Shown here piece after piece: positions 1 to 64,000 of a stretch of 64,000 nt of DNA. The stretch covers positions 77,180 to 141,179 of the forward strand of contig JACKPK010000004.1 in assembly GCA_024233595.1 (NCBI GenBank). The letters are read 5' to 3'. Numbering within the stretch: position 1 is the stretch's first letter; each line of letters opens with the position of its first letter. The position numbers and the translations under genes were made by a program. The notes under the pieces were generated by a model. The model had not been told where the DNA came from and did no database searches. It worked only from the letters and a program-made list of their open reading frames with translations. This DNA is from Deltaproteobacteria bacterium. Lineage in GTDB: Bacteria; UBA10199; JADGCS01.

Positions 1-2136
1 ACATTTTTCACAAAACACAACTACGGTCGCCCCATCATCGGCACCGAAAAACACGTGCGTGGTTTTTCTTCCGAAAAGGTCATGTCCTTTTACAAAGAAC
101 ACTACACCCCACAAAATATGATTTTAGGCATTTGTGGCAACATCAGCGAAGACCAACTCAGCAAAGGCCTAGAAGATCTCTTCCGTTTTGAAATCGGCCA
201 CCCTTACACACCTCGCAAAATCTCGTCCGAACCCGAGCGAAAAAGTGGCAAGGTTGTTTTAAAATCAATGGACATGGCTGCCACTTATTTTGATTTGGCC
301 TTCCCTGCTCCAGCCATTAACCACAAAGATGTACCCGCGTTAGATGTTTTAAGCTATTTGTTAGGCGAAGCCGAGACATCACTTTTAGAGCAAGAGGTCC
401 GAGAAAAAACCGATCTTGTTCATTCTATTTGGTGTAGCTGCTACACACCACGCCACCCTGGTATGTTTTCGATTGGTGGCCAAGTGGAACCCAAAAATTT
501 AAACAAAGCTCTCTTGGCTATCCGTGATCAAATCATAAAAACACAAACCAGTGTGTTTCCAGAAGACAAAGTGCAACGCGCTCTGCTTTTGGCAAAGTCA
601 CAACTTGTTTACCAACAACAAACCACCGAAGGCACGGCACGCAAATGGATGAGCTACGAAACGGCCGGAGTGAGTTTTGACTTTGACAAAACCTATATGG
701 AACAAGTCATGGCGCTCACACCGCACGACCTCAAAATGGCTGCGCAAAAGTATTTGCAATGGGACAAAGCTGTTCTTGTTGTCTTGCACCCACCAAAAGC
801 TAAAATCACTCTTGATAAAAATTTATTCAAAAAATCTTCTTCGCTGACGCACAACAAACCCAAAGCGATCAAAAAACGCAAAGGCGTCGAGCTACACCAA
901 CTAGACAACGGCATTCAGGTTGTTCTCCAAGAAAACCACCGTTTGCCTTTGGTGTCTCTCAAAACCGCCAGCATGGGTGGCTTACGCTACGAAACCCCTG
1001 CCAACAATGGCATCAACCAATTGCTTTCCAACGTGGTCACACGTTCCACTAAAAATTTACCTTATGTGAACTTGGCAGAACAATGCGAGTGGATGGCCGG
1101 TGACATTTCGGCTTACGCTGGCAGAAACTCTTTTGGTTTTTCTTTATCGTTCTTAAGCGACAAAATTGATCAGGCCTTTGATCTTTTTAGCGATGTCTTG
1201 CACAACTCCTCTTTTGATCCTGACGAAATCAAAAAAGAAAAACAGCAACAACTCATTGCGATCCGTAACCGTAACGATAACCTAGCACAAACTGCTTTTC
1301 GCATGGCCATGGGCAAACTCTTCGCGGGCCATCCTTATCGCATGACACAAATGGGCGAAAAAGCATCGGTGCAAAAGCTCACAGCAAACTCCTTAAAAAG
1401 TTACTACAAAAAAATTGTCACTCCTAAAAATTTAGTGATCTCTGCTGTTGGTGATTTTAACAGCAATCAAATTTTAGATATCCTCAACACAAGCTTTGCT
1501 GATCTTAAAGGATCTAAGCCTGCTGCTCTCAAATTAAAAAAGCCAACCATGCCTCAAAAAATTGTGACTCTCTTTGAAGAGCGCGATAAAATGCAGGCTC
1601 ACGTTGCCATTGGATTTTTGGGCTCTTCAATACACAGCGAAGACAAGCACGCTCTTGAAATCATCAGCAATGTGTTGTCAGGACAAGGCGGCCGCCTGTT
1701 CTTAGAACTGCGTGATAAGCAATCTTTGGCCTACACCGTAACATCCACCTTAGTAGAAGGCTTGGAAACCGGCTTTTTTGGCTGTTACATTGGAACAGAC
1801 CCTCGTAAAACCGAAACCGCCATTGCGGGCATTTTAAACGAGCTCGACAAACTGCGCACAAATAACATTTCGCAAGAAGAACTAGAGCGCGCTAAAAATT
1901 ACATCATTGGCAATCACGAAATCGACCATCAAAAGAACAGTGCCATCGCGATGAATTTGGTTTTGAATCAGCTCTATGGCAAAAGCATTGATGATCACTT
2001 TGATTTCCAAAAGCAAATCCGCAAAGTCACTGCTGCGCAAATTAAAAAGACAGCGCAAAAATACCTGACCTTGGATCGCTTTGTGATTTCGATTGTGGGA
2101 CCAAAAAGCTGCAAAGAAGCTTTGGCTAAGCTTTAG
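1..2136 (+). CDS. M16 (pitrilysin/insulinase) family peptidase, 5' end cut by window edge
   Basis: Frame 1 is open from nt 1 (TFFTKHNYGRPIIGTEKHVRGFS...), so the ORF-track Met at 55 is internal. The product has tandem M16-type halves: ...EHYTPQNMILGICGNI..., then a second unit from ELHQLDNGIQVVLQENHRLPLVSL, plus GGRLFLELRDKQSLAYTV. Confidence 0.85.
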   Translation, partial: TFFTKHNYGRPIIGTEKHVRGFSSEKVMSFYKEHYTPQNMILGICGNISEDQLSKGLEDLFRFEIGHPYTPRKISSEPERKSGKVVLKSMDMAATYFDLAFPAPAINHKDVPALDVLSYLLGEAETSLLEQEVREKTDLVHSIWCSCYTPRHPGMFSIGGQVEPKNLNKALLAIRDQIIKTQTSVFPEDKVQRALLLAKSQLVYQQQTTEGTARKWMSYETAGVSFDFDKTYMEQVMALTPHDLKMAAQKYLQWDKAVLVVLHPPKAKITLDKNLFKKSSSLTHNKPKAIKKRKGVELHQLDNGIQVVLQENHRLPLVSLKTASMGGLRYETPANNGINQLLSNVVTRSTKNLPYVNLAEQCEWMAGDISAYAGRNSFGFSLSFLSDKIDQAFDLFSDVLHNSSFDPDEIKKEKQQQLIAIRNRNDNLAQTAFRMAMGKLFAGHPYRMTQMGEKASVQKLTANSLKSYYKKIVTPKNLVISAVGDFNSNQILDILNTSFADLKGSKPAALKLKKPTMPQKIVTLFEERDKMQAHVAIGFLGSSIHSEDKHALEIISNVLSGQGGRLFLELRDKQSLAYTVTSTLVEGLETGFFGCYIGTDPRKTETAIAGILNELDKLRTNNISQEELERAKNYIIGNHEIDHQKNSAIAMNLVLNQLYGKSIDDHFDFQKQIRKVTAAQIKKTAQKYLTLDRFVISIVGPKSCKEALAKL

Positions 2137-2594
2137 TTTATTGTGATCAGCCAGAGGCTAATGACCTGTTCTCCGAAGCTTTAGCGAAGGAGAAAGCAAC
2201 CCTGTATTTAATTGTATTGTGGACTGCTTTGTCGTTTCACTCCTCGCAGTGACAAGAGTGTCATTGCGATCAGTCCGCCTACTCGTTCTCCGTAGTTCGT
2301 CTCAGACGAACGTAGGAGGAAGGCGGAGCTGAGAAGCAATCCAGCCTTTTGGGATTCGTGCCTGACGTCTAGGAGCTCGTTGTTAATGTGCCTAAGAGCT
2401 TAGGTGCCTAAGGGCTTAAGTAGTGGTCGCTCGTGAGCGACCATAATTTTGATACAATTTCCTTGGCCGTTCGCGCTGTGCCCGGGAAGACATTCTCGTA
2501 TTCTCGAATTTCTTACAATCACTCTTAATTATTCATTTTTAATTCTTCATTATTCACTAAAATTGCATAACCCCTAACATCCCCCACCTAACAA
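2137..2594. repeat. Intergenic mosaic of nested palindromic repeat modules (locus A)
   Basis: 458-bp non-coding gap holding several hairpin modules. These are TTCTCC...GGAGAA; TCAGTCCGCC(2270-2279)/GGCGGAGCTGA(2322-2332) enclosing GTTCGTC-tca-GACGAAC(2295-2311); cctaag/cttagg words (2390-2420); TGGTCGCTC-gt-GAGCGACCA (2424-2443); and an AT-rich module at 2520-2563. Modules recur at 17550-17650 and 23947-24028. Confidence 0.7.
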
Positions 2595-3029
2595 TCAACG
2601 AACTCCCTCTTCCCAGTCCTGAAAGCGATCTAAGTCCTTTTGCACGGCTTTCATCACCCAGCTCAACACCGCAATGTCATCAAGCAGACCCAAAGAAAAT
2701 AAAAAATCCGGGACAACATCCAAGGGCATCACAAAATACAAAACCGCGGTGAGCATAAGGACCAAACTGCGCCACGGCACAACCGTGTAGTCTCGTTTGG
2801 CGTAAGCTTTGAGTAGCCGCAAAAGAGTTTGGAATTGCTCGCGACCATTTTTAAAAAAACCACTGCCCTGCCGTTTGATTTTTTCGGCTGCCGCGCGCAC
2901 CAAGGCCTGAACTTTTTTAGAATCTTTTAAGTCCTTGGCCGCTTTGTTTTTGATTTCTTTAAAGCGAGAATGATTTTGAATCGGGTCATCCAAGGTTAAT
3001 TGAATACGCTGTTTGCAAACCAGAAACAA
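2595..3029 (-). CDS. DUF1232/YkvA family membrane protein
   Basis: C-terminal half DYTVVPWRSLVLMLTAVLYFVMPLDVVPDFLFSLGLLDDIAVLSWV fits the DUF1232 signature (P-x-D-x-[IV]-P-D ... G-x-x-DD). The start overlaps the upstream aminotransferase by 44 nt, so the true start may be internal. Confidence 0.65.
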   Translation of the reverse strand: MFLVCKQRIQLTLDDPIQNHSRFKEIKNKAAKDLKDSKKVQALVRAAAEKIKRQGSGFFKNGREQFQTLLRLLKAYAKRDYTVVPWRSLVLMLTAVLYFVMPLDVVPDFLFSLGLLDDIAVLSWVMKAVQKDLDRFQDWEEGVR

Positions 3030-4368
3030 GTCTGTCTACACCCTGTCGTAATTCCTCTGGACTGGCCGCACTATAAGCAAAACGAATCTCATCAGAACCG
3101 CTGCCTACAGGAGCTCCTTCAGGGTAAAACCCAGCCATAGGAGTCACAATGACCTCGTATTTTTCAATGAGCCAGCGCGCAAGTTCAACGGCATCCATGC
3201 CAGTTCTTTTTTGAAGGCCCGGCATTTTCAAACAAAAGACAAAGCCACTCTTAGGTTTAGGGCTTAACTGAAATAAATCTGGGTGTCCTGCTAATGCTGT
3301 CTGCAAGCCATCAAAAAGAACATCGCGGTTATTTCTATAAAAAGCACTCCGCTTTCTAGCTTGTGGCCACAAACCAACAAACTCGCCAGCATCATTGTAC
3401 ATCTGGCCGTTAAAACCAGCCAAAGACATGGCACTGTGAATCAATGATTGCGCTGCAAATGCCGCCACAACTTCGTTATAAAGAGGAAAGACCTGGCCAT
3501 TAGCAAGTTTCCATTCATTGGGCACGTGCAACCATGCCACTCGCTCATCAGGCACGCCTATTTTAGAGGCCGAAAAAGCATGCATCACGATATTTTCTGG
3601 ATCATTAGCTGCCATCAAGGCCGGATACTCTTCGCCTTCTTCCAATCGCAAATAACCATAAGGAGTGTCTTCTAAAATAAAAACCCCATTTCGCGCAGCA
3701 ACCTCATACAAGGCATCACGACGTTCTTGCGACAAGGTGATGCCAGAGGGGTTATCGCCATCGGGAACCAAGTAAATGAATGCACTGTGAAACCCTGTCT
3801 TTTTGGCCGTTTGGATCTGTTCCTCTAAATCGTGCGGAACCATGCCGTTTTCGTCTATGTTAACCGCAAAAGGACGCACGTTTTTAGCGTACTGCAAAGG
3901 TGATAAAACTCCCGCATAAGTTGGGCTTGGTGTGAATACAGACACTGCAATTCCAAGCTTATTATACATTTGAAGAAGCAAAGAGATCGCTTGTGTGTTT
4001 CCATTGGTTGGCAAAAGTCGGCCTGCACTCATTTGCACATTAAAATCGTTTTGATACCCTGCAAGAAAATCATCACGAATGGCTTGGTGACATTCACTAC
4101 CTGTGTAGTTGCTCAAATATTGCTTGAGTTGAAACCTATTTTGAATGCCGGCAACAGAACCGCGAGCAGCCATACGCTCAATATGAGCAAACGCCAATTG
4201 ATTGTATTCATCGCGATCATAAACTGCGGGGTTCGGTTTGCCACCTGCCAAACTAACAGGAGAACGCCCAAGAGCTCTTTGCTGCTGTTCTACTTGAGCA
4301 AGGTAGCGGGTGATAGAAACTGCTGAGGGAGCAAAGCCTTTTGGTGCTGAAACTAAACCGCCTGACAT
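2986..4368 (-). CDS. PLP-dependent aminotransferase (class I/II fold)
   Basis: 460-aa ORF with DGDNPSGITLS (N-P-x-G), AFSASKIGVPDERVAW (S-x-S-K Schiff-base lysine context) and a C-terminal IRFAYS arginine motif. Confidence 0.8.
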   Translation of the reverse strand: MSGGLVSAPKGFAPSAVSITRYLAQVEQQQRALGRSPVSLAGGKPNPAVYDRDEYNQLAFAHIERMAARGSVAGIQNRFQLKQYLSNYTGSECHQAIRDDFLAGYQNDFNVQMSAGRLLPTNGNTQAISLLLQMYNKLGIAVSVFTPSPTYAGVLSPLQYAKNVRPFAVNIDENGMVPHDLEEQIQTAKKTGFHSAFIYLVPDGDNPSGITLSQERRDALYEVAARNGVFILEDTPYGYLRLEEGEEYPALMAANDPENIVMHAFSASKIGVPDERVAWLHVPNEWKLANGQVFPLYNEVVAAFAAQSLIHSAMSLAGFNGQMYNDAGEFVGLWPQARKRSAFYRNNRDVLFDGLQTALAGHPDLFQLSPKPKSGFVFCLKMPGLQKRTGMDAVELARWLIEKYEVIVTPMAGFYPEGAPVGSGSDEIRFAYSAASPEELRQGVDRLVSGLQTAYSINLG

Positions 4369-4448
4369 AATGAAACCTTTCGATTGCGTTAAATAAACCC
4401 AGCGCCCTATCGAAGATTTCAGTCAGAAAATCAATACCCCCCACCAAA

Positions 4449-5246
4449 TCACAGACTTTTCTCCACCACCGCAAAGTAAATGGGCCCTAAGCCCTGCGCC
4501 TGATCCGGCAAGGCAATCCAGCCCAAATCCGTTGGTTCTCCCTTTTCAGGCTGTGCAAAATCACCACTTTGGGCATTGGGTTTTCGTTTCAGAAGCCTCG
4601 CCACAACCATGTCGTTTTCTAAAGGAGAAATCGAGCAAGTCGAGTACACAAGCCGTCCGCCTGGCTTAAGAGCCAAAAAAGCACTCGCCAATAAAGCGTA
4701 CTGACGCTTGGCTAAACTTTTAGAACGCGAAGCGCTCCATTTGCTAAGTTCCTTGTCGTCATGCAAAACATGACGCTCACCAGAACAAGGAGCGTCGACA
4801 AGAATACGGTCAAAGACCTCAGCTTGGTGCAGACCGTAACGAGACCCATCAAAATTGGTGAGAGTGACCTTATCTAAAATAGAGGCTGGCACATACTCTT
4901 TTAACACGCGACGCAGTTTAAAAAAACGCGACCGAGAAACTTCGTTTAAAGTCAAACACTGTGGCGCACGTGTTTGCTCTAGAATCAAAAGTGACTTACC
5001 ACCGGGGGCAGCACACAAATCCAATACCTGATGATCAGAACAAAGCTGCAAGGCAAGCACAGGATACAGCGAGGCTTCATCCATACTATAAATGGGATTG
5101 AGATCAGAGTCCTCTTTGGCAAAACCATTGGGTCGTTCAAAATGAAGCTTGGGAGCAAGCAATGCTGTTTTTAAACCTGCCCACCGCTCTCCCCACACTT
5201 CTTGATAATGAGCTTCAAAACCTTCTTTGCCTTTTTGCTTCTTCAT
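4449..5246 (-). CDS. RsmB/NOP2/Sun-family SAM-dependent RNA m5C methyltransferase (catalytic domain only)
   Basis: Motifs VLDLCAAPGGKS (SAM motif I), DRILVDAPCSGE (PC catalytic Cys) and LVYSTCSISPLEN (TC motif). The ORF-track start at 5276 overlaps the upstream gene by 20 nt. The internal ATG at 5246 (MKKQKGK...) leaves a 10-nt gap and is preferred. Confidence 0.8.
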   Translation of the reverse strand: MKKQKGKEGFEAHYQEVWGERWAGLKTALLAPKLHFERPNGFAKEDSDLNPIYSMDEASLYPVLALQLCSDHQVLDLCAAPGGKSLLILEQTRAPQCLTLNEVSRSRFFKLRRVLKEYVPASILDKVTLTNFDGSRYGLHQAEVFDRILVDAPCSGERHVLHDDKELSKWSASRSKSLAKRQYALLASAFLALKPGGRLVYSTCSISPLENDMVVARLLKRKPNAQSGDFAQPEKGEPTDLGWIALPDQAQGLGPIYFAVVEKSL

Positions 5247-5256
5247 GATTCTGTTT

Positions 5257-6618
5257 TTATAAAGTGAATGACTCACCCAATTTGGGGATCACCACTTGAT
5301 CCCAATTGAACTCATCTTGCAAACGCAAGCGCAGGTGATCTTGCGCGCCTGGTTCCCCATGCACAATGAAAACTTTTTTAGGGTTCATTTTGGCTTCTTT
5401 GATCCAATTAATGATATCTGGGTAATCCGCGTGCGCTGATAAGTTATCGATAAGAGCCACCTCGGCGCGAATAGGAACATAAGCACCGTGAATTTTAATT
5501 TCTTTAGCCCCTTGCAACATAGCCTGACCACGGGTTCCCGCAGCCTGGTAACCAACAAATAAAATCGTATTTTTGGGATCACCACCAAAATGTTTGATGT
5601 GATGAATAACACGCCCACCAGTAGCCATGCCACTGCCAGCGACAATGATCATGGGTTCAGATTTTGCGTTAAGAGCAATGGAAGCCTCCGTGTCTTTTAC
5701 AAAATGCACATCGCTATTGATGTCTTGGCATTCAGCTTCGCTGAGCAAATGATCTTCGGGATGCTGACAAAAAAGCTTGGTCGCGCTGGTTGCCATGGGG
5801 CTATTCAAATAAATAGGCACACGTGGAATTTTGTTTTGCTTACGCAATTGGGTTAGCAGATAAAGAATCGATTGTGTCCTGCCCACAGCAAAAGACGGGA
5901 TAATGAGCACACCGCCACGCTTTATTGTGCGGTTCACAACAGCTGCCAGTTCTTCCATAGGGTCATCCTCATCGTGCTTGCGATCACCATAAGTGGATTC
6001 AATGAGCAGGTAATCAGTTTGGCAAAGCGCTTCGGGAGGCTTCATTAAAAAATCATTCAAACGCCCCACATCCCCGCTAAACACAATGCGTTTGCCTTGA
6101 TAATCAACCTGCACATAAGAAGCGCCTAAAATATGACCAACACGATGAAAGGTGACTTTACAACCGGGAAACAATTCAAACTCTTCATTATAAGGTTTGG
6201 GTTTAAAATAATTCAAAGAGGCTTTTGCTTCTTCTAAAGTGTAAAGCGGCAAAGCTGGATGGTGTTTGCTAAATTTATGCTTGTTGGCAAAGCGCGCTTC
6301 TTCTTCTTGAATATAACCCGCGTCTGGCAAAAGAATTTTACAAAGATCCAAGGTGCCCGGGGTTGTATAAATGGGTCCTTTAAATCCTTTCTTAACCACT
6401 AAGGGAACATAGCCACTGTGGTCCAAATGCGCGTGTGTTAAAACAATGGCTGTTAGATTTTTAGGATCTAACTCGGGATTAGCGCGATTGCGTAAGCGTA
6501 ATTCTTTAAGACCTTGAAACAAACCACAATCAAAAAGAACCTGATGCTCGTCATCGAAGTTCACCAAAAACTTAGAACCCGTGACACCTTGGGCCGCACC
6601 TAAAAAAGTAATATCCAT
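5257..6618 (-). CDS. MBL-fold beta-CASP ribonuclease-like hydrolase
   Basis: VLTHAHLDHSGYVP (HxHxDH), followed by beta-CASP-type central and C-terminal regions (...SAHADY...VHGEP). The ~450-aa size is typical of the RNA-specificity-domain MBL family. Confidence 0.8.
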   Translation of the reverse strand: MDITFLGAAQGVTGSKFLVNFDDEHQVLFDCGLFQGLKELRLRNRANPELDPKNLTAIVLTHAHLDHSGYVPLVVKKGFKGPIYTTPGTLDLCKILLPDAGYIQEEEARFANKHKFSKHHPALPLYTLEEAKASLNYFKPKPYNEEFELFPGCKVTFHRVGHILGASYVQVDYQGKRIVFSGDVGRLNDFLMKPPEALCQTDYLLIESTYGDRKHDEDDPMEELAAVVNRTIKRGGVLIIPSFAVGRTQSILYLLTQLRKQNKIPRVPIYLNSPMATSATKLFCQHPEDHLLSEAECQDINSDVHFVKDTEASIALNAKSEPMIIVAGSGMATGGRVIHHIKHFGGDPKNTILFVGYQAAGTRGQAMLQGAKEIKIHGAYVPIRAEVALIDNLSAHADYPDIINWIKEAKMNPKKVFIVHGEPGAQDHLRLRLQDEFNWDQVVIPKLGESFTL

Positions 6619-8695
6619 GAATGCTCCTCACTAGAGCGTGAATTTAACGCAGAGAAAAAAAGAATCAATAGGAGAATTAAAGAAAGGAAAGATCAAATAG
6701 AACTACTTCATTTACTCAGAGAAGCGACCGCTTCTGTAAGGCCTGACCACCCCTCATGCATCTGTCTAAATAAAGACTTTACATCCAAAGGATACGCGTA
6801 ACCATTTCTTTAAACCGAAAGCATGTTAATCTGGCTTATCATGTCTTTATAATCAATAACCTTGCTCTAGGTCAAAGGAAGATCGCAAGACACATTTGAA
6901 TTCAAATGCAAAATATCAGCAATCTGCTCCCCTTTTTTCACTCGGTATGATCCCGCATGAGCAACATCATGAGATAAACACATAAACGGAGTATAAGATA
7001 CCCTATACTATCGGAAGGAATCGATTTAGAGGGGGCTTGTACGCTGCTATGGGCAGTGGTTCGATTCTAAAAACTCAAGGCATTGCTTGATTGCCTAATT
7101 CTAGGTGAGAAAAATGCGCTGCATGATCCTTGGAAAAGCTTTGCACTTCATGATTTAGTTATCATGAACAAAAAGGCGTTCTCTTTAGCAACCAATAATC
7201 TTTATAGCTTCCCAAAACTTTTTTGTATGGCATCCAATCAATCACAACGGCATAATCACAACAAAAGCATAGCCTCTCCATAGGAGCCAAAATTTTGCTG
7301 CATAGTTGTTTGCTCGCATGAAGACATCACGCACAAATGCATCTGATGATGTTCGCACCATTGGACTAGCATGGGTCATCATTTCATTCAGCAAAACATC
7401 AAATGAGGGTACGGGCCGTAAGACGGCTTTGTTATCCCAACAACAAAATTTAAGGAATGACGTTGAACGCCAACCAATTATCTAATCTATCGGGACAAGG
7501 TCTCTGCCCAGTGATTCAACTTCTCTTAAGGCATCCATTTTTTCACGCAGGGCTTTGGCGTTTCATTCATATGATTTTCGACGAAGATAAACCTAGCTCA
7601 TCATGAGGAGCAGTTGCTGCGGAAAACTTTCCTCCTGATTGACGGAATGGCACAGCAACATGACAGGCACATTTGAAAACCTCAGAAGCTGCCAAGGCCT
7701 GAACCTAACTGGTGCAAAAGATACCATTAGAAATTCTCCAAATCAGTGTTTAACTTTTAACGCCTTCCACAATTTGGGAAAAGATTCATTATAGTAATAA
7801 ATTACAATGTCATCAGCCATTTGCCCAGATTTTTTCTGAACGGCTGGTTGATTTGCACCAGACTGCCTTCTTGAGTGACTCTGATACACCTGCGGGTATC
7901 TCACCCAAAATAATTCCTTCTAAGATTTTTCGGCGCACTAGTGTTTTATGTACGGATAGAATTTAGGCAACACCTAAACTTGATAAGATTTCTTTTTTCT
8001 CTCCACCCAATAAAAATCTGGGAAAACAACATGATTCTTTTCTCCAGATTTCTACTTTCCTGAAAAATAAGTGTTTTGATGATTTCGCAGGCCAGGTAAT
8101 CCTGATAACGCTGTGGGGTTAAGAGTCACGCAATTCGGAACTACGATCTAAAAGCTCAGAAAAGTCGCGCGAACTCATGAATTTTTGTTTTTCTTCTGAT
8201 TGTTTAACCCAAATGATCTGCAAAATGACTGAGCATGTACAAAGACAAGCCTTCCGACGAACTCTTTGCGCAAAACCTTTTGCCAAAGCCTGCATTTTTC
8301 TTTAAACCTGATTGCCGGTTTTCTAAGACTATGGATCTTTCTACTCCAGGTTGTGACATAGTTAAGCCGGTTTCGTACAGCCAGGTCAATAACTCGATCG
8401 ATGAAAGCCCGACCAGTTAAGCCCGTAGGGAATGATCTGTGCTCGGATTCAAATATCATTCGGATTGCGAACAATCAGATGCCTTTGCTAACGCCCACCT
8501 CTGTTGAAATTAAGCGACTCGCTTTCACCAATAGAAAGAGCCTTTGCTGTTCTATAAGAAAGCAATGTCAGCCCAGATTCCGCGGGTTTAAAAAGCGGGC
8601 TTTTAGGATAAACATAAGCATCAAATACTTTACCCAAATTTGAATTGATTTTTAAATTCACGAAGATCTTATCGGCAACACCATAGAAATGTTGC
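6619..8695 (-). pseudogene. 2.1-kb ORF-poor tract with decayed protein-like reading-frame fragments (identity unknown)
   Basis: No ORF longer than 99 codons in any frame, in a window that is otherwise densely coding. The minus strand gives protein-like runs broken by stops and frame changes (see finding). No homology call is possible by eye. Confidence 0.4.
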
Positions 8696-10093
8696 TTATT
8701 TTTTTAATACAAATTTATACAGCTGGCCCTTACGCTTGACCTCTAAAACCATGAGCTCGCCGCCCTTAACCTTGGCAAATCGCTTGCGAAAATCTTTTAA
8801 GGACGAGATTTTGGAATCATTGAAGCGTGTGATCACATCGCCGTCTTTCATCCCCATCACATCAGCACTGGAATTCTTATGAACCTTGGTCACCACCACG
8901 CCTTTGTCATCAAGCTTATCGTCTGTTTCGATATCACGCACATCGATACCCAAAACCATTTTACTTGTCGGCAAGGTATTTAACGGGAAGGCAAAAGCTT
9001 TGTTCGGGTTGTCTAAATCTCCCAAAGTGACTTGTTTTTCTAATTCTTTGCCTGCTCGCAAAATTGTTAACACAACCTTAGAACCTGGCTTTCTCAAAGC
9101 AATCGCATACGGCAATGCGCGTTTATCCGAGACCTTTTTGCCTTCAAAACGCAAAATCAAATCCCCCGGTAAAATCCCAGACTCGCCAGCAGGCCCTTCT
9201 GGGGCCACTTCCATGACCAACACCGCTTTCTTCAAAGCAAAAGCTTCTTTTTCCTCAGGCTGCAAATCACGCACAGTCACGCCCAACCAACCACGAGTCA
9301 CGCGCCCATTTTGAATGAGTTCGTTCATGACACTTTTAATGACTTTAGCTGGGATCGCAAAACCCAAGCCTTGGCCTAAGCCAATCATAGCTGAAGCCAT
9401 GCCCAACACTTCACCATCCATGTTCAAAAGCGGTCCCCCTGAATTTCCAGGATTGATCGACGCATCCGTTTGAATAAAATCATCCCAGGGTCCAGCCCCC
9501 AACACCCGGCCTTTTGCCGAAATGATCCCTGCCGTGACTGTTTGCTGCAAACCAAAAGGATTACCAATGGCCAACACCCAATCCCCCACGCGCGCTTTAT
9601 CGGAATCAGCAAACTGCAAGGGTTCGTACTTGCGATTGGCCGTGAGCTTGAGAACCGCTAAATCCAAACGCTTATCGACACCCACCACCTTGGTCAAAAC
9701 ACGCGTGCCATCTTGCAAAACCGCATGCACATCATCTGCACCGGCAATGGTGTGATAAGCTGTTAAGACCTTGCCATCTTCCGAAATGATAAAGCCTGAT
9801 CCCAACGCGTTTTGCCCTTCGCTTTGTCGGTTCAGATTTTCGCGCTGCTGTAAAAAACCTTTGTAGGCTTCTTGGTATGATTCGCTTTGGTGATCGCTCG
9901 CATTTTTGGATCGCAAACTTTTGGTGGTGTAAATGTTCACAACCGAAGAAGAAGCGTCTTCAATGATTTTCGCAAAGCCCTCCGGCTTACCCGTTAAGGA
10001 CAAAGAAATCGCTTGAGAAGAAAAAGGAAACGCCAAAACGAATAGGAACAAAATCAAAAAAATGCTGCGGATGTGAAAGGTCTTAAACGACAT
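8696..10093 (-). CDS. htrA: HtrA/DegP-family periplasmic serine protease with two PDZ domains
   Basis: Signal peptide, then a trypsin-like triad context (YHTIAGADDV, DLAVLKL, NPGNSGGPLLN), then two PDZ-like segments (GWLGVTVRDL..., LGIDVRDIE...). Confidence 0.9.
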   Translation of the reverse strand: MSFKTFHIRSIFLILFLFVLAFPFSSQAISLSLTGKPEGFAKIIEDASSSVVNIYTTKSLRSKNASDHQSESYQEAYKGFLQQRENLNRQSEGQNALGSGFIISEDGKVLTAYHTIAGADDVHAVLQDGTRVLTKVVGVDKRLDLAVLKLTANRKYEPLQFADSDKARVGDWVLAIGNPFGLQQTVTAGIISAKGRVLGAGPWDDFIQTDASINPGNSGGPLLNMDGEVLGMASAMIGLGQGLGFAIPAKVIKSVMNELIQNGRVTRGWLGVTVRDLQPEEKEAFALKKAVLVMEVAPEGPAGESGILPGDLILRFEGKKVSDKRALPYAIALRKPGSKVVLTILRAGKELEKQVTLGDLDNPNKAFAFPLNTLPTSKMVLGIDVRDIETDDKLDDKGVVVTKVHKNSSADVMGMKDGDVITRFNDSKISSLKDFRKRFAKVKGGELMVLEVKRKGQLYKFVLKK

Positions 10094-10151
10094 GTTTTAC
10101 CCCAAAGCGCTCTGGATTTATGATTCAGCGCATTATTAAAAATCGTGGAAT

Positions 10152-10180
10152 TACCTATGTTTAGATGCATCCTTTGTCAA
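10152..10180 (-). promoter_or_regulatory. Candidate sigma70 promoter for htrA
   Basis: On the minus strand: TTGACA (10180-10175), 17-nt spacer, TAGGTA (10157-10152), about 59 nt upstream of the htrA ATG. Sequence match only. Confidence 0.25.
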
Positions 10181-10293
10181 CTTGACCTAAAAAGCCAATT
10201 CGCACGGCACTTTGAAGAAACATCCAAGGCCCTTTGGCCGATAAACACCATAGATTCTAAATTGTTGGATTTTTAGAAAAACAAGGAAAGCCC

Positions 10294-11103
10294 ATGAGAT
10301 CATCTCCTTATTTTAAAAACTTTTTCAAAATGATTGCCGTGTTTGCGATTGCGATCACCGTTTTGAACTGCGGATCGGCAAGCAATTCAACAAATCAAAG
10401 CAGCAACAACACATCATCCACTTCGACAACAGACAGCAGCCAATCATCAAACTCATCCTCATTCACTAGCAATGTCACCATGAATTTCTTCCTGAGTCTT
10501 CTCATTGATGCCGAAGACAGTGACTTGGATTTAAACATTGAACTTCCCGAGTCTTACAGTTGGCCACTCAAAGCCATCAGTGGAGGCAGCCTACAAGCCC
10601 GTGCTCAAGATTTTCCCACCGTTGTTTATCGTGTTTGCGCTCCCGACACCACCACCACAGGTTGCGACACCATCAACGATTCACTTGGTGGTTTAGATGT
10701 CGACATTGTGATTGATTCCTGCGGCCGCTTGGTTGCTGATTCTCAGTGCGGTTCAACAGACACAACTCTTTTTAGTGGCACCCTGACTGAATCAGGAGGC
10801 CTGCTCATTAAAAGCATCAGCATCCGCATGCGCGCTTTTTTGGTCACCGATGAAGGCAACGGTTACAAGGCCGATGTCACCGACGAAGGTCTTTTGGTGA
10901 TGAACCGCTTGCTCATCACTCTCACCACAGGAACCGCCACCCGCGGCTCTTTAAGTGGCACAGGAGAAGCGCTGTCGCAATCTGGCGATGCCACCTTGGT
11001 TTCGGTTGGCACCATTGGCTCCTCAACACCGGAGCTTGGTGGATCGGACTTTTTATCCACGCTCGAGGTGAACTTTTCGGAAAATCTTTTTGATTACCTC
11101 TAG
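10294..11103 (+). CDS. Hypothetical lipoprotein with Ser/Thr/Asn-rich linker
   Basis: Signal peptide ending in the lipobox-like VLNC|GSAS, then a low-complexity stretch SNSTNQSSNNTSSTSTTDSSQSSNSSS. No recognisable domain. Confidence 0.6.
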   Translation: MRSSPYFKNFFKMIAVFAIAITVLNCGSASNSTNQSSNNTSSTSTTDSSQSSNSSSFTSNVTMNFFLSLLIDAEDSDLDLNIELPESYSWPLKAISGGSLQARAQDFPTVVYRVCAPDTTTTGCDTINDSLGGLDVDIVIDSCGRLVADSQCGSTDTTLFSGTLTESGGLLIKSISIRMRAFLVTDEGNGYKADVTDEGLLVMNRLLITLTTGTATRGSLSGTGEALSQSGDATLVSVGTIGSSTPELGGSDFLSTLEVNFSENLFDYL

Positions 11104-11151
11104 GCTTTTCGATTATCTTTCCGGTCGTATTCATCGAATCAGGAAACATTT

Positions 11152-12516
11152 GTGCCTAAATCTCTGCTACAAAAATGGAAAGAAATCTTAAGCATCGCTT
11201 GGCCTCTGATCATTGCCAATGGCTTTTGGAATATCCAACTCACAATTGATCGCGTTTTTCTGGGATCCCACGCAACGGAATCCTTAGGTGCCGCTATGGC
11301 TGTCATGGGCGTTTTTTGGACACCCATGGCACTTTTGCAACAAACAGCATGCTATTGCACAACCTTTGTTGCGCAGTATTTTGGCGCAAAAGAAAATCAA
11401 AAAATAGGCGCGAGCCTTTGGCACGCCCTTTACATCAGCATCATTGGTGGGATTCTCTTTTTGTTTTTAATGTTCATCTCCCCGTACTTTTTTAAATGGA
11501 TTGGGCATTCACCAATCATTCAAGGATTAGAGAGCAACTACTTTAATGCTCTTTGCTACTCTGCCCTGCCAACTGCCATGGTTGCCGCATTCAGTGGATT
11601 TTTCACTGGCCTTGGGAAAACACGAGTCGTTATCCTCATCAACGCATCGGGTCTCCTGGCCAATGCTATTTTTGATTACCTCCTCATTTTCGGAAAATTG
11701 GGTTTCACCGCTTACGGGATTGCTGGAGCAGGTTACGCCACATCAATTGCCGCGTACGTGAGTGCCTTTGTAGGAGCTGTCCTTATATATAATGAAAAAA
11801 ACGAAAGCTTGTATTGCGTCAAATCAGCATGGCGCCCCACGCGCGATTTGTTTTACCGTTACTTTCGTTTTGGATTACCCAGCGGATTGCAATGGGCTCT
11901 TGAAGGCCTGGCCTTTTCGGTTTTTCTCATTCTCATGGGTCGTTTCCAAAATGGTGATGCTGCCTTAGCAAGTAGCAGCATTGTCGTCACAGTCATGATG
12001 ATCGCCATCTTGCCAGCCATGGGAATCGCACAAGCAGTCATGGTTCTTGTTGGCCAGCACCTTGGCGAAAAAAAGCCCGAGCTTGCCGAAGAAGCCTCTT
12101 GGAGCGGTGTGCAAGTTTCCAGTATCTACATTGCTTGTGTGGCGTTGAGCTTTTTGCTCATCCCAGAATTTTATCTGAGTTGGTTTCAAAACTCACAAAA
12201 CCTTGAGCTCTGGAACGAAGTCAAAACCATTGTGCCCTATCTTCTCGCTTATGTCGCTTTTTTCACGTCGTTCGACAGCCTCAATTTAAATCTGTCTTTT
12301 GCTTTAAGAGGAGCTGGTGACACACGCTTTGTCTCCCTGGTTGCCCTCATTGTGCCTTGGCCTTTGATGATCATGCCAACCTACCTGACAAGCCATTTTG
12401 AAAAAGCTGTTTATTGGGCCTGGGCTTTTGCTAGTCTTTTCATTGTGTCTCAGGCGATTATTTTTTGGCGACGCTTTGTCGGCGGCAAATGGAAAAGCAT
12501 GAGTGTGATCTCTTAA
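11152..12516 (+). CDS. MATE family efflux transporter
   Basis: 454 aa, about 12 TM segments, N-terminus ...ILSIAWPLIIANGFWNIQLTIDRVFLG typical of MATE/NorM-type proteins. GTG start. Confidence 0.85.
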   Translation: MPKSLLQKWKEILSIAWPLIIANGFWNIQLTIDRVFLGSHATESLGAAMAVMGVFWTPMALLQQTACYCTTFVAQYFGAKENQKIGASLWHALYISIIGGILFLFLMFISPYFFKWIGHSPIIQGLESNYFNALCYSALPTAMVAAFSGFFTGLGKTRVVILINASGLLANAIFDYLLIFGKLGFTAYGIAGAGYATSIAAYVSAFVGAVLIYNEKNESLYCVKSAWRPTRDLFYRYFRFGLPSGLQWALEGLAFSVFLILMGRFQNGDAALASSSIVVTVMMIAILPAMGIAQAVMVLVGQHLGEKKPELAEEASWSGVQVSSIYIACVALSFLLIPEFYLSWFQNSQNLELWNEVKTIVPYLLAYVAFFTSFDSLNLNLSFALRGAGDTRFVSLVALIVPWPLMIMPTYLTSHFEKAVYWAWAFASLFIVSQAIIFWRRFVGGKWKSMSVIS

Positions 12517-12611
12517 GTTTTTTTGAACCTTTTTTAGCCCCATCCCGTCTTTACAAACTGATGAGCAACCGCGTCGACATTCGACAACGAACCTGCTAGC
12601 CTGGATGCACT

Positions 12612-15600
12612 ATGAATCCTCTTGCCAAGTTTTCTGTTAACAACACTCTGCTTGTGAACATGTTGTTTGTATTTGTGATCATCGCCGGACTCTTGGCAAT
12701 GAACGACATGACCCGCGAAGCCTACCCCCACTTCAGTTTTGACATGGTGGTGGTGCAAACAACTTACCCTGGTGCCACTCCCAGCGAGGTCGAAAAACTC
12801 ATCACCATCCCCATTGAACGCGAGCTCAAACAAATTGATGATGTCAAAGAAATCAGCTCTGTGTCAGCTGAAGGCTATTCGCGCATTGCGCTTAAGCTTG
12901 AAGAAGACACGCCAAACAAAGACCGTGTCATTAACGAAATCCAAAGAGCCGTCGACCGTGTCGATGATTTACCCGACGACTTGCCCGATCGCCCTGTTGT
13001 TGACGATTTAAAAACGCAAGATCGCCCTATCATCGAAGTCTCCTTATCTGGAAAACTCGAAGAACAAGAATTACGAGACCACGCCTTGGCTCTAGAAAAA
13101 AAGATCTTAGACATCACCGATGTGGCGAGCGTAGACCGCAAAGGCTATCGCGATCGCGAAATCTGGGTCGAAGTCGAACCGGAAACCCTCAAACAAAAGC
13201 AGCTTTCTTTGCAAAGCGTTGGCCAAGCCTTACAGCAAAAAAACCAGGTCATTCCTGGTGGCAAAATTTACCTGAACCATGTTGAATTTAACCTGCGCAC
13301 CACAGGTGAATTTGAAACAGCAGAAGACGTTGCCAAAACCGTGGTCCGCGCCAGCTCTTTAGGCAGTTGGTTGCATGTGGATGACGTGGCAAAAGTCTCT
13401 GACACTTTTGCAGAAGAAACCGTTCTTTACAAAACGCAAGGCACGCGCACCATCAATTTAATCGTCATCAAAAAATCAGATGGCGACACCATCGAGATTG
13501 TCACAGCACTCAACGACATCATCAACACCTATAAAAAAACAGCCACCAGCAATTTAAAAATACGCACCATCAACGACACATCTTATTTTATTAATCGTCG
13601 CCAAGATGTATTAGTGAACAACGGTATCCTGGGACTCATTTTGGTGGTTCTTTCGCTCTTCACCTTTTTGTCAGCTCGCACCGCCATCGGTGCCTGCATC
13701 GGCATCCCCACTGCCCTATTATTAACTTTCATCTTCATGCATTCCTACGGGATTTCGTTTAACCTGATCAGCATGTTTGGGCTCATCATGGTGCTTGGCA
13801 TGTTGGTGGACGAAGACATTGTGATTTCCGAGAACATCTTCCGGTACTTGGAACAAGGTTATTCGCCCAAGGAAGCCACATTGCGCGGGGTCACAGAAGT
13901 GGCTAAGCCTCTTGTGATCACGGTTCTCACAACTGTCGCTGCTTTCTTGCCTTTGCTTTACATGAGCGGGGTCATGGGCAAATTCATTGCCAACATTCCT
14001 GTTGTGGTGATTTTGGTTTTATTAGCGTCCCTGGTCGAGGCCTTGGTGATTTTGCCTTCTCACATTTGCGAACTCAATAGTGGCGTGTTCGAAAAGAAAG
14101 TCAGCAAGAAAAAGTCTCATCATCTTTTTGATCAGATTGTCGCGCGCTACAAAGCAATCTTGCATCACATGCTCAAATACCGCTACCGCTACAGTCTTCT
14201 TCTTATCGCGATTTTTATCCAATCCGTTTGGATGGCGGCCTCAAACCCATCGCGCTTTCGTTTGTTCCCTGACACTGGGGTCGAACGTTTTCGCATCGAT
14301 ATCGAAACCAAGGTTGGCGATTCTCTTCAGACCACTTCGCAAAAAGCCGAACAACTCGAAAAGCTTGTGGCCAGTTTGCCAGCCTCTGAGCTAGAAGACT
14401 TCACAACAGAAATCGGCATGACGGGTGGTGGTCACGGCGCGCAAACCAAGTTAGCATCTAACGTTGGCATGATGGAAGTTTACTTAACCCCCGAGGAAGA
14501 TCGCGAGCGCAGCGCTCAATCCATTATCGACGATCTCCGAGAGCAATCCAAAGATTTTAAAGGCTTCAAACAAATTAATTTTCACAAAAGACGCCCCGGA
14601 CCCGATGTTGGGTCCGCTATTGAGATCCGCATAGCCGGGGAAGATTTTAACACCCTGCAAACCATGACGACACAAATCGAAGCTGGACTCAAAAAAATTC
14701 AAGGGGTGCAAGACATAGAAAACGACTACGACTTAGATAAAGATGAATTCATTGTGGAAGTTGATTTGGTGAAAGCCGCGCAAACAGGCTTGTCTGTGCA
14801 ACGCATTGCTTCTAGCATACGCAATGCCTTTGATGGTTTGGTGGCAACCACCATTAAAAGCACCGAAGAAGAAATTGACGTTGTGGTAAAACTACCCGAG
14901 CGCTTTCGCTACAGTCAAAAAACATTAGATGACTTATTGATTCCCAATGACTCCGGACAACTCATTTCCTTAGCTCACGTGGCGCACTTTAAAAAATCCA
15001 AAGGCCTACTCGCTGTGCAACATTTTGAAAATGACCGCACCATCACCGTTTCAGCCAACATCAACAAAGATGTCGAAGTGTCTGCCATTGCGGTTAGCCA
15101 ACAACTCGAGCCATTGGTTCAAAAATTAGAAACAGACAACCCTGGTTACCAAATCACCTTTGGTGGAGAAATCGAAGAAACCCAAGAGTCCTTGCAAAAT
15201 TTACAACGCGCTTTTTATTTTGCTGGCGCGTTAATCCTGCTCATCTTGGTCAGCATGTTCGGCTCCTTGACTCAACCTTTTGTCATCATGCTCACGATCC
15301 CGTTTTCAATCATCGGTGTGATCTACGCGTTCTTCTTACATGGCGAGGATTTTAGTTTTATGGCTCTTTTGGGCGTTGTTGGACTCACCGGAGTGGTGGT
15401 GGATAGCGCTGTGATCATGATTGATTTTATCAACCGCTTGCATGCCGAAGGCAAAGCCTTAACGGAAGCCATATTAGAAGGAGCCGCCACGCGCCTGCGG
15501 GCTATTTTCTTAACCTCACTCACCACCTTTGTGGGCATTATTCCTGCTGCTTACGGCATTGGTGGCAGTGACCCTTTTATTAAGCCCATGGCCTTGGCTT

Positions 15601-15764
15601 TAAACTACGGCATCATTGTGGGATCATTGGTTACGATTTTTTACGTGCCTGTGTTTTTGTATATTGTGGAAGATATCAAAGGCCTTTTAAGGGCTCCAAA
15701 GCTTTTTCAGAAATGGAATCAAACTGCCCCATGCGATCATCAACAGTCGCAAAAAGATGATTGA
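12612..15764 (+). CDS. RND efflux transporter permease (AcrB/AcrD/AcrF family)
   Basis: 1050 aa. N-terminus ...FSVNNTLLVNMLFVFVIIAGLLAM...YPGATPSEVEKLITIPIE, two large periplasmic loops, and a 12-TM topology with the typical ...GLIMVLGMLVDEDIVISENI and ...GLTGVVVDSAVIMIDF segments. Confidence 0.9.
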   Translation: MNPLAKFSVNNTLLVNMLFVFVIIAGLLAMNDMTREAYPHFSFDMVVVQTTYPGATPSEVEKLITIPIERELKQIDDVKEISSVSAEGYSRIALKLEEDTPNKDRVINEIQRAVDRVDDLPDDLPDRPVVDDLKTQDRPIIEVSLSGKLEEQELRDHALALEKKILDITDVASVDRKGYRDREIWVEVEPETLKQKQLSLQSVGQALQQKNQVIPGGKIYLNHVEFNLRTTGEFETAEDVAKTVVRASSLGSWLHVDDVAKVSDTFAEETVLYKTQGTRTINLIVIKKSDGDTIEIVTALNDIINTYKKTATSNLKIRTINDTSYFINRRQDVLVNNGILGLILVVLSLFTFLSARTAIGACIGIPTALLLTFIFMHSYGISFNLISMFGLIMVLGMLVDEDIVISENIFRYLEQGYSPKEATLRGVTEVAKPLVITVLTTVAAFLPLLYMSGVMGKFIANIPVVVILVLLASLVEALVILPSHICELNSGVFEKKVSKKKSHHLFDQIVARYKAILHHMLKYRYRYSLLLIAIFIQSVWMAASNPSRFRLFPDTGVERFRIDIETKVGDSLQTTSQKAEQLEKLVASLPASELEDFTTEIGMTGGGHGAQTKLASNVGMMEVYLTPEEDRERSAQSIIDDLREQSKDFKGFKQINFHKRRPGPDVGSAIEIRIAGEDFNTLQTMTTQIEAGLKKIQGVQDIENDYDLDKDEFIVEVDLVKAAQTGLSVQRIASSIRNAFDGLVATTIKSTEEEIDVVVKLPERFRYSQKTLDDLLIPNDSGQLISLAHVAHFKKSKGLLAVQHFENDRTITVSANINKDVEVSAIAVSQQLEPLVQKLETDNPGYQITFGGEIEETQESLQNLQRAFYFAGALILLILVSMFGSLTQPFVIMLTIPFSIIGVIYAFFLHGEDFSFMALLGVVGLTGVVVDSAVIMIDFINRLHAEGKALTEAILEGAATRLRAIFLTSLTTFVGIIPAAYGIGGSDPFIKPMALALNYGIIVGSLVTIFYVPVFLYIVEDIKGLLRAPKLFQKWNQTAPCDHQQSQKDD

Positions 15765-16683
15765 GCTTGGCGTTGATCTGAACCTGAATTTGCCCAGCCT
15801 GAGTTTGCGATTGGTTTTTAACAATGTCGTTGCCCTCTAAAGACAAGCCCTTGTTTCTTAAAAACGACTGATCCAAATTTTTTGAGAGCTCGCGAAATCC
15901 TTTAAGGTGAAGTTGGTATTTGTCTTTAATTTCTGGCAAAAACACTTCGTCAAAACGCTGATTCACCCAATCGAATAATTGCAGATCTATGGCAAAGGCT
16001 TGCTTGAGCTTGTCTTGCAAATCTTGTGGTAATTGATCAACCAAACACGATTTTTTCTTCACGCTAAAATTAACCCGTTCCGAAATGGGCAGCATGTGCC
16101 ATTCGCAACGGTCACAAAGTAAAAATAAAAACTCGTTGATGCGTTCTAAAGTTCCAAAAAAATCGATCTTATTTTTAATGGCCTCTTTGGCTTGATCCAA
16201 AAGCGCCTTGTCATCTGTTGGGGCAAAAAAGTTTTGATCATCGTTGATGGGATTGGGATCTCTTTTAAAATCTATGGCGTTGTCATCTTGCAATAAGGCC
16301 ATCCAACGAGTTTGGTAGTTCACCGATTCTGGTAATTTTCTACAAAATTCTTCGAACTCAATGCGCAAGCCTTCTGTGTTACACAACCAACTGTAAAAAG
16401 ATTCCACCCAACGCAAAGGATTACGGAATGTGGTGAAGGTTCTGCAAGGACGGTCTGTAAAACGCTCGGCTTTGCGCGGCGCTTCTACAAAAATAAAATG
16501 ATGCTCCATCCCCAATTCTTTGGTGTCGGGTATGAGCTTGCCCCAGCTTAATCCCACCGTGTTGGTGTAACGCCTGATTGTATTGCGCACGCTGGAACTG
16601 CCTGTTCGCGGGATGCCATAGTGAATCCAATAAGGTGTTTGGGGATCATTTGACCGAGGGATTTTAAAGAAAAGAGATTGCAT
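15676..16683 (-). CDS. Sulfotransferase-family protein (putative)
   Basis: IHYGIPRTGSSSVRNTI resembles the 5'-PSB loop ([HI]-P-[KR]-[TC]-G-[ST]-[ST]) and TFRNPLRWVESFYSW resembles the 3'-PB motif (R-x-P-x-x-R-x-x-S-x-Y). The last 89 nt overlap the convergent RND gene. Confidence 0.55.
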   Translation of the reverse strand: MQSLFFKIPRSNDPQTPYWIHYGIPRTGSSSVRNTIRRYTNTVGLSWGKLIPDTKELGMEHHFIFVEAPRKAERFTDRPCRTFTTFRNPLRWVESFYSWLCNTEGLRIEFEEFCRKLPESVNYQTRWMALLQDDNAIDFKRDPNPINDDQNFFAPTDDKALLDQAKEAIKNKIDFFGTLERINEFLFLLCDRCEWHMLPISERVNFSVKKKSCLVDQLPQDLQDKLKQAFAIDLQLFDWVNQRFDEVFLPEIKDKYQLHLKGFRELSKNLDQSFLRNKGLSLEGNDIVKNQSQTQAGQIQVQINAKLNHLFATVDDRMGQFDSISEKALEPLKGL

Positions 16684-16820
16684 CCAATTTTTGTACCAGG
16701 GCTTTTTTGATGTGTCCAGAAATTGGGTGTATGGGCCCAGGCAAGCGTTTAGGCATTTAAGCTCTACTGCTCAAATTGCTCACCTGATCTAATGTCTTTT
16801 ATGCGGCAAGAGAAAGTAAT

Positions 16821-17102
16821 TTAATAAACTTCGTCGTGAGTTCCCACGGTTTCAAGCAAAATCGCTTCAGATTCTTCATGCTTTACGAATTTAAAAATGA
16901 TGCGCAAATCATAGCCAGCACTTGCTGCCCAGGAATCTGATAATGGACCTGTTAATTTATGAGTTCTTAACGAATGTTGAAAGGCATCTTCTTCTAATTG
17001 AAGCAAACACATTTGTAGGTTTTCAGTTTGGTTTGGCCGCTTTTTAAGATATTTTCTAGCAGCTCTAGTGAAAGCCGTTGAGCTGATGAGCTTTCTTTTC
17101 AA
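16821..17102 (-). CDS. Type II toxin, RelE/StbE (YafQ-like) mRNA interferase family
   Basis: 93 aa: ...FTRAARKYLKKRP...LRTHKLTGPLSDSWAASAGYDLRIIFKF...ILLETVGTHDEVY, the canonical RelE/StbE pattern (HKL.G.L.g.W...v..d.RIIf......I.L..iGtHDEVY). Confidence 0.8.
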   Translation of the reverse strand: MKRKLISSTAFTRAARKYLKKRPNQTENLQMCLLQLEEDAFQHSLRTHKLTGPLSDSWAASAGYDLRIIFKFVKHEESEAILLETVGTHDEVY

Positions 17103-17314
17103 GAAATGATCTCCTTGAAAACAGAGTTTGCATCACCAACAGAGCAGTTTCCTTTTTTGAACTCTTCATTAGCCTCATGTACGTCTTTGGCAAGACGCAA
17201 TCTTCTGGCTTCGATAAGTCTTTTTTGCAAAACCTCTAGTAATGTTTCTTGTTCATCAAAACTTAAGCTTGAGGCTTCATCTAATAAACGACCGATTTGA
17301 TTAGTCTGTGACAT
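17099..17314 (-). CDS. Putative antitoxin partner of the RelE/StbE toxin
   Basis: 71-aa helical, acidic ORF directly upstream, with a 4-nt ATGA overlap onto the toxin. LSFDEQETLLEVLQKRL resembles the small addiction-module component type. Assignment is mainly by position. Confidence 0.6.
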   Translation of the reverse strand: MSQTNQIGRLLDEASSLSFDEQETLLEVLQKRLIEARRLRLAKDVHEANEEFKKGNCSVGDANSVFKEIIS

Positions 17315-17446
17315 GTCCTTATTTTAACTCATTGGAACAAATAGGAAAATCTTTTAATTTGTCTTACCCTTGTTGGAAAATGTTAAACACTGTTATCCCT
17401 GATAATCATTAGGTTTTAATGTCTAACAAAGAAAAAACATGTGAAA

Positions 17447-17483
17447 AATGTACGTACATTAAAAATCAAAAGTACGTACATTT
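17447..17483. promoter_or_regulatory. Two GTACGTAC-core palindromes (candidate operator)
   Basis: AATGTACGTACATT (17447-17460, perfect 14-bp palindrome) and AAAAGTACGTACATTT (17468-17483), lying between the divergent TA operon and the 17691 ORF. Confidence 0.4.
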
Positions 17484-17549
17484 AAATCTCCTGATCCACT
17501 GGTCTAAATGATCAAATTTGGAAATTTAGGATTTGTGTCTGGAGACTCG

Positions 17550-17650
17550 TAGTGGTCGCTCCCTCCACAGGCGGACACAGCGTGAGCGACCATAATTTTC
17601 TTGGCCGTTCCTACATTTTAGTGAATAACGAAGAATTAAGAGTGAATATT
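17550..17650. repeat. Palindromic repeat modules (locus B), related to locus A
   Basis: The string tagTGGTCGCTC...GAGCGACCAtaattttcttggccgttc is shared with 2421-2471, but B has 20 extra nt in the hairpin loop. The AT-rich module at 17615-17644 is the reverse complement of 2520-2563. Confidence 0.7.
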
Positions 17651-17690
17651 TTTCACGCAACTTCTCCAGGAATTTAGCGACAAACACTTC

Positions 17691-18488
17691 ATGAAATTGA
17701 CCTCAGTAACCATGCCTAGCCCAGTGGCACCCGCACTGGATGTAAGTAATCTACCTCAAGATAAGCTTGCTGAGCATCTACACGCCACGCGTTCCTGGGA
17801 TTTAAACAATATTTTAAAAATGGGTTTCCAAGGTCTGGCACCAATTACGGGCACAAAAAATATCTATCCCGGTTGGGCCATTTTTGACGTGAGTCACATC
17901 ATAGACCGCCACCTTGTTCAACAAACCTACGATGCCCTCCCTAACATCACGGAAACAGAATCTAGCCAGCTAGTCCAAAACTTGATCTCGGGAACAATCA
18001 CAGACAAAGCTGGTTCTTTAGTAAAACACCCACAGGCCGTTGTTAATACACCTTTACCTCTTGGGCTTTTATCAGTGATTCACTTTGTGATGGGTTTTCT
18101 GAATGCTGGGATCCCTAATATAAATGCCTATTACACTACAGACAGAATATTTACAGCTCGAGATATTTTTTTACGACGTAGTAATGGAGAACAAGATATC
18201 CAACCCACTGCAATTCATCAGGACCGCATGAGTCGGTTCACCATCAATGTGAACCTATTAGGAGATGGGACGATCCTTTACCCAGCATTGGAAGATGACA
18301 AAGCCGACCTTTCTCATCCCATTCAAACTTCAGAAGGACAATTTGCCATCTTATCAGGGGGCCAACGCGGGAAAGAATGTCGTAGAGGAATTAATTTTCC
18401 TGGGTGGCATGCAGCACCAAGAGTCACACGACCACGTTTAACTTTAAGTTGGACGGTGGCACATGTGCCGATTCATCAGCAGGCTTAA
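17691..18488 (+). CDS. Hypothetical protein, possible DSBH/2OG-Fe(II)-oxygenase-like (or DUF1826-like) fold
   Basis: 265 aa. Contains AIHQDR (HxD), then GWHAAP (distal His), then RPRLTLSW (R-x-x-x-S), spaced like a facial triad plus a 2OG-binding Arg. Pattern match only. Confidence 0.4.
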   Translation: MKLTSVTMPSPVAPALDVSNLPQDKLAEHLHATRSWDLNNILKMGFQGLAPITGTKNIYPGWAIFDVSHIIDRHLVQQTYDALPNITETESSQLVQNLISGTITDKAGSLVKHPQAVVNTPLPLGLLSVIHFVMGFLNAGIPNINAYYTTDRIFTARDIFLRRSNGEQDIQPTAIHQDRMSRFTINVNLLGDGTILYPALEDDKADLSHPIQTSEGQFAILSGGQRGKECRRGINFPGWHAAPRVTRPRLTLSWTVAHVPIHQQA

Positions 18489-18504
18489 TAAATTAAAAGA
18501 GCTC

Positions 18505-20508
18505 CTACGCCCCCAAAACAGTCATTTCAATCTGCTCGAGCTTTTTGATCTCATCTCGAATTTGCGCAGCCTTCTCAAAATTAAGTTCACTGGCTTCTTT
18601 TTTCATTTGCTCACGCAGTTTTTTAATCTGCTCGGGAATCTTTGACACTTCAATCTCTTCAATTTCGGGAGACAACACGTCATCAACATCCACATAGTCG
18701 GCCGCCAATTCTTGCGGCAGGCCTTCGCGAATTTCTTTAATGATGGTTTGTGGTGTGATGCCATGTTCCTGATTGTAGGCTTCTTGAATCTGACGACGTC
18801 GATTGGTTTCGTGAATGGCTTTTTTCAGAGAACCTGTCATGTGATCGGCATAAACAATCACACGCCCTTTGACATTCCGTGCAGCACGACCAAAGGTCTG
18901 AATGAGCGATCGCTCACTACGCAAAAAGCCCTCTTTGTCCGCATCCAAAATGGCCACCAAACTCACTTCTGGCAAATCCAAACCTTCGCGCAATAAGTTA
19001 ATGCCAATGAGCACATCGAATTTGCCCAAACGAAGATCGCGCAAAATCTGAAAGCGTTCAATGGTGTCAATGTCGGAATGCAAATAGCGTGCGTTCACGC
19101 CAACATCGTTTAAAAACTTAGAAAGGTTTTCGGCCATGCGTTTGGTGAGCGTGGTCACCAAAACACGCTCGTTTTGCGCCACAACCTTTTGTACCTCGTC
19201 AATCAGGTCATCAACTTGATTGGTCACAGGGCGCATGTCGATCACCGGATCCAAAAGACCTGTTGGGCGAATCACCTGCTCCACCACAACGCCCTGAGAC
19301 TTTTCCAATTCGTACGGCCCTGGTGTGGCCGAAACATAAATCACGCGATCCACACTTTTTTCAAACTCATCAAACTTAAGCGGACGGTTATCCAAGGCAC
19401 TTGGTAACCGAAAACCAAAATCGACAAGTGTTTGCTTACGCGCACGATCACCGTTGTACATGCCACCCACCTGTGGGATGGTGATGTGAGACTCATCCAC
19501 AAAAAGCAAAAATTCTTTTGGAAAATACTCTAATAAAGTTGGTGGGGGATTCCCTTCTTGCCGTTGATCAAAATGCCGCGAGTAGTTTTCGATGCCTTTG
19601 CAGAACCCGATTTCTTCGATCATTTCTAAATCGTAGCGCGTGCGTTGTTCAATGCGCTGCTTTTCGACAAACTTGCCCTGGTTTTCAAACTCTTGCACCC
19701 GACGCACTAACTCTTCGTTAATGGTCTGAATCGCCAGCTTGCGCGTGTCTTCAGGAGTCACAAAGTGAGACCCCGGGTAAATCGCCACACGATCCAAACG
19801 ATCGATTGTTTTGCCCGTGAGCGGATCAATGACATTGATGTTTTCGATCTCATCATCAAAAAACTCCATGCGAATCGCACGCGCTTCTTCGTACACAGGA
19901 AAAATATCCAAAACATCGCCACGAATACGAAAGGTCCCACGGTGAAAATCGTAATCGTTGCGTTGGTATTGAATTTCGATGAGCTTGTTGACAATGTCTT
20001 TGCGCTCTACATTGGTGCCCTTTTGCAAATCCACCAACATGCCGTTGTAAGCCTCGGGAGAACCCAAACCATAAATGCAACTCACACTGGCCACAATGAT
20101 AACATCGTTACGCGACAACAAAGAATGCGTGGCCGCGTGACGAAGCTTGTCGATGTCGTCGTTTATGGAAGAGTCTTTTTCGATAAAAACATCAGTACGC
20201 GGGATGTAAGCCTCTGGCTGGTAGTAATCGTAATACGAAACAAAATACTCGACCGCGTTGTCTGGAAAAAAACTTTTGAATTCTGAATAAAGTTGCGCTG
20301 CCAAGGTTTTGTTAGGCGCCAAAACAAGAGACGGCAATTGCACCTGCTGAATGACCTGAGCCATGGTGAAGGTTTTGCCCGAGCCCGTCACCCCCAAAAG
20401 CGTTTGGTGATTGGCACCCGCATTCAGTCCTTGGACCAGCTCCGCTATGGCGCCGGGCTGATCCCCTTGCGGTTTGTATTCGGATTTAAGTTGAAAACCA
20501 CTCATCAC
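18505..20508 (-). CDS. uvrB: Excinuclease ABC subunit B
   Basis: Full-length UvrB: ...[12 protein letters not shown] (Walker A), DESH box ([11 protein letters not shown]), helicase motifs, and a C-terminal UVR domain (...[15 protein letters not shown]). Confidence 0.97.
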
Positions 20509-21617
20509 ATCATGCGATAAAGCTGACGCTTTTTCTGCTCTAAATGCTTAAAGGAAAATTGCTGATTGAACAAGGCCATGCCTGATCTGGCAAGCTGTAA
20601 GCGCTTATCCGGCTGTTCCCCCAACTGCTTTAAAACAAGAGCCAACTCGGTGACATTTTTAGGGCGAAAGGAACGAAATGTTTTTTCATCAGCAAAGCCC
20701 GGTTCGTTTTCTAAATCGGCAAGCGAAACCAAAGCCACACCTTGTGCCATGGCCTGCGCGACTTTTTGAACCAACCCTCGTTTTAAACCCGGAACCAAAA
20801 TGACATCTGATTTTAACAAAGCGCGCTTCCAGGATTCGTCACCCACTTGCCATTTGGTGCAATTGGCAATCTTTAAGCGGCTCACTAAATTTGTAAAATC
20901 GTTTTGCACAGGCACATCGCTGATGATGGTGAGTTGCCAACCCGGGTGTTGCACACGAGCCAAATCAAAGGCACTCAACACTGTTTTGATTTGATGCGGG
21001 TCTTTGTGATCAACAAAGGCAGTGACTTCACATTTTTTATCATTGATGTCTTCGGGCGCCAGTGTGGAACGAATACGAGGGAGAGCTGGGAAAATAGCTT
21101 TGGCTTTGCCTTGCAGCGATTCCGGCAAAGAAGAAAGCATTTTGGCAAGCTCGACTTCGACCTGACGTGCACTTGGCACCATCATTTTATTAAATAAATT
21201 AAAATGCTCCTCGCCAAGCGATAGGGATAAAATCCAATCGAACCCAAAACGTTTGCTCATGAAGTGCGCGGGAAAAATCATTTTAGAACCCACGGCCTGA
21301 ATTAATTTCACATCACATTGTTTTAGATTTTTTCCGAGCTCTATCAAAGAGCGCAACCGAACCCGTGGTGCCAATTTAACCAAGTGCACCGTCATGCATT
21401 TGGGGATGCGATTTTGCCATTCTTCTATAAATGACTCTGGCGTCTCACTAAAAACACAGAGGAAAAAAGAAAATTCCCCCTTTAGCGATTTGGCTAAATC
21501 ACAAAATAAACGAATTTGCTCTTTGTGGTCTTCGGCAACCAACACCGCAATCGCCTTACCTGAAAAAACAGCACCTGATTCTTGCTCTTTTTGTGTCATT
21601 TGATTCTCGCTTGTCAT
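20505..21617 (-). CDS. Putative GT-B fold glycosyltransferase (GT4-like)
   Basis: 4-nt overlap with the uvrB start. The C-terminal half (...[28 protein letters not shown]...) resembles the GT4 nucleotide-sugar binding region. Weak. The ORF-track TTG start at 21632 lies in an inverted-repeat arm, so ATG 21617 is used. Confidence 0.4.
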
Positions 21618-21622
21618 GCCAC

Positions 21623-21664
21623 GCAATTCCAATTCTTAGGCACTTTGGTCAACTGTGGAATTGC
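21623..21664. promoter_or_regulatory. Perfect 9-bp inverted repeat in divergent promoter region
   Basis: GCAATTCCA (21623-21631), 24 nt, TGGAATTGC (21656-21664), between the glycosyltransferase-like gene and gshB. Confidence 0.4.
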
Positions 21665-21711
21665 AAGATTTCTCATTCGACAGGAGAAAAAGGATTTGGC
21701 AGAAGGTCAAC

Positions 21712-22674
21712 ATGACTAAAAATCTTGCTCTTGCTTTCATTGCTGACCCCTTAGCCAACTTCAATCCTCTGCACGAAACCACTTTTTTTATCATGGCCGA
21801 AGCCAACAAACGTGGTTGGGATTGTTTTCACATTGAACTGCAAGGCCTAAGTGCGCAAAATGAAAGCGTTTGGGGACAAGCTTCGCAAGTCAGCGTGTCG
21901 CAAAACAAACAAGGCGGTTTTGAATATAATATAAAGGACAAACGCAAAATTGATTTGGCCAGTTGCGATGCGGTTCTTTTGCGCAAGGACCCGCCAGTCA
22001 ACATGGCTTTTTTAGATCACCTGTCTCTGCTCGATCTTTTGCAAAATAAAACCCTGCTCGTGAACAACCCTTCGAGTGTCAAAATAGCCAACGAGAAATT
22101 ATTCCCGCTGCAATTTAAAGACATTATGCCAGACACCTTAGTGAGCCAAAACGCCGCAAGCTTGCGTGAGTTTATTCAAGAGCAAAAAACTGCGGTGATC
22201 AAACCCTTAAACGAAGCCGGTGGCCGCGGGGTTGTGTTGTTAAAACACGATGATCCCTCCTTGGGATCTCTTTTGGACTTGCTCACAAAAAACAACAGCG
22301 AGTTTCTCATGGCACAGCAATTTTTGCCCGAAGCCCGCAAAGGCGACAAACGCATTCTGCTTTTGGATGGCGAAGTTTTGGGCAGCTTTTTGCGTGTGCC
22401 CCATCAAGACGACTTTCGTGGCAACCTGCACAGCGGTGCGACTTTAAAAAAATCCCCGGTCAGCAAAGAAGAACAAGCCCTTGTCGATCAAATCAGCCCT
22501 CGCCTTCAAGAAATGGGGCTGTACTTTGTAGGGCTTGACCTCATTGGCTCCCACGTGACCGAAATCAACTCGACCTCCCCCATGGGCATCAGCGAAATCA
22601 ATCATTTAGACAACACCCGCTGCGAAGCCCAGTTCTGTGACTGGCTAAAAAATAAAATCAAATCAGCAAGATAA
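21712..22674 (+). CDS. gshB: Glutathione synthetase (prokaryotic ATP-grasp type)
   Basis: N-terminus NLALAFIADPLANFNPLHETTFFIMAEANKRGW and ATP-grasp half (...GDKRILLLDGEVLG..., ...YFVGLDLIGSHVTEINSTSP) match GshB. ATG 21712 gives a typical N-terminus. Confidence 0.85.
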   Translation: MTKNLALAFIADPLANFNPLHETTFFIMAEANKRGWDCFHIELQGLSAQNESVWGQASQVSVSQNKQGGFEYNIKDKRKIDLASCDAVLLRKDPPVNMAFLDHLSLLDLLQNKTLLVNNPSSVKIANEKLFPLQFKDIMPDTLVSQNAASLREFIQEQKTAVIKPLNEAGGRGVVLLKHDDPSLGSLLDLLTKNNSEFLMAQQFLPEARKGDKRILLLDGEVLGSFLRVPHQDDFRGNLHSGATLKKSPVSKEEQALVDQISPRLQEMGLYFVGLDLIGSHVTEINSTSPMGISEINHLDNTRCEAQFCDWLKNKIKSAR

Positions 22675-22894
22675 CCCCCGATTTTGGGTCTGGTCGCGTC
22701 ATAAAATAAACAAAACAAAGCAATGTGGGCACGCCTTACTTGACGCATTTCACCAAAGCGTTCGCTATTTTGATAGGCTCTGTTGATGAGACTCTTGCAA
22801 ACTCGTCTTCTCTTGACTACTAGTCCCGGCTCGACAGGCATCTTGATGGCCACAAGCTTTGGAGAGCGTGTTGAGATTCAGAAAAGGATTATTC

Positions 22895-23938
22895 ATGGAA
22901 CTGAAAGACTTAAACATTGATGGCTACGAACGTGTGGTGGAAGCGCAAATCGCTCCCGATGTTACGGCGATCATCTCTATTCATAATTTAAAAAGAGGCC
23001 CAAGCTTAGGTGGCTGTCGCTTCTACAACTACACCAGCAAAGAAGCAGCATTAACCGATGTGCTGCGTTTGTCAGAAGGCATGAGCTACAAATCTGCCAT
23101 GGCCGAACTTCCCCTTGGTGGTGGTAAGTCGGTGATCATTGGCGATCCTCGCAAAGTCAAAACAAAAGAATTACTCGAAAACTTTGGCCGCTTTGTAAAC
23201 GAATTGAACGGCCAGTACATCACAGCCAAAGACGTTGGCGTTGAGGTCGAAGACCTAGACGTGATGGCCACACAAACCAAATGGGTTCGTGGAACCAGCG
23301 ACGAATCCAGCAGTGGCGACCCTTCCCCTGTGACAGCTTTTGGCGTGTTCCAAGGCATTCGTGCTGCCGCTAACTTTCAGTGGGGCAATGCTTCTGTTAA
23401 AGGCAAGCGCGTGGTTGTACAAGGTTTAGGTCACGTCGGTTTAGAAACAGCCAAACACCTTTTAGAAGATGGCGCTGAAGTTTGGGCCTGTGAACTCAAT
23501 CAAGAAGCTTTGGAAAAAGCCGCCAAAAACTACGGCATCAAAGCCATTGGTTTGGACGAATGGAAAAGCACCGAAGCCGATATCTTCTGTCCTTGCGCCA
23601 TGGGTGCCATCCTCACCCCAGAAACCATCCCGCAATTGCAAAGCAATGGTGTTAAAGTCATTGCCGGTGGCGCCAACAACCAATTGCTCGACATCGTTGA
23701 AGATGGCCAACGCGTGAAAGACGCAGGCATGCTTTACGCTCCCGACTACATCATCAACGCGGGTGGCGTGATCAACATCGCTTGCGAAATCATGGGTTAT
23801 GATTCGCGTCAGGCAATCGAAATGACTTCAAAAATCTACGACACCACCACAGCCATTTTTGAACGTGCTAAAAAAGAAAATCGCCCCACCGCGGTTGTGT
23901 CTTTGGACATGGCGCGCGAAAAATTGGGTTTGAAGTGA
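22895..23938 (+). CDS. Leucine (Glu/Leu/Phe/Val family) dehydrogenase
   Basis: LGGCRFYNY...GMSYKSAMAELPLGGGKSVIIGDP (active-site Lys motif) and Rossmann VVVQGLGHVGLETAKHL. ATG 22895 is preceded by AAAAGGA. Confidence 0.85.
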   Translation: MELKDLNIDGYERVVEAQIAPDVTAIISIHNLKRGPSLGGCRFYNYTSKEAALTDVLRLSEGMSYKSAMAELPLGGGKSVIIGDPRKVKTKELLENFGRFVNELNGQYITAKDVGVEVEDLDVMATQTKWVRGTSDESSSGDPSPVTAFGVFQGIRAAANFQWGNASVKGKRVVVQGLGHVGLETAKHLLEDGAEVWACELNQEALEKAAKNYGIKAIGLDEWKSTEADIFCPCAMGAILTPETIPQLQSNGVKVIAGGANNQLLDIVEDGQRVKDAGMLYAPDYIINAGGVINIACEIMGYDSRQAIEMTSKIYDTTTAIFERAKKENRPTAVVSLDMAREKLGLK

Positions 23939-23946
23939 GTTATTAA

Positions 23947-24028
23947 GTGCTTAGGTACCTAGGGACTTCCGCCTTCGTCCGCCACGGCGGACTACGGCGC
24001 GACAGGTAAGTTCCTAGGTACTTAGGGG
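23947..24028. repeat. Palindromic repeat modules (locus C)
   Basis: cttaggtacctagg...cctaggtacttagg arms flank GTCCGCC-ac-GGCGGAC (23977-23992). The GTCCGCC/GGCGGAC arms and the cctaag/cttagg words are shared with locus A. Confidence 0.6.
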
Positions 24029-24148
24029 CTCGCCTCTGTCTTCCCCGAGTTTAACTTGTCTTCCCCGCGAAGGCGCCAAACCCTCCCCAACGCTGCTTGC
24101 ACTTCCCCCCTATTTGCTGCATAAGATCCCCAATCTTTTGGAGGATCT

Positions 24149-25153
24149 ATGGCAGATAACCATGACGACAACGTCGTCAACATCAAGCCCGATGGCAATG
24201 GCCCTGATAAATTCATCAAATTTCTCAAACAACTGAGTGCCGTGCCCATCATCATTTTCTTGCTCATCGTCACTGTCCCCACCACAATCTACACCGTGCA
24301 GGCCGATGAAGATGCCGTGATCCTGCGCTTTGGCGAATACAACCGCACCGTTGGACCTGGTCTGCATTTTAAATTGCCCTTTAATTTTGAAGTCGCCATC
24401 ACCGTTCCCGTGCGCAAGATTTCAAAAATGGAATTTGGCTTCCGCACCCGTTACGTTCAACGTGGTGGCAACACGGTTTATGACACCAGCAACACCTTTG
24501 ATGACGAGTCCATCATGCTCACTGGTGACCTAAACGTGGTCGATGTCGAGTGGATCATTCAATACCAAGTCAAAGACGCTAAGGATTTCTTATTTAACGT
24601 GCATGACCCACGTAAAAATCTTTTTGATATCTCACAAGCCGTCATGCGCGAAGTCATTGGTGATCACACCGTGACCGAAGCCATCACCGACGCGCGCGAT
24701 GAAATTGCCAACCTTTCCCAAGAAAAAATGCAGAAGATTTTAGACGACTACAAAATGGGCATCCGCTTGGTGGCTTTAGAGTTACAAGACGTGTTCCCAC
24801 CCGAAAAGGTCAAACCCGCTTTTGATGAAGTGAACTCTGCCGTGCAAGACGCACAGCAAATTGCCAACCTGGCCGAGAAACAACGCAAAAAAGTCATTCA
24901 AGAAGCACGTGGTAAAGCCGAACAACTCATCAAAACAGCTCGTGCTTACAAAGTGAATCTGATCAACCGTGCCGAAGGCGACACCAAACGCTTTTTATCG
25001 CTCTACGGTGAATTTAAAAAGGCGCCCGAGATTACAAAAAAACGTCTGTATTTTGATCAAATCAAAAACACCATCAAAGACATAGACCAAGTCTACGTGG
25101 TTGACCCGCAGGTCAAAGGCATTCTTCCCATGCTCAACCTAGGAGCTAAGTAA
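24149..25153 (+). CDS. hflK: FtsH protease modulator HflK (SPFH domain)
   Basis: N-terminal TM, then ...IYTVQADEDAVILRFGEYNRTVGPGLHFKLPF... (band 7/SPFH). It sits directly upstream of hflC with a 1-nt overlap. Confidence 0.9.
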   Translation: MADNHDDNVVNIKPDGNGPDKFIKFLKQLSAVPIIIFLLIVTVPTTIYTVQADEDAVILRFGEYNRTVGPGLHFKLPFNFEVAITVPVRKISKMEFGFRTRYVQRGGNTVYDTSNTFDDESIMLTGDLNVVDVEWIIQYQVKDAKDFLFNVHDPRKNLFDISQAVMREVIGDHTVTEAITDARDEIANLSQEKMQKILDDYKMGIRLVALELQDVFPPEKVKPAFDEVNSAVQDAQQIANLAEKQRKKVIQEARGKAEQLIKTARAYKVNLINRAEGDTKRFLSLYGEFKKAPEITKKRLYFDQIKNTIKDIDQVYVVDPQVKGILPMLNLGAK

Positions 25154-26106
25154 TGAAAAAAATCATTTTTATCATTTTCCTGATTCTTGGACTGGTAGTC
25201 GTTTCTTCTAGCTACTTTGTCGTGAACGAAACCGAACAAGTTGTGATCACACGTTTTGGCGCGCCTGTTCGCAACACCATTCAAAAGGCTGGCATTTATT
25301 TTAAAGCCCCCATTGTGGAGCAAGCCAACTTTTTTGAAAAACGCATTTTAGAATGGGATGGCGAAGCCTCCAAGCCCATCCCCACGCGTGATAAAAAGAA
25401 CATCATCATCGATGCCACAGCGCGCTGGCGTATCACTAACCCTTTGGTGTTTTTGCAAAGTGTTGGCTCCATGGAATCCGCTCAATCGCGTTTAGATGAC
25501 ATCATTGATTCCAACGTGCGTGACATTGTCAGTAAACACAGCTTGGTCGAGATCGTGCGCAACTCCAACCGCGTCATCAACATCATCCAACAAGAATACG
25601 AGTCCGAAAGCTTTGCCGCTGTGCAAGACGAAGAATCCATCATCCGAGAAATCAAAGATGGCCGCGATCAAATCACGCGTGATGTGCTCAAAAAATCGCA
25701 ACCCATCATCGAAAAATACGGCATCAAACTCATCGATGTACGCATCAAAGGTTTAATCTATTCTAAAGTCGTTTTAGAAAATGTGTTTCGCCGCATGACA
25801 TCGCAGTATCAAATCAAAGCCCAAAACTTACGTTCCGAAGGCGATCGTAAAAAATCAGAGATCCAAGGTGAAACTGAATTTGAGCTCAAAGAAATTGAAT
25901 CCGGTGCGTACAAACAAGCGCAGATCATCCGCGGTGAAGGCGATGCTGAGGCAGCCCGCATTTATGCCGAAACACTTTCCGTGGACCCAGATTTTTATCA
26001 GTTTCAACGCAGCTTAGAGGCTTATCAAGAAGCCATTAAAGAAAACGCCGTTTTGCTCATGGGAACAGAATCGGAATTCTTTAGGGTGTTAAAGACTGGA
26101 AAATAG
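25153..26106 (+). CDS. hflC: FtsH protease modulator HflC (SPFH domain)
   Basis: N-terminal TM, then ...YFVVNETEQVVITRFGAPV...GIYFKAPI... Typical HflC partner of HflK. Confidence 0.9.
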   Translation: MKKIIFIIFLILGLVVVSSSYFVVNETEQVVITRFGAPVRNTIQKAGIYFKAPIVEQANFFEKRILEWDGEASKPIPTRDKKNIIIDATARWRITNPLVFLQSVGSMESAQSRLDDIIDSNVRDIVSKHSLVEIVRNSNRVINIIQQEYESESFAAVQDEESIIREIKDGRDQITRDVLKKSQPIIEKYGIKLIDVRIKGLIYSKVVLENVFRRMTSQYQIKAQNLRSEGDRKKSEIQGETEFELKEIESGAYKQAQIIRGEGDAEAARIYAETLSVDPDFYQFQRSLEAYQEAIKENAVLLMGTESEFFRVLKTGK

Positions 26107-26749
26107 GCCCGCCGTTAAAATCATTTAAAGGACAATGCTCGCAATCGGGTTTGCTGCGCTTGCAATAATGCTTGCCCACCGCCACAATCAGCGCGTGGTA
26201 TTCGTTGTACAAACCCACGTCTTCTTCTAAATGAGCCTCAAAATAATCTTTGAGTTGATAATAATCAGCATCCTCATCCATGACCTGATGACGCACCAAA
26301 ATGCGTTTGGTGTAAGCATCAATCACAAAACTAGGCCGATCGAAGGCGTACAAAACCATGCTATCAGCGGTTTCTGGACCAATGCCCGTGATGCTCAAAA
26401 GAAACTCACGCAAACGATCTGATGATAAGTCGCGCAAAGCGCTTAAGTCACCAAATTCCTCATTAACGCGCGCCACAAAACCTTTAAGACGCTTTGCCTT
26501 TTGGCGAAAATAACCAGACGGGCGAATGTGCTCTGATAAAATTTCTTCTGGAATGGATAAAAGCGCTTCGAACGAAAGACTGTTATTTTGTTTAAGATTA
26601 GCAATGGCCTTTTCGACGTTGCCCCAGTTCGTGTTCTGGGTGAGGATCGCTCCCACGCAAATTTCTAAAGCTGAATCACCTGGCCACCAATTTTGTTTGC
26701 CAAAGTGTGTGAGCATTTTTTGATACGCCTGCTCCAGTAAAACACTCAT
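26081..26749 (-). CDS. Endonuclease III-like HhH-GPD base-excision repair protein with 4Fe-4S cluster loop
   Basis: ...GAILTQNTNWGNVEKAIANLK..., HhH (...LLSITGIGPETADSMVLYAF), and a C-terminal C-x6-C-x2-C context (CKRSKPDCEHCPL). Confidence 0.8.
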   Translation of the reverse strand: MSVLLEQAYQKMLTHFGKQNWWPGDSALEICVGAILTQNTNWGNVEKAIANLKQNNSLSFEALLSIPEEILSEHIRPSGYFRQKAKRLKGFVARVNEEFGDLSALRDLSSDRLREFLLSITGIGPETADSMVLYAFDRPSFVIDAYTKRILVRHQVMDEDADYYQLKDYFEAHLEEDVGLYNEYHALIVAVGKHYCKRSKPDCEHCPLNDFNGGPIFQSLTP

Positions 26750-27153
26750 GATTCACCAAAAGGCGCAATCGGGTCACGCAAGGTTTCGAGATCTTCTTCT
26801 TTGTATTCAGGAAGCTTGGGTTTGCTATTTTTTAAGGTGTCGACTTCTTCTTTGGAATAGGCCGAAAGCCGCCCAATGGCGTCGGCATCGTGCAAGGATT
26901 CTTCCATGGCAATGAATTCGGGCAAGCTGTGATCTTCGGAATGCAGGTAATTCATGACCGCATCCAGATTATCCTCCGTTAAGGTCATGCGAAAATCAGC
27001 TAGAAAATTTAAAACAACCTGCTTTTCTTTTTCGTTATGCACCCCAAGCTTAAGCTTAAGGAAGCAAACCCCCAGATTTTCCCGCTTTTTTGGCTGCTGC
27101 TCGCGAAACTTTTTTTTAAGGTCTTTCAGTTGTTGTATCTGTGTTTGTTTCAT
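26746..27153 (-). CDS. Hypothetical protein
   Basis: 135-aa charged ORF with a 4-nt overlap onto the downstream Endo III-like gene (operon-like). No recognisable motif. Confidence 0.5.
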   Translation of the reverse strand: MKQTQIQQLKDLKKKFREQQPKKRENLGVCFLKLKLGVHNEKEKQVVLNFLADFRMTLTEDNLDAVMNYLHSEDHSLPEFIAMEESLHDADAIGRLSAYSKEEVDTLKNSKPKLPEYKEEDLETLRDPIAPFGES

Positions 27154-27221
27154 TTTCGGCTTACGCTATGTCCATAGAAAATACATTGCAAACAGAAACT
27201 TACCAGATATAGTCAACCCAG

Positions 27222-28676
27222 ATGAACGAAAACAGAACAATCCCAGAAAATGTCAAAAAAATATACCTGATGGCCATTTGTGGCACCGGCATGGGTTCGC
27301 TTGCGGGACTTTTAAAAGAACAAGGCTACAACGTTGCTGGTTCTGATGCCAACGTTTACCCTCCCATGTCCACCGAGCTCGAACGCCAAAACATTGCCAT
27401 TTACTCGCCATTTCAAGAAAGCAATCTTCAAGATTTTGAACCAGACCTGGTGATTGTGGGCAATGCCATTTCTAAAACAAACCCAGAAGCAGCTTATCTT
27501 TTAGAAACAGACATTCCCTATATCAGCATGCCCGAAGCTTTGAATCATTTTTTTCTAAAAGACAAAGACGTCATTGTTGTTTCGGGAACCCATGGCAAAA
27601 CCACCACCACAACAATCATGGCTCACTTGCTCACTGAGCTCAAACAAGACCCCTCTTTTTTAATTGGTGGGGTCGCCAAAAATTTTGGCAAAAATTTTCA
27701 AATCGGCAAGGGCAAATACTTTGTGATTGAAGGCGACGAATACGACACCGCTTTTTTTGATAAAGGCCCCAAATTTTTACACTACAACCCAAAGCATGTC
27801 ATCCTCACCTCTTTGGAGTTCGACCACGCCGACATTTACGACAGTCTCGATCAAATCAAAAAAAGCTTTTCGCTGCTTTTAGAAATCATCCCCCCACAGG
27901 GTTCGCTTCACATTGGTAGCGATGACCAAGCGGCTCGCGATGTATTAAGCGCGCAGCAGCAAGCTCAAAAAATTCACTCCGAAACCTTTGTGCTCAAATA
28001 CGGCTGCCAAGAAGGCGCCGATTGGCAACTCAGTGATTTTTCAGCAAACGCCGAAGGGTCTGTGTTCTCATTAAAAGGCTCGCAACAAAAAATACACTCT
28101 CCGCTCACAGGCGAATACAACGCCCTTAATGTGCTCGCGTGTTTTTCTGTTTTGACGCAGCTGGGTTTTTCTTGGGACGATATCCAAGCCGCTCTTCAAA
28201 ACTTTAAAGGCGTCAAAAGACGCCAAGAAATCATTTATCAAAACGACCACACTGTTCTGATTGACGATTTTGCGCACCACCCCACTGCCGTGCAAAAAAC
28301 CATTGTGGCCATCAAAGAAAAATTCCCAGAACATCATTTGTTGGCAGTGTTTGAACCACGCTCAAACACAAGCCGAACCGATCGTTTTCAAAACGAATAC
28401 CAAAAAGCCTTTGAAGTGGCAGGCGAACTGATTTTAGCTCCCGTGAATAACCCCACAAAAGTGAAAAACGGCAACGTTCTCAACACAAAAAAAATCGCTG
28501 ATCACCTTTGTGATGCCGGGATCAAAGCCTTGGCCGCCACAAGTAGCGACGAAATCTTCAATAACATTTTACAAAAACTGGAATCATCACAACAAAAGGT
28601 GGCCGTGTTGGTGATGAGCAACGGTGGTTTTGATGGTTTGGTGAGCAAATTAAAACAGCACCTTGAATCCCATTAG
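27222..28676 (+). CDS. mpl: UDP-N-acetylmuramate:L-alanyl-gamma-D-glutamyl-meso-diaminopimelate ligase
   Basis: ICGTGMGSLAGLLKEQGYNVAGSDANVYPPMST (Mpl-specific N-terminus) and the VSGTHGKTTTTT P-loop of Mur ligases. Confidence 0.9.
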   Translation: MNENRTIPENVKKIYLMAICGTGMGSLAGLLKEQGYNVAGSDANVYPPMSTELERQNIAIYSPFQESNLQDFEPDLVIVGNAISKTNPEAAYLLETDIPYISMPEALNHFFLKDKDVIVVSGTHGKTTTTTIMAHLLTELKQDPSFLIGGVAKNFGKNFQIGKGKYFVIEGDEYDTAFFDKGPKFLHYNPKHVILTSLEFDHADIYDSLDQIKKSFSLLLEIIPPQGSLHIGSDDQAARDVLSAQQQAQKIHSETFVLKYGCQEGADWQLSDFSANAEGSVFSLKGSQQKIHSPLTGEYNALNVLACFSVLTQLGFSWDDIQAALQNFKGVKRRQEIIYQNDHTVLIDDFAHHPTAVQKTIVAIKEKFPEHHLLAVFEPRSNTSRTDRFQNEYQKAFEVAGELILAPVNNPTKVKNGNVLNTKKIADHLCDAGIKALAATSSDEIFNNILQKLESSQQKVAVLVMSNGGFDGLVSKLKQHLESH

Positions 28677-28683
28677 GTCCTGG

Positions 28684-31600
28684 ATGACGGAAAACGACAA
28701 GAAAAATCCAAAGGAACCAAAACCAAAAAAAATAAAGACAAAAAGAGTCCGTCCTTTTTACGGGCTCAAATTATTTTGGTTTTTGGTTTTCACGATCTTA
28801 TTTCTCATAGGCTTGGGGGTGTTGAACTACATCATCAACCATAAAAAATACCAAGATGATGCGGTGGCGTTTTTAGAAAAACGAACGCAATCAGAAATAG
28901 CCTTTTCGGACCTGAGCTTTAACTTATTCTTTGGCGAAATCTCGGGATCCAACATCAGCTTTCATTCTAATAAAACCAACTTAAACCTAGAGCTCAAAAA
29001 GTTCCGCATGCGTTACAACCCACTTTATTTGTGGATTGCTCGTTTTAAGCTCACCGAAATCTACGCGGAAGAGTTTTTTCTCGACACATCAGACCTCATT
29101 AAAAATCAAAGTTCCACAGCAGCCGCCAATAAAACAGAAAAGAAAAAAGCCGATTTATCTCAGTTGCCGCCCTTTTTAAAACGCATCAAACTCAAAAAAG
29201 CAGAAATCCAAAACTTTGTTTGGAAACAAAAGCCCGAGCAAACACTCACTATTAATGCGGTCAGCTTAAAATCGCGCTTCGGTTCCTCGTTTTACTCTAG
29301 CCCTTTAGACTTAGACATTCACAACACGCGATTCAGCTCCAAAAAAGTAGATTTGTTTTTAGACAAAGGCACCATCAGCGGTTTCTTTGTTTTTGATTTT
29401 TCACAACCACGGATTTTGGATGAATCAAGTTTAGAAATCAAAATGAGCATCGAAGGCTTTTTGTTATCGATCATAAAAAAAATAAAGCCATGGATCACTG
29501 ACGAAGGCTGGGACCAAGACATGAACCCAACCCTGGCTCGTTTTTTTCCCAATGGCATCCCTGAAGACCGCTCCTACATGTTTTTAGAGGAAGCTCGCTT
29601 GTCCTTAAAAAAAGCCAAAAACCAAATCTCTCTGGAACAACTTCTGGTGAATCTGGGCGGGTCTAAATTAATGGGGCAAGCCAATTGGAATTTGGGATCA
29701 AAAAATTTTCAACTCTCTTTAAACACCAAAGACCCCTTGCCTATTTCAAAACTACCTTTGGGCCAAGCCAAAATCCGCAAAGCCTTTGGAGGTTTTCGGG
29801 TCGCTTTAACAGCAAAAGGCAAGGTCACAGATTTGCAAAGCAATAACATTAACACAGACATTGCCTTAGCCATGGTCGATAACCTTGTGACGCCAGAAAA
29901 AGGCGACCTCACGGCCGTGATCAAAGGCCAGATTCAAAATTCACGCTTAACAACCGATCAACTCAAAATCTCTTTGGCCGATGGTCTGATTGAAGGCAAC
30001 GGCAGCATGAATCTGCTCAAAGGACACACAACTGTTTCTTTTAAAGCCAAAGACTTTGATGCCGAAACCATTGTGCGTTTGTTTTCGACAATACGTGTTC
30101 CCGCTAAAGTTGATGGGACAGGAATATTAGAAGGAAAGGTCAATAACCCCACTATTAAAATAAACATGTCCAGCGAAGATGCTGGCTACGAGTTTTTGCA
30201 TTTTGGTCCGGCCGCAGGCACCTTGGTTTTGCAAAACAAAGACCTGATTTTAGATGTGGCCACCTCAAAAAACACAATGGGCGAGAGCAAACTCATGCTG
30301 AAGTCATACAATGTGTTTTCCCCTTTTGAACAAAAAATGGAACTGAGTTCTTCTTTTGTTGATCTCAAAATCAAAGAGCTTCTCAATTCAACAAGCATGT
30401 CCGGTTTGATTGGTGGTGATTTTAACCTCAAAAGAAAACAAGGTGTGAGTAACGCCAACGGCGCCTTTTTGGCCAAAGACTTTTCCTTCTTTGAAGAAAA
30501 AATTGGCGACGTGGCATTTGAAGCTTTGATCAAAGACAAGCACGCCGACATCAAAAATTTAAAAATCGATGTCGCTTTCCCAGAAGAGACTATCACCACC
30601 CCACTCGCATTGAGCTTTGATTTTGATGACTACGGTTACCTTGTGCAAGGAACACCGATCAAAGGACTTAAGCTCAAAGGCAAGTTTTTAAAAGCCAAGC
30701 GCGAAGAACTTAAATTAGACATCACCGCCAACAATCTCTCACTAAATGTTTTCTCATCAATCATGCCCATCAAACCCATTCGCTCGCAATTTGATGGCCA
30801 AATCGCCTTGGACTACAACATCTATGACCCTTGGTTGAGCTCCTTCACCGCTAAAATCAAAGACCTTAGGTTGTTCACAAGCGATCTTAACTACGAAGTT
30901 TTAAAACCAACAACACTGGTCTACAAAAACCAAACACTGACCTTCAGTCGCTTTGAATTATCATCCGGACAAGGGAAGTTTCTATTAGATGGCGCTCTAG
31001 GAAGAAACGCTAACTCGAATCTAAAAGTAAAAGGCAAAATTGACTTTGCGCCTTTTAACGATGTGAACCCTTTTATTTCTGAATCCGACACACCCATTGA
31101 TGTCGATGTGACTTTAAAAGGAGACATTTTAAAACCAGATGTTTTTGGGCACATCGATTTTGACAAAGACACCATTAAGTTCAGACAAGCTCCGGTAGAC
31201 TTAGAAGAAATTTCTGGTCGCGTGAACTTTAAAGGCAAACGACTTTCCACCGAAGCCCTTTCGCTGTTTTTTGACGATGCACCCACCACAGTTCAAGGGT
31301 GGATCGAAACCAATTACGAAATGGTCACTGCGGCCAACTTAAATATAGAAGGCAAAGAAATGCCTTTGCGCCCTATCGATGGCATGGTGATGCTCTCTGA
31401 TGCGAACCTGAGCCTTAAAGGCAGCGGCGGCAACCTGACGTTAAGTGGTCCTGTTAACATTGTTGATGGCGTTTACACACGCAACTTTAGTGTGACCAAT
31501 TTTGTGATCAAACCCGTGGCGGATCTTTACGAAGAAGAAAGCGACACCTTTGCCGGTTTGCCCTTATCGACTCGTTACAATCTACGCATCAAGAACACCG

Positions 31601-32292
31601 GTGAATTGGCGATTCGCAACAACCTCGCTGATTTAGAAATGAACGCTGACCTGAGTCTTTTTGGCACAATCGATAAACCCGATCTTGTCGGCCAATTGGA
31701 CTTTTTAGGCGGGCAGATTCATGCTTTTGGTTTGGATTTTGATCGCGCCAAAGGCTTTGCTCAGTTTAAAAGAAACAAAGGTTATGATGCTAACGTGAAC
31801 CTCACCGCTGTTAAAGAAATTCAAGAATACAACATCACAGCGCAAATCGAAGGACCATCTGATAACTTGCGCTTGCGTTTGAGTTCATCACCGGCGTTGA
31901 GCCACCGTGAAATCTTAGCGGTGATTTTTTACGGCCAAACTCCAGATCAGTTAAACGATGCCGAACGCCGCAATTTCACACAAACTGTTGCGATCAGTCA
32001 GCTAGCCAGTATTTTATCAGACCCCTTCACCGATTTATCCGGCTTAGATGTTCTAGAAGTCAATAGCCGTCAGCAAACATCAACGCAAACCGTGCAGCGT
32101 TTGTCTGTTGGCAAAAGACTCTCGGACCGTTTTGAAGTTTCGTTCACAACAGACATTGGCATCACCAACCCGGAACGCGCTTTTGAATTGCGTTACCAAA
32201 TTTTTGATAATTTTTATTTGATTGCGGCAAAAGACATTGTGGGGCGTAATCGTTATCGCTTTGATGTGAATCTGCGTTTTTCAACTTACTGA
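28684..32292 (+). CDS. tamB: Translocation and assembly module protein TamB-like (DUF490 C-terminus)
   Basis: About 1200 aa with an N-terminal TM anchor (LFWFLVFTILFLIGLGVLNYI), a long beta-rich body, and a C-terminus ...RLSVGKRLSDRFEVSFTTDIG...FELRYQIFDNFYLIAAKD...RYRFDVNLRFSTY. The ATG at 28684 is preferred over the ORF-track TTG at 28663. Confidence 0.8.
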   Translation: MTENDKKNPKEPKPKKIKTKRVRPFYGLKLFWFLVFTILFLIGLGVLNYIINHKKYQDDAVAFLEKRTQSEIAFSDLSFNLFFGEISGSNISFHSNKTNLNLELKKFRMRYNPLYLWIARFKLTEIYAEEFFLDTSDLIKNQSSTAAANKTEKKKADLSQLPPFLKRIKLKKAEIQNFVWKQKPEQTLTINAVSLKSRFGSSFYSSPLDLDIHNTRFSSKKVDLFLDKGTISGFFVFDFSQPRILDESSLEIKMSIEGFLLSIIKKIKPWITDEGWDQDMNPTLARFFPNGIPEDRSYMFLEEARLSLKKAKNQISLEQLLVNLGGSKLMGQANWNLGSKNFQLSLNTKDPLPISKLPLGQAKIRKAFGGFRVALTAKGKVTDLQSNNINTDIALAMVDNLVTPEKGDLTAVIKGQIQNSRLTTDQLKISLADGLIEGNGSMNLLKGHTTVSFKAKDFDAETIVRLFSTIRVPAKVDGTGILEGKVNNPTIKINMSSEDAGYEFLHFGPAAGTLVLQNKDLILDVATSKNTMGESKLMLKSYNVFSPFEQKMELSSSFVDLKIKELLNSTSMSGLIGGDFNLKRKQGVSNANGAFLAKDFSFFEEKIGDVAFEALIKDKHADIKNLKIDVAFPEETITTPLALSFDFDDYGYLVQGTPIKGLKLKGKFLKAKREELKLDITANNLSLNVFSSIMPIKPIRSQFDGQIALDYNIYDPWLSSFTAKIKDLRLFTSDLNYEVLKPTTLVYKNQTLTFSRFELSSGQGKFLLDGALGRNANSNLKVKGKIDFAPFNDVNPFISESDTPIDVDVTLKGDILKPDVFGHIDFDKDTIKFRQAPVDLEEISGRVNFKGKRLSTEALSLFFDDAPTTVQGWIETNYEMVTAANLNIEGKEMPLRPIDGMVMLSDANLSLKGSGGNLTLSGPVNIVDGVYTRNFSVTNFVIKPVADLYEEESDTFAGLPLSTRYNLRIKNTGELAIRNNLADLEMNADLSLFGTIDKPDLVGQLDFLGGQIHAFGLDFDRAKGFAQFKRNKGYDANVNLTAVKEIQEYNITAQIEGPSDNLRLRLSSSPALSHREILAVIFYGQTPDQLNDAERRNFTQTVAISQLASILSDPFTDLSGLDVLEVNSRQQTSTQTVQRLSVGKRLSDRFEVSFTTDIGITNPERAFELRYQIFDNFYLIAAKDIVGRNRYRFDVNLRFSTY

Positions 32293-34038
32293 CTAAGCAC
32301 TGGGTTGTGGCAATTCTTTTTCTTCGCTCACTTCTGGTGTTGGAGCTTCTGCCGCAGCGGTGGTTTCTTCTGCAGGCTCTTCTTCTGAAGCGGATTGTTC
32401 CTCGCCTGCTTCAGCTTCACTGAGCTCCTGAGGCATTTCATCAACAACCTCAGTCACATCATCAACCCGATCGCTTTGACCTTCTGGCTGCGCTAGCGCC
32501 GCAGCTTCTTTGGCTTTTTGTTGATCAATAAAATCACTCATGGTTCCGGTAAAGGCAGGAAGGAACACATGGAAGACCGCGCCATTGGACACGCTGGATT
32601 CAACAACAATTTTTCCGCCAAGCTGACGTAAACCTTCGCGCACCATGGCCAAACCAAGACCCATGGTTTTGATTTCATCTGACTTGGTTGTGAAGAACGG
32701 CTCAAAAATATCTTCTTTGGATTCATCGGGTATGCCTCTGCCTGTGTCTGAAATCACAAGCCAAACATACTGACCTTCGCGCAACATGCCCGTAAGATTT
32801 GATCCTTTGCCCACCGTGATGTTGCGCCCTTTGACACTAAACTCGCCACCATCCGGCATGGCTTCAAACGCATTGCGCGCCATATTGATGAGCATGTTCA
32901 AAAGAAAAGTCTTGGTGCCCACAACACCCCACAAACCTGGTGGTAATTTTTGTTGCAAAGTGATTCCCTTAGGAGCCAAACGCTCAATGAGCAAAAAGCC
33001 TTCCGCAATGACCTGATCCAAAACCACTTTGGTGGTTTTTTCGATGGTCAGTGGGTCAGGATAAGAAATGAGTTGTTCACAAACTTTTTTACCCTGCAAA
33101 GATGTTTTGTAAATCTCTTGATGATTCTCTTGCACTTCCTCAGCAGAGAGACTGCCTGTCATGAGCATTTGTAAAAAACCCAAAATCACATCCAAGCGAC
33201 CTTTTAAATCGCGAGCCACTTGCTTAGAGACCAAATCAAGATGAGCCGTACGATGCTGACGAATGATGTAGTTCTGCGCCTTAGAAAGGTCTTTGACCAT
33301 TTTGTTAAAGACACGAATCATTTTACCCATCTCATCACTTTGATTTTCTTCAAGCTGCACTTCTAAATGCCCTTCAGACGCTTCGCGAATGCCTTTGTGC
33401 AAGGCCTTCAGTGGTTTTGTGATGGAATTGATAAACCAAACAATAAAAATCAGAGTGAAGATTGCCACGACGGTCATGGCGGATAAAACCGAGGTCAGCA
33501 TTTTGGCAGCCACCTCTTCGTTTTCGCGGATCAAGATTTTATTTTTTTCCGAGAAATCAGTGTAAAGCGTAATTGTTTTTTGCGTGAGGGTTTCGATCAC
33601 CTCTTCAGCTTCTTTTGTGGTGCGCAATCGCAGCTGCATGGCCTGCTCTTGGTCATTCATTGTGTAGGTTTTGCGCACAGCACGATTGAGTTCCAATAAA
33701 CCTTTGTAATAGTTTTCGATCTCGACAGCTAAAATTTTAAACTCTTTGTCGATCTTGCCCTTTTTCAAAACACCAATGGTTTTTTCGATGTCTTCTTTAT
33801 TAAGATCCAAAAAAGTCACAACGGTTTGGTTGCCCGAAAAATAAAAACGATGCACCATCGCCACGTTCGAGATTTGGTAACGCAACTTCGCGACCTCTTC
33901 TAGGTAACGTGATTTGATAAAGTAGTTAATATTGGTATTGTTAACGTGTTTCACAAGCCAATAGGTGGACATCATGCCCACCACTGTCGACATAAAAACA
34001 AAACCAAAAGCCAGAATGAGTTTTTTCTTTAAAGTCAT
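32293..34038 (-). CDS. Membrane sensor histidine-kinase-like protein (HAMP + HATPase) with degenerate H-box
   Basis: Two TM segments, HAMP (ITKPLKALHKGIREASEGHLEVQLE...), N box NMARNAFEAM, G1 DTGRGIP, F box FEPFFTTK, G2 GLGLAMV. The H-box reads QVARDLKGRLDVILGFLQML, with Arg276 where the phospho-His is expected. An acidic tail of about 80 aa follows. Confidence 0.8.
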   Translation of the reverse strand: MTLKKKLILAFGFVFMSTVVGMMSTYWLVKHVNNTNINYFIKSRYLEEVAKLRYQISNVAMVHRFYFSGNQTVVTFLDLNKEDIEKTIGVLKKGKIDKEFKILAVEIENYYKGLLELNRAVRKTYTMNDQEQAMQLRLRTTKEAEEVIETLTQKTITLYTDFSEKNKILIRENEEVAAKMLTSVLSAMTVVAIFTLIFIVWFINSITKPLKALHKGIREASEGHLEVQLEENQSDEMGKMIRVFNKMVKDLSKAQNYIIRQHRTAHLDLVSKQVARDLKGRLDVILGFLQMLMTGSLSAEEVQENHQEIYKTSLQGKKVCEQLISYPDPLTIEKTTKVVLDQVIAEGFLLIERLAPKGITLQQKLPPGLWGVVGTKTFLLNMLINMARNAFEAMPDGGEFSVKGRNITVGKGSNLTGMLREGQYVWLVISDTGRGIPDESKEDIFEPFFTTKSDEIKTMGLGLAMVREGLRQLGGKIVVESSVSNGAVFHVFLPAFTGTMSDFIDQQKAKEAAALAQPEGQSDRVDDVTEVVDEMPQELSEAEAGEEQSASEEEPAEETTAAAEAPTPEVSEEKELPQPSA

Positions 34039-34119
34039 GCGCTCAACCAGTTATTCAAATCTTTATTTTGCCGATTAAATCAACGGATGACAATTGATTA
34101 ATAAAAATTTAACGAGAAC

Positions 34120-36888
34120 ATGGAGTTAGGATTGACTGTCAGAATCTCGAAAACGCCCCCGCCAAGCCCTGTTTTCCGCCTCAAAAAAACACAACTATTT
34201 GTTTTTATTATATTTATTTTAATATTTCCCATTGCAACCCAACCCGCTCTGAGCAACGACGAAATTCTGCTGCGTGAGATTCACATCACAACCCCGCAAA
34301 ACGAATTTGATACCAAAACTTGGGACAATCTTTTTCCATTTAAAAAAGGTGATCGAGTCAGCAAACAAAAACTCGAAGATCGCATCAGCGCCATCAATCA
34401 ACTCAATCTTTTTCAAACAATTGAATACCAACTCAAAGAGCTTGGGAAAAACACATACGAACTAGACGTAAAAATAGACCAAGCGCCTAAAGTTCGCGAC
34501 ATCAACGTCAAAGGCAACTATCCCTTTTTAGCAAAAGACATCCGACGTTTGGTGTCGATTCAATCCGGCGATGTTTTTGAAAAAAGCGAACTCAGAAAAT
34601 CTGAAACCATCATCACCGAGTACTTAGAAAAACACGGCTTTTACGGCTCCACAGTGTCTATTTCTAAAAGAAAACAATCAGACAAAGGTTACGTTGATCT
34701 ATTAGTCGATCTCGACAAAGGCAAAACTTATCGCGTTGGCGAAATCACTGTTAAAGGAAATCACTTTCTCAAAACAAATCGCATCAAAAATAAAATCTCT
34801 CGCTTTGGTAGATTTCGTATCGAACGTTTCAAAAAAGACATCAAAAAAATAAAAGAACTCTACCGTAAAAAAGGCTTTATCAAAGCGCGGGTCAAAACCG
34901 AAGATTTAGCCTACAATAGCAAAACCGAAAAAGTCGGCATCAGCATCCAAGTCCGAGAAAACCGCAAGCTCACCTTGTTCTTAAGCGGAGAAAGTCGCTT
35001 CTCGTTATCGCGCTTAAAACCCGTGATGGGCCTAGAAAAGCGTCGTTCATACGATCGTGTTGCCATTGCCAACGCAAAAAACAGACTCAAACGCTTTTAC
35101 CAACTCAAAGGTTACCCCAACGCGCAGATCAAATCCAAAATAGAAAAACCAGATGATCATCAAGTGCATGTTTATTTAGAGATCAATGCTGGAAAACGTG
35201 TTTTGCTCAAAGACATTCAATTTGATGGCAATGACGAAATCGGCAAACAAAAGCTACAAAAGAACATCGACTCTGTTGAGTCGGGGTTATTTTCGAACGA
35301 GCCTTTTAATCAACGCCAACTCATCAAAGACCAACTTAAATTAGCGGCCTATTACAAAGGCCAAGGTTTTTTTGATTCCGAAATCAAAACGCCTGAGGTC
35401 GAAAAAAATCATTTTGGAGATCAGGTCACTGTTTCTTTCCCAATTTCCGAAGGGCAACAGTACAGCATTGGCTCCATCACACTTGCTTCAGAAGACAAAC
35501 TCGATACTGAGAAATTACTCAAAGTCAGCAAATTAAAAACCAAAGACGATTACAAAGCCGAAGACATTCAGGAAGCCACTTTAAAATTAAAAGAACACTT
35601 TGAAAAACAAGGACACGCCTACGTCGAGATCAAAAACGAAAACATTGTGAACCGTGAACAAAAAACCGTGTCTGTGATTTTTCACATTCAAAAAGGACCC
35701 ATTGTCCGTGTTCGCAAAATCCTTCTCAAAGGCAATTTCCAAACCAAATCAAAAATCATCCGACGCCATCTTAAACTCAAAGAAGGCGAGCTTTTTGTTT
35801 TTCAAGACATGCTAGACGGGCAACTCAACTTAAGACGCTTGGGTGTTTTTAGCTCAGTACGCGCCACACCTTTGGGATTTGATCAAAGGCAAACCGAGTT
35901 GGATGTTTTAGTCAGTGTGATTGAACGTAAACCAGTTGTGGTCGAACTATCCGCAGGCTTTGACAGTCGCAACCTAGCTACCGGCGAATTGAATTTCACA
36001 AAGTATAATTTGTTTGGATCAGCACGACAGCTATCAACGCGCGTCATTGGTGGTTTGCAATACAGCCGCGCTGAGCTTACTTTTTACTCGCCGCGTATTT
36101 TTGGCGCCAGTTGGAACTTAGCCAATCAGTATTTTGGCCAATACGAAAACACCACCAACTTTAACGCCTACAGCTATGGCGGATTTATCAACACGCTCAA
36201 AAACTTTGGTCCGCATTGGACATTTGGATTCAAAGAGCAAATCACACGCACTGAAGTTTTAGAAAGTGAATCAAACGTAGCCGCTCTTGGTAACGCCTTA
36301 TTTGACAACACTTTTAACGAATTTCAAGTCAGCTTGATTTTTGATGCGCGCGATAACTTTTCTGACCCACAAAAAGGGGTTTACATTTTAGCGCGTAACG
36401 AATGGAACACCGACCTCTCTGACGTCACCAATAACTTTAACACAGTCGAGCTCAACGCAAGCCACTACCTAGGCTTTTTAAAACGCTTCACGTTAGTGAA
36501 CACCTTACGCTATGGCCACACCTTTGGCCTGGGAACAACACCGCGTATTCCCGTTAACAAATTATTTTTCTTAGGTGGCTCAGACACTTTGCGAGGTTTT
36601 ACGGAAGATGGCGTGAACCCTTCTGGTGGTACGGTGCAATTGATCTACAATGGCGAATTGCAGTTTGCTTTTACCGAGTCAGTCAAGGTGGCCGGTTTTT
36701 TTGATGCCGGAGTTTTGCAAAATGACATCCAAGCGATTCAAAAAAGTGATGTCCGCGAATCAGCCGGCATGGGCTTGCGCTACTTCACCCCCATTGGCCC
36801 CCTGCGCTTGGATTGGGGATTTATTCTCGATAGAAAATCCGGCGAGCCACAAAGCCGCCTGCACTTTTCCTTTGGTTATTTTTTCTAA
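34120..36888 (+). CDS. bamA: Outer membrane protein assembly factor BamA (Omp85 family)
   Basis: Signal peptide, repeated POTRA-like units (VRDINVKGNY..., GEITVKGNHFL..., KDIQFDGNDEI..., RKILLKGNFQTK...), and a C-terminal beta-barrel ending ...RLHFSFGYFF. Confidence 0.85.
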   Translation: MELGLTVRISKTPPPSPVFRLKKTQLFVFIIFILIFPIATQPALSNDEILLREIHITTPQNEFDTKTWDNLFPFKKGDRVSKQKLEDRISAINQLNLFQTIEYQLKELGKNTYELDVKIDQAPKVRDINVKGNYPFLAKDIRRLVSIQSGDVFEKSELRKSETIITEYLEKHGFYGSTVSISKRKQSDKGYVDLLVDLDKGKTYRVGEITVKGNHFLKTNRIKNKISRFGRFRIERFKKDIKKIKELYRKKGFIKARVKTEDLAYNSKTEKVGISIQVRENRKLTLFLSGESRFSLSRLKPVMGLEKRRSYDRVAIANAKNRLKRFYQLKGYPNAQIKSKIEKPDDHQVHVYLEINAGKRVLLKDIQFDGNDEIGKQKLQKNIDSVESGLFSNEPFNQRQLIKDQLKLAAYYKGQGFFDSEIKTPEVEKNHFGDQVTVSFPISEGQQYSIGSITLASEDKLDTEKLLKVSKLKTKDDYKAEDIQEATLKLKEHFEKQGHAYVEIKNENIVNREQKTVSVIFHIQKGPIVRVRKILLKGNFQTKSKIIRRHLKLKEGELFVFQDMLDGQLNLRRLGVFSSVRATPLGFDQRQTELDVLVSVIERKPVVVELSAGFDSRNLATGELNFTKYNLFGSARQLSTRVIGGLQYSRAELTFYSPRIFGASWNLANQYFGQYENTTNFNAYSYGGFINTLKNFGPHWTFGFKEQITRTEVLESESNVAALGNALFDNTFNEFQVSLIFDARDNFSDPQKGVYILARNEWNTDLSDVTNNFNTVELNASHYLGFLKRFTLVNTLRYGHTFGLGTTPRIPVNKLFFLGGSDTLRGFTEDGVNPSGGTVQLIYNGELQFAFTESVKVAGFFDAGVLQNDIQAIQKSDVRESAGMGLRYFTPIGPLRLDWGFILDRKSGEPQSRLHFSFGYFF

Positions 36889-37002
36889 AAAAAGCTTATC
36901 TTATCTATAGTTAACCATCTCGAGTTTACTTGCTTCAGCCCAAAGCTTTCGCTATGCCATGGCTTCGGCAAAATCATTTTTTTGCTGAAAGCGAGACCAA
37001 AC

Positions 37003-39348
37003 ATGAACCATCATCAACTGATCAGCCTGGCTATTTTTTTGCCATTTGTGGTGGCTCCTATTTTATTTTTCTCGTCTCGCCTGCATCACCGCGCCGCTTA
37101 CCCAGCTTTGCTTGTGGCCTTGCTTTCTTTGTTGTCTGTGTTTCAACTTTACCAACACGCTCCCAGCGAGCCTTTGGTTTTTGCCACGCCTTGGATCCCC
37201 GACCTGCAATTGAATTTTTCTTTTCTGATCGATGGCCTTTCACTCTTTTATGGTTTTGTTGTCTCAGGCATGGGGCTCTTGGTCATACTTTACGCACGAT
37301 TTTACCTTGGTGAAACTTACGGGTTTCAAAGTCGCTTTTACGCTTACCTGCTCTTTTTTATGGGGGCCATGCTCGGCACTGTGTTTTCTAACAACGCCAT
37401 GTTGCTCTTCGTGTTTTGGGAATTAACCGGCATTGCGTCTTTCTTTTTAATTGGATTTTCTCACAACAAAGAAAACAGCCGCATTGGCGCACGCATGGCT
37501 TTGATCACCACAGGCATTGGCGGCCTTGCCATGTTAATGGGGATCATTGTTCTTTCGCACCAAACCGGCACAAGCTCTTTGAGTGCTCTCATTCAAGAAG
37601 CCAGCAAAGGATCCTTGCAAGGGGCTTGGGTGCACGCGGTGATCATCCTGCTTTTACTGGGCGCCTTTAGCAAATCCGCCCAGTTTCCGTTTCACTACTG
37701 GCTCCCCAATGCCATGGCCGCGCCCACTCCAGTAAGTGCCTACCTGCATTCTGCCACCATGGTGAAGCTCGGCCTATTCCTGGTCGCGCGTTTTCATCCT
37801 ATATTAAGCGATACCTCTCTCTGGTTTTTTATTTTGGTGAGCATTGGTTTTTTCACCATGTTGCTTGGCAGCGTGTTTGCTTTTTTATCACACGACCTCA
37901 AAGCTGTGCTTGCTTACTCGACCGTAAGCCAACTCGGTTTCATCATGGGTCATTACGGACTGCAAAGCAAAGGCCTTGTCGGTTTCGATTTTTTTCATGT
38001 GAGCAACCATGTGTTTTACAAAGGCCTCTTATTTATGGTGGCCGGCATCATTGATCACGCCGCCGGCACGCGTGACTTACGACAATTGGGGGGGCTCAAA
38101 AAACAAATGCCTTTAACAAGCATCATCTGTGCCATTGGCTTGCTCGGCATGACAGCCTTTCCTGGCACCACAGGTTTTATCAGCAAAGAACTCATGCTGG
38201 AACACCTGGTGCACGGTCTGGGTTCGACGCATAGCGCGTTCTACACTTACGCTTTGATCTGTGTGGGGTTATCGGCAAGCTTCATGGTGGCCTTTTCTCT
38301 TCGGATTTTTTGCAACACCTTCTTGGGCGCCGAAAAAAACTTTGAGCATTTTCACAAGCCTTCTTTCTTATTTAATTTAAGTCCGCTTGTGTTGTCTGTG
38401 CCACTGGTTGTCTTTGGTTTTTTCCCACAAAGCTTCCAAAACATTTTGACCACACTCCATGTCAATTTAATGCACCAAACAACGCTGCCAGCCTTGGCTG
38501 TGTTTCATGGTTTCACTTGGCCTTTGGGAATCAGCATCATGGCCTTTGCTTTGGGCTTTGTTCTTTACAAGCTGGCGCAAGGCAATGCTTGGCAATTTGC
38601 GCGTATCCCCAATATTTTGCGCTTTGATCATTTCTTTAATTTCAAACACGATGCCGTGATTACCAACGCAAAAAAAATCACCCACGTGCTGCGTTCTGAC
38701 ACACCCAAAGATTACCTCTTTGTCATCACGGGTTTTGTTTCGCTTTGTCTTATTCTTTTGCTCTGCCAATCCTCGGTTTGGTCAAGCTTTGTGCATTCTG
38801 ATTTTAGTCTTTTCATTGAACAACCCCTTGGTTTGCTGGCCTTGATCTTAGTCGGCCTGGGTGTGTTTGGCACATTAAAAAGCCGCAACATGATTTACAA
38901 ACTCATCTCTTTGTCTATCGCTGGTTTTCTGATCACCTTCTTTTTTGTTTTGTACAAAGCACCCGACTTGGCGCTCACTCAAATCCTCATCGAAGTGGTG
39001 TCACTGGTCTTGGTTTTACTTCTGTTCACAAAACTCCCCACATCCGAAATGATCGACAGCAAAAAATTCGAGTGGGGTTTACGAAAAATCATTCAGATCA
39101 GTCTTTCTGTTCTTGTTGGTGTTGTGGTTTTCTTTTTGGTCTTGCTCGGCGTTAACTTTGCCACACCCGATAAAATGGGATCCTATTTTACAGACAACAC
39201 ACTTGCTCTTGCCGAGGGCGCCAACGCCGTGAACACTGTGTTGGTTGATTTTCGTGGCTACGACACCATGGGTGAAATTTCTGTTTTGGTCATCGCGATG
39301 ATTGGCATCCTGGCTCTGCTCATGAGCAAACAGGAGGTGAAAGAATGA
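37003..39348 (+). CDS. mrpA: Na+/H+ antiporter Mrp/Mnh subunit A
   Basis: About 780-aa polytopic protein with NuoL/ND5-like core (...FFLIGF...SKSAQFPFHYWLPNAMAAPTPVSAYLHSATMVKLG...) plus a C-terminal MrpB-like extension. First gene of a 7-gene overlapping operon. ATG 37003 is preferred to TTG 36982. Confidence 0.9.
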   Translation: MNHHQLISLAIFLPFVVAPILFFSSRLHHRAAYPALLVALLSLLSVFQLYQHAPSEPLVFATPWIPDLQLNFSFLIDGLSLFYGFVVSGMGLLVILYARFYLGETYGFQSRFYAYLLFFMGAMLGTVFSNNAMLLFVFWELTGIASFFLIGFSHNKENSRIGARMALITTGIGGLAMLMGIIVLSHQTGTSSLSALIQEASKGSLQGAWVHAVIILLLLGAFSKSAQFPFHYWLPNAMAAPTPVSAYLHSATMVKLGLFLVARFHPILSDTSLWFFILVSIGFFTMLLGSVFAFLSHDLKAVLAYSTVSQLGFIMGHYGLQSKGLVGFDFFHVSNHVFYKGLLFMVAGIIDHAAGTRDLRQLGGLKKQMPLTSIICAIGLLGMTAFPGTTGFISKELMLEHLVHGLGSTHSAFYTYALICVGLSASFMVAFSLRIFCNTFLGAEKNFEHFHKPSFLFNLSPLVLSVPLVVFGFFPQSFQNILTTLHVNLMHQTTLPALAVFHGFTWPLGISIMAFALGFVLYKLAQGNAWQFARIPNILRFDHFFNFKHDAVITNAKKITHVLRSDTPKDYLFVITGFVSLCLILLLCQSSVWSSFVHSDFSLFIEQPLGLLALILVGLGVFGTLKSRNMIYKLISLSIAGFLITFFFVLYKAPDLALTQILIEVVSLVLVLLLFTKLPTSEMIDSKKFEWGLRKIIQISLSVLVGVVVFFLVLLGVNFATPDKMGSYFTDNTLALAEGANAVNTVLVDFRGYDTMGEISVLVIAMIGILALLMSKQEVKE

Positions 39349-39851
39349 ATCCCGACAGCCTGATTTTAAAATACGTGGCGCGGTTTTTGGTGTTCTTCAT
39401 CAACATCTTTGCTTTTCATATTTTTGTGCAAGGGCACAACCAACCTGGTGGCGGTTTTATCGCTGGCCTCATTTCGGCCATCTCTCTCATTTTACTCACC
39501 ATGAGCCTTGGCTTTAGCGAGGCAAAACGTGTGATCCGATTTGACTCGGCATTTTTAGCGGCCTTAGGATTGGTCATGGCTTATGCCACATCCATCGCTC
39601 CCAGTTTTTTTGGCGTGGAATTCCTAAACCATAACTTCTGGCATGTGCACATTCCCTTTTTAGGAGACTGGCATGTTGGCACCCCTTTCTTTTTTGATCT
39701 TGGTGTTTATCTGGTGGTGGTTGGGGTCACCAGCAAAATCATCATTTGTTTATCCTTCCTTGCTTACGAACAAAAAGAAGCGTGTCTAGATCCTTTAAAA
39801 TTGCGTTTTGAACTCACCGAAAACAACACAGAACAAAAGGAGGACGCGTGA
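39345..39851 (+). CDS. mrpB: Na+/H+ antiporter Mrp/Mnh subunit B
   Basis: 168-aa membrane protein (...HNQPGGGFIAGL...) at the second operon position, with 4-nt overlaps on both sides. Confidence 0.85.
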   Translation: MNPDSLILKYVARFLVFFINIFAFHIFVQGHNQPGGGFIAGLISAISLILLTMSLGFSEAKRVIRFDSAFLAALGLVMAYATSIAPSFFGVEFLNHNFWHVHIPFLGDWHVGTPFFFDLGVYLVVVGVTSKIIICLSFLAYEQKEACLDPLKLRFELTENNTEQKEDA

Positions 39852-40192
39852 ACCTCATCATCGCGATCATGACTGCCCTTCTTTTTGGTGCTGGTATTTA
39901 TTTGGTGCTGGAACAGAAATTATTAAAAATATTATTTGGTCTTTCGCTGCTGACTCACGCGGGTAATCTTTTCATCTTGTCAGTCTCTGGAGACCCCACA
40001 GGAAAAATCGCCCCCATCATTAAAAACACCGCGCAAGCTCCTTACGTAGACCCCTTGCCCCAGGCTCTGATTTTAACAGCCATTGTGATTGGCTTTGGTG
40101 TTTCCGCCTATTTTGTTGTCCTTATTTTTAGATTCTTCCGCGAAGAAAACGAAACCAGTTTAGAAGAGGTTTTTACAAACAATGAGCGCTAA
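39848..40192 (+). CDS. mrpC: Na+/H+ antiporter Mrp/Mnh subunit C (NuoK-like)
   Basis: 114 aa, 3 TM, ...GIYLVLEQKLLKILFGLSLLTHAGNLFIL...DPLPQALILTAIVIGFG typical of MnhC/NuoK. GTG start. Confidence 0.85.
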   Translation: MNLIIAIMTALLFGAGIYLVLEQKLLKILFGLSLLTHAGNLFILSVSGDPTGKIAPIIKNTAQAPYVDPLPQALILTAIVIGFGVSAYFVVLIFRFFREENETSLEEVFTNNER

Positions 40193-41684
40193 CATTGCCA
40201 TTCTGCCTATCTTTTTGCCTTTCTGCATCGCCTTGCTCTTTCTTGTGTGGCGATCAACAAACGCGTTACGAAGAACCGTGGCGGGCTCGTTGGCATTATT
40301 GCTTTTTGCTTTGAGCCTAAAAATCACCCACCAGGTTTATGTCTCTGACATCATCGTCCTTAAAGTGGGTGGGTGGCAGCCTCCTTTTGGCATTGCGCTC
40401 ACAATCGATTTATTCAGTGCCATCATGCTTTGCCTGAGCACCTTAACAGCTTTCTTTTGCCTGTTGCATTCTTTCACGAGCACAAAACAAAAAAACGAAA
40501 ACGTCTTGTACCTGCCCTTGTTTTTCTTTTTGCTAACCGGCATCAACATGGCTTTTGCTACGGGCGACTTATTTAATCTTTTTGTGTCCTTTGAAGTCAT
40601 GTTGATTTCTTCGTACGCTTTGATGACCTTAGAGGCTAAAGGAAAAGACGTTAAGTTTGCGTTCTCTTACATCACCATCAACTTGATCGGCAGCACTCTG
40701 TTTTTATTAGGTGCTGCGCTGTTGTACGCCCACACAGGCACATTAAACTACGCGGACATCGCGCAAAAATCACAAGACCTAGCGCAAACACCTTATTTTC
40801 AAATCACGGCAACAATCTTGTTTTTTGTTTTTGCGATCAAAGCCGGCATGTTCCCTCTTTATTACTGGTTACCAAAAAGCTACCCAGTGTTGAGTTTTTC
40901 GAGCGCAGGTTTTTTTGGCGGCATGCTCACCAAGGTTGGGGTTTACGCTATTCTCCGCTTATTTTGCACAATCTTGCCACACAACATGAATTTCTTGCAC
41001 AACTTCTTATTGTATTTTGCTGTCCCCACCATGATTTTCGGTGTGCTTGGCGCCGTGGCACAAAGTAGCATCAAACGCATTTTGTCTTATCACATCATCA
41101 GCCAGGTCGGCTTCATGTTACTCGCCATCGGTTTTTTCACACCGCTTGGCATCACAGCCGCCATTCTTTACATCATTCACCACATTCTGGTGAAAGCCTC
41201 TTTGTTTTTAATCGGCGGCCTTGCCGAAAAAGTCTGCGGCACAGATGAGCTCGAAGACATGGGTGGTCTGTGGCGATTCACCCCCATCATCGGCATTTTA
41301 TTTTTGTTTCAAGCTTTGTCACTAGCCGGCATCCCGCCACTCAGTGGTTTTTGGGGCAAGTACCTTATCCTAGTGGTTGCGGTCGCCGAAAAACATTATG
41401 CCTTTGCGTTCTTTTCGTTACTTGCCAGTGTGTTGACTTTAATGAGCATGCTCAAAATTTGGTTAGGGGCTTTCTGGAAACCCGCGGTTAAAAAACCACA
41501 GGATTTAAAATTAGATTCTTGGCAAGTTGGTGCCGCGGTTCTTGCCCTTATGGTTTGCTGCTCACTGGTCATTGGTTTGGGTGTGGGGCATTTTTATGAG
41601 CTGGCGCAACAAGCTTCTGATCAACTCCTGGATCAAAGCCATTACATTGAAGCTGTTTTGGCTCTTGAAGGAGCAACACCATGA
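40182..41684 (+). CDS. mrpD: Na+/H+ antiporter Mrp/Mnh subunit D (NuoN/ND2-4-like)
   Basis: 500-aa polytopic protein with proton-pump-type motifs (...FAIKAGMFPLYYWLPKSYP...GIPPLSGFWGK...). Confidence 0.9.
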   Translation: MSANIAILPIFLPFCIALLFLVWRSTNALRRTVAGSLALLLFALSLKITHQVYVSDIIVLKVGGWQPPFGIALTIDLFSAIMLCLSTLTAFFCLLHSFTSTKQKNENVLYLPLFFFLLTGINMAFATGDLFNLFVSFEVMLISSYALMTLEAKGKDVKFAFSYITINLIGSTLFLLGAALLYAHTGTLNYADIAQKSQDLAQTPYFQITATILFFVFAIKAGMFPLYYWLPKSYPVLSFSSAGFFGGMLTKVGVYAILRLFCTILPHNMNFLHNFLLYFAVPTMIFGVLGAVAQSSIKRILSYHIISQVGFMLLAIGFFTPLGITAAILYIIHHILVKASLFLIGGLAEKVCGTDELEDMGGLWRFTPIIGILFLFQALSLAGIPPLSGFWGKYLILVVAVAEKHYAFAFFSLLASVLTLMSMLKIWLGAFWKPAVKKPQDLKLDSWQVGAAVLALMVCCSLVIGLGVGHFYELAQQASDQLLDQSHYIEAVLALEGATP

Positions 41685-42187
41685 ACCTTTTATTTTTAAA
41701 CATTGCACTGGCAACAGTTTGGTGGTTGCTTTCGACGCCTCCCGAAGCCTCTGATCTTTTTGTGGGCTTTGTTCTGGGTTTTTTCCTTGTCGCTGTCTTG
41801 GGAAAAATTTTGGAATTCAAGCAAAGAGAAGGCGATCAAAAATCAAAATTCAATTACCCTCGCAAAACCATTGCCTTGCTTTACTTTTGCCTGTGGTTTT
41901 TTAAAGAATTCATCAAATCAAATTTAAAAATCTTGTGGGCGGTGTGGACCAAACCCATCAGTAAAATACAGCCTCATCTTTTTCAGATTGATGTGACACC
42001 TTTATCCACTTTTGAAATTGTCATGCTGTCAAACTGCATCACACTCACACCTGGCACAACAACAGTGAGCGTGGGAGAAGACGAAACAACGCTTTTGGTT
42101 CATGCTTTTGATGGCGAGAACACTCAAGACGAAAAAGACAGCATCGATGTATTAACCAAAAACATTTTACGATTCACACGGGCTTAA
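41681..42187 (+). CDS. mrpE: Na+/H+ antiporter Mrp/Mnh subunit E
   Basis: 168 aa with MnhE-like features (...SNLKILWAVWTKP...SNCITLTPGTTTV...) at the fifth position. Confidence 0.85.
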   Translation: MNLLFLNIALATVWWLLSTPPEASDLFVGFVLGFFLVAVLGKILEFKQREGDQKSKFNYPRKTIALLYFCLWFFKEFIKSNLKILWAVWTKPISKIQPHLFQIDVTPLSTFEIVMLSNCITLTPGTTTVSVGEDETTLLVHAFDGENTQDEKDSIDVLTKNILRFTRA

Positions 42188-42191
42188 AACT

Positions 42192-42500
42192 ATGACCAAT
42201 TTGAGCATCACAATCTGTTCGATCATGTTATTTGTGGGGATCCTATTCGCAGTTATCCGTCTTTACAAAGGACCTCGGCTTGTTGACCGCGTCATGAGTC
42301 TAGATGGCATTGCGGTTTGCGTTGTGGGTTTCATGGTTCTCGAAATGCTCAAGACCCAACAGGTCTTTTACATCGATTTGATTTTGGTGTTTTCTTTACT
42401 GAATTTCATGGGGGTTGTGGCCTTTGTGTTTTACCTAAACAAAGATTACAAACCCAAAGGCTCCAAAGAATTTCCCGAAGAAGGAGGACGCCTTGACTGA
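42192..42500 (+). CDS. mrpF: Na+/H+ antiporter Mrp/Mnh subunit F
   Basis: 102 aa, 3 TM (...RLYKGPRLVDRVMSLDGI...) typical of MnhF. Confidence 0.85.
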   Translation: MTNLSITICSIMLFVGILFAVIRLYKGPRLVDRVMSLDGIAVCVVGFMVLEMLKTQQVFYIDLILVFSLLNFMGVVAFVFYLNKDYKPKGSKEFPEEGGRLD

Positions 42501-42807
42501 ACTCTTTGCCAATTTCTTTCTCTTGTATGGGGCGTTTTTAATTTTATCGACCACACTTGGTATGATGCGCCTGCCCGATATTTATTGCCGCTCGCATGCC
42601 TTGGCAAAATCAATGCCGCTTGGTGTGAACTCCATGCTCATTGGGCTTTGGGTTCACATGGACCTTTACCACTCTTCTGGCTTTAAAGTTTTTTTGGCCA
42701 TTCTGTTTCAAGTCATCAGCATCCCGGTTGCGGGTCACGTGATGGCCTTGCTCGCCTACCGCAAAGGTGTGCCAAGGCATAACGAACGCGAAATTGACAT
42801 TTACTGA
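42493..42807 (+). CDS. mrpG: Na+/H+ antiporter Mrp/Mnh subunit G
   Basis: 104 aa, ...LSTTLGMMRLPDIYCRSHALAKS... (MnhG signature G..R.pD.y.R.HA). TTG start overlaps mrpF by 8 nt. Confidence 0.85.
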   Translation: MTELFANFFLLYGAFLILSTTLGMMRLPDIYCRSHALAKSMPLGVNSMLIGLWVHMDLYHSSGFKVFLAILFQVISIPVAGHVMALLAYRKGVPRHNEREIDIY

Positions 42808-42808
42808 T

Positions 42809-43165
42809 TCAACTTGCCCAAGTTTTTTTGAACAGATCCTCTTTAAAACCCACCGTGACTTTGGCGCCATCAATCACAATCGGGCGTTTCACAAGACGAC
42901 CATTGCTCGCCAATAAATCAATTGCCTCGTCCTGACTCAATGTCGGCAATTTATCTTTCATGTTGAGCTCGCGGTACTGCACTCCTGATTTATTGAAGAG
43001 ATCTTTTAGCGCATACTCCCCTGATTTGAGGATTTTTTTGAGCTCCGTTTTGCTGGGCGGGGTCTCTGTGATGTCGACCTCTTTAAAGCTGACATCGTAC
43101 TGACCCAAAGCCTTTTTGGCCTTTTGGCAGGTGCTGCATTTGGCGTATCCATAATAAGTGACCAT
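42809..43165 (-). CDS. ArsC/Spx/YffB-family thioredoxin-fold protein
   Basis: MVTYYGYAKCSTCQKAKKAL...LVKRPIVIDG... is the ArsC-family N-terminal C-x-x-C/T context. The ORF-track start at 43213 runs through an upstream inverted repeat, so ATG 43165 gives the family-typical N-terminus. Confidence 0.8.
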   Translation of the reverse strand: MVTYYGYAKCSTCQKAKKALGQYDVSFKEVDITETPPSKTELKKILKSGEYALKDLFNKSGVQYRELNMKDKLPTLSQDEAIDLLASNGRLVKRPIVIDGAKVTVGFKEDLFKKTWAS

Positions 43166-43197
43166 GATTTTGTCCTTCTCCGTTATTTTTGAATGAA

Positions 43198-43229
43198 CTA
43201 AAAGTACGTACAAGATACGTACTTTTTAG
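43198..43229. promoter_or_regulatory. Inverted repeat with GTACGTA core upstream of ArsC-family gene (candidate operator)
   Basis: AAAAGTACGTA (43200-43210), caaga, TACGTACTTTT (43216-43226): perfect 11-bp arms about 35 nt upstream of ATG 43165. It shares the 10-mer AGTACGTACA with 17471-17480. Confidence 0.45.
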
Positions 43230-43412
43230 AAATATAATGATAAATATTTGTTTTTACTTATTTATTTTGAATTCCTTGTTCAGACCTATTTGCCACCACT
43301 TTTATTTTTTTGGCGTATTCAAGATCTGTGGTTTTTTTTAAAAAAAATACGACTGACCTAGCAACATTTAAATCAATTGTTCGATAACAAAGCTAGCAAT
43401 TGGAGAATTTTT

Positions 43413-44375
43413 ATGAGTGAAATCAACGCAAGCAAACCAGAACCCAGCATGGATTTTGGCACCATCAACGTCGAATTTTCAACAGCACAAAGCCTGGTCA
43501 ACGCCAAAACACGCGAACAAGTTGCTGAATCAATCGACCACATGGGTCGCGTCAAAGAAAACGCGATCATCCTGACTGATGCCAACAACAATGGTTTTTT
43601 TGATACAGACGATTATGCTCAAATTGGTCAAGCAGATGGCAAAACCAAGCTTGCTGTCTACAAAAAAAGTGGTCATGACATCTTAGGCATGGTCGGTTTT
43701 TTTAATGAAATCAAAAACGGCGACCAAGAAATCGCTTATTTTTCTAAACCGATTCCTGCAGAGCAAGTAGGCGAAGACAACATGGTTGAAGCGGGCATTT
43801 ATATTTATGCCAAGCACGACTCACGTCAATTCAATTTAGAAATTGGACGCACCTCTGAATTCTGGCGTAGCATGAAATTTTTTCAAGTCGGCAAAGTCAA
43901 AGAAGTTTATAGCGATGGTAAATTAGCTGACAGTTTGTACAGCGATTCCGAAGACCGTCGTATTTGGGATCAAGGAAGCGACGTGATCCTCGTCAACGAT
44001 GTGGAAAAACGCATTCAAGAAATTAAATGTCCCGAAATCACGTCTAACAAAAAAACTGAAATGCAAGAGCAAGCCGATCAGCAAAGAAAATGCATGGCCG
44101 AAAAAATTGAGCTAATGGGTGAAGCACAAATGGCTTACGGCGAGTATCTAGAAACTCTTTCGCAACCTATTGGCGACTTCCAAAACAGCACAGAACTCTT
44201 AGAAGTTTTTAATCGTCTCGAGAATGCTGAAAAAGTTGAAGACATTCCTAATCCTGCAGAACTTCTGTCTTTAGCTAAAGCAGCTCAATCTCACCGACAA
44301 TCAGAAGCTTTTAAAAATTATTTGAGCAAAGTTCTTAAAATAGACGCTAAAAAGACCGACGATTCAGAAAAATAA
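43413..44375 (+). CDS. Hypothetical cytoplasmic protein
   Basis: 320-aa ORF with no signal peptide. GGAG lies 8 nt upstream of ATG 43413, and a strong terminator follows. No recognisable motif. Confidence 0.55.
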   Translation: MSEINASKPEPSMDFGTINVEFSTAQSLVNAKTREQVAESIDHMGRVKENAIILTDANNNGFFDTDDYAQIGQADGKTKLAVYKKSGHDILGMVGFFNEIKNGDQEIAYFSKPIPAEQVGEDNMVEAGIYIYAKHDSRQFNLEIGRTSEFWRSMKFFQVGKVKEVYSDGKLADSLYSDSEDRRIWDQGSDVILVNDVEKRIQEIKCPEITSNKKTEMQEQADQQRKCMAEKIELMGEAQMAYGEYLETLSQPIGDFQNSTELLEVFNRLENAEKVEDIPNPAELLSLAKAAQSHRQSEAFKNYLSKVLKIDAKKTDDSEK

Positions 44376-44404
44376 TTTAAACTTTCCTTTCGAACGAACA
44401 CTTG

Positions 44405-44448
44405 AACCCCAAAGCCGAGAAGCTACCGGCTTTGGGGTTTCTTTTTTT
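44405..44448 (+). terminator. Rho-independent terminator
   Basis: Perfect 13-bp stem AACCCCAAAGCCG (44405-44417) / CGGCTTTGGGGTT (44427-44439), 9-nt loop, then TCTTTTTTT, 30 nt after the stop at 44375. Confidence 0.8.
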
Positions 44449-44500
44449 ATTTCTGAATTTTCCGATACCTTTCTTGCTAGGCCTTTGGCATAAGATCATC

Positions 44501-46030
44501 ATGGACTATGTCGATGCTCCTGAACAATCACAGCAAAAAACTTTACCCAGCAAAAGACACCGCTTCTGGATCACCATAGCTGCCCTCTCGGGACTTTTTC
44601 TTTCTGCCTTAGAAATGAACGTGGTCGGCACCGCGGCACCTTTAATTGTAAAAGACTTAGGCGGCTTTGAATATTTTGGTTGGCTCTTTGCTATTTATTT
44701 ACTCACCAGCACGCTGGCCATGCCCTTTTGGGGACGCGCGTGTGACCATTGGGGACGATCAGCAACATTTCAAGCCGCTCTCGGTTTTTTTATGCTGGGG
44801 TCGGTTGTTTGTGCGTTAGCGCCGTCATTTTGGATTCTTGTCATCGGGCGAGCCATACAAGGCTTAGGGTCTGGCGGGCTCTTGCCCATTAGTTTTACGC
44901 TTGTGACAGACGTGCACGACATGAAAACCCGCACCAAGTTACAAGCCGTGCTTTCTGGCATTTGGGGAATCGCCAATGCTTTGGGCCCTTTTTTAGGAGG
45001 CTACCTTGCCGAAACCCTGAGCTGGCGATTGATTTTTTGGTTCAATCTTTTTCCTGGCCTGGCGTCCTCTGTTCTCACGTATAAATTTTTCTCTGTGATT
45101 CGCTGGGAAAAAACCGAATTCAAACTTGGACCATGGAGCTTTTTGCTTTCGATCGGTTTTGTCACCCCTTTGGTGGTCGCCGCCTCACTCAAAAACCCAA
45201 AACACGCCATCTTAACCGCTTGCTTTGGTGTGATCATGGCGGTGTTATTTTTCTTACGCGAGTACCGCTCCAAGTGGCCTTTGATCCCCGTTGTCTTGTA
45301 TAAAAATCGTTTGTTCTTTTTGAGTTGTTTGTCTGGATTTTTATCAACCACCTTGGTCGTGGGTCTATCAGCTTATTTGCCTTTTTATTTTCAAATGACC
45401 CAAAACACCTCGCCCACACTTTCGGGATTATTGCTTTTGCCTTTCACTGTTTCTTGGTTGCTCTTTAGCGGCGTGAGTGCGCCACTCATGATGCGCATCA
45501 GTTACCGCACTCTTGTTGCCTTGGGCATGAACGCAAGCCTCGCGGGTTGTCTCTTGTTTTTGTATTACTTTGACCAAATGAACATCACACTCTCGTGCGT
45601 GGCCACATCTTTAATGGGCGCAGGCATGGCGTTTAACTTCACAGTTGTGATGATCGCCACACAGTACTCTGTACCACGCAATTTATTAAGCTCAGCCACC
45701 TCGGGTATTTTTTGGATTCGCAACATTGGTGGCGCGGTTGGCACAGCCCTTATGGGTTTGGTCTTGGTTCTCACCACAAAAAATAAAATCGCTGCCATGA
45801 CATTCCCAGATGCCTTGCTTGGCGCTAAAGAAAAAATCTTACAAAACCCCGATCTGATCGTGCAAGCTGACACCACCAAAGAACTCTTTGGTAACGCTTT
45901 ACCACTCATTCAAAAGGCCGTTGCCGATGGCATCTTCGCTAGCTTCTTGGTGTTTAGCATTGGCATTTTTTTATCGTGGTTCACCATCGCGTTTTTTCCC
46001 AAACAAACTCTAAAAGACCAGCAGACTTAA
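44501..46030 (+). CDS. MFS transporter (DHA2-like, ~14 TMS)
   Basis: Multi-TM protein with motif-A-like GRACDHWGRS and a repeated 6+2+6 TM organisation. The ORF-track TTG 44402 extension is merely the translated terminator hairpin, so ATG 44501 is used. Confidence 0.85.
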   Translation: MDYVDAPEQSQQKTLPSKRHRFWITIAALSGLFLSALEMNVVGTAAPLIVKDLGGFEYFGWLFAIYLLTSTLAMPFWGRACDHWGRSATFQAALGFFMLGSVVCALAPSFWILVIGRAIQGLGSGGLLPISFTLVTDVHDMKTRTKLQAVLSGIWGIANALGPFLGGYLAETLSWRLIFWFNLFPGLASSVLTYKFFSVIRWEKTEFKLGPWSFLLSIGFVTPLVVAASLKNPKHAILTACFGVIMAVLFFLREYRSKWPLIPVVLYKNRLFFLSCLSGFLSTTLVVGLSAYLPFYFQMTQNTSPTLSGLLLLPFTVSWLLFSGVSAPLMMRISYRTLVALGMNASLAGCLLFLYYFDQMNITLSCVATSLMGAGMAFNFTVVMIATQYSVPRNLLSSATSGIFWIRNIGGAVGTALMGLVLVLTTKNKIAAMTFPDALLGAKEKILQNPDLIVQADTTKELFGNALPLIQKAVADGIFASFLVFSIGIFLSWFTIAFFPKQTLKDQQT

Positions 46031-46105
46031 CAATTTAAAACTCCGCTTAACAAAGCCCCACACCAACAAAATCAAAAGCAAAACCCGCGCAACACTTAAC
46101 CTGTC

Positions 46106-46129
46106 GCCTGATTCATACAGGCATTTTTT
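46106..46129 (+). terminator. Weak candidate terminator after MFS gene
   Basis: GCCTG (46106-46110) / CAGGC (46118-46122), 7-nt loop, then ATTTTTT. The stem is only 5 bp. Confidence 0.3.
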
Positions 46130-46226
46130 GCTTATCAAAATGAGAGGATCCTGCACTTTTGGGGGTCTTTCTCCAGAGTCCTTAGAAAGAAACCCTGAAA
46201 ATCATTACAAAAATTTGATTTTTTTC

Positions 46227-46242
46227 TGGAACAGCTTTTGCA
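46227..46242 (+). promoter_or_regulatory. sigma54-type -24/-12 promoter candidate
   Basis: TGGAACA-gctt-TTGCA. GG (46228-46229) and GC (46240-46241) are separated by exactly 10 nt, as in TGGCACG-N4-TTGCW. It lies 15 nt upstream of ATG 46256. Confidence 0.4.
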
Positions 46243-46255
46243 CCAATTGGGAGGC

Positions 46256-49200
46256 ATGAAAAACATCACATCCCAACACCAGTTTCTTTTAGAATCACTG
46301 CTCTTTGCTTGCTGCTTGATCATCCTGACCATGGTCTCGTTTGCATCTCATCCTGTTTTGGCGCAAAGCGGAGGCATACCTGATCAGGTTTGTGTCGACA
46401 TTGACCGTGATGGCGTGACCACCTGTGATGGTGACTGTGATGATCGTAACACTGATGTTGCTCCCAATCGCCCTGAACTTTGTGATGGAGTCGATAACGA
46501 TTGTGATGGCCAAATCGACGAAGAATTATGGCAGCCCTTGCCAAACCAACAAGGCGCCTGCGCAGCCAACGGACAGATTTGTCAAAACGGATCATGGGTG
46601 AATGCGCCCAATAACCAAGAACCTGGTCCCGAAAACTGTGACAACATTGACAACGACTGCGATGGCGAAGTTGATCGCATTGTACGCAACTCGGCAAACC
46701 AACAAGGCAAATGCCAAAACAACCGCGACATTTGTCTGAATGGTGTTTGGGAACCTTTTATGGTGGGCTATTACACGCCCGAGAACCAAGATTTGTGTAA
46801 CGGACAAGATGACGATTGCGATGGCGAAATTGATGAAGACGATTCTATTTTTACTTACAATGCCGAGAGTGGACGCTGTGAAGCACAATGCCCAGAAGGA
46901 CAAATTTTTAACATGCAAGCCAAGGCCTGTGAACCTATTTGTCAACAAGGCCAAATTTTTAATCGCGAAACAAAACGTTGCGATGTGCAATGCCCTGCTG
47001 ATCAATTCTTAAGCGAAGAAACCGGGCGTTGTGAAAAACGTTGCGCTCAAGGTGAAATCATCAACCCGGAGACAGGACAATGCCAAGCCCCCTGCCCCCC
47101 AGGCCATTTCTTTGATGGCTTAAGTGGACAGTGTCAATCAGCTTGCGAAGTGTTCGAAGGCTTTAATGCTGACCAAAATCGTTGCGAAGCCAAGTGCGAT
47201 ATTGACCAACGTTGGGATGCCGAAGAGCTTCTTTGTGTGAACCTTTGCGAAGACGGACAGCTTTTTAATCCTTTAAAAAGCGAATGCCAAGACCTGCCAG
47301 CTTGCGCAAGCGATGAACTCACCGCTCATAAAGTCAGCTGTATCTCTGTTGATGCGAATGTGACTTGTATTTCTGCTCACGATGAAACGCACCGCACAGT
47401 GACTTTTAATAGCAATGTGGCTGATGTGGTTGTTTCTAACTCACATCTTTATGTGCTTTTGCAAAATCAAAAAATCTTCAGACTCTCTCTGACTGATGCG
47501 TTCACAATTGATAGCGCACAATTGCTTATTGAAGGCGAATCTTTGGAGGGCGCACAAGAGCTAGCGGTAAACTCAAAAGAAGTGCTCTTTGTGATGTACG
47601 CAAACGCCATCAAGCAACTCACAGACCAAGAGATGTATGTCATTTACGAAACACAGGTGGAACAGATCACAAGCATTGCAGCCATTGATGATCTCTACGC
47701 TATGGTTGGTGGACAGCTGAACAAAATCGATCCGGTGACAAAGTCAGCAACAAACCTGCACGACTACCGTGTTCTGATTGATGAAAAACTTGTCGATCAA
47801 ACTGAATCGAGCAAACTATTCCCTGCGCGCTTCAGCTTACAAAAGCACATGGTTCTTGCTTCTGGCGCCCACATGGATTTTTACAATTTAGAATCCAATC
47901 AAAACCACCACGCTCGCTTTGAAGACTACGGTATTAACACCATGAGCGTGACCGTGCACAACGAAACCAATCGTATTTTGGCTTACAACCCTTACTTGCC
48001 TGACATCATCTTGATCTCAAAAGAGGGACGTGTGCTGAACGAAACAAAAATTCTAGATGTTTTGCCTGAGCCTGTTGCCCCAAGTAGTTTAAACAGCACC
48101 ACCGCTTGTTTTGCGCCTGAAGTGATCAATGAAGAAACAGGTGACGAAGAAAGCGGCGATGGCACTCCTGAACAACAGGATCCTGAGCAAAATAATAACG
48201 ATGAGGTCACCCAAGACCAAGAAGAGCCAAATAGCGACAGCCCAAGCGATGACCAATCGGGCAATGACGATGGCTCACTCATTGGTGATAACAGACCTGA
48301 AGACCCGACTGTCACAACCATCACTTGTCGTGACGGCTCCGTTGTAGCCGACATCGGTGACTGCAGTTGTGTGGAAACCTGTGATGATCCCAAAGTCATC
48401 GAAGAAAAATTTTCGGACGCTCAAGTGAATCCTCCTGAAGAAGACGACACCGTGAAGAAAATCTCGGACACAATGTCGGATAGCGATAGCGGCAGCGGCG
48501 ATGATGTTAAGAAAATTTCGGATGTGACCGATGCATCCGACTCCTCAGAAAGGTCAGCAGATAGCTTAGACAGCACCCTTTCTGATTCTGGTGAACGTGT
48601 TTGTCCATTAAGTGGCAAAGCCCCTGTACGCAGCCTTTGCTTGGTGAATAAAAAATCCAATCGCATTGAGTGCTACAAAGACAAAGAGCTTGTTCGTAAA
48701 TTTGAAACCCAAGATGTTTCAAACTTGCTCACCACAAACTCAGGCAAACTGGTAGCGATGACTCGCGATCGCATTCTTGTTCATGACATCATGGACGACA
48801 ACGAAAAAGAACCCGATTCTATTTTAGAAAAACTCGATAGCTCCGAAACCATTCGCCCCAAACAAATTCAATTGGCGGATGACCAAGAGCAAATCATTGT
48901 TCTGCATCAAGATAAGTCTGGTTCTTCAAAACAAATCACCATTGATATGACCCGTAAAACCATCACAAACGAGAGTCCACAAATCACCGAAAAGGTTGAT
49001 GCAGCGCTTTTGGATCAAAGGGATGAACGCATTTACACCATCAGCAAAGATGCCGGTTCGATTTCGGTTTACGACACGCACACAGGCGAGCAGTTAGAAA
49101 AAATCTTATTGTCAGAGGAAGAAAAGATCTCCTTACAAGAAAAAGACGGATCTATTAAGACTCTCTCTATAGAAGATGACGAACTGCAAGTTTACTGGGA

Positions 49201-49777
49201 AGACAATTCGCGCACAAAAATCATCTTACAAGATGACGAACAGGCACACATCGACGAAGACGAAAGCACAAAACTCTTCATCCCAGAACTGGGTTCCGGA
49301 GAGTATGTGGAGATCGAAAGAAAATTCACTGACCTTGCTGACGAGGAATCAGAAGACAGTATTCAAAAAATTGATTTTAAAGACGATGACCTTGCTGATC
49401 AAGAAACGCTCAGCACTCAAGTCAACGCGCGTGTGTCGCTGGCCACCAAGCAAGCCAGCAGCTCTAGCGATCTGCCTGATGACTTGTCTGACGATGCCAT
49501 TGGCGCGTCTGTTTACTGTCCTGTTTGCGGCACAGGCCAATCCTCTTACTTGGCGGCAGGTTCTCCGGAAGAAGGCGACAGCAGCATTCCTTCTTCGGAA
49601 TTGGGCGGCTCCAGTTCTGGTGGATCAGCAAGCGGCATGAACATGCAAATTGGTGGCGGCGCTTGTAGCTTGAACACAGCCAGCGCGCTTTCGACCAAGA
49701 CTTCGCTTGTGCCCTTCCTGGTGAGCTTTTTCATCGCCTTTGTGACTTTGGTACGACGACAAAAGACGAGTGTTTAA
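46256..49777 (+). CDS. Large secreted Cys-rich repeat protein with MopE-type metal-binding motifs and Cys-containing C-terminal sorting-like tail
   Basis: Signal peptide (…LIILTMVSFASHPVLA). Three CDGxDNDCDGxxDE-type motifs (CDGVDNDCDGQIDEE, CDNIDNDCDGEVDR, CNGQDDDCDGEIDED). Eight 17-aa C-x3-C repeats. Acidic low-complexity linkers. C-terminus NMQIGGGACSLNT...LVPFLVSFFIAFVTLVRRQK. Confidence 0.75.
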   Translation: MKNITSQHQFLLESLLFACCLIILTMVSFASHPVLAQSGGIPDQVCVDIDRDGVTTCDGDCDDRNTDVAPNRPELCDGVDNDCDGQIDEELWQPLPNQQGACAANGQICQNGSWVNAPNNQEPGPENCDNIDNDCDGEVDRIVRNSANQQGKCQNNRDICLNGVWEPFMVGYYTPENQDLCNGQDDDCDGEIDEDDSIFTYNAESGRCEAQCPEGQIFNMQAKACEPICQQGQIFNRETKRCDVQCPADQFLSEETGRCEKRCAQGEIINPETGQCQAPCPPGHFFDGLSGQCQSACEVFEGFNADQNRCEAKCDIDQRWDAEELLCVNLCEDGQLFNPLKSECQDLPACASDELTAHKVSCISVDANVTCISAHDETHRTVTFNSNVADVVVSNSHLYVLLQNQKIFRLSLTDAFTIDSAQLLIEGESLEGAQELAVNSKEVLFVMYANAIKQLTDQEMYVIYETQVEQITSIAAIDDLYAMVGGQLNKIDPVTKSATNLHDYRVLIDEKLVDQTESSKLFPARFSLQKHMVLASGAHMDFYNLESNQNHHARFEDYGINTMSVTVHNETNRILAYNPYLPDIILISKEGRVLNETKILDVLPEPVAPSSLNSTTACFAPEVINEETGDEESGDGTPEQQDPEQNNNDEVTQDQEEPNSDSPSDDQSGNDDGSLIGDNRPEDPTVTTITCRDGSVVADIGDCSCVETCDDPKVIEEKFSDAQVNPPEEDDTVKKISDTMSDSDSGSGDDVKKISDVTDASDSSERSADSLDSTLSDSGERVCPLSGKAPVRSLCLVNKKSNRIECYKDKELVRKFETQDVSNLLTTNSGKLVAMTRDRILVHDIMDDNEKEPDSILEKLDSSETIRPKQIQLADDQEQIIVLHQDKSGSSKQITIDMTRKTITNESPQITEKVDAALLDQRDERIYTISKDAGSISVYDTHTGEQLEKILLSEEEKISLQEKDGSIKTLSIEDDELQVYWEDNSRTKIILQDDEQAHIDEDESTKLFIPELGSGEYVEIERKFTDLADEESEDSIQKIDFKDDDLADQETLSTQVNARVSLATKQASSSSDLPDDLSDDAIGASVYCPVCGTGQSSYLAAGSPEEGDSSIPSSELGGSSSGGSASGMNMQIGGGACSLNTASALSTKTSLVPFLVSFFIAFVTLVRRQKTSV
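46877..47284 (+). repeat. Eight tandem 51-nt (17-aa) C-x3-C-x12 coding repeats
   Basis: CEAQCPEGQIFNMQAKA / CEPICQQGQIFNRETKR / CDVQCPADQFLSEETGR / CEKRCAQGEIINPETGQ / CQAPCPPGHFFDGLSGQ / CQSACEVFEGFNADQNR / CEAKCDIDQRWDAEELL / CVNLCEDGQLFNPLKSE. The period is exact, with no indels. Confidence 0.85.
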
Positions 49778-49950
49778 GAATAAAAACCCGAGAATGCATA
49801 AATGCATTTAGTTTGAGAACTCGAACACATGCCCCATACCCTTGTGGCTTGCGGACCAAATACAACAGGTCTTTTGGGGAAATTTTTCCTCAGCATGATC
49901 CCACTCATATTTTTTATTAAATAATATCAAATGCTTACAAACACAAAACC

Positions 49951-49966
49951 TGGCACAACTCCTGCA
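49951..49966 (+). promoter_or_regulatory. sigma54-type -24/-12 promoter candidate
   Basis: TGGCACA-actc-CTGCA. GG (49952-49953) and GC (49964-49965) are separated by exactly 10 nt. It lies 12 nt upstream of ATG 49977 and 30 nt upstream of ATG 49995. Confidence 0.45.
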
Positions 49967-49976
49967 TATATATAAG

Positions 49977-51572
49977 ATGGAAAGGACCTTCGTCATGTTT
50001 AAAGGTGTGTTTACAAGTCTCAGTATTTTGATTTTGCTCTTAAGCCAGCAGGCTTTTGCGGCAACAAGCTGCCCCGATGGCAGCGAGGCCGAGTCTCGCC
50101 TTTGTGTGATCAATCGCTCCGAGATTGATCCAGGTTTGGTTTGTTATGACAAAGACCTTAACCCCAAGATCTTCTTTGCTGGTTACCGCAACGTTCATGC
50201 TGTGATCGATAATGGCTCTGCCGAACACTTTACTTTTGTTGTGGGCGACGACATTTACTTGGTGAACAAATCAACTCTTGAAATCACCAACCTGCCTTTC
50301 TCTTCTTTTGATTGGAGTGACGAAAGCGAAGCGCCGCAAATGTTTCTTGTGCGTGATCACTTGCAATCAGGTGGTGGCGACGCGCTTTTTCTTGCCGACT
50401 TGATTCGCGGCAGTGAAATCAAAACAGAATTGATTCTTGTGGACGGTGATAGCTCGAGCATCCGCACCTTATACAGCGAGCTCGATGGCGCCGAGTGGAT
50501 CGCCCAGTCTCCGGTTGATGACACTTACGGTTTGGTTGGTGGCAGCTTTGGCATCAAAAAGCTTGTGCGTTCCGAAAGCTCTTACAGTTTAGAAAATGTC
50601 ATCGCCATTAGCGACCTCCCTGAAGGCTTTGGCACAATCAAAAACACCAGCTCTGGTATTTTTGCCGATGACGGTTCGCAATTGATTTTCACAGTCACCA
50701 ATAGCGAAAGCGAAACCACGGCTATTTACACTTACGACATTGATTCCGCTCTTCTCACAGAAGTGGTTGGCGACAATATCCCTTACATGATCCCTCGTGG
50801 CGGCTTGCAAGCCACACCCGAGGACCCTTACTTGCTTGCTAGCGCCGGCACAAAAATGGATCTTTACACAAGTCTTGGCTCTTTTGCTTCAGACGAATTC
50901 CCAATTTCTTACACCGACCTTTCCCCCACGGCTTACACAAGCGATTCCCTGCAAGACACAGGTTCCTTTGCTTTTGTGGAAATGTGCGATGGCACCCCAC
51001 AAAAAGGACCCTACACAGATGAAGCTTGCGATGGCATCGATAACGATGGCGATGTCAGCATTGATGAAAACCTCACCAAAGCTTGTGACGAAAGTTTATA
51101 CAAACCAGGCACCTCCACTTGTGAAAATGGCAATTGGATCGGTTGTGAATACATTTGTGCCGTTGAAGAAAACGAAGTGCTGAATCCTGTGACCAAAGAG
51201 TGCGAATGCGAACAAGGTTACGAGCGCGATGACGAAAACAACTGCATCGCCATCCCCAGCAAAGAACCAGAAGAAGAAACCCCTGTTGAAGAAACAGACG
51301 AGCCGGAAGAAGTCATCGTGCCTGCGAACGAACCCGACACCTCATCGGACAACACGCCCGATGACAACAATGAAGCTCTCGAAGAATCTGACTCACAACA
51401 ACCAGACCCACAAGTGGCCCCCACACCCAACACGAATGTGAAGATGTCCGGCGGCGCTTTGGGCTGCCAACTCAGCACCCAAGAAAACCCAGCCGCCCAA
51501 GGCTACGCGGTTTTGGCCCTGATGCTGGGCTTCTTTGGACTTTTGTTCAGACTGCGTCGCCACGCAAAATAA
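49977..51572 (+). CDS. Secreted protein, smaller paralog-like partner with one MopE-like motif and the same C-terminal sorting-like tail
   Basis: Signal peptide (MFKGVFTSLSILILLLSQQAFA|A), CDGIDNDGDVSIDEN plus EGF-like CECEQGYERDDENNC, and a Pro/Glu/Asp-rich linker. C-terminus NVKMSGGALGCQLST...YAVLALMLGFFGLLFRLRRHAK. An alternative start at ATG 49995 has GGAAAGGA 8 nt upstream. Confidence 0.7.
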   Translation: MERTFVMFKGVFTSLSILILLLSQQAFAATSCPDGSEAESRLCVINRSEIDPGLVCYDKDLNPKIFFAGYRNVHAVIDNGSAEHFTFVVGDDIYLVNKSTLEITNLPFSSFDWSDESEAPQMFLVRDHLQSGGGDALFLADLIRGSEIKTELILVDGDSSSIRTLYSELDGAEWIAQSPVDDTYGLVGGSFGIKKLVRSESSYSLENVIAISDLPEGFGTIKNTSSGIFADDGSQLIFTVTNSESETTAIYTYDIDSALLTEVVGDNIPYMIPRGGLQATPEDPYLLASAGTKMDLYTSLGSFASDEFPISYTDLSPTAYTSDSLQDTGSFAFVEMCDGTPQKGPYTDEACDGIDNDGDVSIDENLTKACDESLYKPGTSTCENGNWIGCEYICAVEENEVLNPVTKECECEQGYERDDENNCIAIPSKEPEEETPVEETDEPEEVIVPANEPDTSSDNTPDDNNEALEESDSQQPDPQVAPTPNTNVKMSGGALGCQLSTQENPAAQGYAVLALMLGFFGLLFRLRRHAK

Positions 51573-51694
51573 CAAATGATTCCAATCATTTAATCTTAAA
51601 AAAATAAACAATAAACCCCAAACTGTTGACTTTCGGAACCTTTTTTCCGTAATCCGGGCAACTTGTTAAAACACCCAGCCGAATGACAACAACC

Positions 51695-52189
51695 ATGAAA
51701 AAATCAAGCCGACAACTAATCCCATTTTTTATGACGCTAATGGCGTTTCTCGTAAGCCTATCGTGTGCCCCATCGCTAGGAGATTCAGCATCTAGAAAAT
51801 CACGAAGCCCCAACAAAGATTTACACCCCATAGCTGCTCTCAAGTACAACATCACCAAAGTTGCCAATGCCAGTTGGTATGGCATGCCCTTTCACGGTCG
51901 ACGCACCGCCAATGGCGAGTGGTACAATATGCATGCCCTAACGGCTGCCCACAAAAGTCTGCCTTTTGATTCATTGGTCAAAGTCACAAACCTCAACAAC
52001 GGCAAGACTGTTATTGTTCGCATCAATGATCGTGGCCCCTACGCACACAATCGAGAAATCGATCTCTCTTACATGGCCGCCAAACAACTCAATATGATTG
52101 GCCAAGGCGTTGCCAAAGTGAAGCTTGAGATCTTGAAGTCACCAGAAAAATTTGTTTACAGGCAACTTCCTTCCTACGTTTATTTTTAA
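51695..52189 (+). CDS. rlpA: Septal ring lytic transglycosylase RlpA-family lipoprotein (DPBB domain)
   Basis: Lipobox LVSLSC, then ASWYGMPFHGRRTANGEWYNMHALTAAHKSLPFDSLVKVTNLNNGKTVIVRINDRGPY (RlpA double-psi beta-barrel signature). Confidence 0.85.
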   Translation: MKKSSRQLIPFFMTLMAFLVSLSCAPSLGDSASRKSRSPNKDLHPIAALKYNITKVANASWYGMPFHGRRTANGEWYNMHALTAAHKSLPFDSLVKVTNLNNGKTVIVRINDRGPYAHNREIDLSYMAAKQLNMIGQGVAKVKLEILKSPEKFVYRQLPSYVYF

Positions 52190-52292
52190 TAGCCCCTCGA
52201 TTTTCACTATTTTCTTACAAAGCTTGAGCATTTTGCTTTTGAAAAGTATCGCGTTAACTTAGATTTTTTGTTCTCTCCCTGGAGAAAAGCCA

Positions 52293-53615
52293 ATGAGCTT
52301 TGACGAATTAAAAAAACAAGCCTCGGTTCCCGACGCCGAAGATAACCTTGCTGCCTTCGAAAAACACATGACTTGCGATTGGCAACAAGACTCCGCTCAA
52401 AATCTAGCGCGCATTTTTTTTCATTCTCGCTTTCTCTCGCGTTTTTTATTGAACCACCCACAAAGTGCAAAAACAATTCTAGAAAACAAAGACATTCAAA
52501 AAGAATTCAGTCCCTCAGAGTACCTCAACAGCGCCAATGCATTTTTACAACAATCCCCAGACTGGAAACAAAACCTCAGGCTTTTTAAATACACGCAGCT
52601 GCTACGCCTGACCATTTTAGAAATCATCGGCACAAACAGCATTCAGGTTTACCGAGAACTTTCAACGCTCGCGCAAACCATTTGCCAACTCTGCTTTGAA
52701 AAAATCTGCTCACAGGTTTTAGAGCATGTGGGCGAAAACAAATTGCCTTGCGAAAGCGCTATTCTTGCCATGGGAAAACTAGGCGGTTTTGAACTCAACT
52801 ACAGTTCCGATATTGATCTCATTGGCTTTTACCAAAATGAAGGCTCATTAAAGAATACCAACCACCATGAATTTTTTGTAAAATTATTTTTGGAATTTGG
52901 AAAAGAGCTAAACCGCAGAGACCCCATTGGTTTTTTGTACCGAGCCGATTGGGACTTGCGTCCCGAAGGCATTGGCGGCACGCTGGCAAACTCTTTTGTC
53001 GCCATGGAAACCTATTACGAAAGTTTTGGCGAAGAATGGGAACGCCAAGCCTACATCAAAGCAAGACCTTTGATCGAAACCAAAAATATTGGTTCACAAT
53101 TTTTAGAAACGCTAACGCCCTTTGTTTACCGAAAATCTTTTGATGAAAAAACCATCAAAAACATCTGGGCCATGAAATCGCGCATTCAAAAAGAAAACGC
53201 CGCGCGTTCATCAAAAGCCATCAACATCAAGCTGGATGCCGGAGGCATTCGCGACATTGAATTTTTTGTACAAGGCTTTCAACTGCTTTACGGTGGCCAG
53301 TACTTAGACCTCAGATCCACCAACACCTTAATCGCTCTCAACACCTTAAGCATCAAAAAACTCATCAGCAAATCAGAACAAGAACAATTACAAACCGCCT
53401 ATTTATTTTTAAGACGACTAGAAAGCATGATTCAAATGGAAGAAGAAGCACAGCGACACAGCGTAAGCGAAGAAGCTTCTCACCAACTGGCTCTTGCTAA
53501 AAGAATGGGATTTACAGGTTCTCGTGACGAGATCATTTCTAAACTCAACGAGGCCCTGCTTTTAACACGCACACAAGCAAGACAGATTTTTGAAAAGTAC
53601 TTTAAGCAAGAATGA
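52293..53615 (+). CDS. glnE: GlnE-like nucleotidyltransferase, N-terminal (adenylyl-removing-type) half as a separate gene
   Basis: GKLGGFELNYSSDIDLIGFY (G-x-x-G...D-x-D NTase motif of GlnE) and YRADWDLRPEG (GlnE R-x-D-x-R-L-R-P context). About 440 aa, which is half the size of canonical GlnE. Confidence 0.75.
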   Translation: MSFDELKKQASVPDAEDNLAAFEKHMTCDWQQDSAQNLARIFFHSRFLSRFLLNHPQSAKTILENKDIQKEFSPSEYLNSANAFLQQSPDWKQNLRLFKYTQLLRLTILEIIGTNSIQVYRELSTLAQTICQLCFEKICSQVLEHVGENKLPCESAILAMGKLGGFELNYSSDIDLIGFYQNEGSLKNTNHHEFFVKLFLEFGKELNRRDPIGFLYRADWDLRPEGIGGTLANSFVAMETYYESFGEEWERQAYIKARPLIETKNIGSQFLETLTPFVYRKSFDEKTIKNIWAMKSRIQKENAARSSKAINIKLDAGGIRDIEFFVQGFQLLYGGQYLDLRSTNTLIALNTLSIKKLISKSEQEQLQTAYLFLRRLESMIQMEEEAQRHSVSEEASHQLALAKRMGFTGSRDEIISKLNEALLLTRTQARQIFEKYFKQE

Positions 53616-54868
53616 CAAACGAAAATCAAAAAACATCTACCCCTAACAAAGATCAGTTCACAGAATTTAAAAAAGACCCTCGTTTAGAAAGCGCGATCTA
53701 CAAACAAGGTGCCTTCAAAACAAAAAAGAAGCAGCATCAGGATTTAATCTCGCAATGGGCTAAGCTCGATATAGAAGAATTTGCAGATGCCATTCGCCAA
53801 TACAAATACAAAACCAAACAAGAGCTCATCACTCAGCTAGAAAACAAGCCCTTTGAAAACCGCCAAAAAATTTTAGAAAGCCTTTCTGATACCGCTGAAC
53901 TTTTGACCATGGCCAGCTTAGAACGCGCTGAACAATTGCAAATCGAAAAATTTGGTGAGCCTCTGTATTTAAGTTCCTACAAGCAAATGCAACGCTCTCA
54001 TTTGGCATTAGTGGCCATGGGCAAACTTGCCACTCGCGAAATCAATTACTTTTCGGACCTGGACGTGATTTTTATTTTTTCACACCGTGGCGAAACCGCT
54101 GGCACAAAAGAACCCGGCAACCAAATCAAAAACACACAGTTCTTCATTCGCGTGGCACAACGCTTTATTTCGATGATGACACTCCTGACCAGTCGCGGCC
54201 GCTGTTATCAAATCGACACCGAACTCAGGCCCTCGGGCAATCAAGGCACCTTGGTCACCAGTTTTGATTATTTTTTAGATCACCAAATGAATAAAGCCGC
54301 TTATTGGGAACGCATGGCACTGACTCGTTCTCGTGCCATTAGCCAGGACTGTGAATTTGAAGAAGCCCTCACCAAACAAATCGATGAACTGGTTTATCAC
54401 AGACCTTTGCCGCAAGACTTTGCCGTGGTCATGAACGACATCCGGCAAAAGGTGTTGCGTGAGCGTGCAAAAACCAAAGACGATTACTTTGATCTAAAAC
54501 TTGGTCAAGGTGGCATCATGGACATTGAGTTCACCTTGCAACTCATACAACTCAAATTCGGACGACTTTACCCACAACTCAGACGCAAAAGCGTTTTTGA
54601 AATCCTTAAGGCGTTAAAAGAGCATTCTCTTCTGAGCAACACAGAACTGAAAAACCTCACACAGGCCTATGTTTTATTCAGAAGCATCGAAAGCAAACTG
54701 CATCTTGAAAAGCGTCGTAGCTTCCATGTGATCAGCCTTAAAGAAAGTGATAACACGAATTTAGCAGAACAATTGCAGCTAAGCGAAAAGCAACTGATTT
54801 CTGATATTAAAGATGCTAGAAGCACCGTACAGAGCTTATACAGGAAATTTTATGAAAGCATTTCATGA
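53612..54868 (+). CDS. glnE: GlnE-like nucleotidyltransferase, C-terminal (adenylyltransferase-type) half as a separate gene
   Basis: GKLATREINYFSDLDVIFIF and CYQIDTELRPSGNQGTLVTS (GlnE ...D-x-R-L-R-P-S-G..G-x-L-V). The start overlaps the previous stop (ATGA at 53612-53615). Confidence 0.75.
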   Translation: MTNENQKTSTPNKDQFTEFKKDPRLESAIYKQGAFKTKKKQHQDLISQWAKLDIEEFADAIRQYKYKTKQELITQLENKPFENRQKILESLSDTAELLTMASLERAEQLQIEKFGEPLYLSSYKQMQRSHLALVAMGKLATREINYFSDLDVIFIFSHRGETAGTKEPGNQIKNTQFFIRVAQRFISMMTLLTSRGRCYQIDTELRPSGNQGTLVTSFDYFLDHQMNKAAYWERMALTRSRAISQDCEFEEALTKQIDELVYHRPLPQDFAVVMNDIRQKVLRERAKTKDDYFDLKLGQGGIMDIEFTLQLIQLKFGRLYPQLRRKSVFEILKALKEHSLLSNTELKNLTQAYVLFRSIESKLHLEKRRSFHVISLKESDNTNLAEQLQLSEKQLISDIKDARSTVQSLYRKFYESIS

Positions 54869-56084
54869 GCTACACAACTTTGTTCAAGAACAACAAAGTC
54901 AAATTTCAAACTGGTTTGATGCCCAATGGAAAAACCTAAAACCATTGCCCTACTTTTCTTGTGACATCCGACATTCTGGTTTTAAGATTGGCATCGTTGA
55001 CACAAATCTATTTCCCGGTGGCTTTAATAACCTCTGCGCATCGTATTCGCGCAAAGCCGAAACCGCTCTGCAGCAGTATTTTAAAAACAACCACCCCACA
55101 GCAAAAAAAATCGCCTTGCTTGCGGAGTCGCACACTCGCAATAAATTTTATCTTCTTAATGTTTTACGCTTGCAGCAGTTTATTATTGATGCCGGTCTTG
55201 AATGCAATGTGACTATGGCTGATTTGCCGGACCATTTAGAAGAACGCACCACCATTCCCTTAGACCAAGACAAAACTCTGGTTGTTCTTAAGCCTCATCT
55301 TGATGATCAAAACAAAATCGTTTTAGGCGAAGATTTTCTCCCTGATTTGATTTTAAGCAATAACGATTTTTCCGCTGGCGTCCCACAACCCTTTGCCGAA
55401 TGCCAAACGCCTTTGATTCCTGATTCCAATCTTGGTTGGCATACACGCCGCAAGAACACGCACTTTAAAATTTTATCCGAACTCTTTGATGCCTTTGGCA
55501 AAGAATTCAATATCGATGCCTGGCACCTCACTCCAATATCCAAAACGGTTTCGGGCGTGGCACCTGATCAACTTGAGCACTTAGCTAGCGAGGTTGATGT
55601 TTTAATTAGTGAGATCACTCAAAAATACAAAGAGTATCAGATTTCCGAAACACCACACGTGTTCATTAAAAACGATTCCGGAACCTATGGCATGGGCGTG
55701 CTCATGGTGAATTCGGGACAAGATGTTTTGGAATTAAATCGGAAAAAGAAAAACAAACTCTTTAGCTCACGTTCAGATCAAGCCAATCAGTTTTTGCTGC
55801 AAGAAGGCATCCCCACTTCGGATTCCTACAGCGGTTACCCTATTGAGCCTGTGATTTATGGCATTGGCAAGGGCGGTGTCGGTGGATTTTTTCGCTTTCA
55901 CACACGCAAGTCTCCTTACGAAAGCCTTAACTCACCTGGCATGAGTTTCTCTTGCCTGTGCTTGCATAAATTAGACGAACCACACGAATCAGACTTTATT
56001 GATTGCAAAGCCAAACGCGAGCTGGTGTTTTTATCGAATTTTCTTGCTGAGTTTGCAGCACTAGCCGCAGCAAAAGAAGCTTAG
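54852..56084 (+). CDS. gshA: Putative glutamate--cysteine ligase of the T. ferrooxidans (GshA, PF08886-like) type
   Basis: About 410 aa, ...FSCDIRHSGFKIGIVDTNLFPGGFNNL... with an ATP-grasp-like core (...VFIKNDSGTYGMGV...). The family assignment is from memory of its N-terminal pattern. ATG 54852 is preceded by AGGAAA. Confidence 0.5.
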   Translation: MKAFHELHNFVQEQQSQISNWFDAQWKNLKPLPYFSCDIRHSGFKIGIVDTNLFPGGFNNLCASYSRKAETALQQYFKNNHPTAKKIALLAESHTRNKFYLLNVLRLQQFIIDAGLECNVTMADLPDHLEERTTIPLDQDKTLVVLKPHLDDQNKIVLGEDFLPDLILSNNDFSAGVPQPFAECQTPLIPDSNLGWHTRRKNTHFKILSELFDAFGKEFNIDAWHLTPISKTVSGVAPDQLEHLASEVDVLISEITQKYKEYQISETPHVFIKNDSGTYGMGVLMVNSGQDVLELNRKKKNKLFSSRSDQANQFLLQEGIPTSDSYSGYPIEPVIYGIGKGGVGGFFRFHTRKSPYESLNSPGMSFSCLCLHKLDEPHESDFIDCKAKRELVFLSNFLAEFAALAAAKEA

Positions 56085-56296
56085 CCAATGTAACGTGGCG
56101 CTTCTTCCACGATGATCACATTGTCCGACTCTGACTGGTGAACATCCTTCCACCCGTCCAAAGCAGGGCTTTCGACATTTTTGTTCACGTCGTGCGAAGA
56201 AGAAAGGCTTTTAGACGAACACGCTTGCGTGCTCATGCCTAAAATAATCAGCAACCCGATTAAGGTTTTAAGTGATGTGGTTCTTGTTATTTGCAT
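56081..56296 (-). CDS. Small hypothetical lipoprotein
   Basis: 71 aa with signal peptide and lipobox (LGMSTQAC|SS). Convergent 4-nt overlap with gshA. Confidence 0.45.
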   Translation of the reverse strand: MQITRTTSLKTLIGLLIILGMSTQACSSKSLSSSHDVNKNVESPALDGWKDVHQSESDNVIIVEEAPRYIG

Positions 56297-56374
56297 TCCA
56301 CTTAAAATTGTAACACAAACAGGAAACCCTTGTAATACAATAGTTTACGGATATTTATTATTTTTGATTTGAAA

Positions 56375-56410
56375 CTGTTAATCTTGTTAAGAGCTGTTAA
56401 AAGTTGTGAA
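56375..56410. promoter_or_regulatory. Four helically phased TGT(T/G)AA direct repeats
   Basis: cTGTTAAtctTGTTAAgagcTGTTAAaagtTGTGAA. Hexamers start at 56376, 56385, 56395 and 56405, which is 50-85 nt upstream of ATG 56461. Confidence 0.3.
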
Positions 56411-56460
56411 TGAATTGCGGTTCTGTACCCATCACCATATTCAAACCAAAGGAAATTCAA

Positions 56461-57009
56461 ATGGTCTTACTCAAATCAATCGATATCCCCTTAGGCACAA
56501 AACTCCCAAGCTTCACGCTTCCAGATCCCAATGGTCAAAACTTTAAAAGCCAAAATCTTTTTGGCCCCAAAGGGCTCTTGCTAGCAGTGACCTGCAACCA
56601 CTGCCCATACGCCATTGCTGTGTGGCCGCGCTTTTTAGCTTTAGCCAATCACGCTAAAGAATTAGGAATCAACACCACCGCCATCAACCCCAATATTCAT
56701 CCTGACTACCCTGATGATGCTCCTGATAAAATGGCTGAGAAAATCAAAGAGTGGAACATTAATTTCCCTTACTTGGTCGATGAATCCCAAGAGCTTGCCA
56801 AAGAACTCAAAGCCCAATGCACTCCCGATATTTATCTGTACGATGGCGAACAAAAACTCGTTTACCACGGCCGCATTGATGACAACTGGCAAGACGAATC
56901 CCAAGTCACCAAAGAAGAACTCAAGCAAGCGATCAACGCGTTGGCCCAAGGCAAAGTCATCGAGGCAAAGCAACACCCCTCCATGGGCTGTTCGATCAAA
57001 TGGAAATGA
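56461..57009 (+). CDS. Thioredoxin-fold (AhpC/TSA-redoxin-like) protein
   Basis: ...LPSFTLPDPNGQNFKSQNLFGPKGLLLAVTCNHCPYA... (redoxin C-x-x-C context) and a C-terminal ...MGCSIKW. ATG 56461 is preceded by AAGGAA. Confidence 0.75.
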   Translation: MVLLKSIDIPLGTKLPSFTLPDPNGQNFKSQNLFGPKGLLLAVTCNHCPYAIAVWPRFLALANHAKELGINTTAINPNIHPDYPDDAPDKMAEKIKEWNINFPYLVDESQELAKELKAQCTPDIYLYDGEQKLVYHGRIDDNWQDESQVTKEELKQAINALAQGKVIEAKQHPSMGCSIKWK

Positions 57010-57034
57010 TTGATAAAAATTGAAGAAATAAATC

Positions 57035-57061
57035 CACTGACGCGTTTGCTCAGTGTTTTTT
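57035..57061 (+). terminator. Rho-independent terminator
   Basis: CACTGA (57035-57040) / TCAGTG (57050-57055), 9-nt loop, then TTTTTT. Confidence 0.6.
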
Positions 57062-57130
57062 AAATTTGGTATTGCGTTTTTCTAGTGGTTTGGCGCACAG
57101 TCTTTATCCAACCCCAATCCGAGGAAAGCT

Positions 57131-57706
57131 ATGATACCAAGCATCTTGCAATTCGCCACTGGCTGCGCTCAACCCAATGACAACGGTGATGAAAACACCG
57201 GCAGTGTCGACAACACACCAAATCGCGGACGCTACTCACTGAGTGTCACAGAAGCCGATAGCATTGAAGAACTGCATGAGCTCATTTCTGACACAGTTGA
57301 ACCTGGTGATTACGCTGTGGTCACCATGGCCGCAACATGGTGTGGCCCTTGTTATGAGCTTGAAGGATTTTTGCACACACTGGCTGCCTCAGACCAAGGT
57401 CGCCACCCTTACTTTCACACTTGGAATGGAGACCAAGCTGACTTTTTGGAAACACTAGAAGATAGACAAGATCCAGAATGGGGCAATATTTCACGTGAGT
57501 CCTGCGCGCGTAATATCGCCGGAGTCTTCCCCACAACCTTGGCTATGACTGTCGACGAAGACGGCCAGATTTCAGAGATTCACGACATCGATATCTACTC
57601 AGCGTTTTTCTACAACACTGAAACAGGTGATTTTGGTTACATTAACGAAACCAGAAGCAGCAACGAGCTTTACCAAGTCGAAGACGGCAATCACGATGGC
57701 GATTAA
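57131..57706 (+). CDS. Thioredoxin-fold protein with WCGPC active site
   Basis: ...VVTMAATWCGPCYELEGF... The N-terminus MIPSILQFATGC looks like a very short lipoprotein signal. There is an in-frame stop at 57083 and no alternative upstream start. Confidence 0.6.
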   Translation: MIPSILQFATGCAQPNDNGDENTGSVDNTPNRGRYSLSVTEADSIEELHELISDTVEPGDYAVVTMAATWCGPCYELEGFLHTLAASDQGRHPYFHTWNGDQADFLETLEDRQDPEWGNISRESCARNIAGVFPTTLAMTVDEDGQISEIHDIDIYSAFFYNTETGDFGYINETRSSNELYQVEDGNHDGD

Positions 57707-57715
57707 TGAATAACC

Positions 57716-58357
57716 TTAGGCGGTGCGTCTGGCGATTGTGATGCCATCGCGCACCGGCAACTGAATGACTTCCCAATTTTTTAACGAAACCAATTTGTCG
57801 TTCAAGGCTTTGATCGCTTGCGTTTCTTCGTCTTTGTTTCCGTTTTCCAACACAGAACCAGACCACAAAGTGTTATCAAAAATCATCACACCACGGCGAG
57901 CCACCAAAGACGCGCAGGCCTCAAAGTAATTGCCGTAGTTGCCCTTGTCGGCATCCACAAAAATAACCTCGAACTCACCCGCGAGTTTTTTAATGGAATC
58001 CAAAGCTGGCCCAATGAGAGGTTCGATTTTAGAACCATGCACACTTTTGGCCCAAAACGAACGCGCGATTTTGTTGGTCTCGGCATTGATATCAAGCGTG
58101 ATGACACGCCCTGTAGAAGGCATGGCCTCTGCCATGGCCAAAGCCGTGAGCCCGGTGAAACAACCAATTTCTAAAATGCGCTGCGCATGACTAATGGCCA
58201 CAAATTGTTTGAGGATCAGGCATCCGAGCTGCCCCATGAGCATCTGCGGCATGTCGACATTCTCTTTTGTGTAAGTGATGATCTCTTGGCAAACATCACT
58301 GAGTTGAGTGGAATGGCCTTCGCAATAGGCTTCGATATCGCTCTGTGTGAAACTCAT
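57716..58357 (-). CDS. Class I SAM-dependent O-methyltransferase (family 3, caffeoyl-CoA OMT/TrmR-like)
   Basis: ...ILEIGCFTGLTALAMA... (SAM motif I), ...VITLDIN..., ...FEVIFVDADKGNYGNYFE... (metal-binding D-x-D-K/N context of PF01596). Confidence 0.85.
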   Translation of the reverse strand: MSFTQSDIEAYCEGHSTQLSDVCQEIITYTKENVDMPQMLMGQLGCLILKQFVAISHAQRILEIGCFTGLTALAMAEAMPSTGRVITLDINAETNKIARSFWAKSVHGSKIEPLIGPALDSIKKLAGEFEVIFVDADKGNYGNYFEACASLVARRGVMIFDNTLWSGSVLENGNKDEETQAIKALNDKLVSLKNWEVIQLPVRDGITIARRTA

Positions 58358-58576
58358 GGTTTTCTCCTAAATATTATATAGACGGGACATTGCTACAGCC
58401 AGATCCCTAGCGGATAGCGCACATTAAAATCAATGCCCTTCCACCAGCTGCCCAAATTGAAGATTTTTTGCCCTATTTGACTAGTTTTTAAGGGTATTTT
58501 TGCATTTTGGACAAAGAAGGGATTGATTTCTTTGTGTGCGGTTGCTAGCTGCTGCCCCTCTCTTAATGAGATAACT

Positions 58577-58658
58577 GCGAGCGTGGCGGAACTGGTATAC
58601 GCACTAGGCTTAGAACCTAGCGCCGCAAGGATTGAGGGTTCGACTCCCTCCGCTCGCA
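58577..58658 (+). tRNA. tRNA-Leu (anticodon UAG)
   Basis: Manual fold. Acceptor GCGAGCG/CGCTCGC, D arm GCG...CGC, anticodon stem CTAGG/CCTAG with loop CTTAGAA (UAG). Long variable arm, T arm GAGGG-TTCGACT-CCCTC, discriminator A. CCA is not encoded. Confidence 0.9.
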
Positions 58659-58661
58659 CTA

Positions 58662-58783
58662 CATACTATTTACTCGGGCAAAAGCCCGAGTAAAAAAGGC
58701 ACGGCCACTTGAAGGCCGTTGCATATACTATTTACTCGGGCAAAAACCTGGGTAAACACGGAACGGCCACTTGAAGGCCGTTG
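58662..58783. repeat. Tandem duplication (60 + 62 nt) of a two-hairpin unit between tRNA-Leu and tig
   Basis: Unit 1: catactatttACTCGGGCaaaaGCCCGAGTaaaaaaggcACGGCCacttgaaGGCCGTtg. Unit 2 (58722-58783) is a diverged copy. A partial third start (catctatactt) follows. Confidence 0.8.
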
Positions 58784-58822
58784 CATCTATACTTATATAC
58801 CCAAATACCGAAAGCAAAAAGC

Positions 58823-60025
58823 ATGGCCACAACAAACTTAGAAAACCTTAGCGCAGTCAAAAAGAAAATCACCATCACGGTCAAAAAAGACGATGTGAAC
58901 AACTACGTCAACAAGGCCATGGACAAGGTCCGCAAATCGGCCAAAATCAACGGCTTTCGCCCTGGTAAAATCCCCAATAACGTTTTGGAAAAACATTACG
59001 GACCACAAATCGATTACGAATGTTTGAACACACTCATCAGCGAAACATTCACCAAAGCTCTGATCGAACACAAACTCACTCCCATGACAGAACCTGATTT
59101 TGACACCAAACCTTTGGACCGCGAAAAAGACTACGAGTTCACAGCGCAATTCGAAGTCAAACCAGAAGTCGAACTCAAAGAATACAAAGGCATCAAGCTC
59201 AAAAAACAAGAAGCCAAAGTCTCTGACAAAGAACTTAACGATGAGCTCGAAAGATTACGCGAAAACCTAGCCCAATTGGCTCCTGTTGAAGAAGGCGCTA
59301 AAGTCAAAAAAGGCTTGGTGGCTACAATTGATTTTGAAGGCAAATTAGATGGCGTTGCTTTTGAAGGTGGCTCTGCCAAAGATTATGTTTTTGAATACGG
59401 CAACGGCCAACTCCTAAAAGATTTTGAAGACGCCATGAAAGGCCTTGCCATTGGTGACAGCAAAGAGTTCAAAATGACCTTCCCTAAAGACTACTTTGAA
59501 AAATCTTTGGCTGGCAAAGAAGCTGACTACAAAATCACAGTGAAAAATCTTCACGTGAAAAATCTTCCCGAACTTGATGACGAAATGGCCAAAGACATTG
59601 GCAAAGAAAGCCTAAACGAAGTCAAAGAAGAGCTTAAAAAGTCTTTGGTTCGCCGCAAAGAAGACGAGTTCCGTCGCGATTACGCCGAAGAAATCAAAGC
59701 TGCTCTTTTAAAAGCACACTCTAAAATCGAAGTTCCTGAATCCATTGTGAAACAAGAAGTCGAGCGCAGCAAAAAAGAAGAAGCTGAAGTCATCAAAGAC
59801 CTTCAGATCGAGCTGATTTTAGAAGCCATTTCTCAAAAAGAAAATATTTCTGTGACCCAAGAAGAGGTCAACCAGCGCATTGCGGTTTTGGCACAAATGT
59901 ATCGCCAACCTGCCGAAGAAATCCGCAAGGTTTATCAAAAGAACAACATGTTGGGCTCTTTGGCCGCTCAGATTGTTCTCGATAAAACCTTGGATTTTGT
60001 CATCGACAACGCGAAAATGGCCTAA
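58823..60025 (+). CDS. tig: Trigger factor
   Basis: N-terminus ...KKKITITVKKDDVNNYVNKAMDKVRKSAKINGFRPGKIP (GFRPGK ribosome-binding signature), central FKBP-type PPIase, C-terminal domain. Classic tig-clpP-clpX context. Confidence 0.95.
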   Translation: MATTNLENLSAVKKKITITVKKDDVNNYVNKAMDKVRKSAKINGFRPGKIPNNVLEKHYGPQIDYECLNTLISETFTKALIEHKLTPMTEPDFDTKPLDREKDYEFTAQFEVKPEVELKEYKGIKLKKQEAKVSDKELNDELERLRENLAQLAPVEEGAKVKKGLVATIDFEGKLDGVAFEGGSAKDYVFEYGNGQLLKDFEDAMKGLAIGDSKEFKMTFPKDYFEKSLAGKEADYKITVKNLHVKNLPELDDEMAKDIGKESLNEVKEELKKSLVRRKEDEFRRDYAEEIKAALLKAHSKIEVPESIVKQEVERSKKEEAEVIKDLQIELILEAISQKENISVTQEEVNQRIAVLAQMYRQPAEEIRKVYQKNNMLGSLAAQIVLDKTLDFVIDNAKMA

Positions 60026-60093
60026 TCGCAGCAAAAAATTTCATTTTTTTGTCAAATTAGCACAGTATCTGCGTTTTTGTTCACGATTAGGTT

Positions 60094-60122
60094 TTGACAG
60101 CCCCTCTGCGCTCCTTCAAAAT
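60094..60122 (+). promoter_or_regulatory. Candidate sigma70 promoter for clpP
   Basis: TTGACA (60094-60099), 17 nt, CAAAAT (60117-60122), about 69 nt upstream of the clpP ATG. Sequence match only. Confidence 0.3.
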
Positions 60123-60190
60123 GATAATCATACACACGCCCTATTTGTTATTTTTTGTAGCGCGTTGTCATTTTTAAAAAGGGGTCATTC

Positions 60191-60838
60191 ATGTCTCATG
60201 ACATCATCAAATCCACTCTGGTTCCCATGGTTGTCGAAAACACACACCGCGGTGAGCGAGCCTACGATATCTACTCTCGCCTGCTCAAAGACCGCATCAT
60301 CTTCCTTGGGACTCCCATTGATGACAACGTTGCCAATCTGATCATCGCTCAGTTGTTGTTCTTGGAATCAGAAGACCCAGAAAAAGACATTCAAGTTTAC
60401 GTGAACTCTCCTGGTGGCTCCGTGACCGCCGGCATGGCCATTTATGACACAATGCAATACATCAAACCTGACGTCTCTACTATATGCATTGGTCAAGCGG
60501 CTTCCATGGGAGCCTTGTTGCTTTCGGCTGGCGCGGCAGGCAAACGTTACTCGCTCCCGCACTCGCGAATCATGATCCATCAGCCTTTGGGCGGCGCCCA
60601 GGGCCAAGCCACCGATATCGAGATTCATGCTAAAGAAATCCTGCGTTTGAAGGACGAACTCAATAAAATCCTGGCTCATCACACAAAACAACCCCTCAAA
60701 CGCATACAACAGGACACAGATCGGGACTATTTTATGTCTGGACTGGAAGCAAAAGAGTATGGTCTAATAGATAGTGTCGTTGAGTATCGCGATCTTGAGG
60801 CCAAAAAAGGCAAGGACAAAGATCCGAAGAAAAAATAA
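60191..60838 (+). CDS. clpP: ATP-dependent Clp protease proteolytic subunit
   Basis: ...[19 protein letters not shown]...[18 protein letters not shown]...[11 protein letters not shown]...IMIHQPLGG (Ser-His-Asp triad context). Lys-rich C-terminal extension of about 18 aa. Confidence 0.97.
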
Positions 60839-60885
60839 TCTAAATATCCTGACGGTTATTTAGTCTCAAAGATAGAAGGTGATTC

Positions 60886-62142
60886 GTGTCAAAAAACTAC
60901 GACGATCCCATGAATTTATGCTGCTCCTTTTGCGGCAAATCTCAACGTGAAGTCAAAAAGCTCATTGCAGGCCCAACGGTCTACATTTGTGATGAGTGCA
61001 TTGACCTCTGCAACGACATCATTGCTGAAGAATCCATCAAACAGGAACAACAACGCGCTAAAACCCTGGTTCCTAAACCAAAAGACATCAAAAATGTCCT
61101 AGACGAATACGTTATTGGACAAGAACGCGCTAAACGCATCTTATCGGTTGCGGTTCATAACCACTACAAGCGCATCGAGTCCAAATCGCTCTCTAAAGAT
61201 GTCGAATTGCAAAAAAGTAATATTTTGCTCATTGGGCCAACAGGTTCTGGTAAAACACTTCTTGCTCAAACCTTGGCTCGTGTTTTGAACGTGCCTTTCA
61301 CCATTGTCGACGCCACCACTCTAACAGAAGCCGGCTATGTTGGTGAAGATGTCGAGAACATCATCTTGAATCTCTTGCAAGCGGCTGACTTTGATAAAAA
61401 CAAAGCCGAGCGTGGCATTGTCTACATCGACGAAATCGACAAAATTTCTCGTAAGTCAGAAAACCCTTCCATCACACGCGATGTGTCTGGCGAAGGTGTG
61501 CAACAGGCCTTGCTCAAAATCATTGAAGGCACCATTGCCAATGTTCCTCCTAAGGGCGGACGCAAACACCCACAGCAGGATTTTATCCAACTAGACACCA
61601 CCAACATTCTCTTCATTTGTGGCGGTGCGTTCTGTGGCTTAGACGAAATCATCGAGAAGCGCTTTTCACAAAAACAAATGGGATTTGGCTCTCAGCTTAA
61701 ATCAACAGAGAACGACAAAAAGCTCGGCGAGATCCTTTCCAAAGCGCAAACAGAAGATCTTCTTAAATTCGGTTTGATTCCCGAATTTGTTGGCCGCCTT
61801 CCGGTCATTGCCACCTTGGGCGAGTTAGACGAAGAAGCCTTGGTCGAAATCCTCACGCAACCAAAGAACGCTTTGGTCAAACAATACCAGCGTTTGTTTG
61901 AGTTCGAAAAGGTCAAACTCACTTTCACTGACGAAGCCGTTTTTGCCGTGGCCAAACAAGCCATCAGCAAAAAGTCTGGCGCTCGTGGTTTACGCACCAT
62001 CCTCGAAAACCTCATGCTCGATATCATGTATGACATCCCTTCGGAAGAAAACATCGAAGAAGTCATCATCAACGAAGATGTGGTCAAAGGTGATTGCGAC
62101 CCAATTGTGGTGGAAAAGTCAGACAAAGCTGAGACAGCGTAA
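60886..62142 (+). CDS. clpX: ATP-dependent Clp protease ATP-binding subunit ClpX
   Basis: Zn-finger [34 protein letters not shown], Walker [16 protein letters not shown], Walker [10 protein letters not shown], sensor motifs. GTG start preceded by GAAGGTGA. Confidence 0.97.
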
Positions 62143-62147
62143 GAAGC

Positions 62148-62504
62148 TCAAAGTTGCTTCAGCTTTTCTTGCAACCAATCCTTAATCGCTTGCAAACTAG
62201 ATGGATCCCAAAGATTCAAAGCTTTGGTTTTGTCCAAAATGATCTGGTCATGCTGTCCTGCAAAAAACGCTGCGCTTGGGCATTTGAATAATTCCTTTGG
62301 CTCGCCCCAGCCATGATCAGCCGCATCTTCCGGGCCCCACTCACACACAACAAGATCTGTTTCCTGCATCCAAAATAATCTTAAATCACGGAATGACCCC
62401 ACTTTAATCACAGTGAATGTTCCCGCTTGCGTTGTGACCTCGTAAACCAAGCCGCAAATGCTTTGCGCACCGTCCTGAGGGTGTTTTTTTATGATTTCTT
62501 GCAC
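62148..62504 (-). CDS. Hypothetical protein
   Basis: 118-aa ORF convergent with clpX (5-nt gap). No recognisable motif. Confidence 0.45.
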   Translation of the reverse strand: MQEIIKKHPQDGAQSICGLVYEVTTQAGTFTVIKVGSFRDLRLFWMQETDLVVCEWGPEDAADHGWGEPKELFKCPSAAFFAGQHDQIILDKTKALNLWDPSSLQAIKDWLQEKLKQL

Positions 62505-62516
62505 AGGTTTTTCCCA

Positions 62517-64000
62517 TCACCTTGAAGACAGCAGAGTCTTCACATAATTTTTAGAAAAATAACTGCTCTTTGTTGGGTTCAGATCTTCTTTAAGTAAGAG
62601 AACCGCGTCTATTTTTTGAGCAACAGCGTTGATGTCATTTGCCAAGTTCGTTTCTACACGCTCATCAAAAAGCTTATTATGTGCACCCACTTCTTGCTGA
62701 TAAAGATTGCTCGAACCAGTTTTGCCAGCAATCTCCTGCAATACCCCCTGATAACTTGATGTCATCATTTTTTGGTAATGCGCAAAAGCATTTTTGATAA
62801 GCTTGGTCTTGGTACGCATCGCACCCCGGGCTTCTTGATTTGAGAAAGCAATCTTTCTTGATTTAAATTCAGCACGCTTTTATAAGCCTTTTAGATTTTC
62901 CTGCAAACAAAAAAGTCGGGAATAAGACATAACGAGACTGACAAGAAAAATGCTCTTTCAAAGTTAGAAGGCTGTCCTTCTAAATAGCTGGTCATCTGAT
63001 TGGCAAAGAGCGTCGCCGCATTGGCTCTCAGAGCAAAAGCGATGCCTCTTTTAACTGCCTTTGAATTTTTGGTGGCGCCAAACTTTTCCAGCCATCGCTG
63101 TCACCATAAATATGAACACCAATTACCGTCTTCAAGCCAATCCAAAAACAACCAGTCGAAAAAATCTGTTATTTCAAAGAGCTTCATCAAACGATCATTT
63201 AAAGTGAGCTTTGTTGGCAAAATCAAATTTGGTGCTTGACCAACAAAACGTCGTGCGCTAAAACCACACAACACCAAGTCATCAATCAAATTCCTCTGGA
63301 TCAGCACGATCAAATGAGTAAAGAATGGGCGTAATCGCCTGATATTGTCTCGGCGGGAGTGCGACAAAGACAAAAGCTGATTGATTTGCTGACTTTCTTG
63401 GCAATTGTTTTTTCTTTGCTGCAAAGTGTTTTGTGAAACATAAGTGAGCAGTTGTTTCTTGAAAATCACTGATTCCAATTTTACGATGCAAATGCGGCTG
63501 CACCGAAAAAACGTCTTCGTTTAGGATCGTTAAAAACGATGCATCATCAGACCGCAGTCCTGCTAATCAAAAATCCATGTCAAAACTAATGAGTTCCACA
63601 CCTAATTTTTGCAAAACAGTCGGCAAAAATAAATTTTATGATGCACAACCACAACTCACAAATGTACATATTGAGGGTGATGATTTTTTGAAAACCGATA
63701 AATTTGCAAAACGCGCACCTGAGTCCCGGTAACCGTACCAGCTTCCGGTTGACGTTGCTCTGGAAAAAGACTTTTGGTTAAACCTGTCATCAATTGCTCT
63801 TCCAATATGGCAGCCTTTGTTTTCAAGCACTTTTGTTTTAATTCCTTCTAAAACAACGCTGTGATCAATATTGTAAATAAAGCACTGATTGTCTTTAAGA
63901 GCGACAGTCGGCAAGCCATGAAAAGCCTTATTGGTTTCTGTTAAGATGATTTCGATTTTCTTAAAAAAATCCTGCGCTGCCTGATCAGCCTGCACCGCCG
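62517..64000 (-). pseudogene. Fragmented minus-strand gene remnants (frameshifts plus in-frame stops), runs off window edge
   Basis: ORFs 63995-63636, 63503-63282, 63478-63101 and 62819-62517 join only across stops or frame changes. There is an in-frame TGA at 63103-63101, followed by 70 more open codons in the same frame. Confidence 0.4.

What the first reader, a model, noticed from the sequence alone, without database searches (positions are those of the whole stretch)
46256..51572. Two adjacent secreted Cys-rich proteins share a Cys-containing C-terminal sorting-like tail that fits no canonical class by eye
Seen in sequence:
- Both genes are on the same strand and encode proteins with N-terminal signal peptides.
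- Both carry MopE/PF11617-type motifs: CDGVDNDCDGQIDEE, CDNIDNDCDGEVDR and CNGQDDDCDGEIDED in the 1173-aa protein, and CDGIDNDGDVSIDEN in the 531-aa protein.
- Both have acidic low-complexity linkers.
- Both have a nearly superimposable C-terminus: N-[MV]-[QK]-[IM]-[GS]-G-G-A-x(0,2)-C-[SQ]-L-[NS]-T. This is NMQIGGGACSLNT at 49640-49678 and NVKMSGGALGCQLST at 51435-51479.
- The motif is followed by 10-13 polar residues, a hydrophobic helix of about 20 residues, a basic cluster (RRQK / RLRRHAK), and the stop.

Established knowledge: a motif, TM helix and Arg cluster in that order is the architecture of exosortase, rhombosortase and MYXO-CTERM type protein-sorting signals. MopE-type repeats and MYXO-CTERM co-occur in Myxococcota-like lineages.

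Inference: this is a sorting or lipidation signal variant. The Cys lies well upstream of the helix rather than abutting it, and the GG-A...C core is intermediate between GlyGly-CTERM and MYXO-CTERM. No candidate processing enzyme (CPBP/myxosortase, rhombosortase or exosortase) lies in this window. If the motif defines a regulon-sized substrate family, the sorting system may be undescribed.
Basis: partly seen in the sequence, partly recalled or inferred. Interest (0 to 1): 0.75.

Follow-up and report, generated by a model that had tools for sequence, protein, structure and literature searches.

The report
Cys-containing C-terminal sorting-like tails
Two neighbouring, related secreted proteins of an uncultured bacterium end in a cysteine motif, a membrane helix and a basic cluster; this looks like a diverged local form of the known MYXO-CTERM-type surface-anchoring tag, but it occurs in only these two proteins, so it is a modest curiosity rather than evidence of a new sorting system.

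Summary
Two same-strand ORFs (46256-49777, 1173 aa; 49977-51572, 531 aa) have signal peptides, Cys-rich MopE-type modules and polar linkers. Each ends in a single small-residue-flanked Cys, 12-13 polar residues, a 15-16 residue helix and a basic cluster. The pre-helix similarity beats chance (p about 0.002-0.004), but the proteins are paralogs, so it is probably inherited.

Neither tail matches any curated sorting-signal model in NCBIfam. A control MYXO-CTERM tail scored 26 bits (cutoff 20). Of 39 MYXO-CTERM-like tails on MopE proteins, 31 matched the model.

The features called unusual are not distinctive. Single-Cys tags with the Cys about 10 residues before the helix are common in that class. 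The window tails sit at its long edge (Cys to first basic residue 27 and 29, against 21-27).

An exhaustive HMMER search of 1.84 billion proteins found no other protein with this tail. A metagenome scan and a synteny check found none either. The rest of the genome could not be reached, so family size and the enzyme remain untested.

Best reading: a diverged, lineage-specific Cys-type (MYXO-CTERM-like) tag on two orphan surface proteins (confidence 0.5). The main rival is a plain membrane anchor. Interest is low to moderate.

The parts
46256..49777 (+). Gene A (H7A33_04505), 1173 aa. It has a signal peptide, 3 MopE motifs, eight 17-residue Cys repeats, two beta-rich orphan regions, polar linkers and a C-terminal tail. 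An alternative TTG start at 46238 gives 1179 aa.
46415..46856 (+). MopE-type (PF11617) metal-binding-like motifs x3 in A (CDGVDNDCDGQID, CDNIDNDCDGEVD, CNGQDDDCDGEID)
   Evidence: Pfam 58.5 bits, 3 stretches; regex positions 76, 128 and 181
49640..49678 (+). Tail A signature motif NMQIGGGACSLNT with the single tail Cys (residue 1137)
49706..49753 (+). Tail A hydrophobic helix LVPFLVSFFIAFVTLV, followed by RRQK-TSV and the stop (to 49777)
49977..51572 (+). Gene B (H7A33_04510), 531 aa (525 aa in NCBI). It has a signal peptide, a beta-rich orphan domain, one degenerate MopE-like motif, a Cys-rich module, an acidic/Pro-rich linker and a C-terminal tail.
51435..51479 (+). Tail B signature motif NVKMSGGALGCQLST with the single tail Cys (residue 497)
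51504..51548 (+). Tail B hydrophobic helix YAVLALMLGFFGLLF, followed by RLRRHAK and the stop
   Evidence: AF2 helix 505-530

Best explanation
A and B are paralogous, lineage-restricted, Sec-exported Cys-rich (MopE-type) envelope proteins. Their C-termini carry a diverged, lineage-specific form of the Cys-containing tripartite sorting signal, of which MYXO-CTERM is the type example.

Proposed mechanism, by analogy and not shown here:
1. The signal peptide drives export.
2. The C-terminal helix holds the protein in the inner membrane, with the basic cluster in the cytoplasm.
3. The single Cys (preceded by Ala in A and Gly in B) is lipid-modified.
4. A CPBP-family intramembrane protease (myxosortase-like), encoded elsewhere in the genome, removes the helix.
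5. The lipid-anchored protein is moved to the cell surface.

What is shown: the architecture, the shared motif, the type of passenger protein, and the failure to match the curated models. What is inferred: every processing step, and the existence of the enzyme.
For: - The tripartite layout sits at the extreme C-terminus of both proteins. It follows a disordered polar linker and pairs with an N-terminal signal peptide.
- The pre-helix motif is conserved between the paralogs beyond chance (p about 0.002-0.004). The Cys lies 36 and 34 residues from the end, while the linkers upstream have diverged.
- The passenger class fits. 40 of the 122 proteins on hand carry a C-terminal helix plus a basic cluster; that count includes A, B and P0002. 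Of the 39 Cys-type tails taken from them as the reference set, 31 hit TIGR03901.2 at E <= 0.1.
- Tail B aligns along its full length (GCQ...RRR) to a profile of those 39 tails at 11.8 bits. That is inside the leave-one-out range of 9.0-60.2, and only 13 of 500 upstream-only shuffles reach it. Tail B also has a faint match to the TraA C-terminus.
- The geometry is at the edge of the class: Cys to first basic residue is 27 (B) and 29 (A), against 21-25 typically and 27 in P0002, which passes the model.
- Haft 2023 (10.1101/2023.06.07.544157) says MYXO-CTERM is short and highly divergent, and that lineage-specific forms co-evolve with the enzyme and need species-specific models. He also says myxosortase is not encoded next to its substrates.
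- Guo, Haft and Wall 2025 (PMC11980579) describe a Cys-dependent cleavage model and a disordered region next to the tag.
Against: - Neither tail matches TIGR03901.2, TIGR03382 or any other CTERM model, even at E <= 10.
- Tail A's motif is not recognised by the custom profile. It scores 5.3 bits from the helix and RR alone, and 486 of 500 upstream shuffles do as well.
- The profile-profile comparison aligns only 13 columns (helix end plus RR), not the Cys motif.
- Tail A has a Pro at the edge of its helix and a Lys just before it. MYXO-CTERM helices are described as free of Pro and charged residues.
- Only two carriers are known, and they are paralogs, so the shared motif may simply be inherited.
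- No myxosortase, lipid transferase or type II secretion gene could be looked for outside the 64 kb window.
- The phylum is unresolved. The nearest GlnE relatives share only 39-47% identity and carry mixed labels.
Confidence: 0.5

Rival explanations
1. The tail is a plain membrane anchor. A and B would be type I bitopic inner-membrane proteins whose C-terminal helix and positive-inside cluster are retained. The juxtamembrane GGA..C.L.T motif would be a leftover of common ancestry, with no role in sorting.
For: - Only two carriers exist, and they are paralogs.
- There is no match to any sorting-signal model.
- hhalign aligns only the helix and RR.
- Tail A scores no better than its own upstream shuffles against the canonical profile.
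Against: - The motif is conserved while the adjacent linkers have diverged beyond alignment.
- A single Cys flanked by a small residue sits at the same distance from the end in both proteins.
- The design (signal peptide, disordered linker, then Cys, helix and Arg cluster within the last ~37 residues) and the MopE passenger class are those of known sorted proteins.
Confidence: 0.27
2. The tail is a new Cys-type sorting signal with its own, undescribed processing enzyme. That enzyme would be neither a myxosortase, a rhombosortase nor an exosortase, and it would serve a larger substrate family in this uncultured lineage.
For: - No curated CTERM model matches.
- The motif (GGA-x0-2-C-x-L-x-T) and the longer spacer differ from the GCGC logo.
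- The lineage is deep-branching, with its closest GlnE relative at 47% identity.
Against: - No other protein among 1.84 billion representatives carries a similar tail at E <= 0.001.
- None was found in metagenome contigs or in syntenic loci of relatives.
- No candidate enzyme lies nearby.
- The class is known to diverge by lineage, which explains the model misses more simply. 8 of 39 ordinary-looking tails also miss TIGR03901 at E <= 0.1.
Confidence: 0.12
3. The tail is a GlyGly-CTERM variant cleaved by a rhombosortase, or a JDVT-CTERM-like dedicated single-target system.
For: - A GG dipeptide is present upstream of the Cys.
- Each tail has a single Cys, as in JDVT-CTERM.
- The single-Cys tail of P0024 scores about equally on JDVT-CTERM and MYXO-CTERM, so the two models overlap.
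Against: - There are no hits to TIGR03501 or NF033191.
- The GG lies about 18-20 residues before the helix rather than abutting it.
- There is no DP motif before a Leu-rich helix (describes that logo).
- JDVT targets sit next to their MrtJ protease, and no CPBP or rhomboid gene is in the window.
Confidence: 0.04

Closest known systems
MYXO-CTERM sorting signal (NCBIfam TIGR03901.2 / TIGR03382), processed by the myxosortases MrtX, MrtC and MrtP (CPBP family)
   Same: - Position at the extreme C-terminus.
- A Cys in a short signature motif, preceded by a small residue.
- Roughly 10 polar residues, then a transmembrane helix, then an Arg-rich cluster.
- An N-terminal signal peptide and a disordered linker before the tag.
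- Cys-rich MopE-type passenger proteins.
- No sorting enzyme encoded next to the substrates.
   Different: - No score on the curated models, where the cutoff is 20 bits.
- A single Cys in GGAC / GGALGC rather than GCGC.
- A longer Cys-to-basic spacing (27-29 against 21-25).
- A Pro at the edge of tail A's helix.
- Only two carriers are known.
- The presence of the enzyme and membership of the taxon (Myxococcota or Bradymonadales) are untested.
JDVT-CTERM (NF033191) with MrtJ
   Same: A single invariant Cys, the tripartite layout, and the Cys-type class.
   Different: - No DP motif before a Leu-rich helix.
- No adjacent MrtJ/CPBP gene.
- Two targets rather than one.
- No HMM hit.
GlyGly-CTERM (TIGR03501) with rhombosortase
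   Same: The tripartite layout, a GG dipeptide, and secreted passenger proteins.
   Different: - The GG is about 18-20 residues upstream of the helix rather than at its start.
- No HMM hit.
- No rhomboid gene in the window.

Membership tests
MYXO-CTERM (TIGR03901.2) | Score at or above the curated cutoff (20 bits) on the family HMM | tested here: not met
   No hit for either isolated tail at E <= 10. Control tail P0002 scores 26 bits. 31 of 39 comparison tails hit at E <= 0.1.
MYXO-CTERM (TIGR03901.2) | [quoted passage not shown] | tested here: met
   The Cys lies 36 and 34 residues from the end, followed by a 15-16 residue helix and RRQK / RLRRHAK.
MYXO-CTERM (TIGR03901.2) | Transmembrane segment free of charged and Pro residues (Haft 2023) | tested here: inconclusive
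   Tail B meets this. Tail A has a Pro at the N-terminal edge of its helix (LVPFLV...).
MYXO-CTERM (TIGR03901.2) | Sequence similarity of the signature motif to canonical tags | tested here: inconclusive
   Against the custom 39-tail HMM, tail B scores 11.8 bits along its full length (13 of 500 shuffles reach this). Tail A scores 5.3 bits from the helix only. hhalign aligns only the helix end and RR.
MYXO-CTERM (TIGR03901.2) | Several to dozens of tagged proteins per genome (3-73) | not testable with these tools
   Only 64 kb of the MAG is available, and it holds 2 carriers. The exhaustive tail-profile search found no others at E <= 0.001. Siblings as diverged as A is from B would be missed.
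MYXO-CTERM (TIGR03901.2) | A cognate myxosortase (core model NF040914) in the same genome | not testable with these tools
   No CPBP domain is found in the window. None is expected next to substrates. The rest of the genome could not be reached.
MYXO-CTERM (TIGR03901.2) | Host in Myxococcota or Bradymonadales | tested here: inconclusive
   NCBI labels the MAG 'Deltaproteobacteria bacterium'. The nearest GlnE relatives share 39-47% identity and are labelled Deltaproteobacteria, Nitrospirales, unclassified or Myxococcota. GC is about 45%.
JDVT-CTERM (NF033191) | HMM score, a DP motif before a Leu-rich helix, and an adjacent MrtJ protease | tested here: not met
   No hit. The corresponding residues are NP and VP, not DP. 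No CPBP gene is in the window.
GlyGly-CTERM (TIGR03501) | HMM score, and a Gly-Gly motif immediately preceding the helix | tested here: not met
   No hit. The GG is about 18-20 residues upstream of the helix.
PEP-CTERM (TIGR02595) | A PEP motif before the helix, and the HMM score | tested here: not met
   No hit, and no PEP motif in either tail.
MopE / PF11617 repeat proteins | Pfam gathering score on PF11617 | tested here: met
   A scores 58.5 bits against a cutoff of 27, with 3 stretches. B does not reach the threshold: its single motif lacks the second Cys and is detectable only by alignment to A.

The most novel reading that the evidence does not exclude
The GGA-x(0,2)-C-x-L-x-T tail would be the first glimpse of a distinct Cys-type C-terminal sorting signal in a deep-branching, uncultured 'deltaproteobacterial' lineage. 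It would have its own co-evolved processing enzyme and a substrate family that sequence searches from only two diverged examples cannot yet recover.
Probability: 0.12. Interest if true: 0.6.

Novelty: new variant of a known kind. Interest (0 to 1): 0.3.

Why it matters
If the tails are processed, they extend Cys-type, myxosortase-style surface anchoring to a poorly sampled low-GC lineage. They would also show how far the tag can drift from the GCGC logo: a single Cys and a longer spacer. That would help when building lineage-specific models and when annotating MAG surface proteomes.

As it stands there are two paralogous orphan proteins, no demonstrated family and no enzyme. The practical value is limited to a flag for whoever analyses the complete genome.

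Tried and rejected
- Word-index protein search with the two-tail alignment: only 1 candidate was scored and there were no hits, because the tails are too short to seed.
- Full-length searches with B and with A. B matches only itself. A matches only through its MopE region, about 13% of its length. Both are orphans.
- Exhaustive HMMER search with the tail profile: A and B themselves, plus two spurious hits. P0123 is an unrelated repeat protein hit at its N-terminus. P0124 is hit at internal repeats and was not read.
- Metagenome scan with the tail patterns: 542 pattern matches, none confirmed.
- Genome-collection scan with the adjacent GlnE, for taxonomy and synteny. The MAG itself is absent, there are four distant relatives, and no tailed protein sits upstream of GlnE in any of them.
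- Looking for canonical-tail proteins from the same MAG through cluster names: none of the ten proteins examined is from H7A33.
- Extending beyond the window by exact look-ups of terminal genes failed. Only short Logan contigs are indexed for this organism.
- L001 is the same population, with 4 mismatches in 11 kb and none in the tails, so it gives no information on constraint.
- The AlphaFold2 single-sequence model of B has mean pLDDT 42, too poor for a fold search.
- Cys-parity argument: B's 12 ectodomain Cys leave the tail Cys unpaired, but A has 43 ectodomain Cys, so the argument was dropped.
- The GlyGly-CTERM, JDVT-CTERM and PEP-CTERM readings were rejected on motif position, missing HMM hits and missing neighbouring enzymes.
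Full report
**What is there**

The window has about 45% GC. It carries two adjacent + strand ORFs. A runs from 46256 to 49777 (1173 aa; an alternative TTG start at 46238 gives 1179 aa). B runs from 49977 to 51572 (531 aa). NCBI annotates them as the hypothetical proteins H7A33_04505 (MCP5464270.1) and H7A33_04510 (MCP5464271.1). They lie on a 170 kb contig of a MAG labelled 'Deltaproteobacteria bacterium'. An independent Logan assembly of another sequencing run contains the same A-B-GlnE stretch, with 4 mismatches in 11 kb.

Both proteins begin with a typical Sec signal peptide, judged by inspection.
- A has three MopE motifs (PF11617, 58.5 bits).
- A then has eight strict 17-residue Cys repeats, two beta-rich regions with no detectable homologues, and three polar low-complexity stretches.
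- B has a beta-rich orphan domain, one degenerate MopE-like motif that lacks the second Cys (no Pfam hit; alignable to A at E = 2e-5), a small Cys-rich module and an acidic/Pro-rich linker.

**The tails**

- Tail A: ...NMQIGGGA-C-SLNTASALSTKTS-LVPFLVSFFIAFVTLV-RRQK-TSV.
- Tail B: ...NVKMSGGALG-C-QLSTQENPAAQG-YAVLALMLGFFGLLF-RLRRHAK.

These are the only two ORFs in the window with a hydrophobic C-terminal helix, a basic end and a preceding Cys motif. Over 55 residues the tails are 23% identical. BLASTP scores the tail pair at only 20.8 bits, so 'nearly superimposable' is too strong. The pre-helix segments nonetheless align better than shuffled versions: the score is 40, and 38 and 79 of 20,000 shuffles reach it. 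The Cys lies 36 and 34 residues from the C-terminus. A and B are paralogs, since they share the MopE/Cys module, so this is best read as conservation of an inherited motif while the flanking linkers diverged.

**Test against known sorting signals**

The isolated tails were scanned against NCBIfam release 20. That library holds MYXO-CTERM (TIGR03901.2, TIGR03382), GlyGly-CTERM, PEP-CTERM, JDVT-CTERM, IPTL, GPS, PVV, PFE, Heimdall-CTERM and other such models. Neither tail produced a sorting-signal hit at E <= 10. The only trace was a 10-bit match of tail B to the C-terminus of TraA.

The method works on isolated tails. The tail of P0002, a VWA+MopE protein from another MAG, scored 26 bits on TIGR03901.2 against a cutoff of 20.

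For calibration I took the 122 proteins on hand, almost all of them MopE-protein relatives of A. Forty of them, counting A, B and P0002, end in a helix plus a basic cluster. From these I assembled 39 comparison tails of the form G-C-x-C or G-C-[SQ], then about 8-12 polar residues, a helix and RRR. Thirty-one of the 39 match TIGR03901.2 at E <= 0.1. Eight do not. A single-Cys example (P0024) scores 19.7 bits, just under the cutoff, and scores about the same on JDVT-CTERM.

This agrees with Haft's own statements. The roughly 34-residue domain is highly divergent, lineage-specific forms co-evolve with the enzyme, and accurate detection needs species-specific iterated models.

**How far from the class are the window tails?**

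- In the comparison tails the Cys-to-first-basic distance is 21-25 residues. It is 27 in P0002, 27 in B and 29 in A. Single-Cys motifs occur in 9 of the 39.
- A custom HMM built from the 39 tails gives leave-one-out scores of 9.0-60.2 bits, with a median of 32.
- Tail B scores 11.8 bits on that HMM, with a full-length alignment from GCQ to RRR. Only 13 of 500 versions with the upstream part shuffled reach this score.
- Tail A scores 5.3 bits, from the helix and RR only, and 486 of 500 upstream shuffles do as well.
- A profile-profile comparison of the two-tail alignment with the 39-tail alignment aligns only 13 columns, covering the helix end and the Arg cluster.

So membership by sequence is not established. 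B is borderline. A is recognisable only by its architecture.

The GG lies about 18-20 residues before the helix, whereas in GlyGly-CTERM it abuts the helix.

**Is there a family?**

- B has no homologue other than itself among 5.8 billion proteins.
- A has homologues only through its MopE region.
- A word-index search with the tails could not seed.
- The exhaustive HMMER search of 1.84 billion representatives with the two-tail profile returned A, B and two spurious hits.
- A metagenome scan with tail-derived patterns confirmed nothing.
- The genome collection does not contain this MAG. The nearest relatives by the adjacent GlnE gene are 39-47% identical and carry mixed labels (Deltaproteobacteria, Nitrospirales, unclassified, Myxococcota). 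None has a tailed protein in the syntenic position.

The caveat is sensitivity. Siblings as diverged from A and B as those two are from each other (about 20 bits) would fall below the roughly 38 bits needed for significance in that database. The rest of this genome could not be retrieved. The question of a regulon-sized family is therefore untested rather than refuted, but nothing positive supports it.

**Neighbourhood**

All window ORFs of at least 150 aa were scanned with Pfam. The neighbours are housekeeping genes of a diderm bacterium:
- TamB, BamA, the Mrp antiporter and an MFS transporter upstream;
- an RlpA-like DPBB protein, a split GlnE, GshA and a peroxiredoxin downstream;
- trigger factor, ClpP and ClpX further downstream.

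There is no CPBP, rhomboid or exosortase domain.

**Most likely mechanism**

By analogy with the MYXO-CTERM pathway, the proposed steps are these:
1. Sec export.
2. Temporary anchoring in the inner membrane by the C-terminal helix, with the basic cluster in the cytoplasm.
3. Lipid modification of the single Cys, which is preceded by Ala in A and Gly in B, as in lipobox-like and GC contexts.
4. Cleavage distal to the Cys by a CPBP-type intramembrane protease encoded elsewhere.
5. Transfer of the lipid-anchored, Cys-rich, adhesin-like protein to the cell surface, in Myxococcus through the type II secretion system.

Only the architecture and the motif conservation are shown here. Every processing step is inferred. 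I give this reading 0.5. The main rival is a retained type I membrane anchor whose motif is merely inherited (0.27). A truly new sorting system gets 0.12. GlyGly-CTERM or JDVT-like variants together get 0.04, because their defining features were tested and not met.

**Verdict**

The statement that the tails fit no curated class is correct at the level of HMM thresholds. The inference of an undescribed sorting system rests on two paralogous orphan proteins and on features that are ordinary for the Cys-type class. I file it as a probable diverged variant of a known kind, with modest interest (0.3). It is worth revisiting only when the whole genome can be scanned for a myxosortase-core protein and for further tails.

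Noticed in passing
window 6619-8695: About 2 kb with no ORF of 100 aa or more and lower GC (about 0.405 against about 0.45). It lies between a beta-CASP RNase gene and an HtrA/DegP-like protease gene. There is no Rfam family, tRNA or tandem repeat. Unexplained.
   Followed up: partly
window 52293-54868: GlnE (glutamine synthetase adenylyltransferase) is split into two adjacent, 4-bp-overlapping ORFs of 440 and 418 aa. Each has GlnE and GlnD_UR_UTase domains. The same split appears in relatives L004-L006, while L007 has one fused 1014-aa ORF.
   Followed up: partly
window about 46877-47290 (protein A residues 208-344): Eight units of a strict 17-residue Cys repeat (C-x3-C-x12, for example CPEGQIFNMQAKAC). 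It has no significant Pfam or PDB match and may be an undescribed disulfide-rich repeat.
   Followed up: partly
window 58663-58786: A 62-bp tandem duplication (2.0 copies, 90% matches) lies immediately after tRNA-Leu (58577-58659) and upstream of the tig-clpP-clpX genes. The consensus unit contains inverted-repeat sequences that could form hairpins; no fold was run.
   Followed up: no
window 43377-44375: A 332-aa ORF (TTG start) just upstream of the MFS transporter has no Pfam hit. It was not examined further.
   Followed up: no
window 28663-36888: A TamB-like gene (28663-32292) and a BamA gene with six matched POTRA stretches (34120-36888) flank an opposite-strand HAMP histidine kinase (32293-34038). 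This is an outer-membrane biogenesis cluster, and it confirms a diderm envelope.
   Followed up: no
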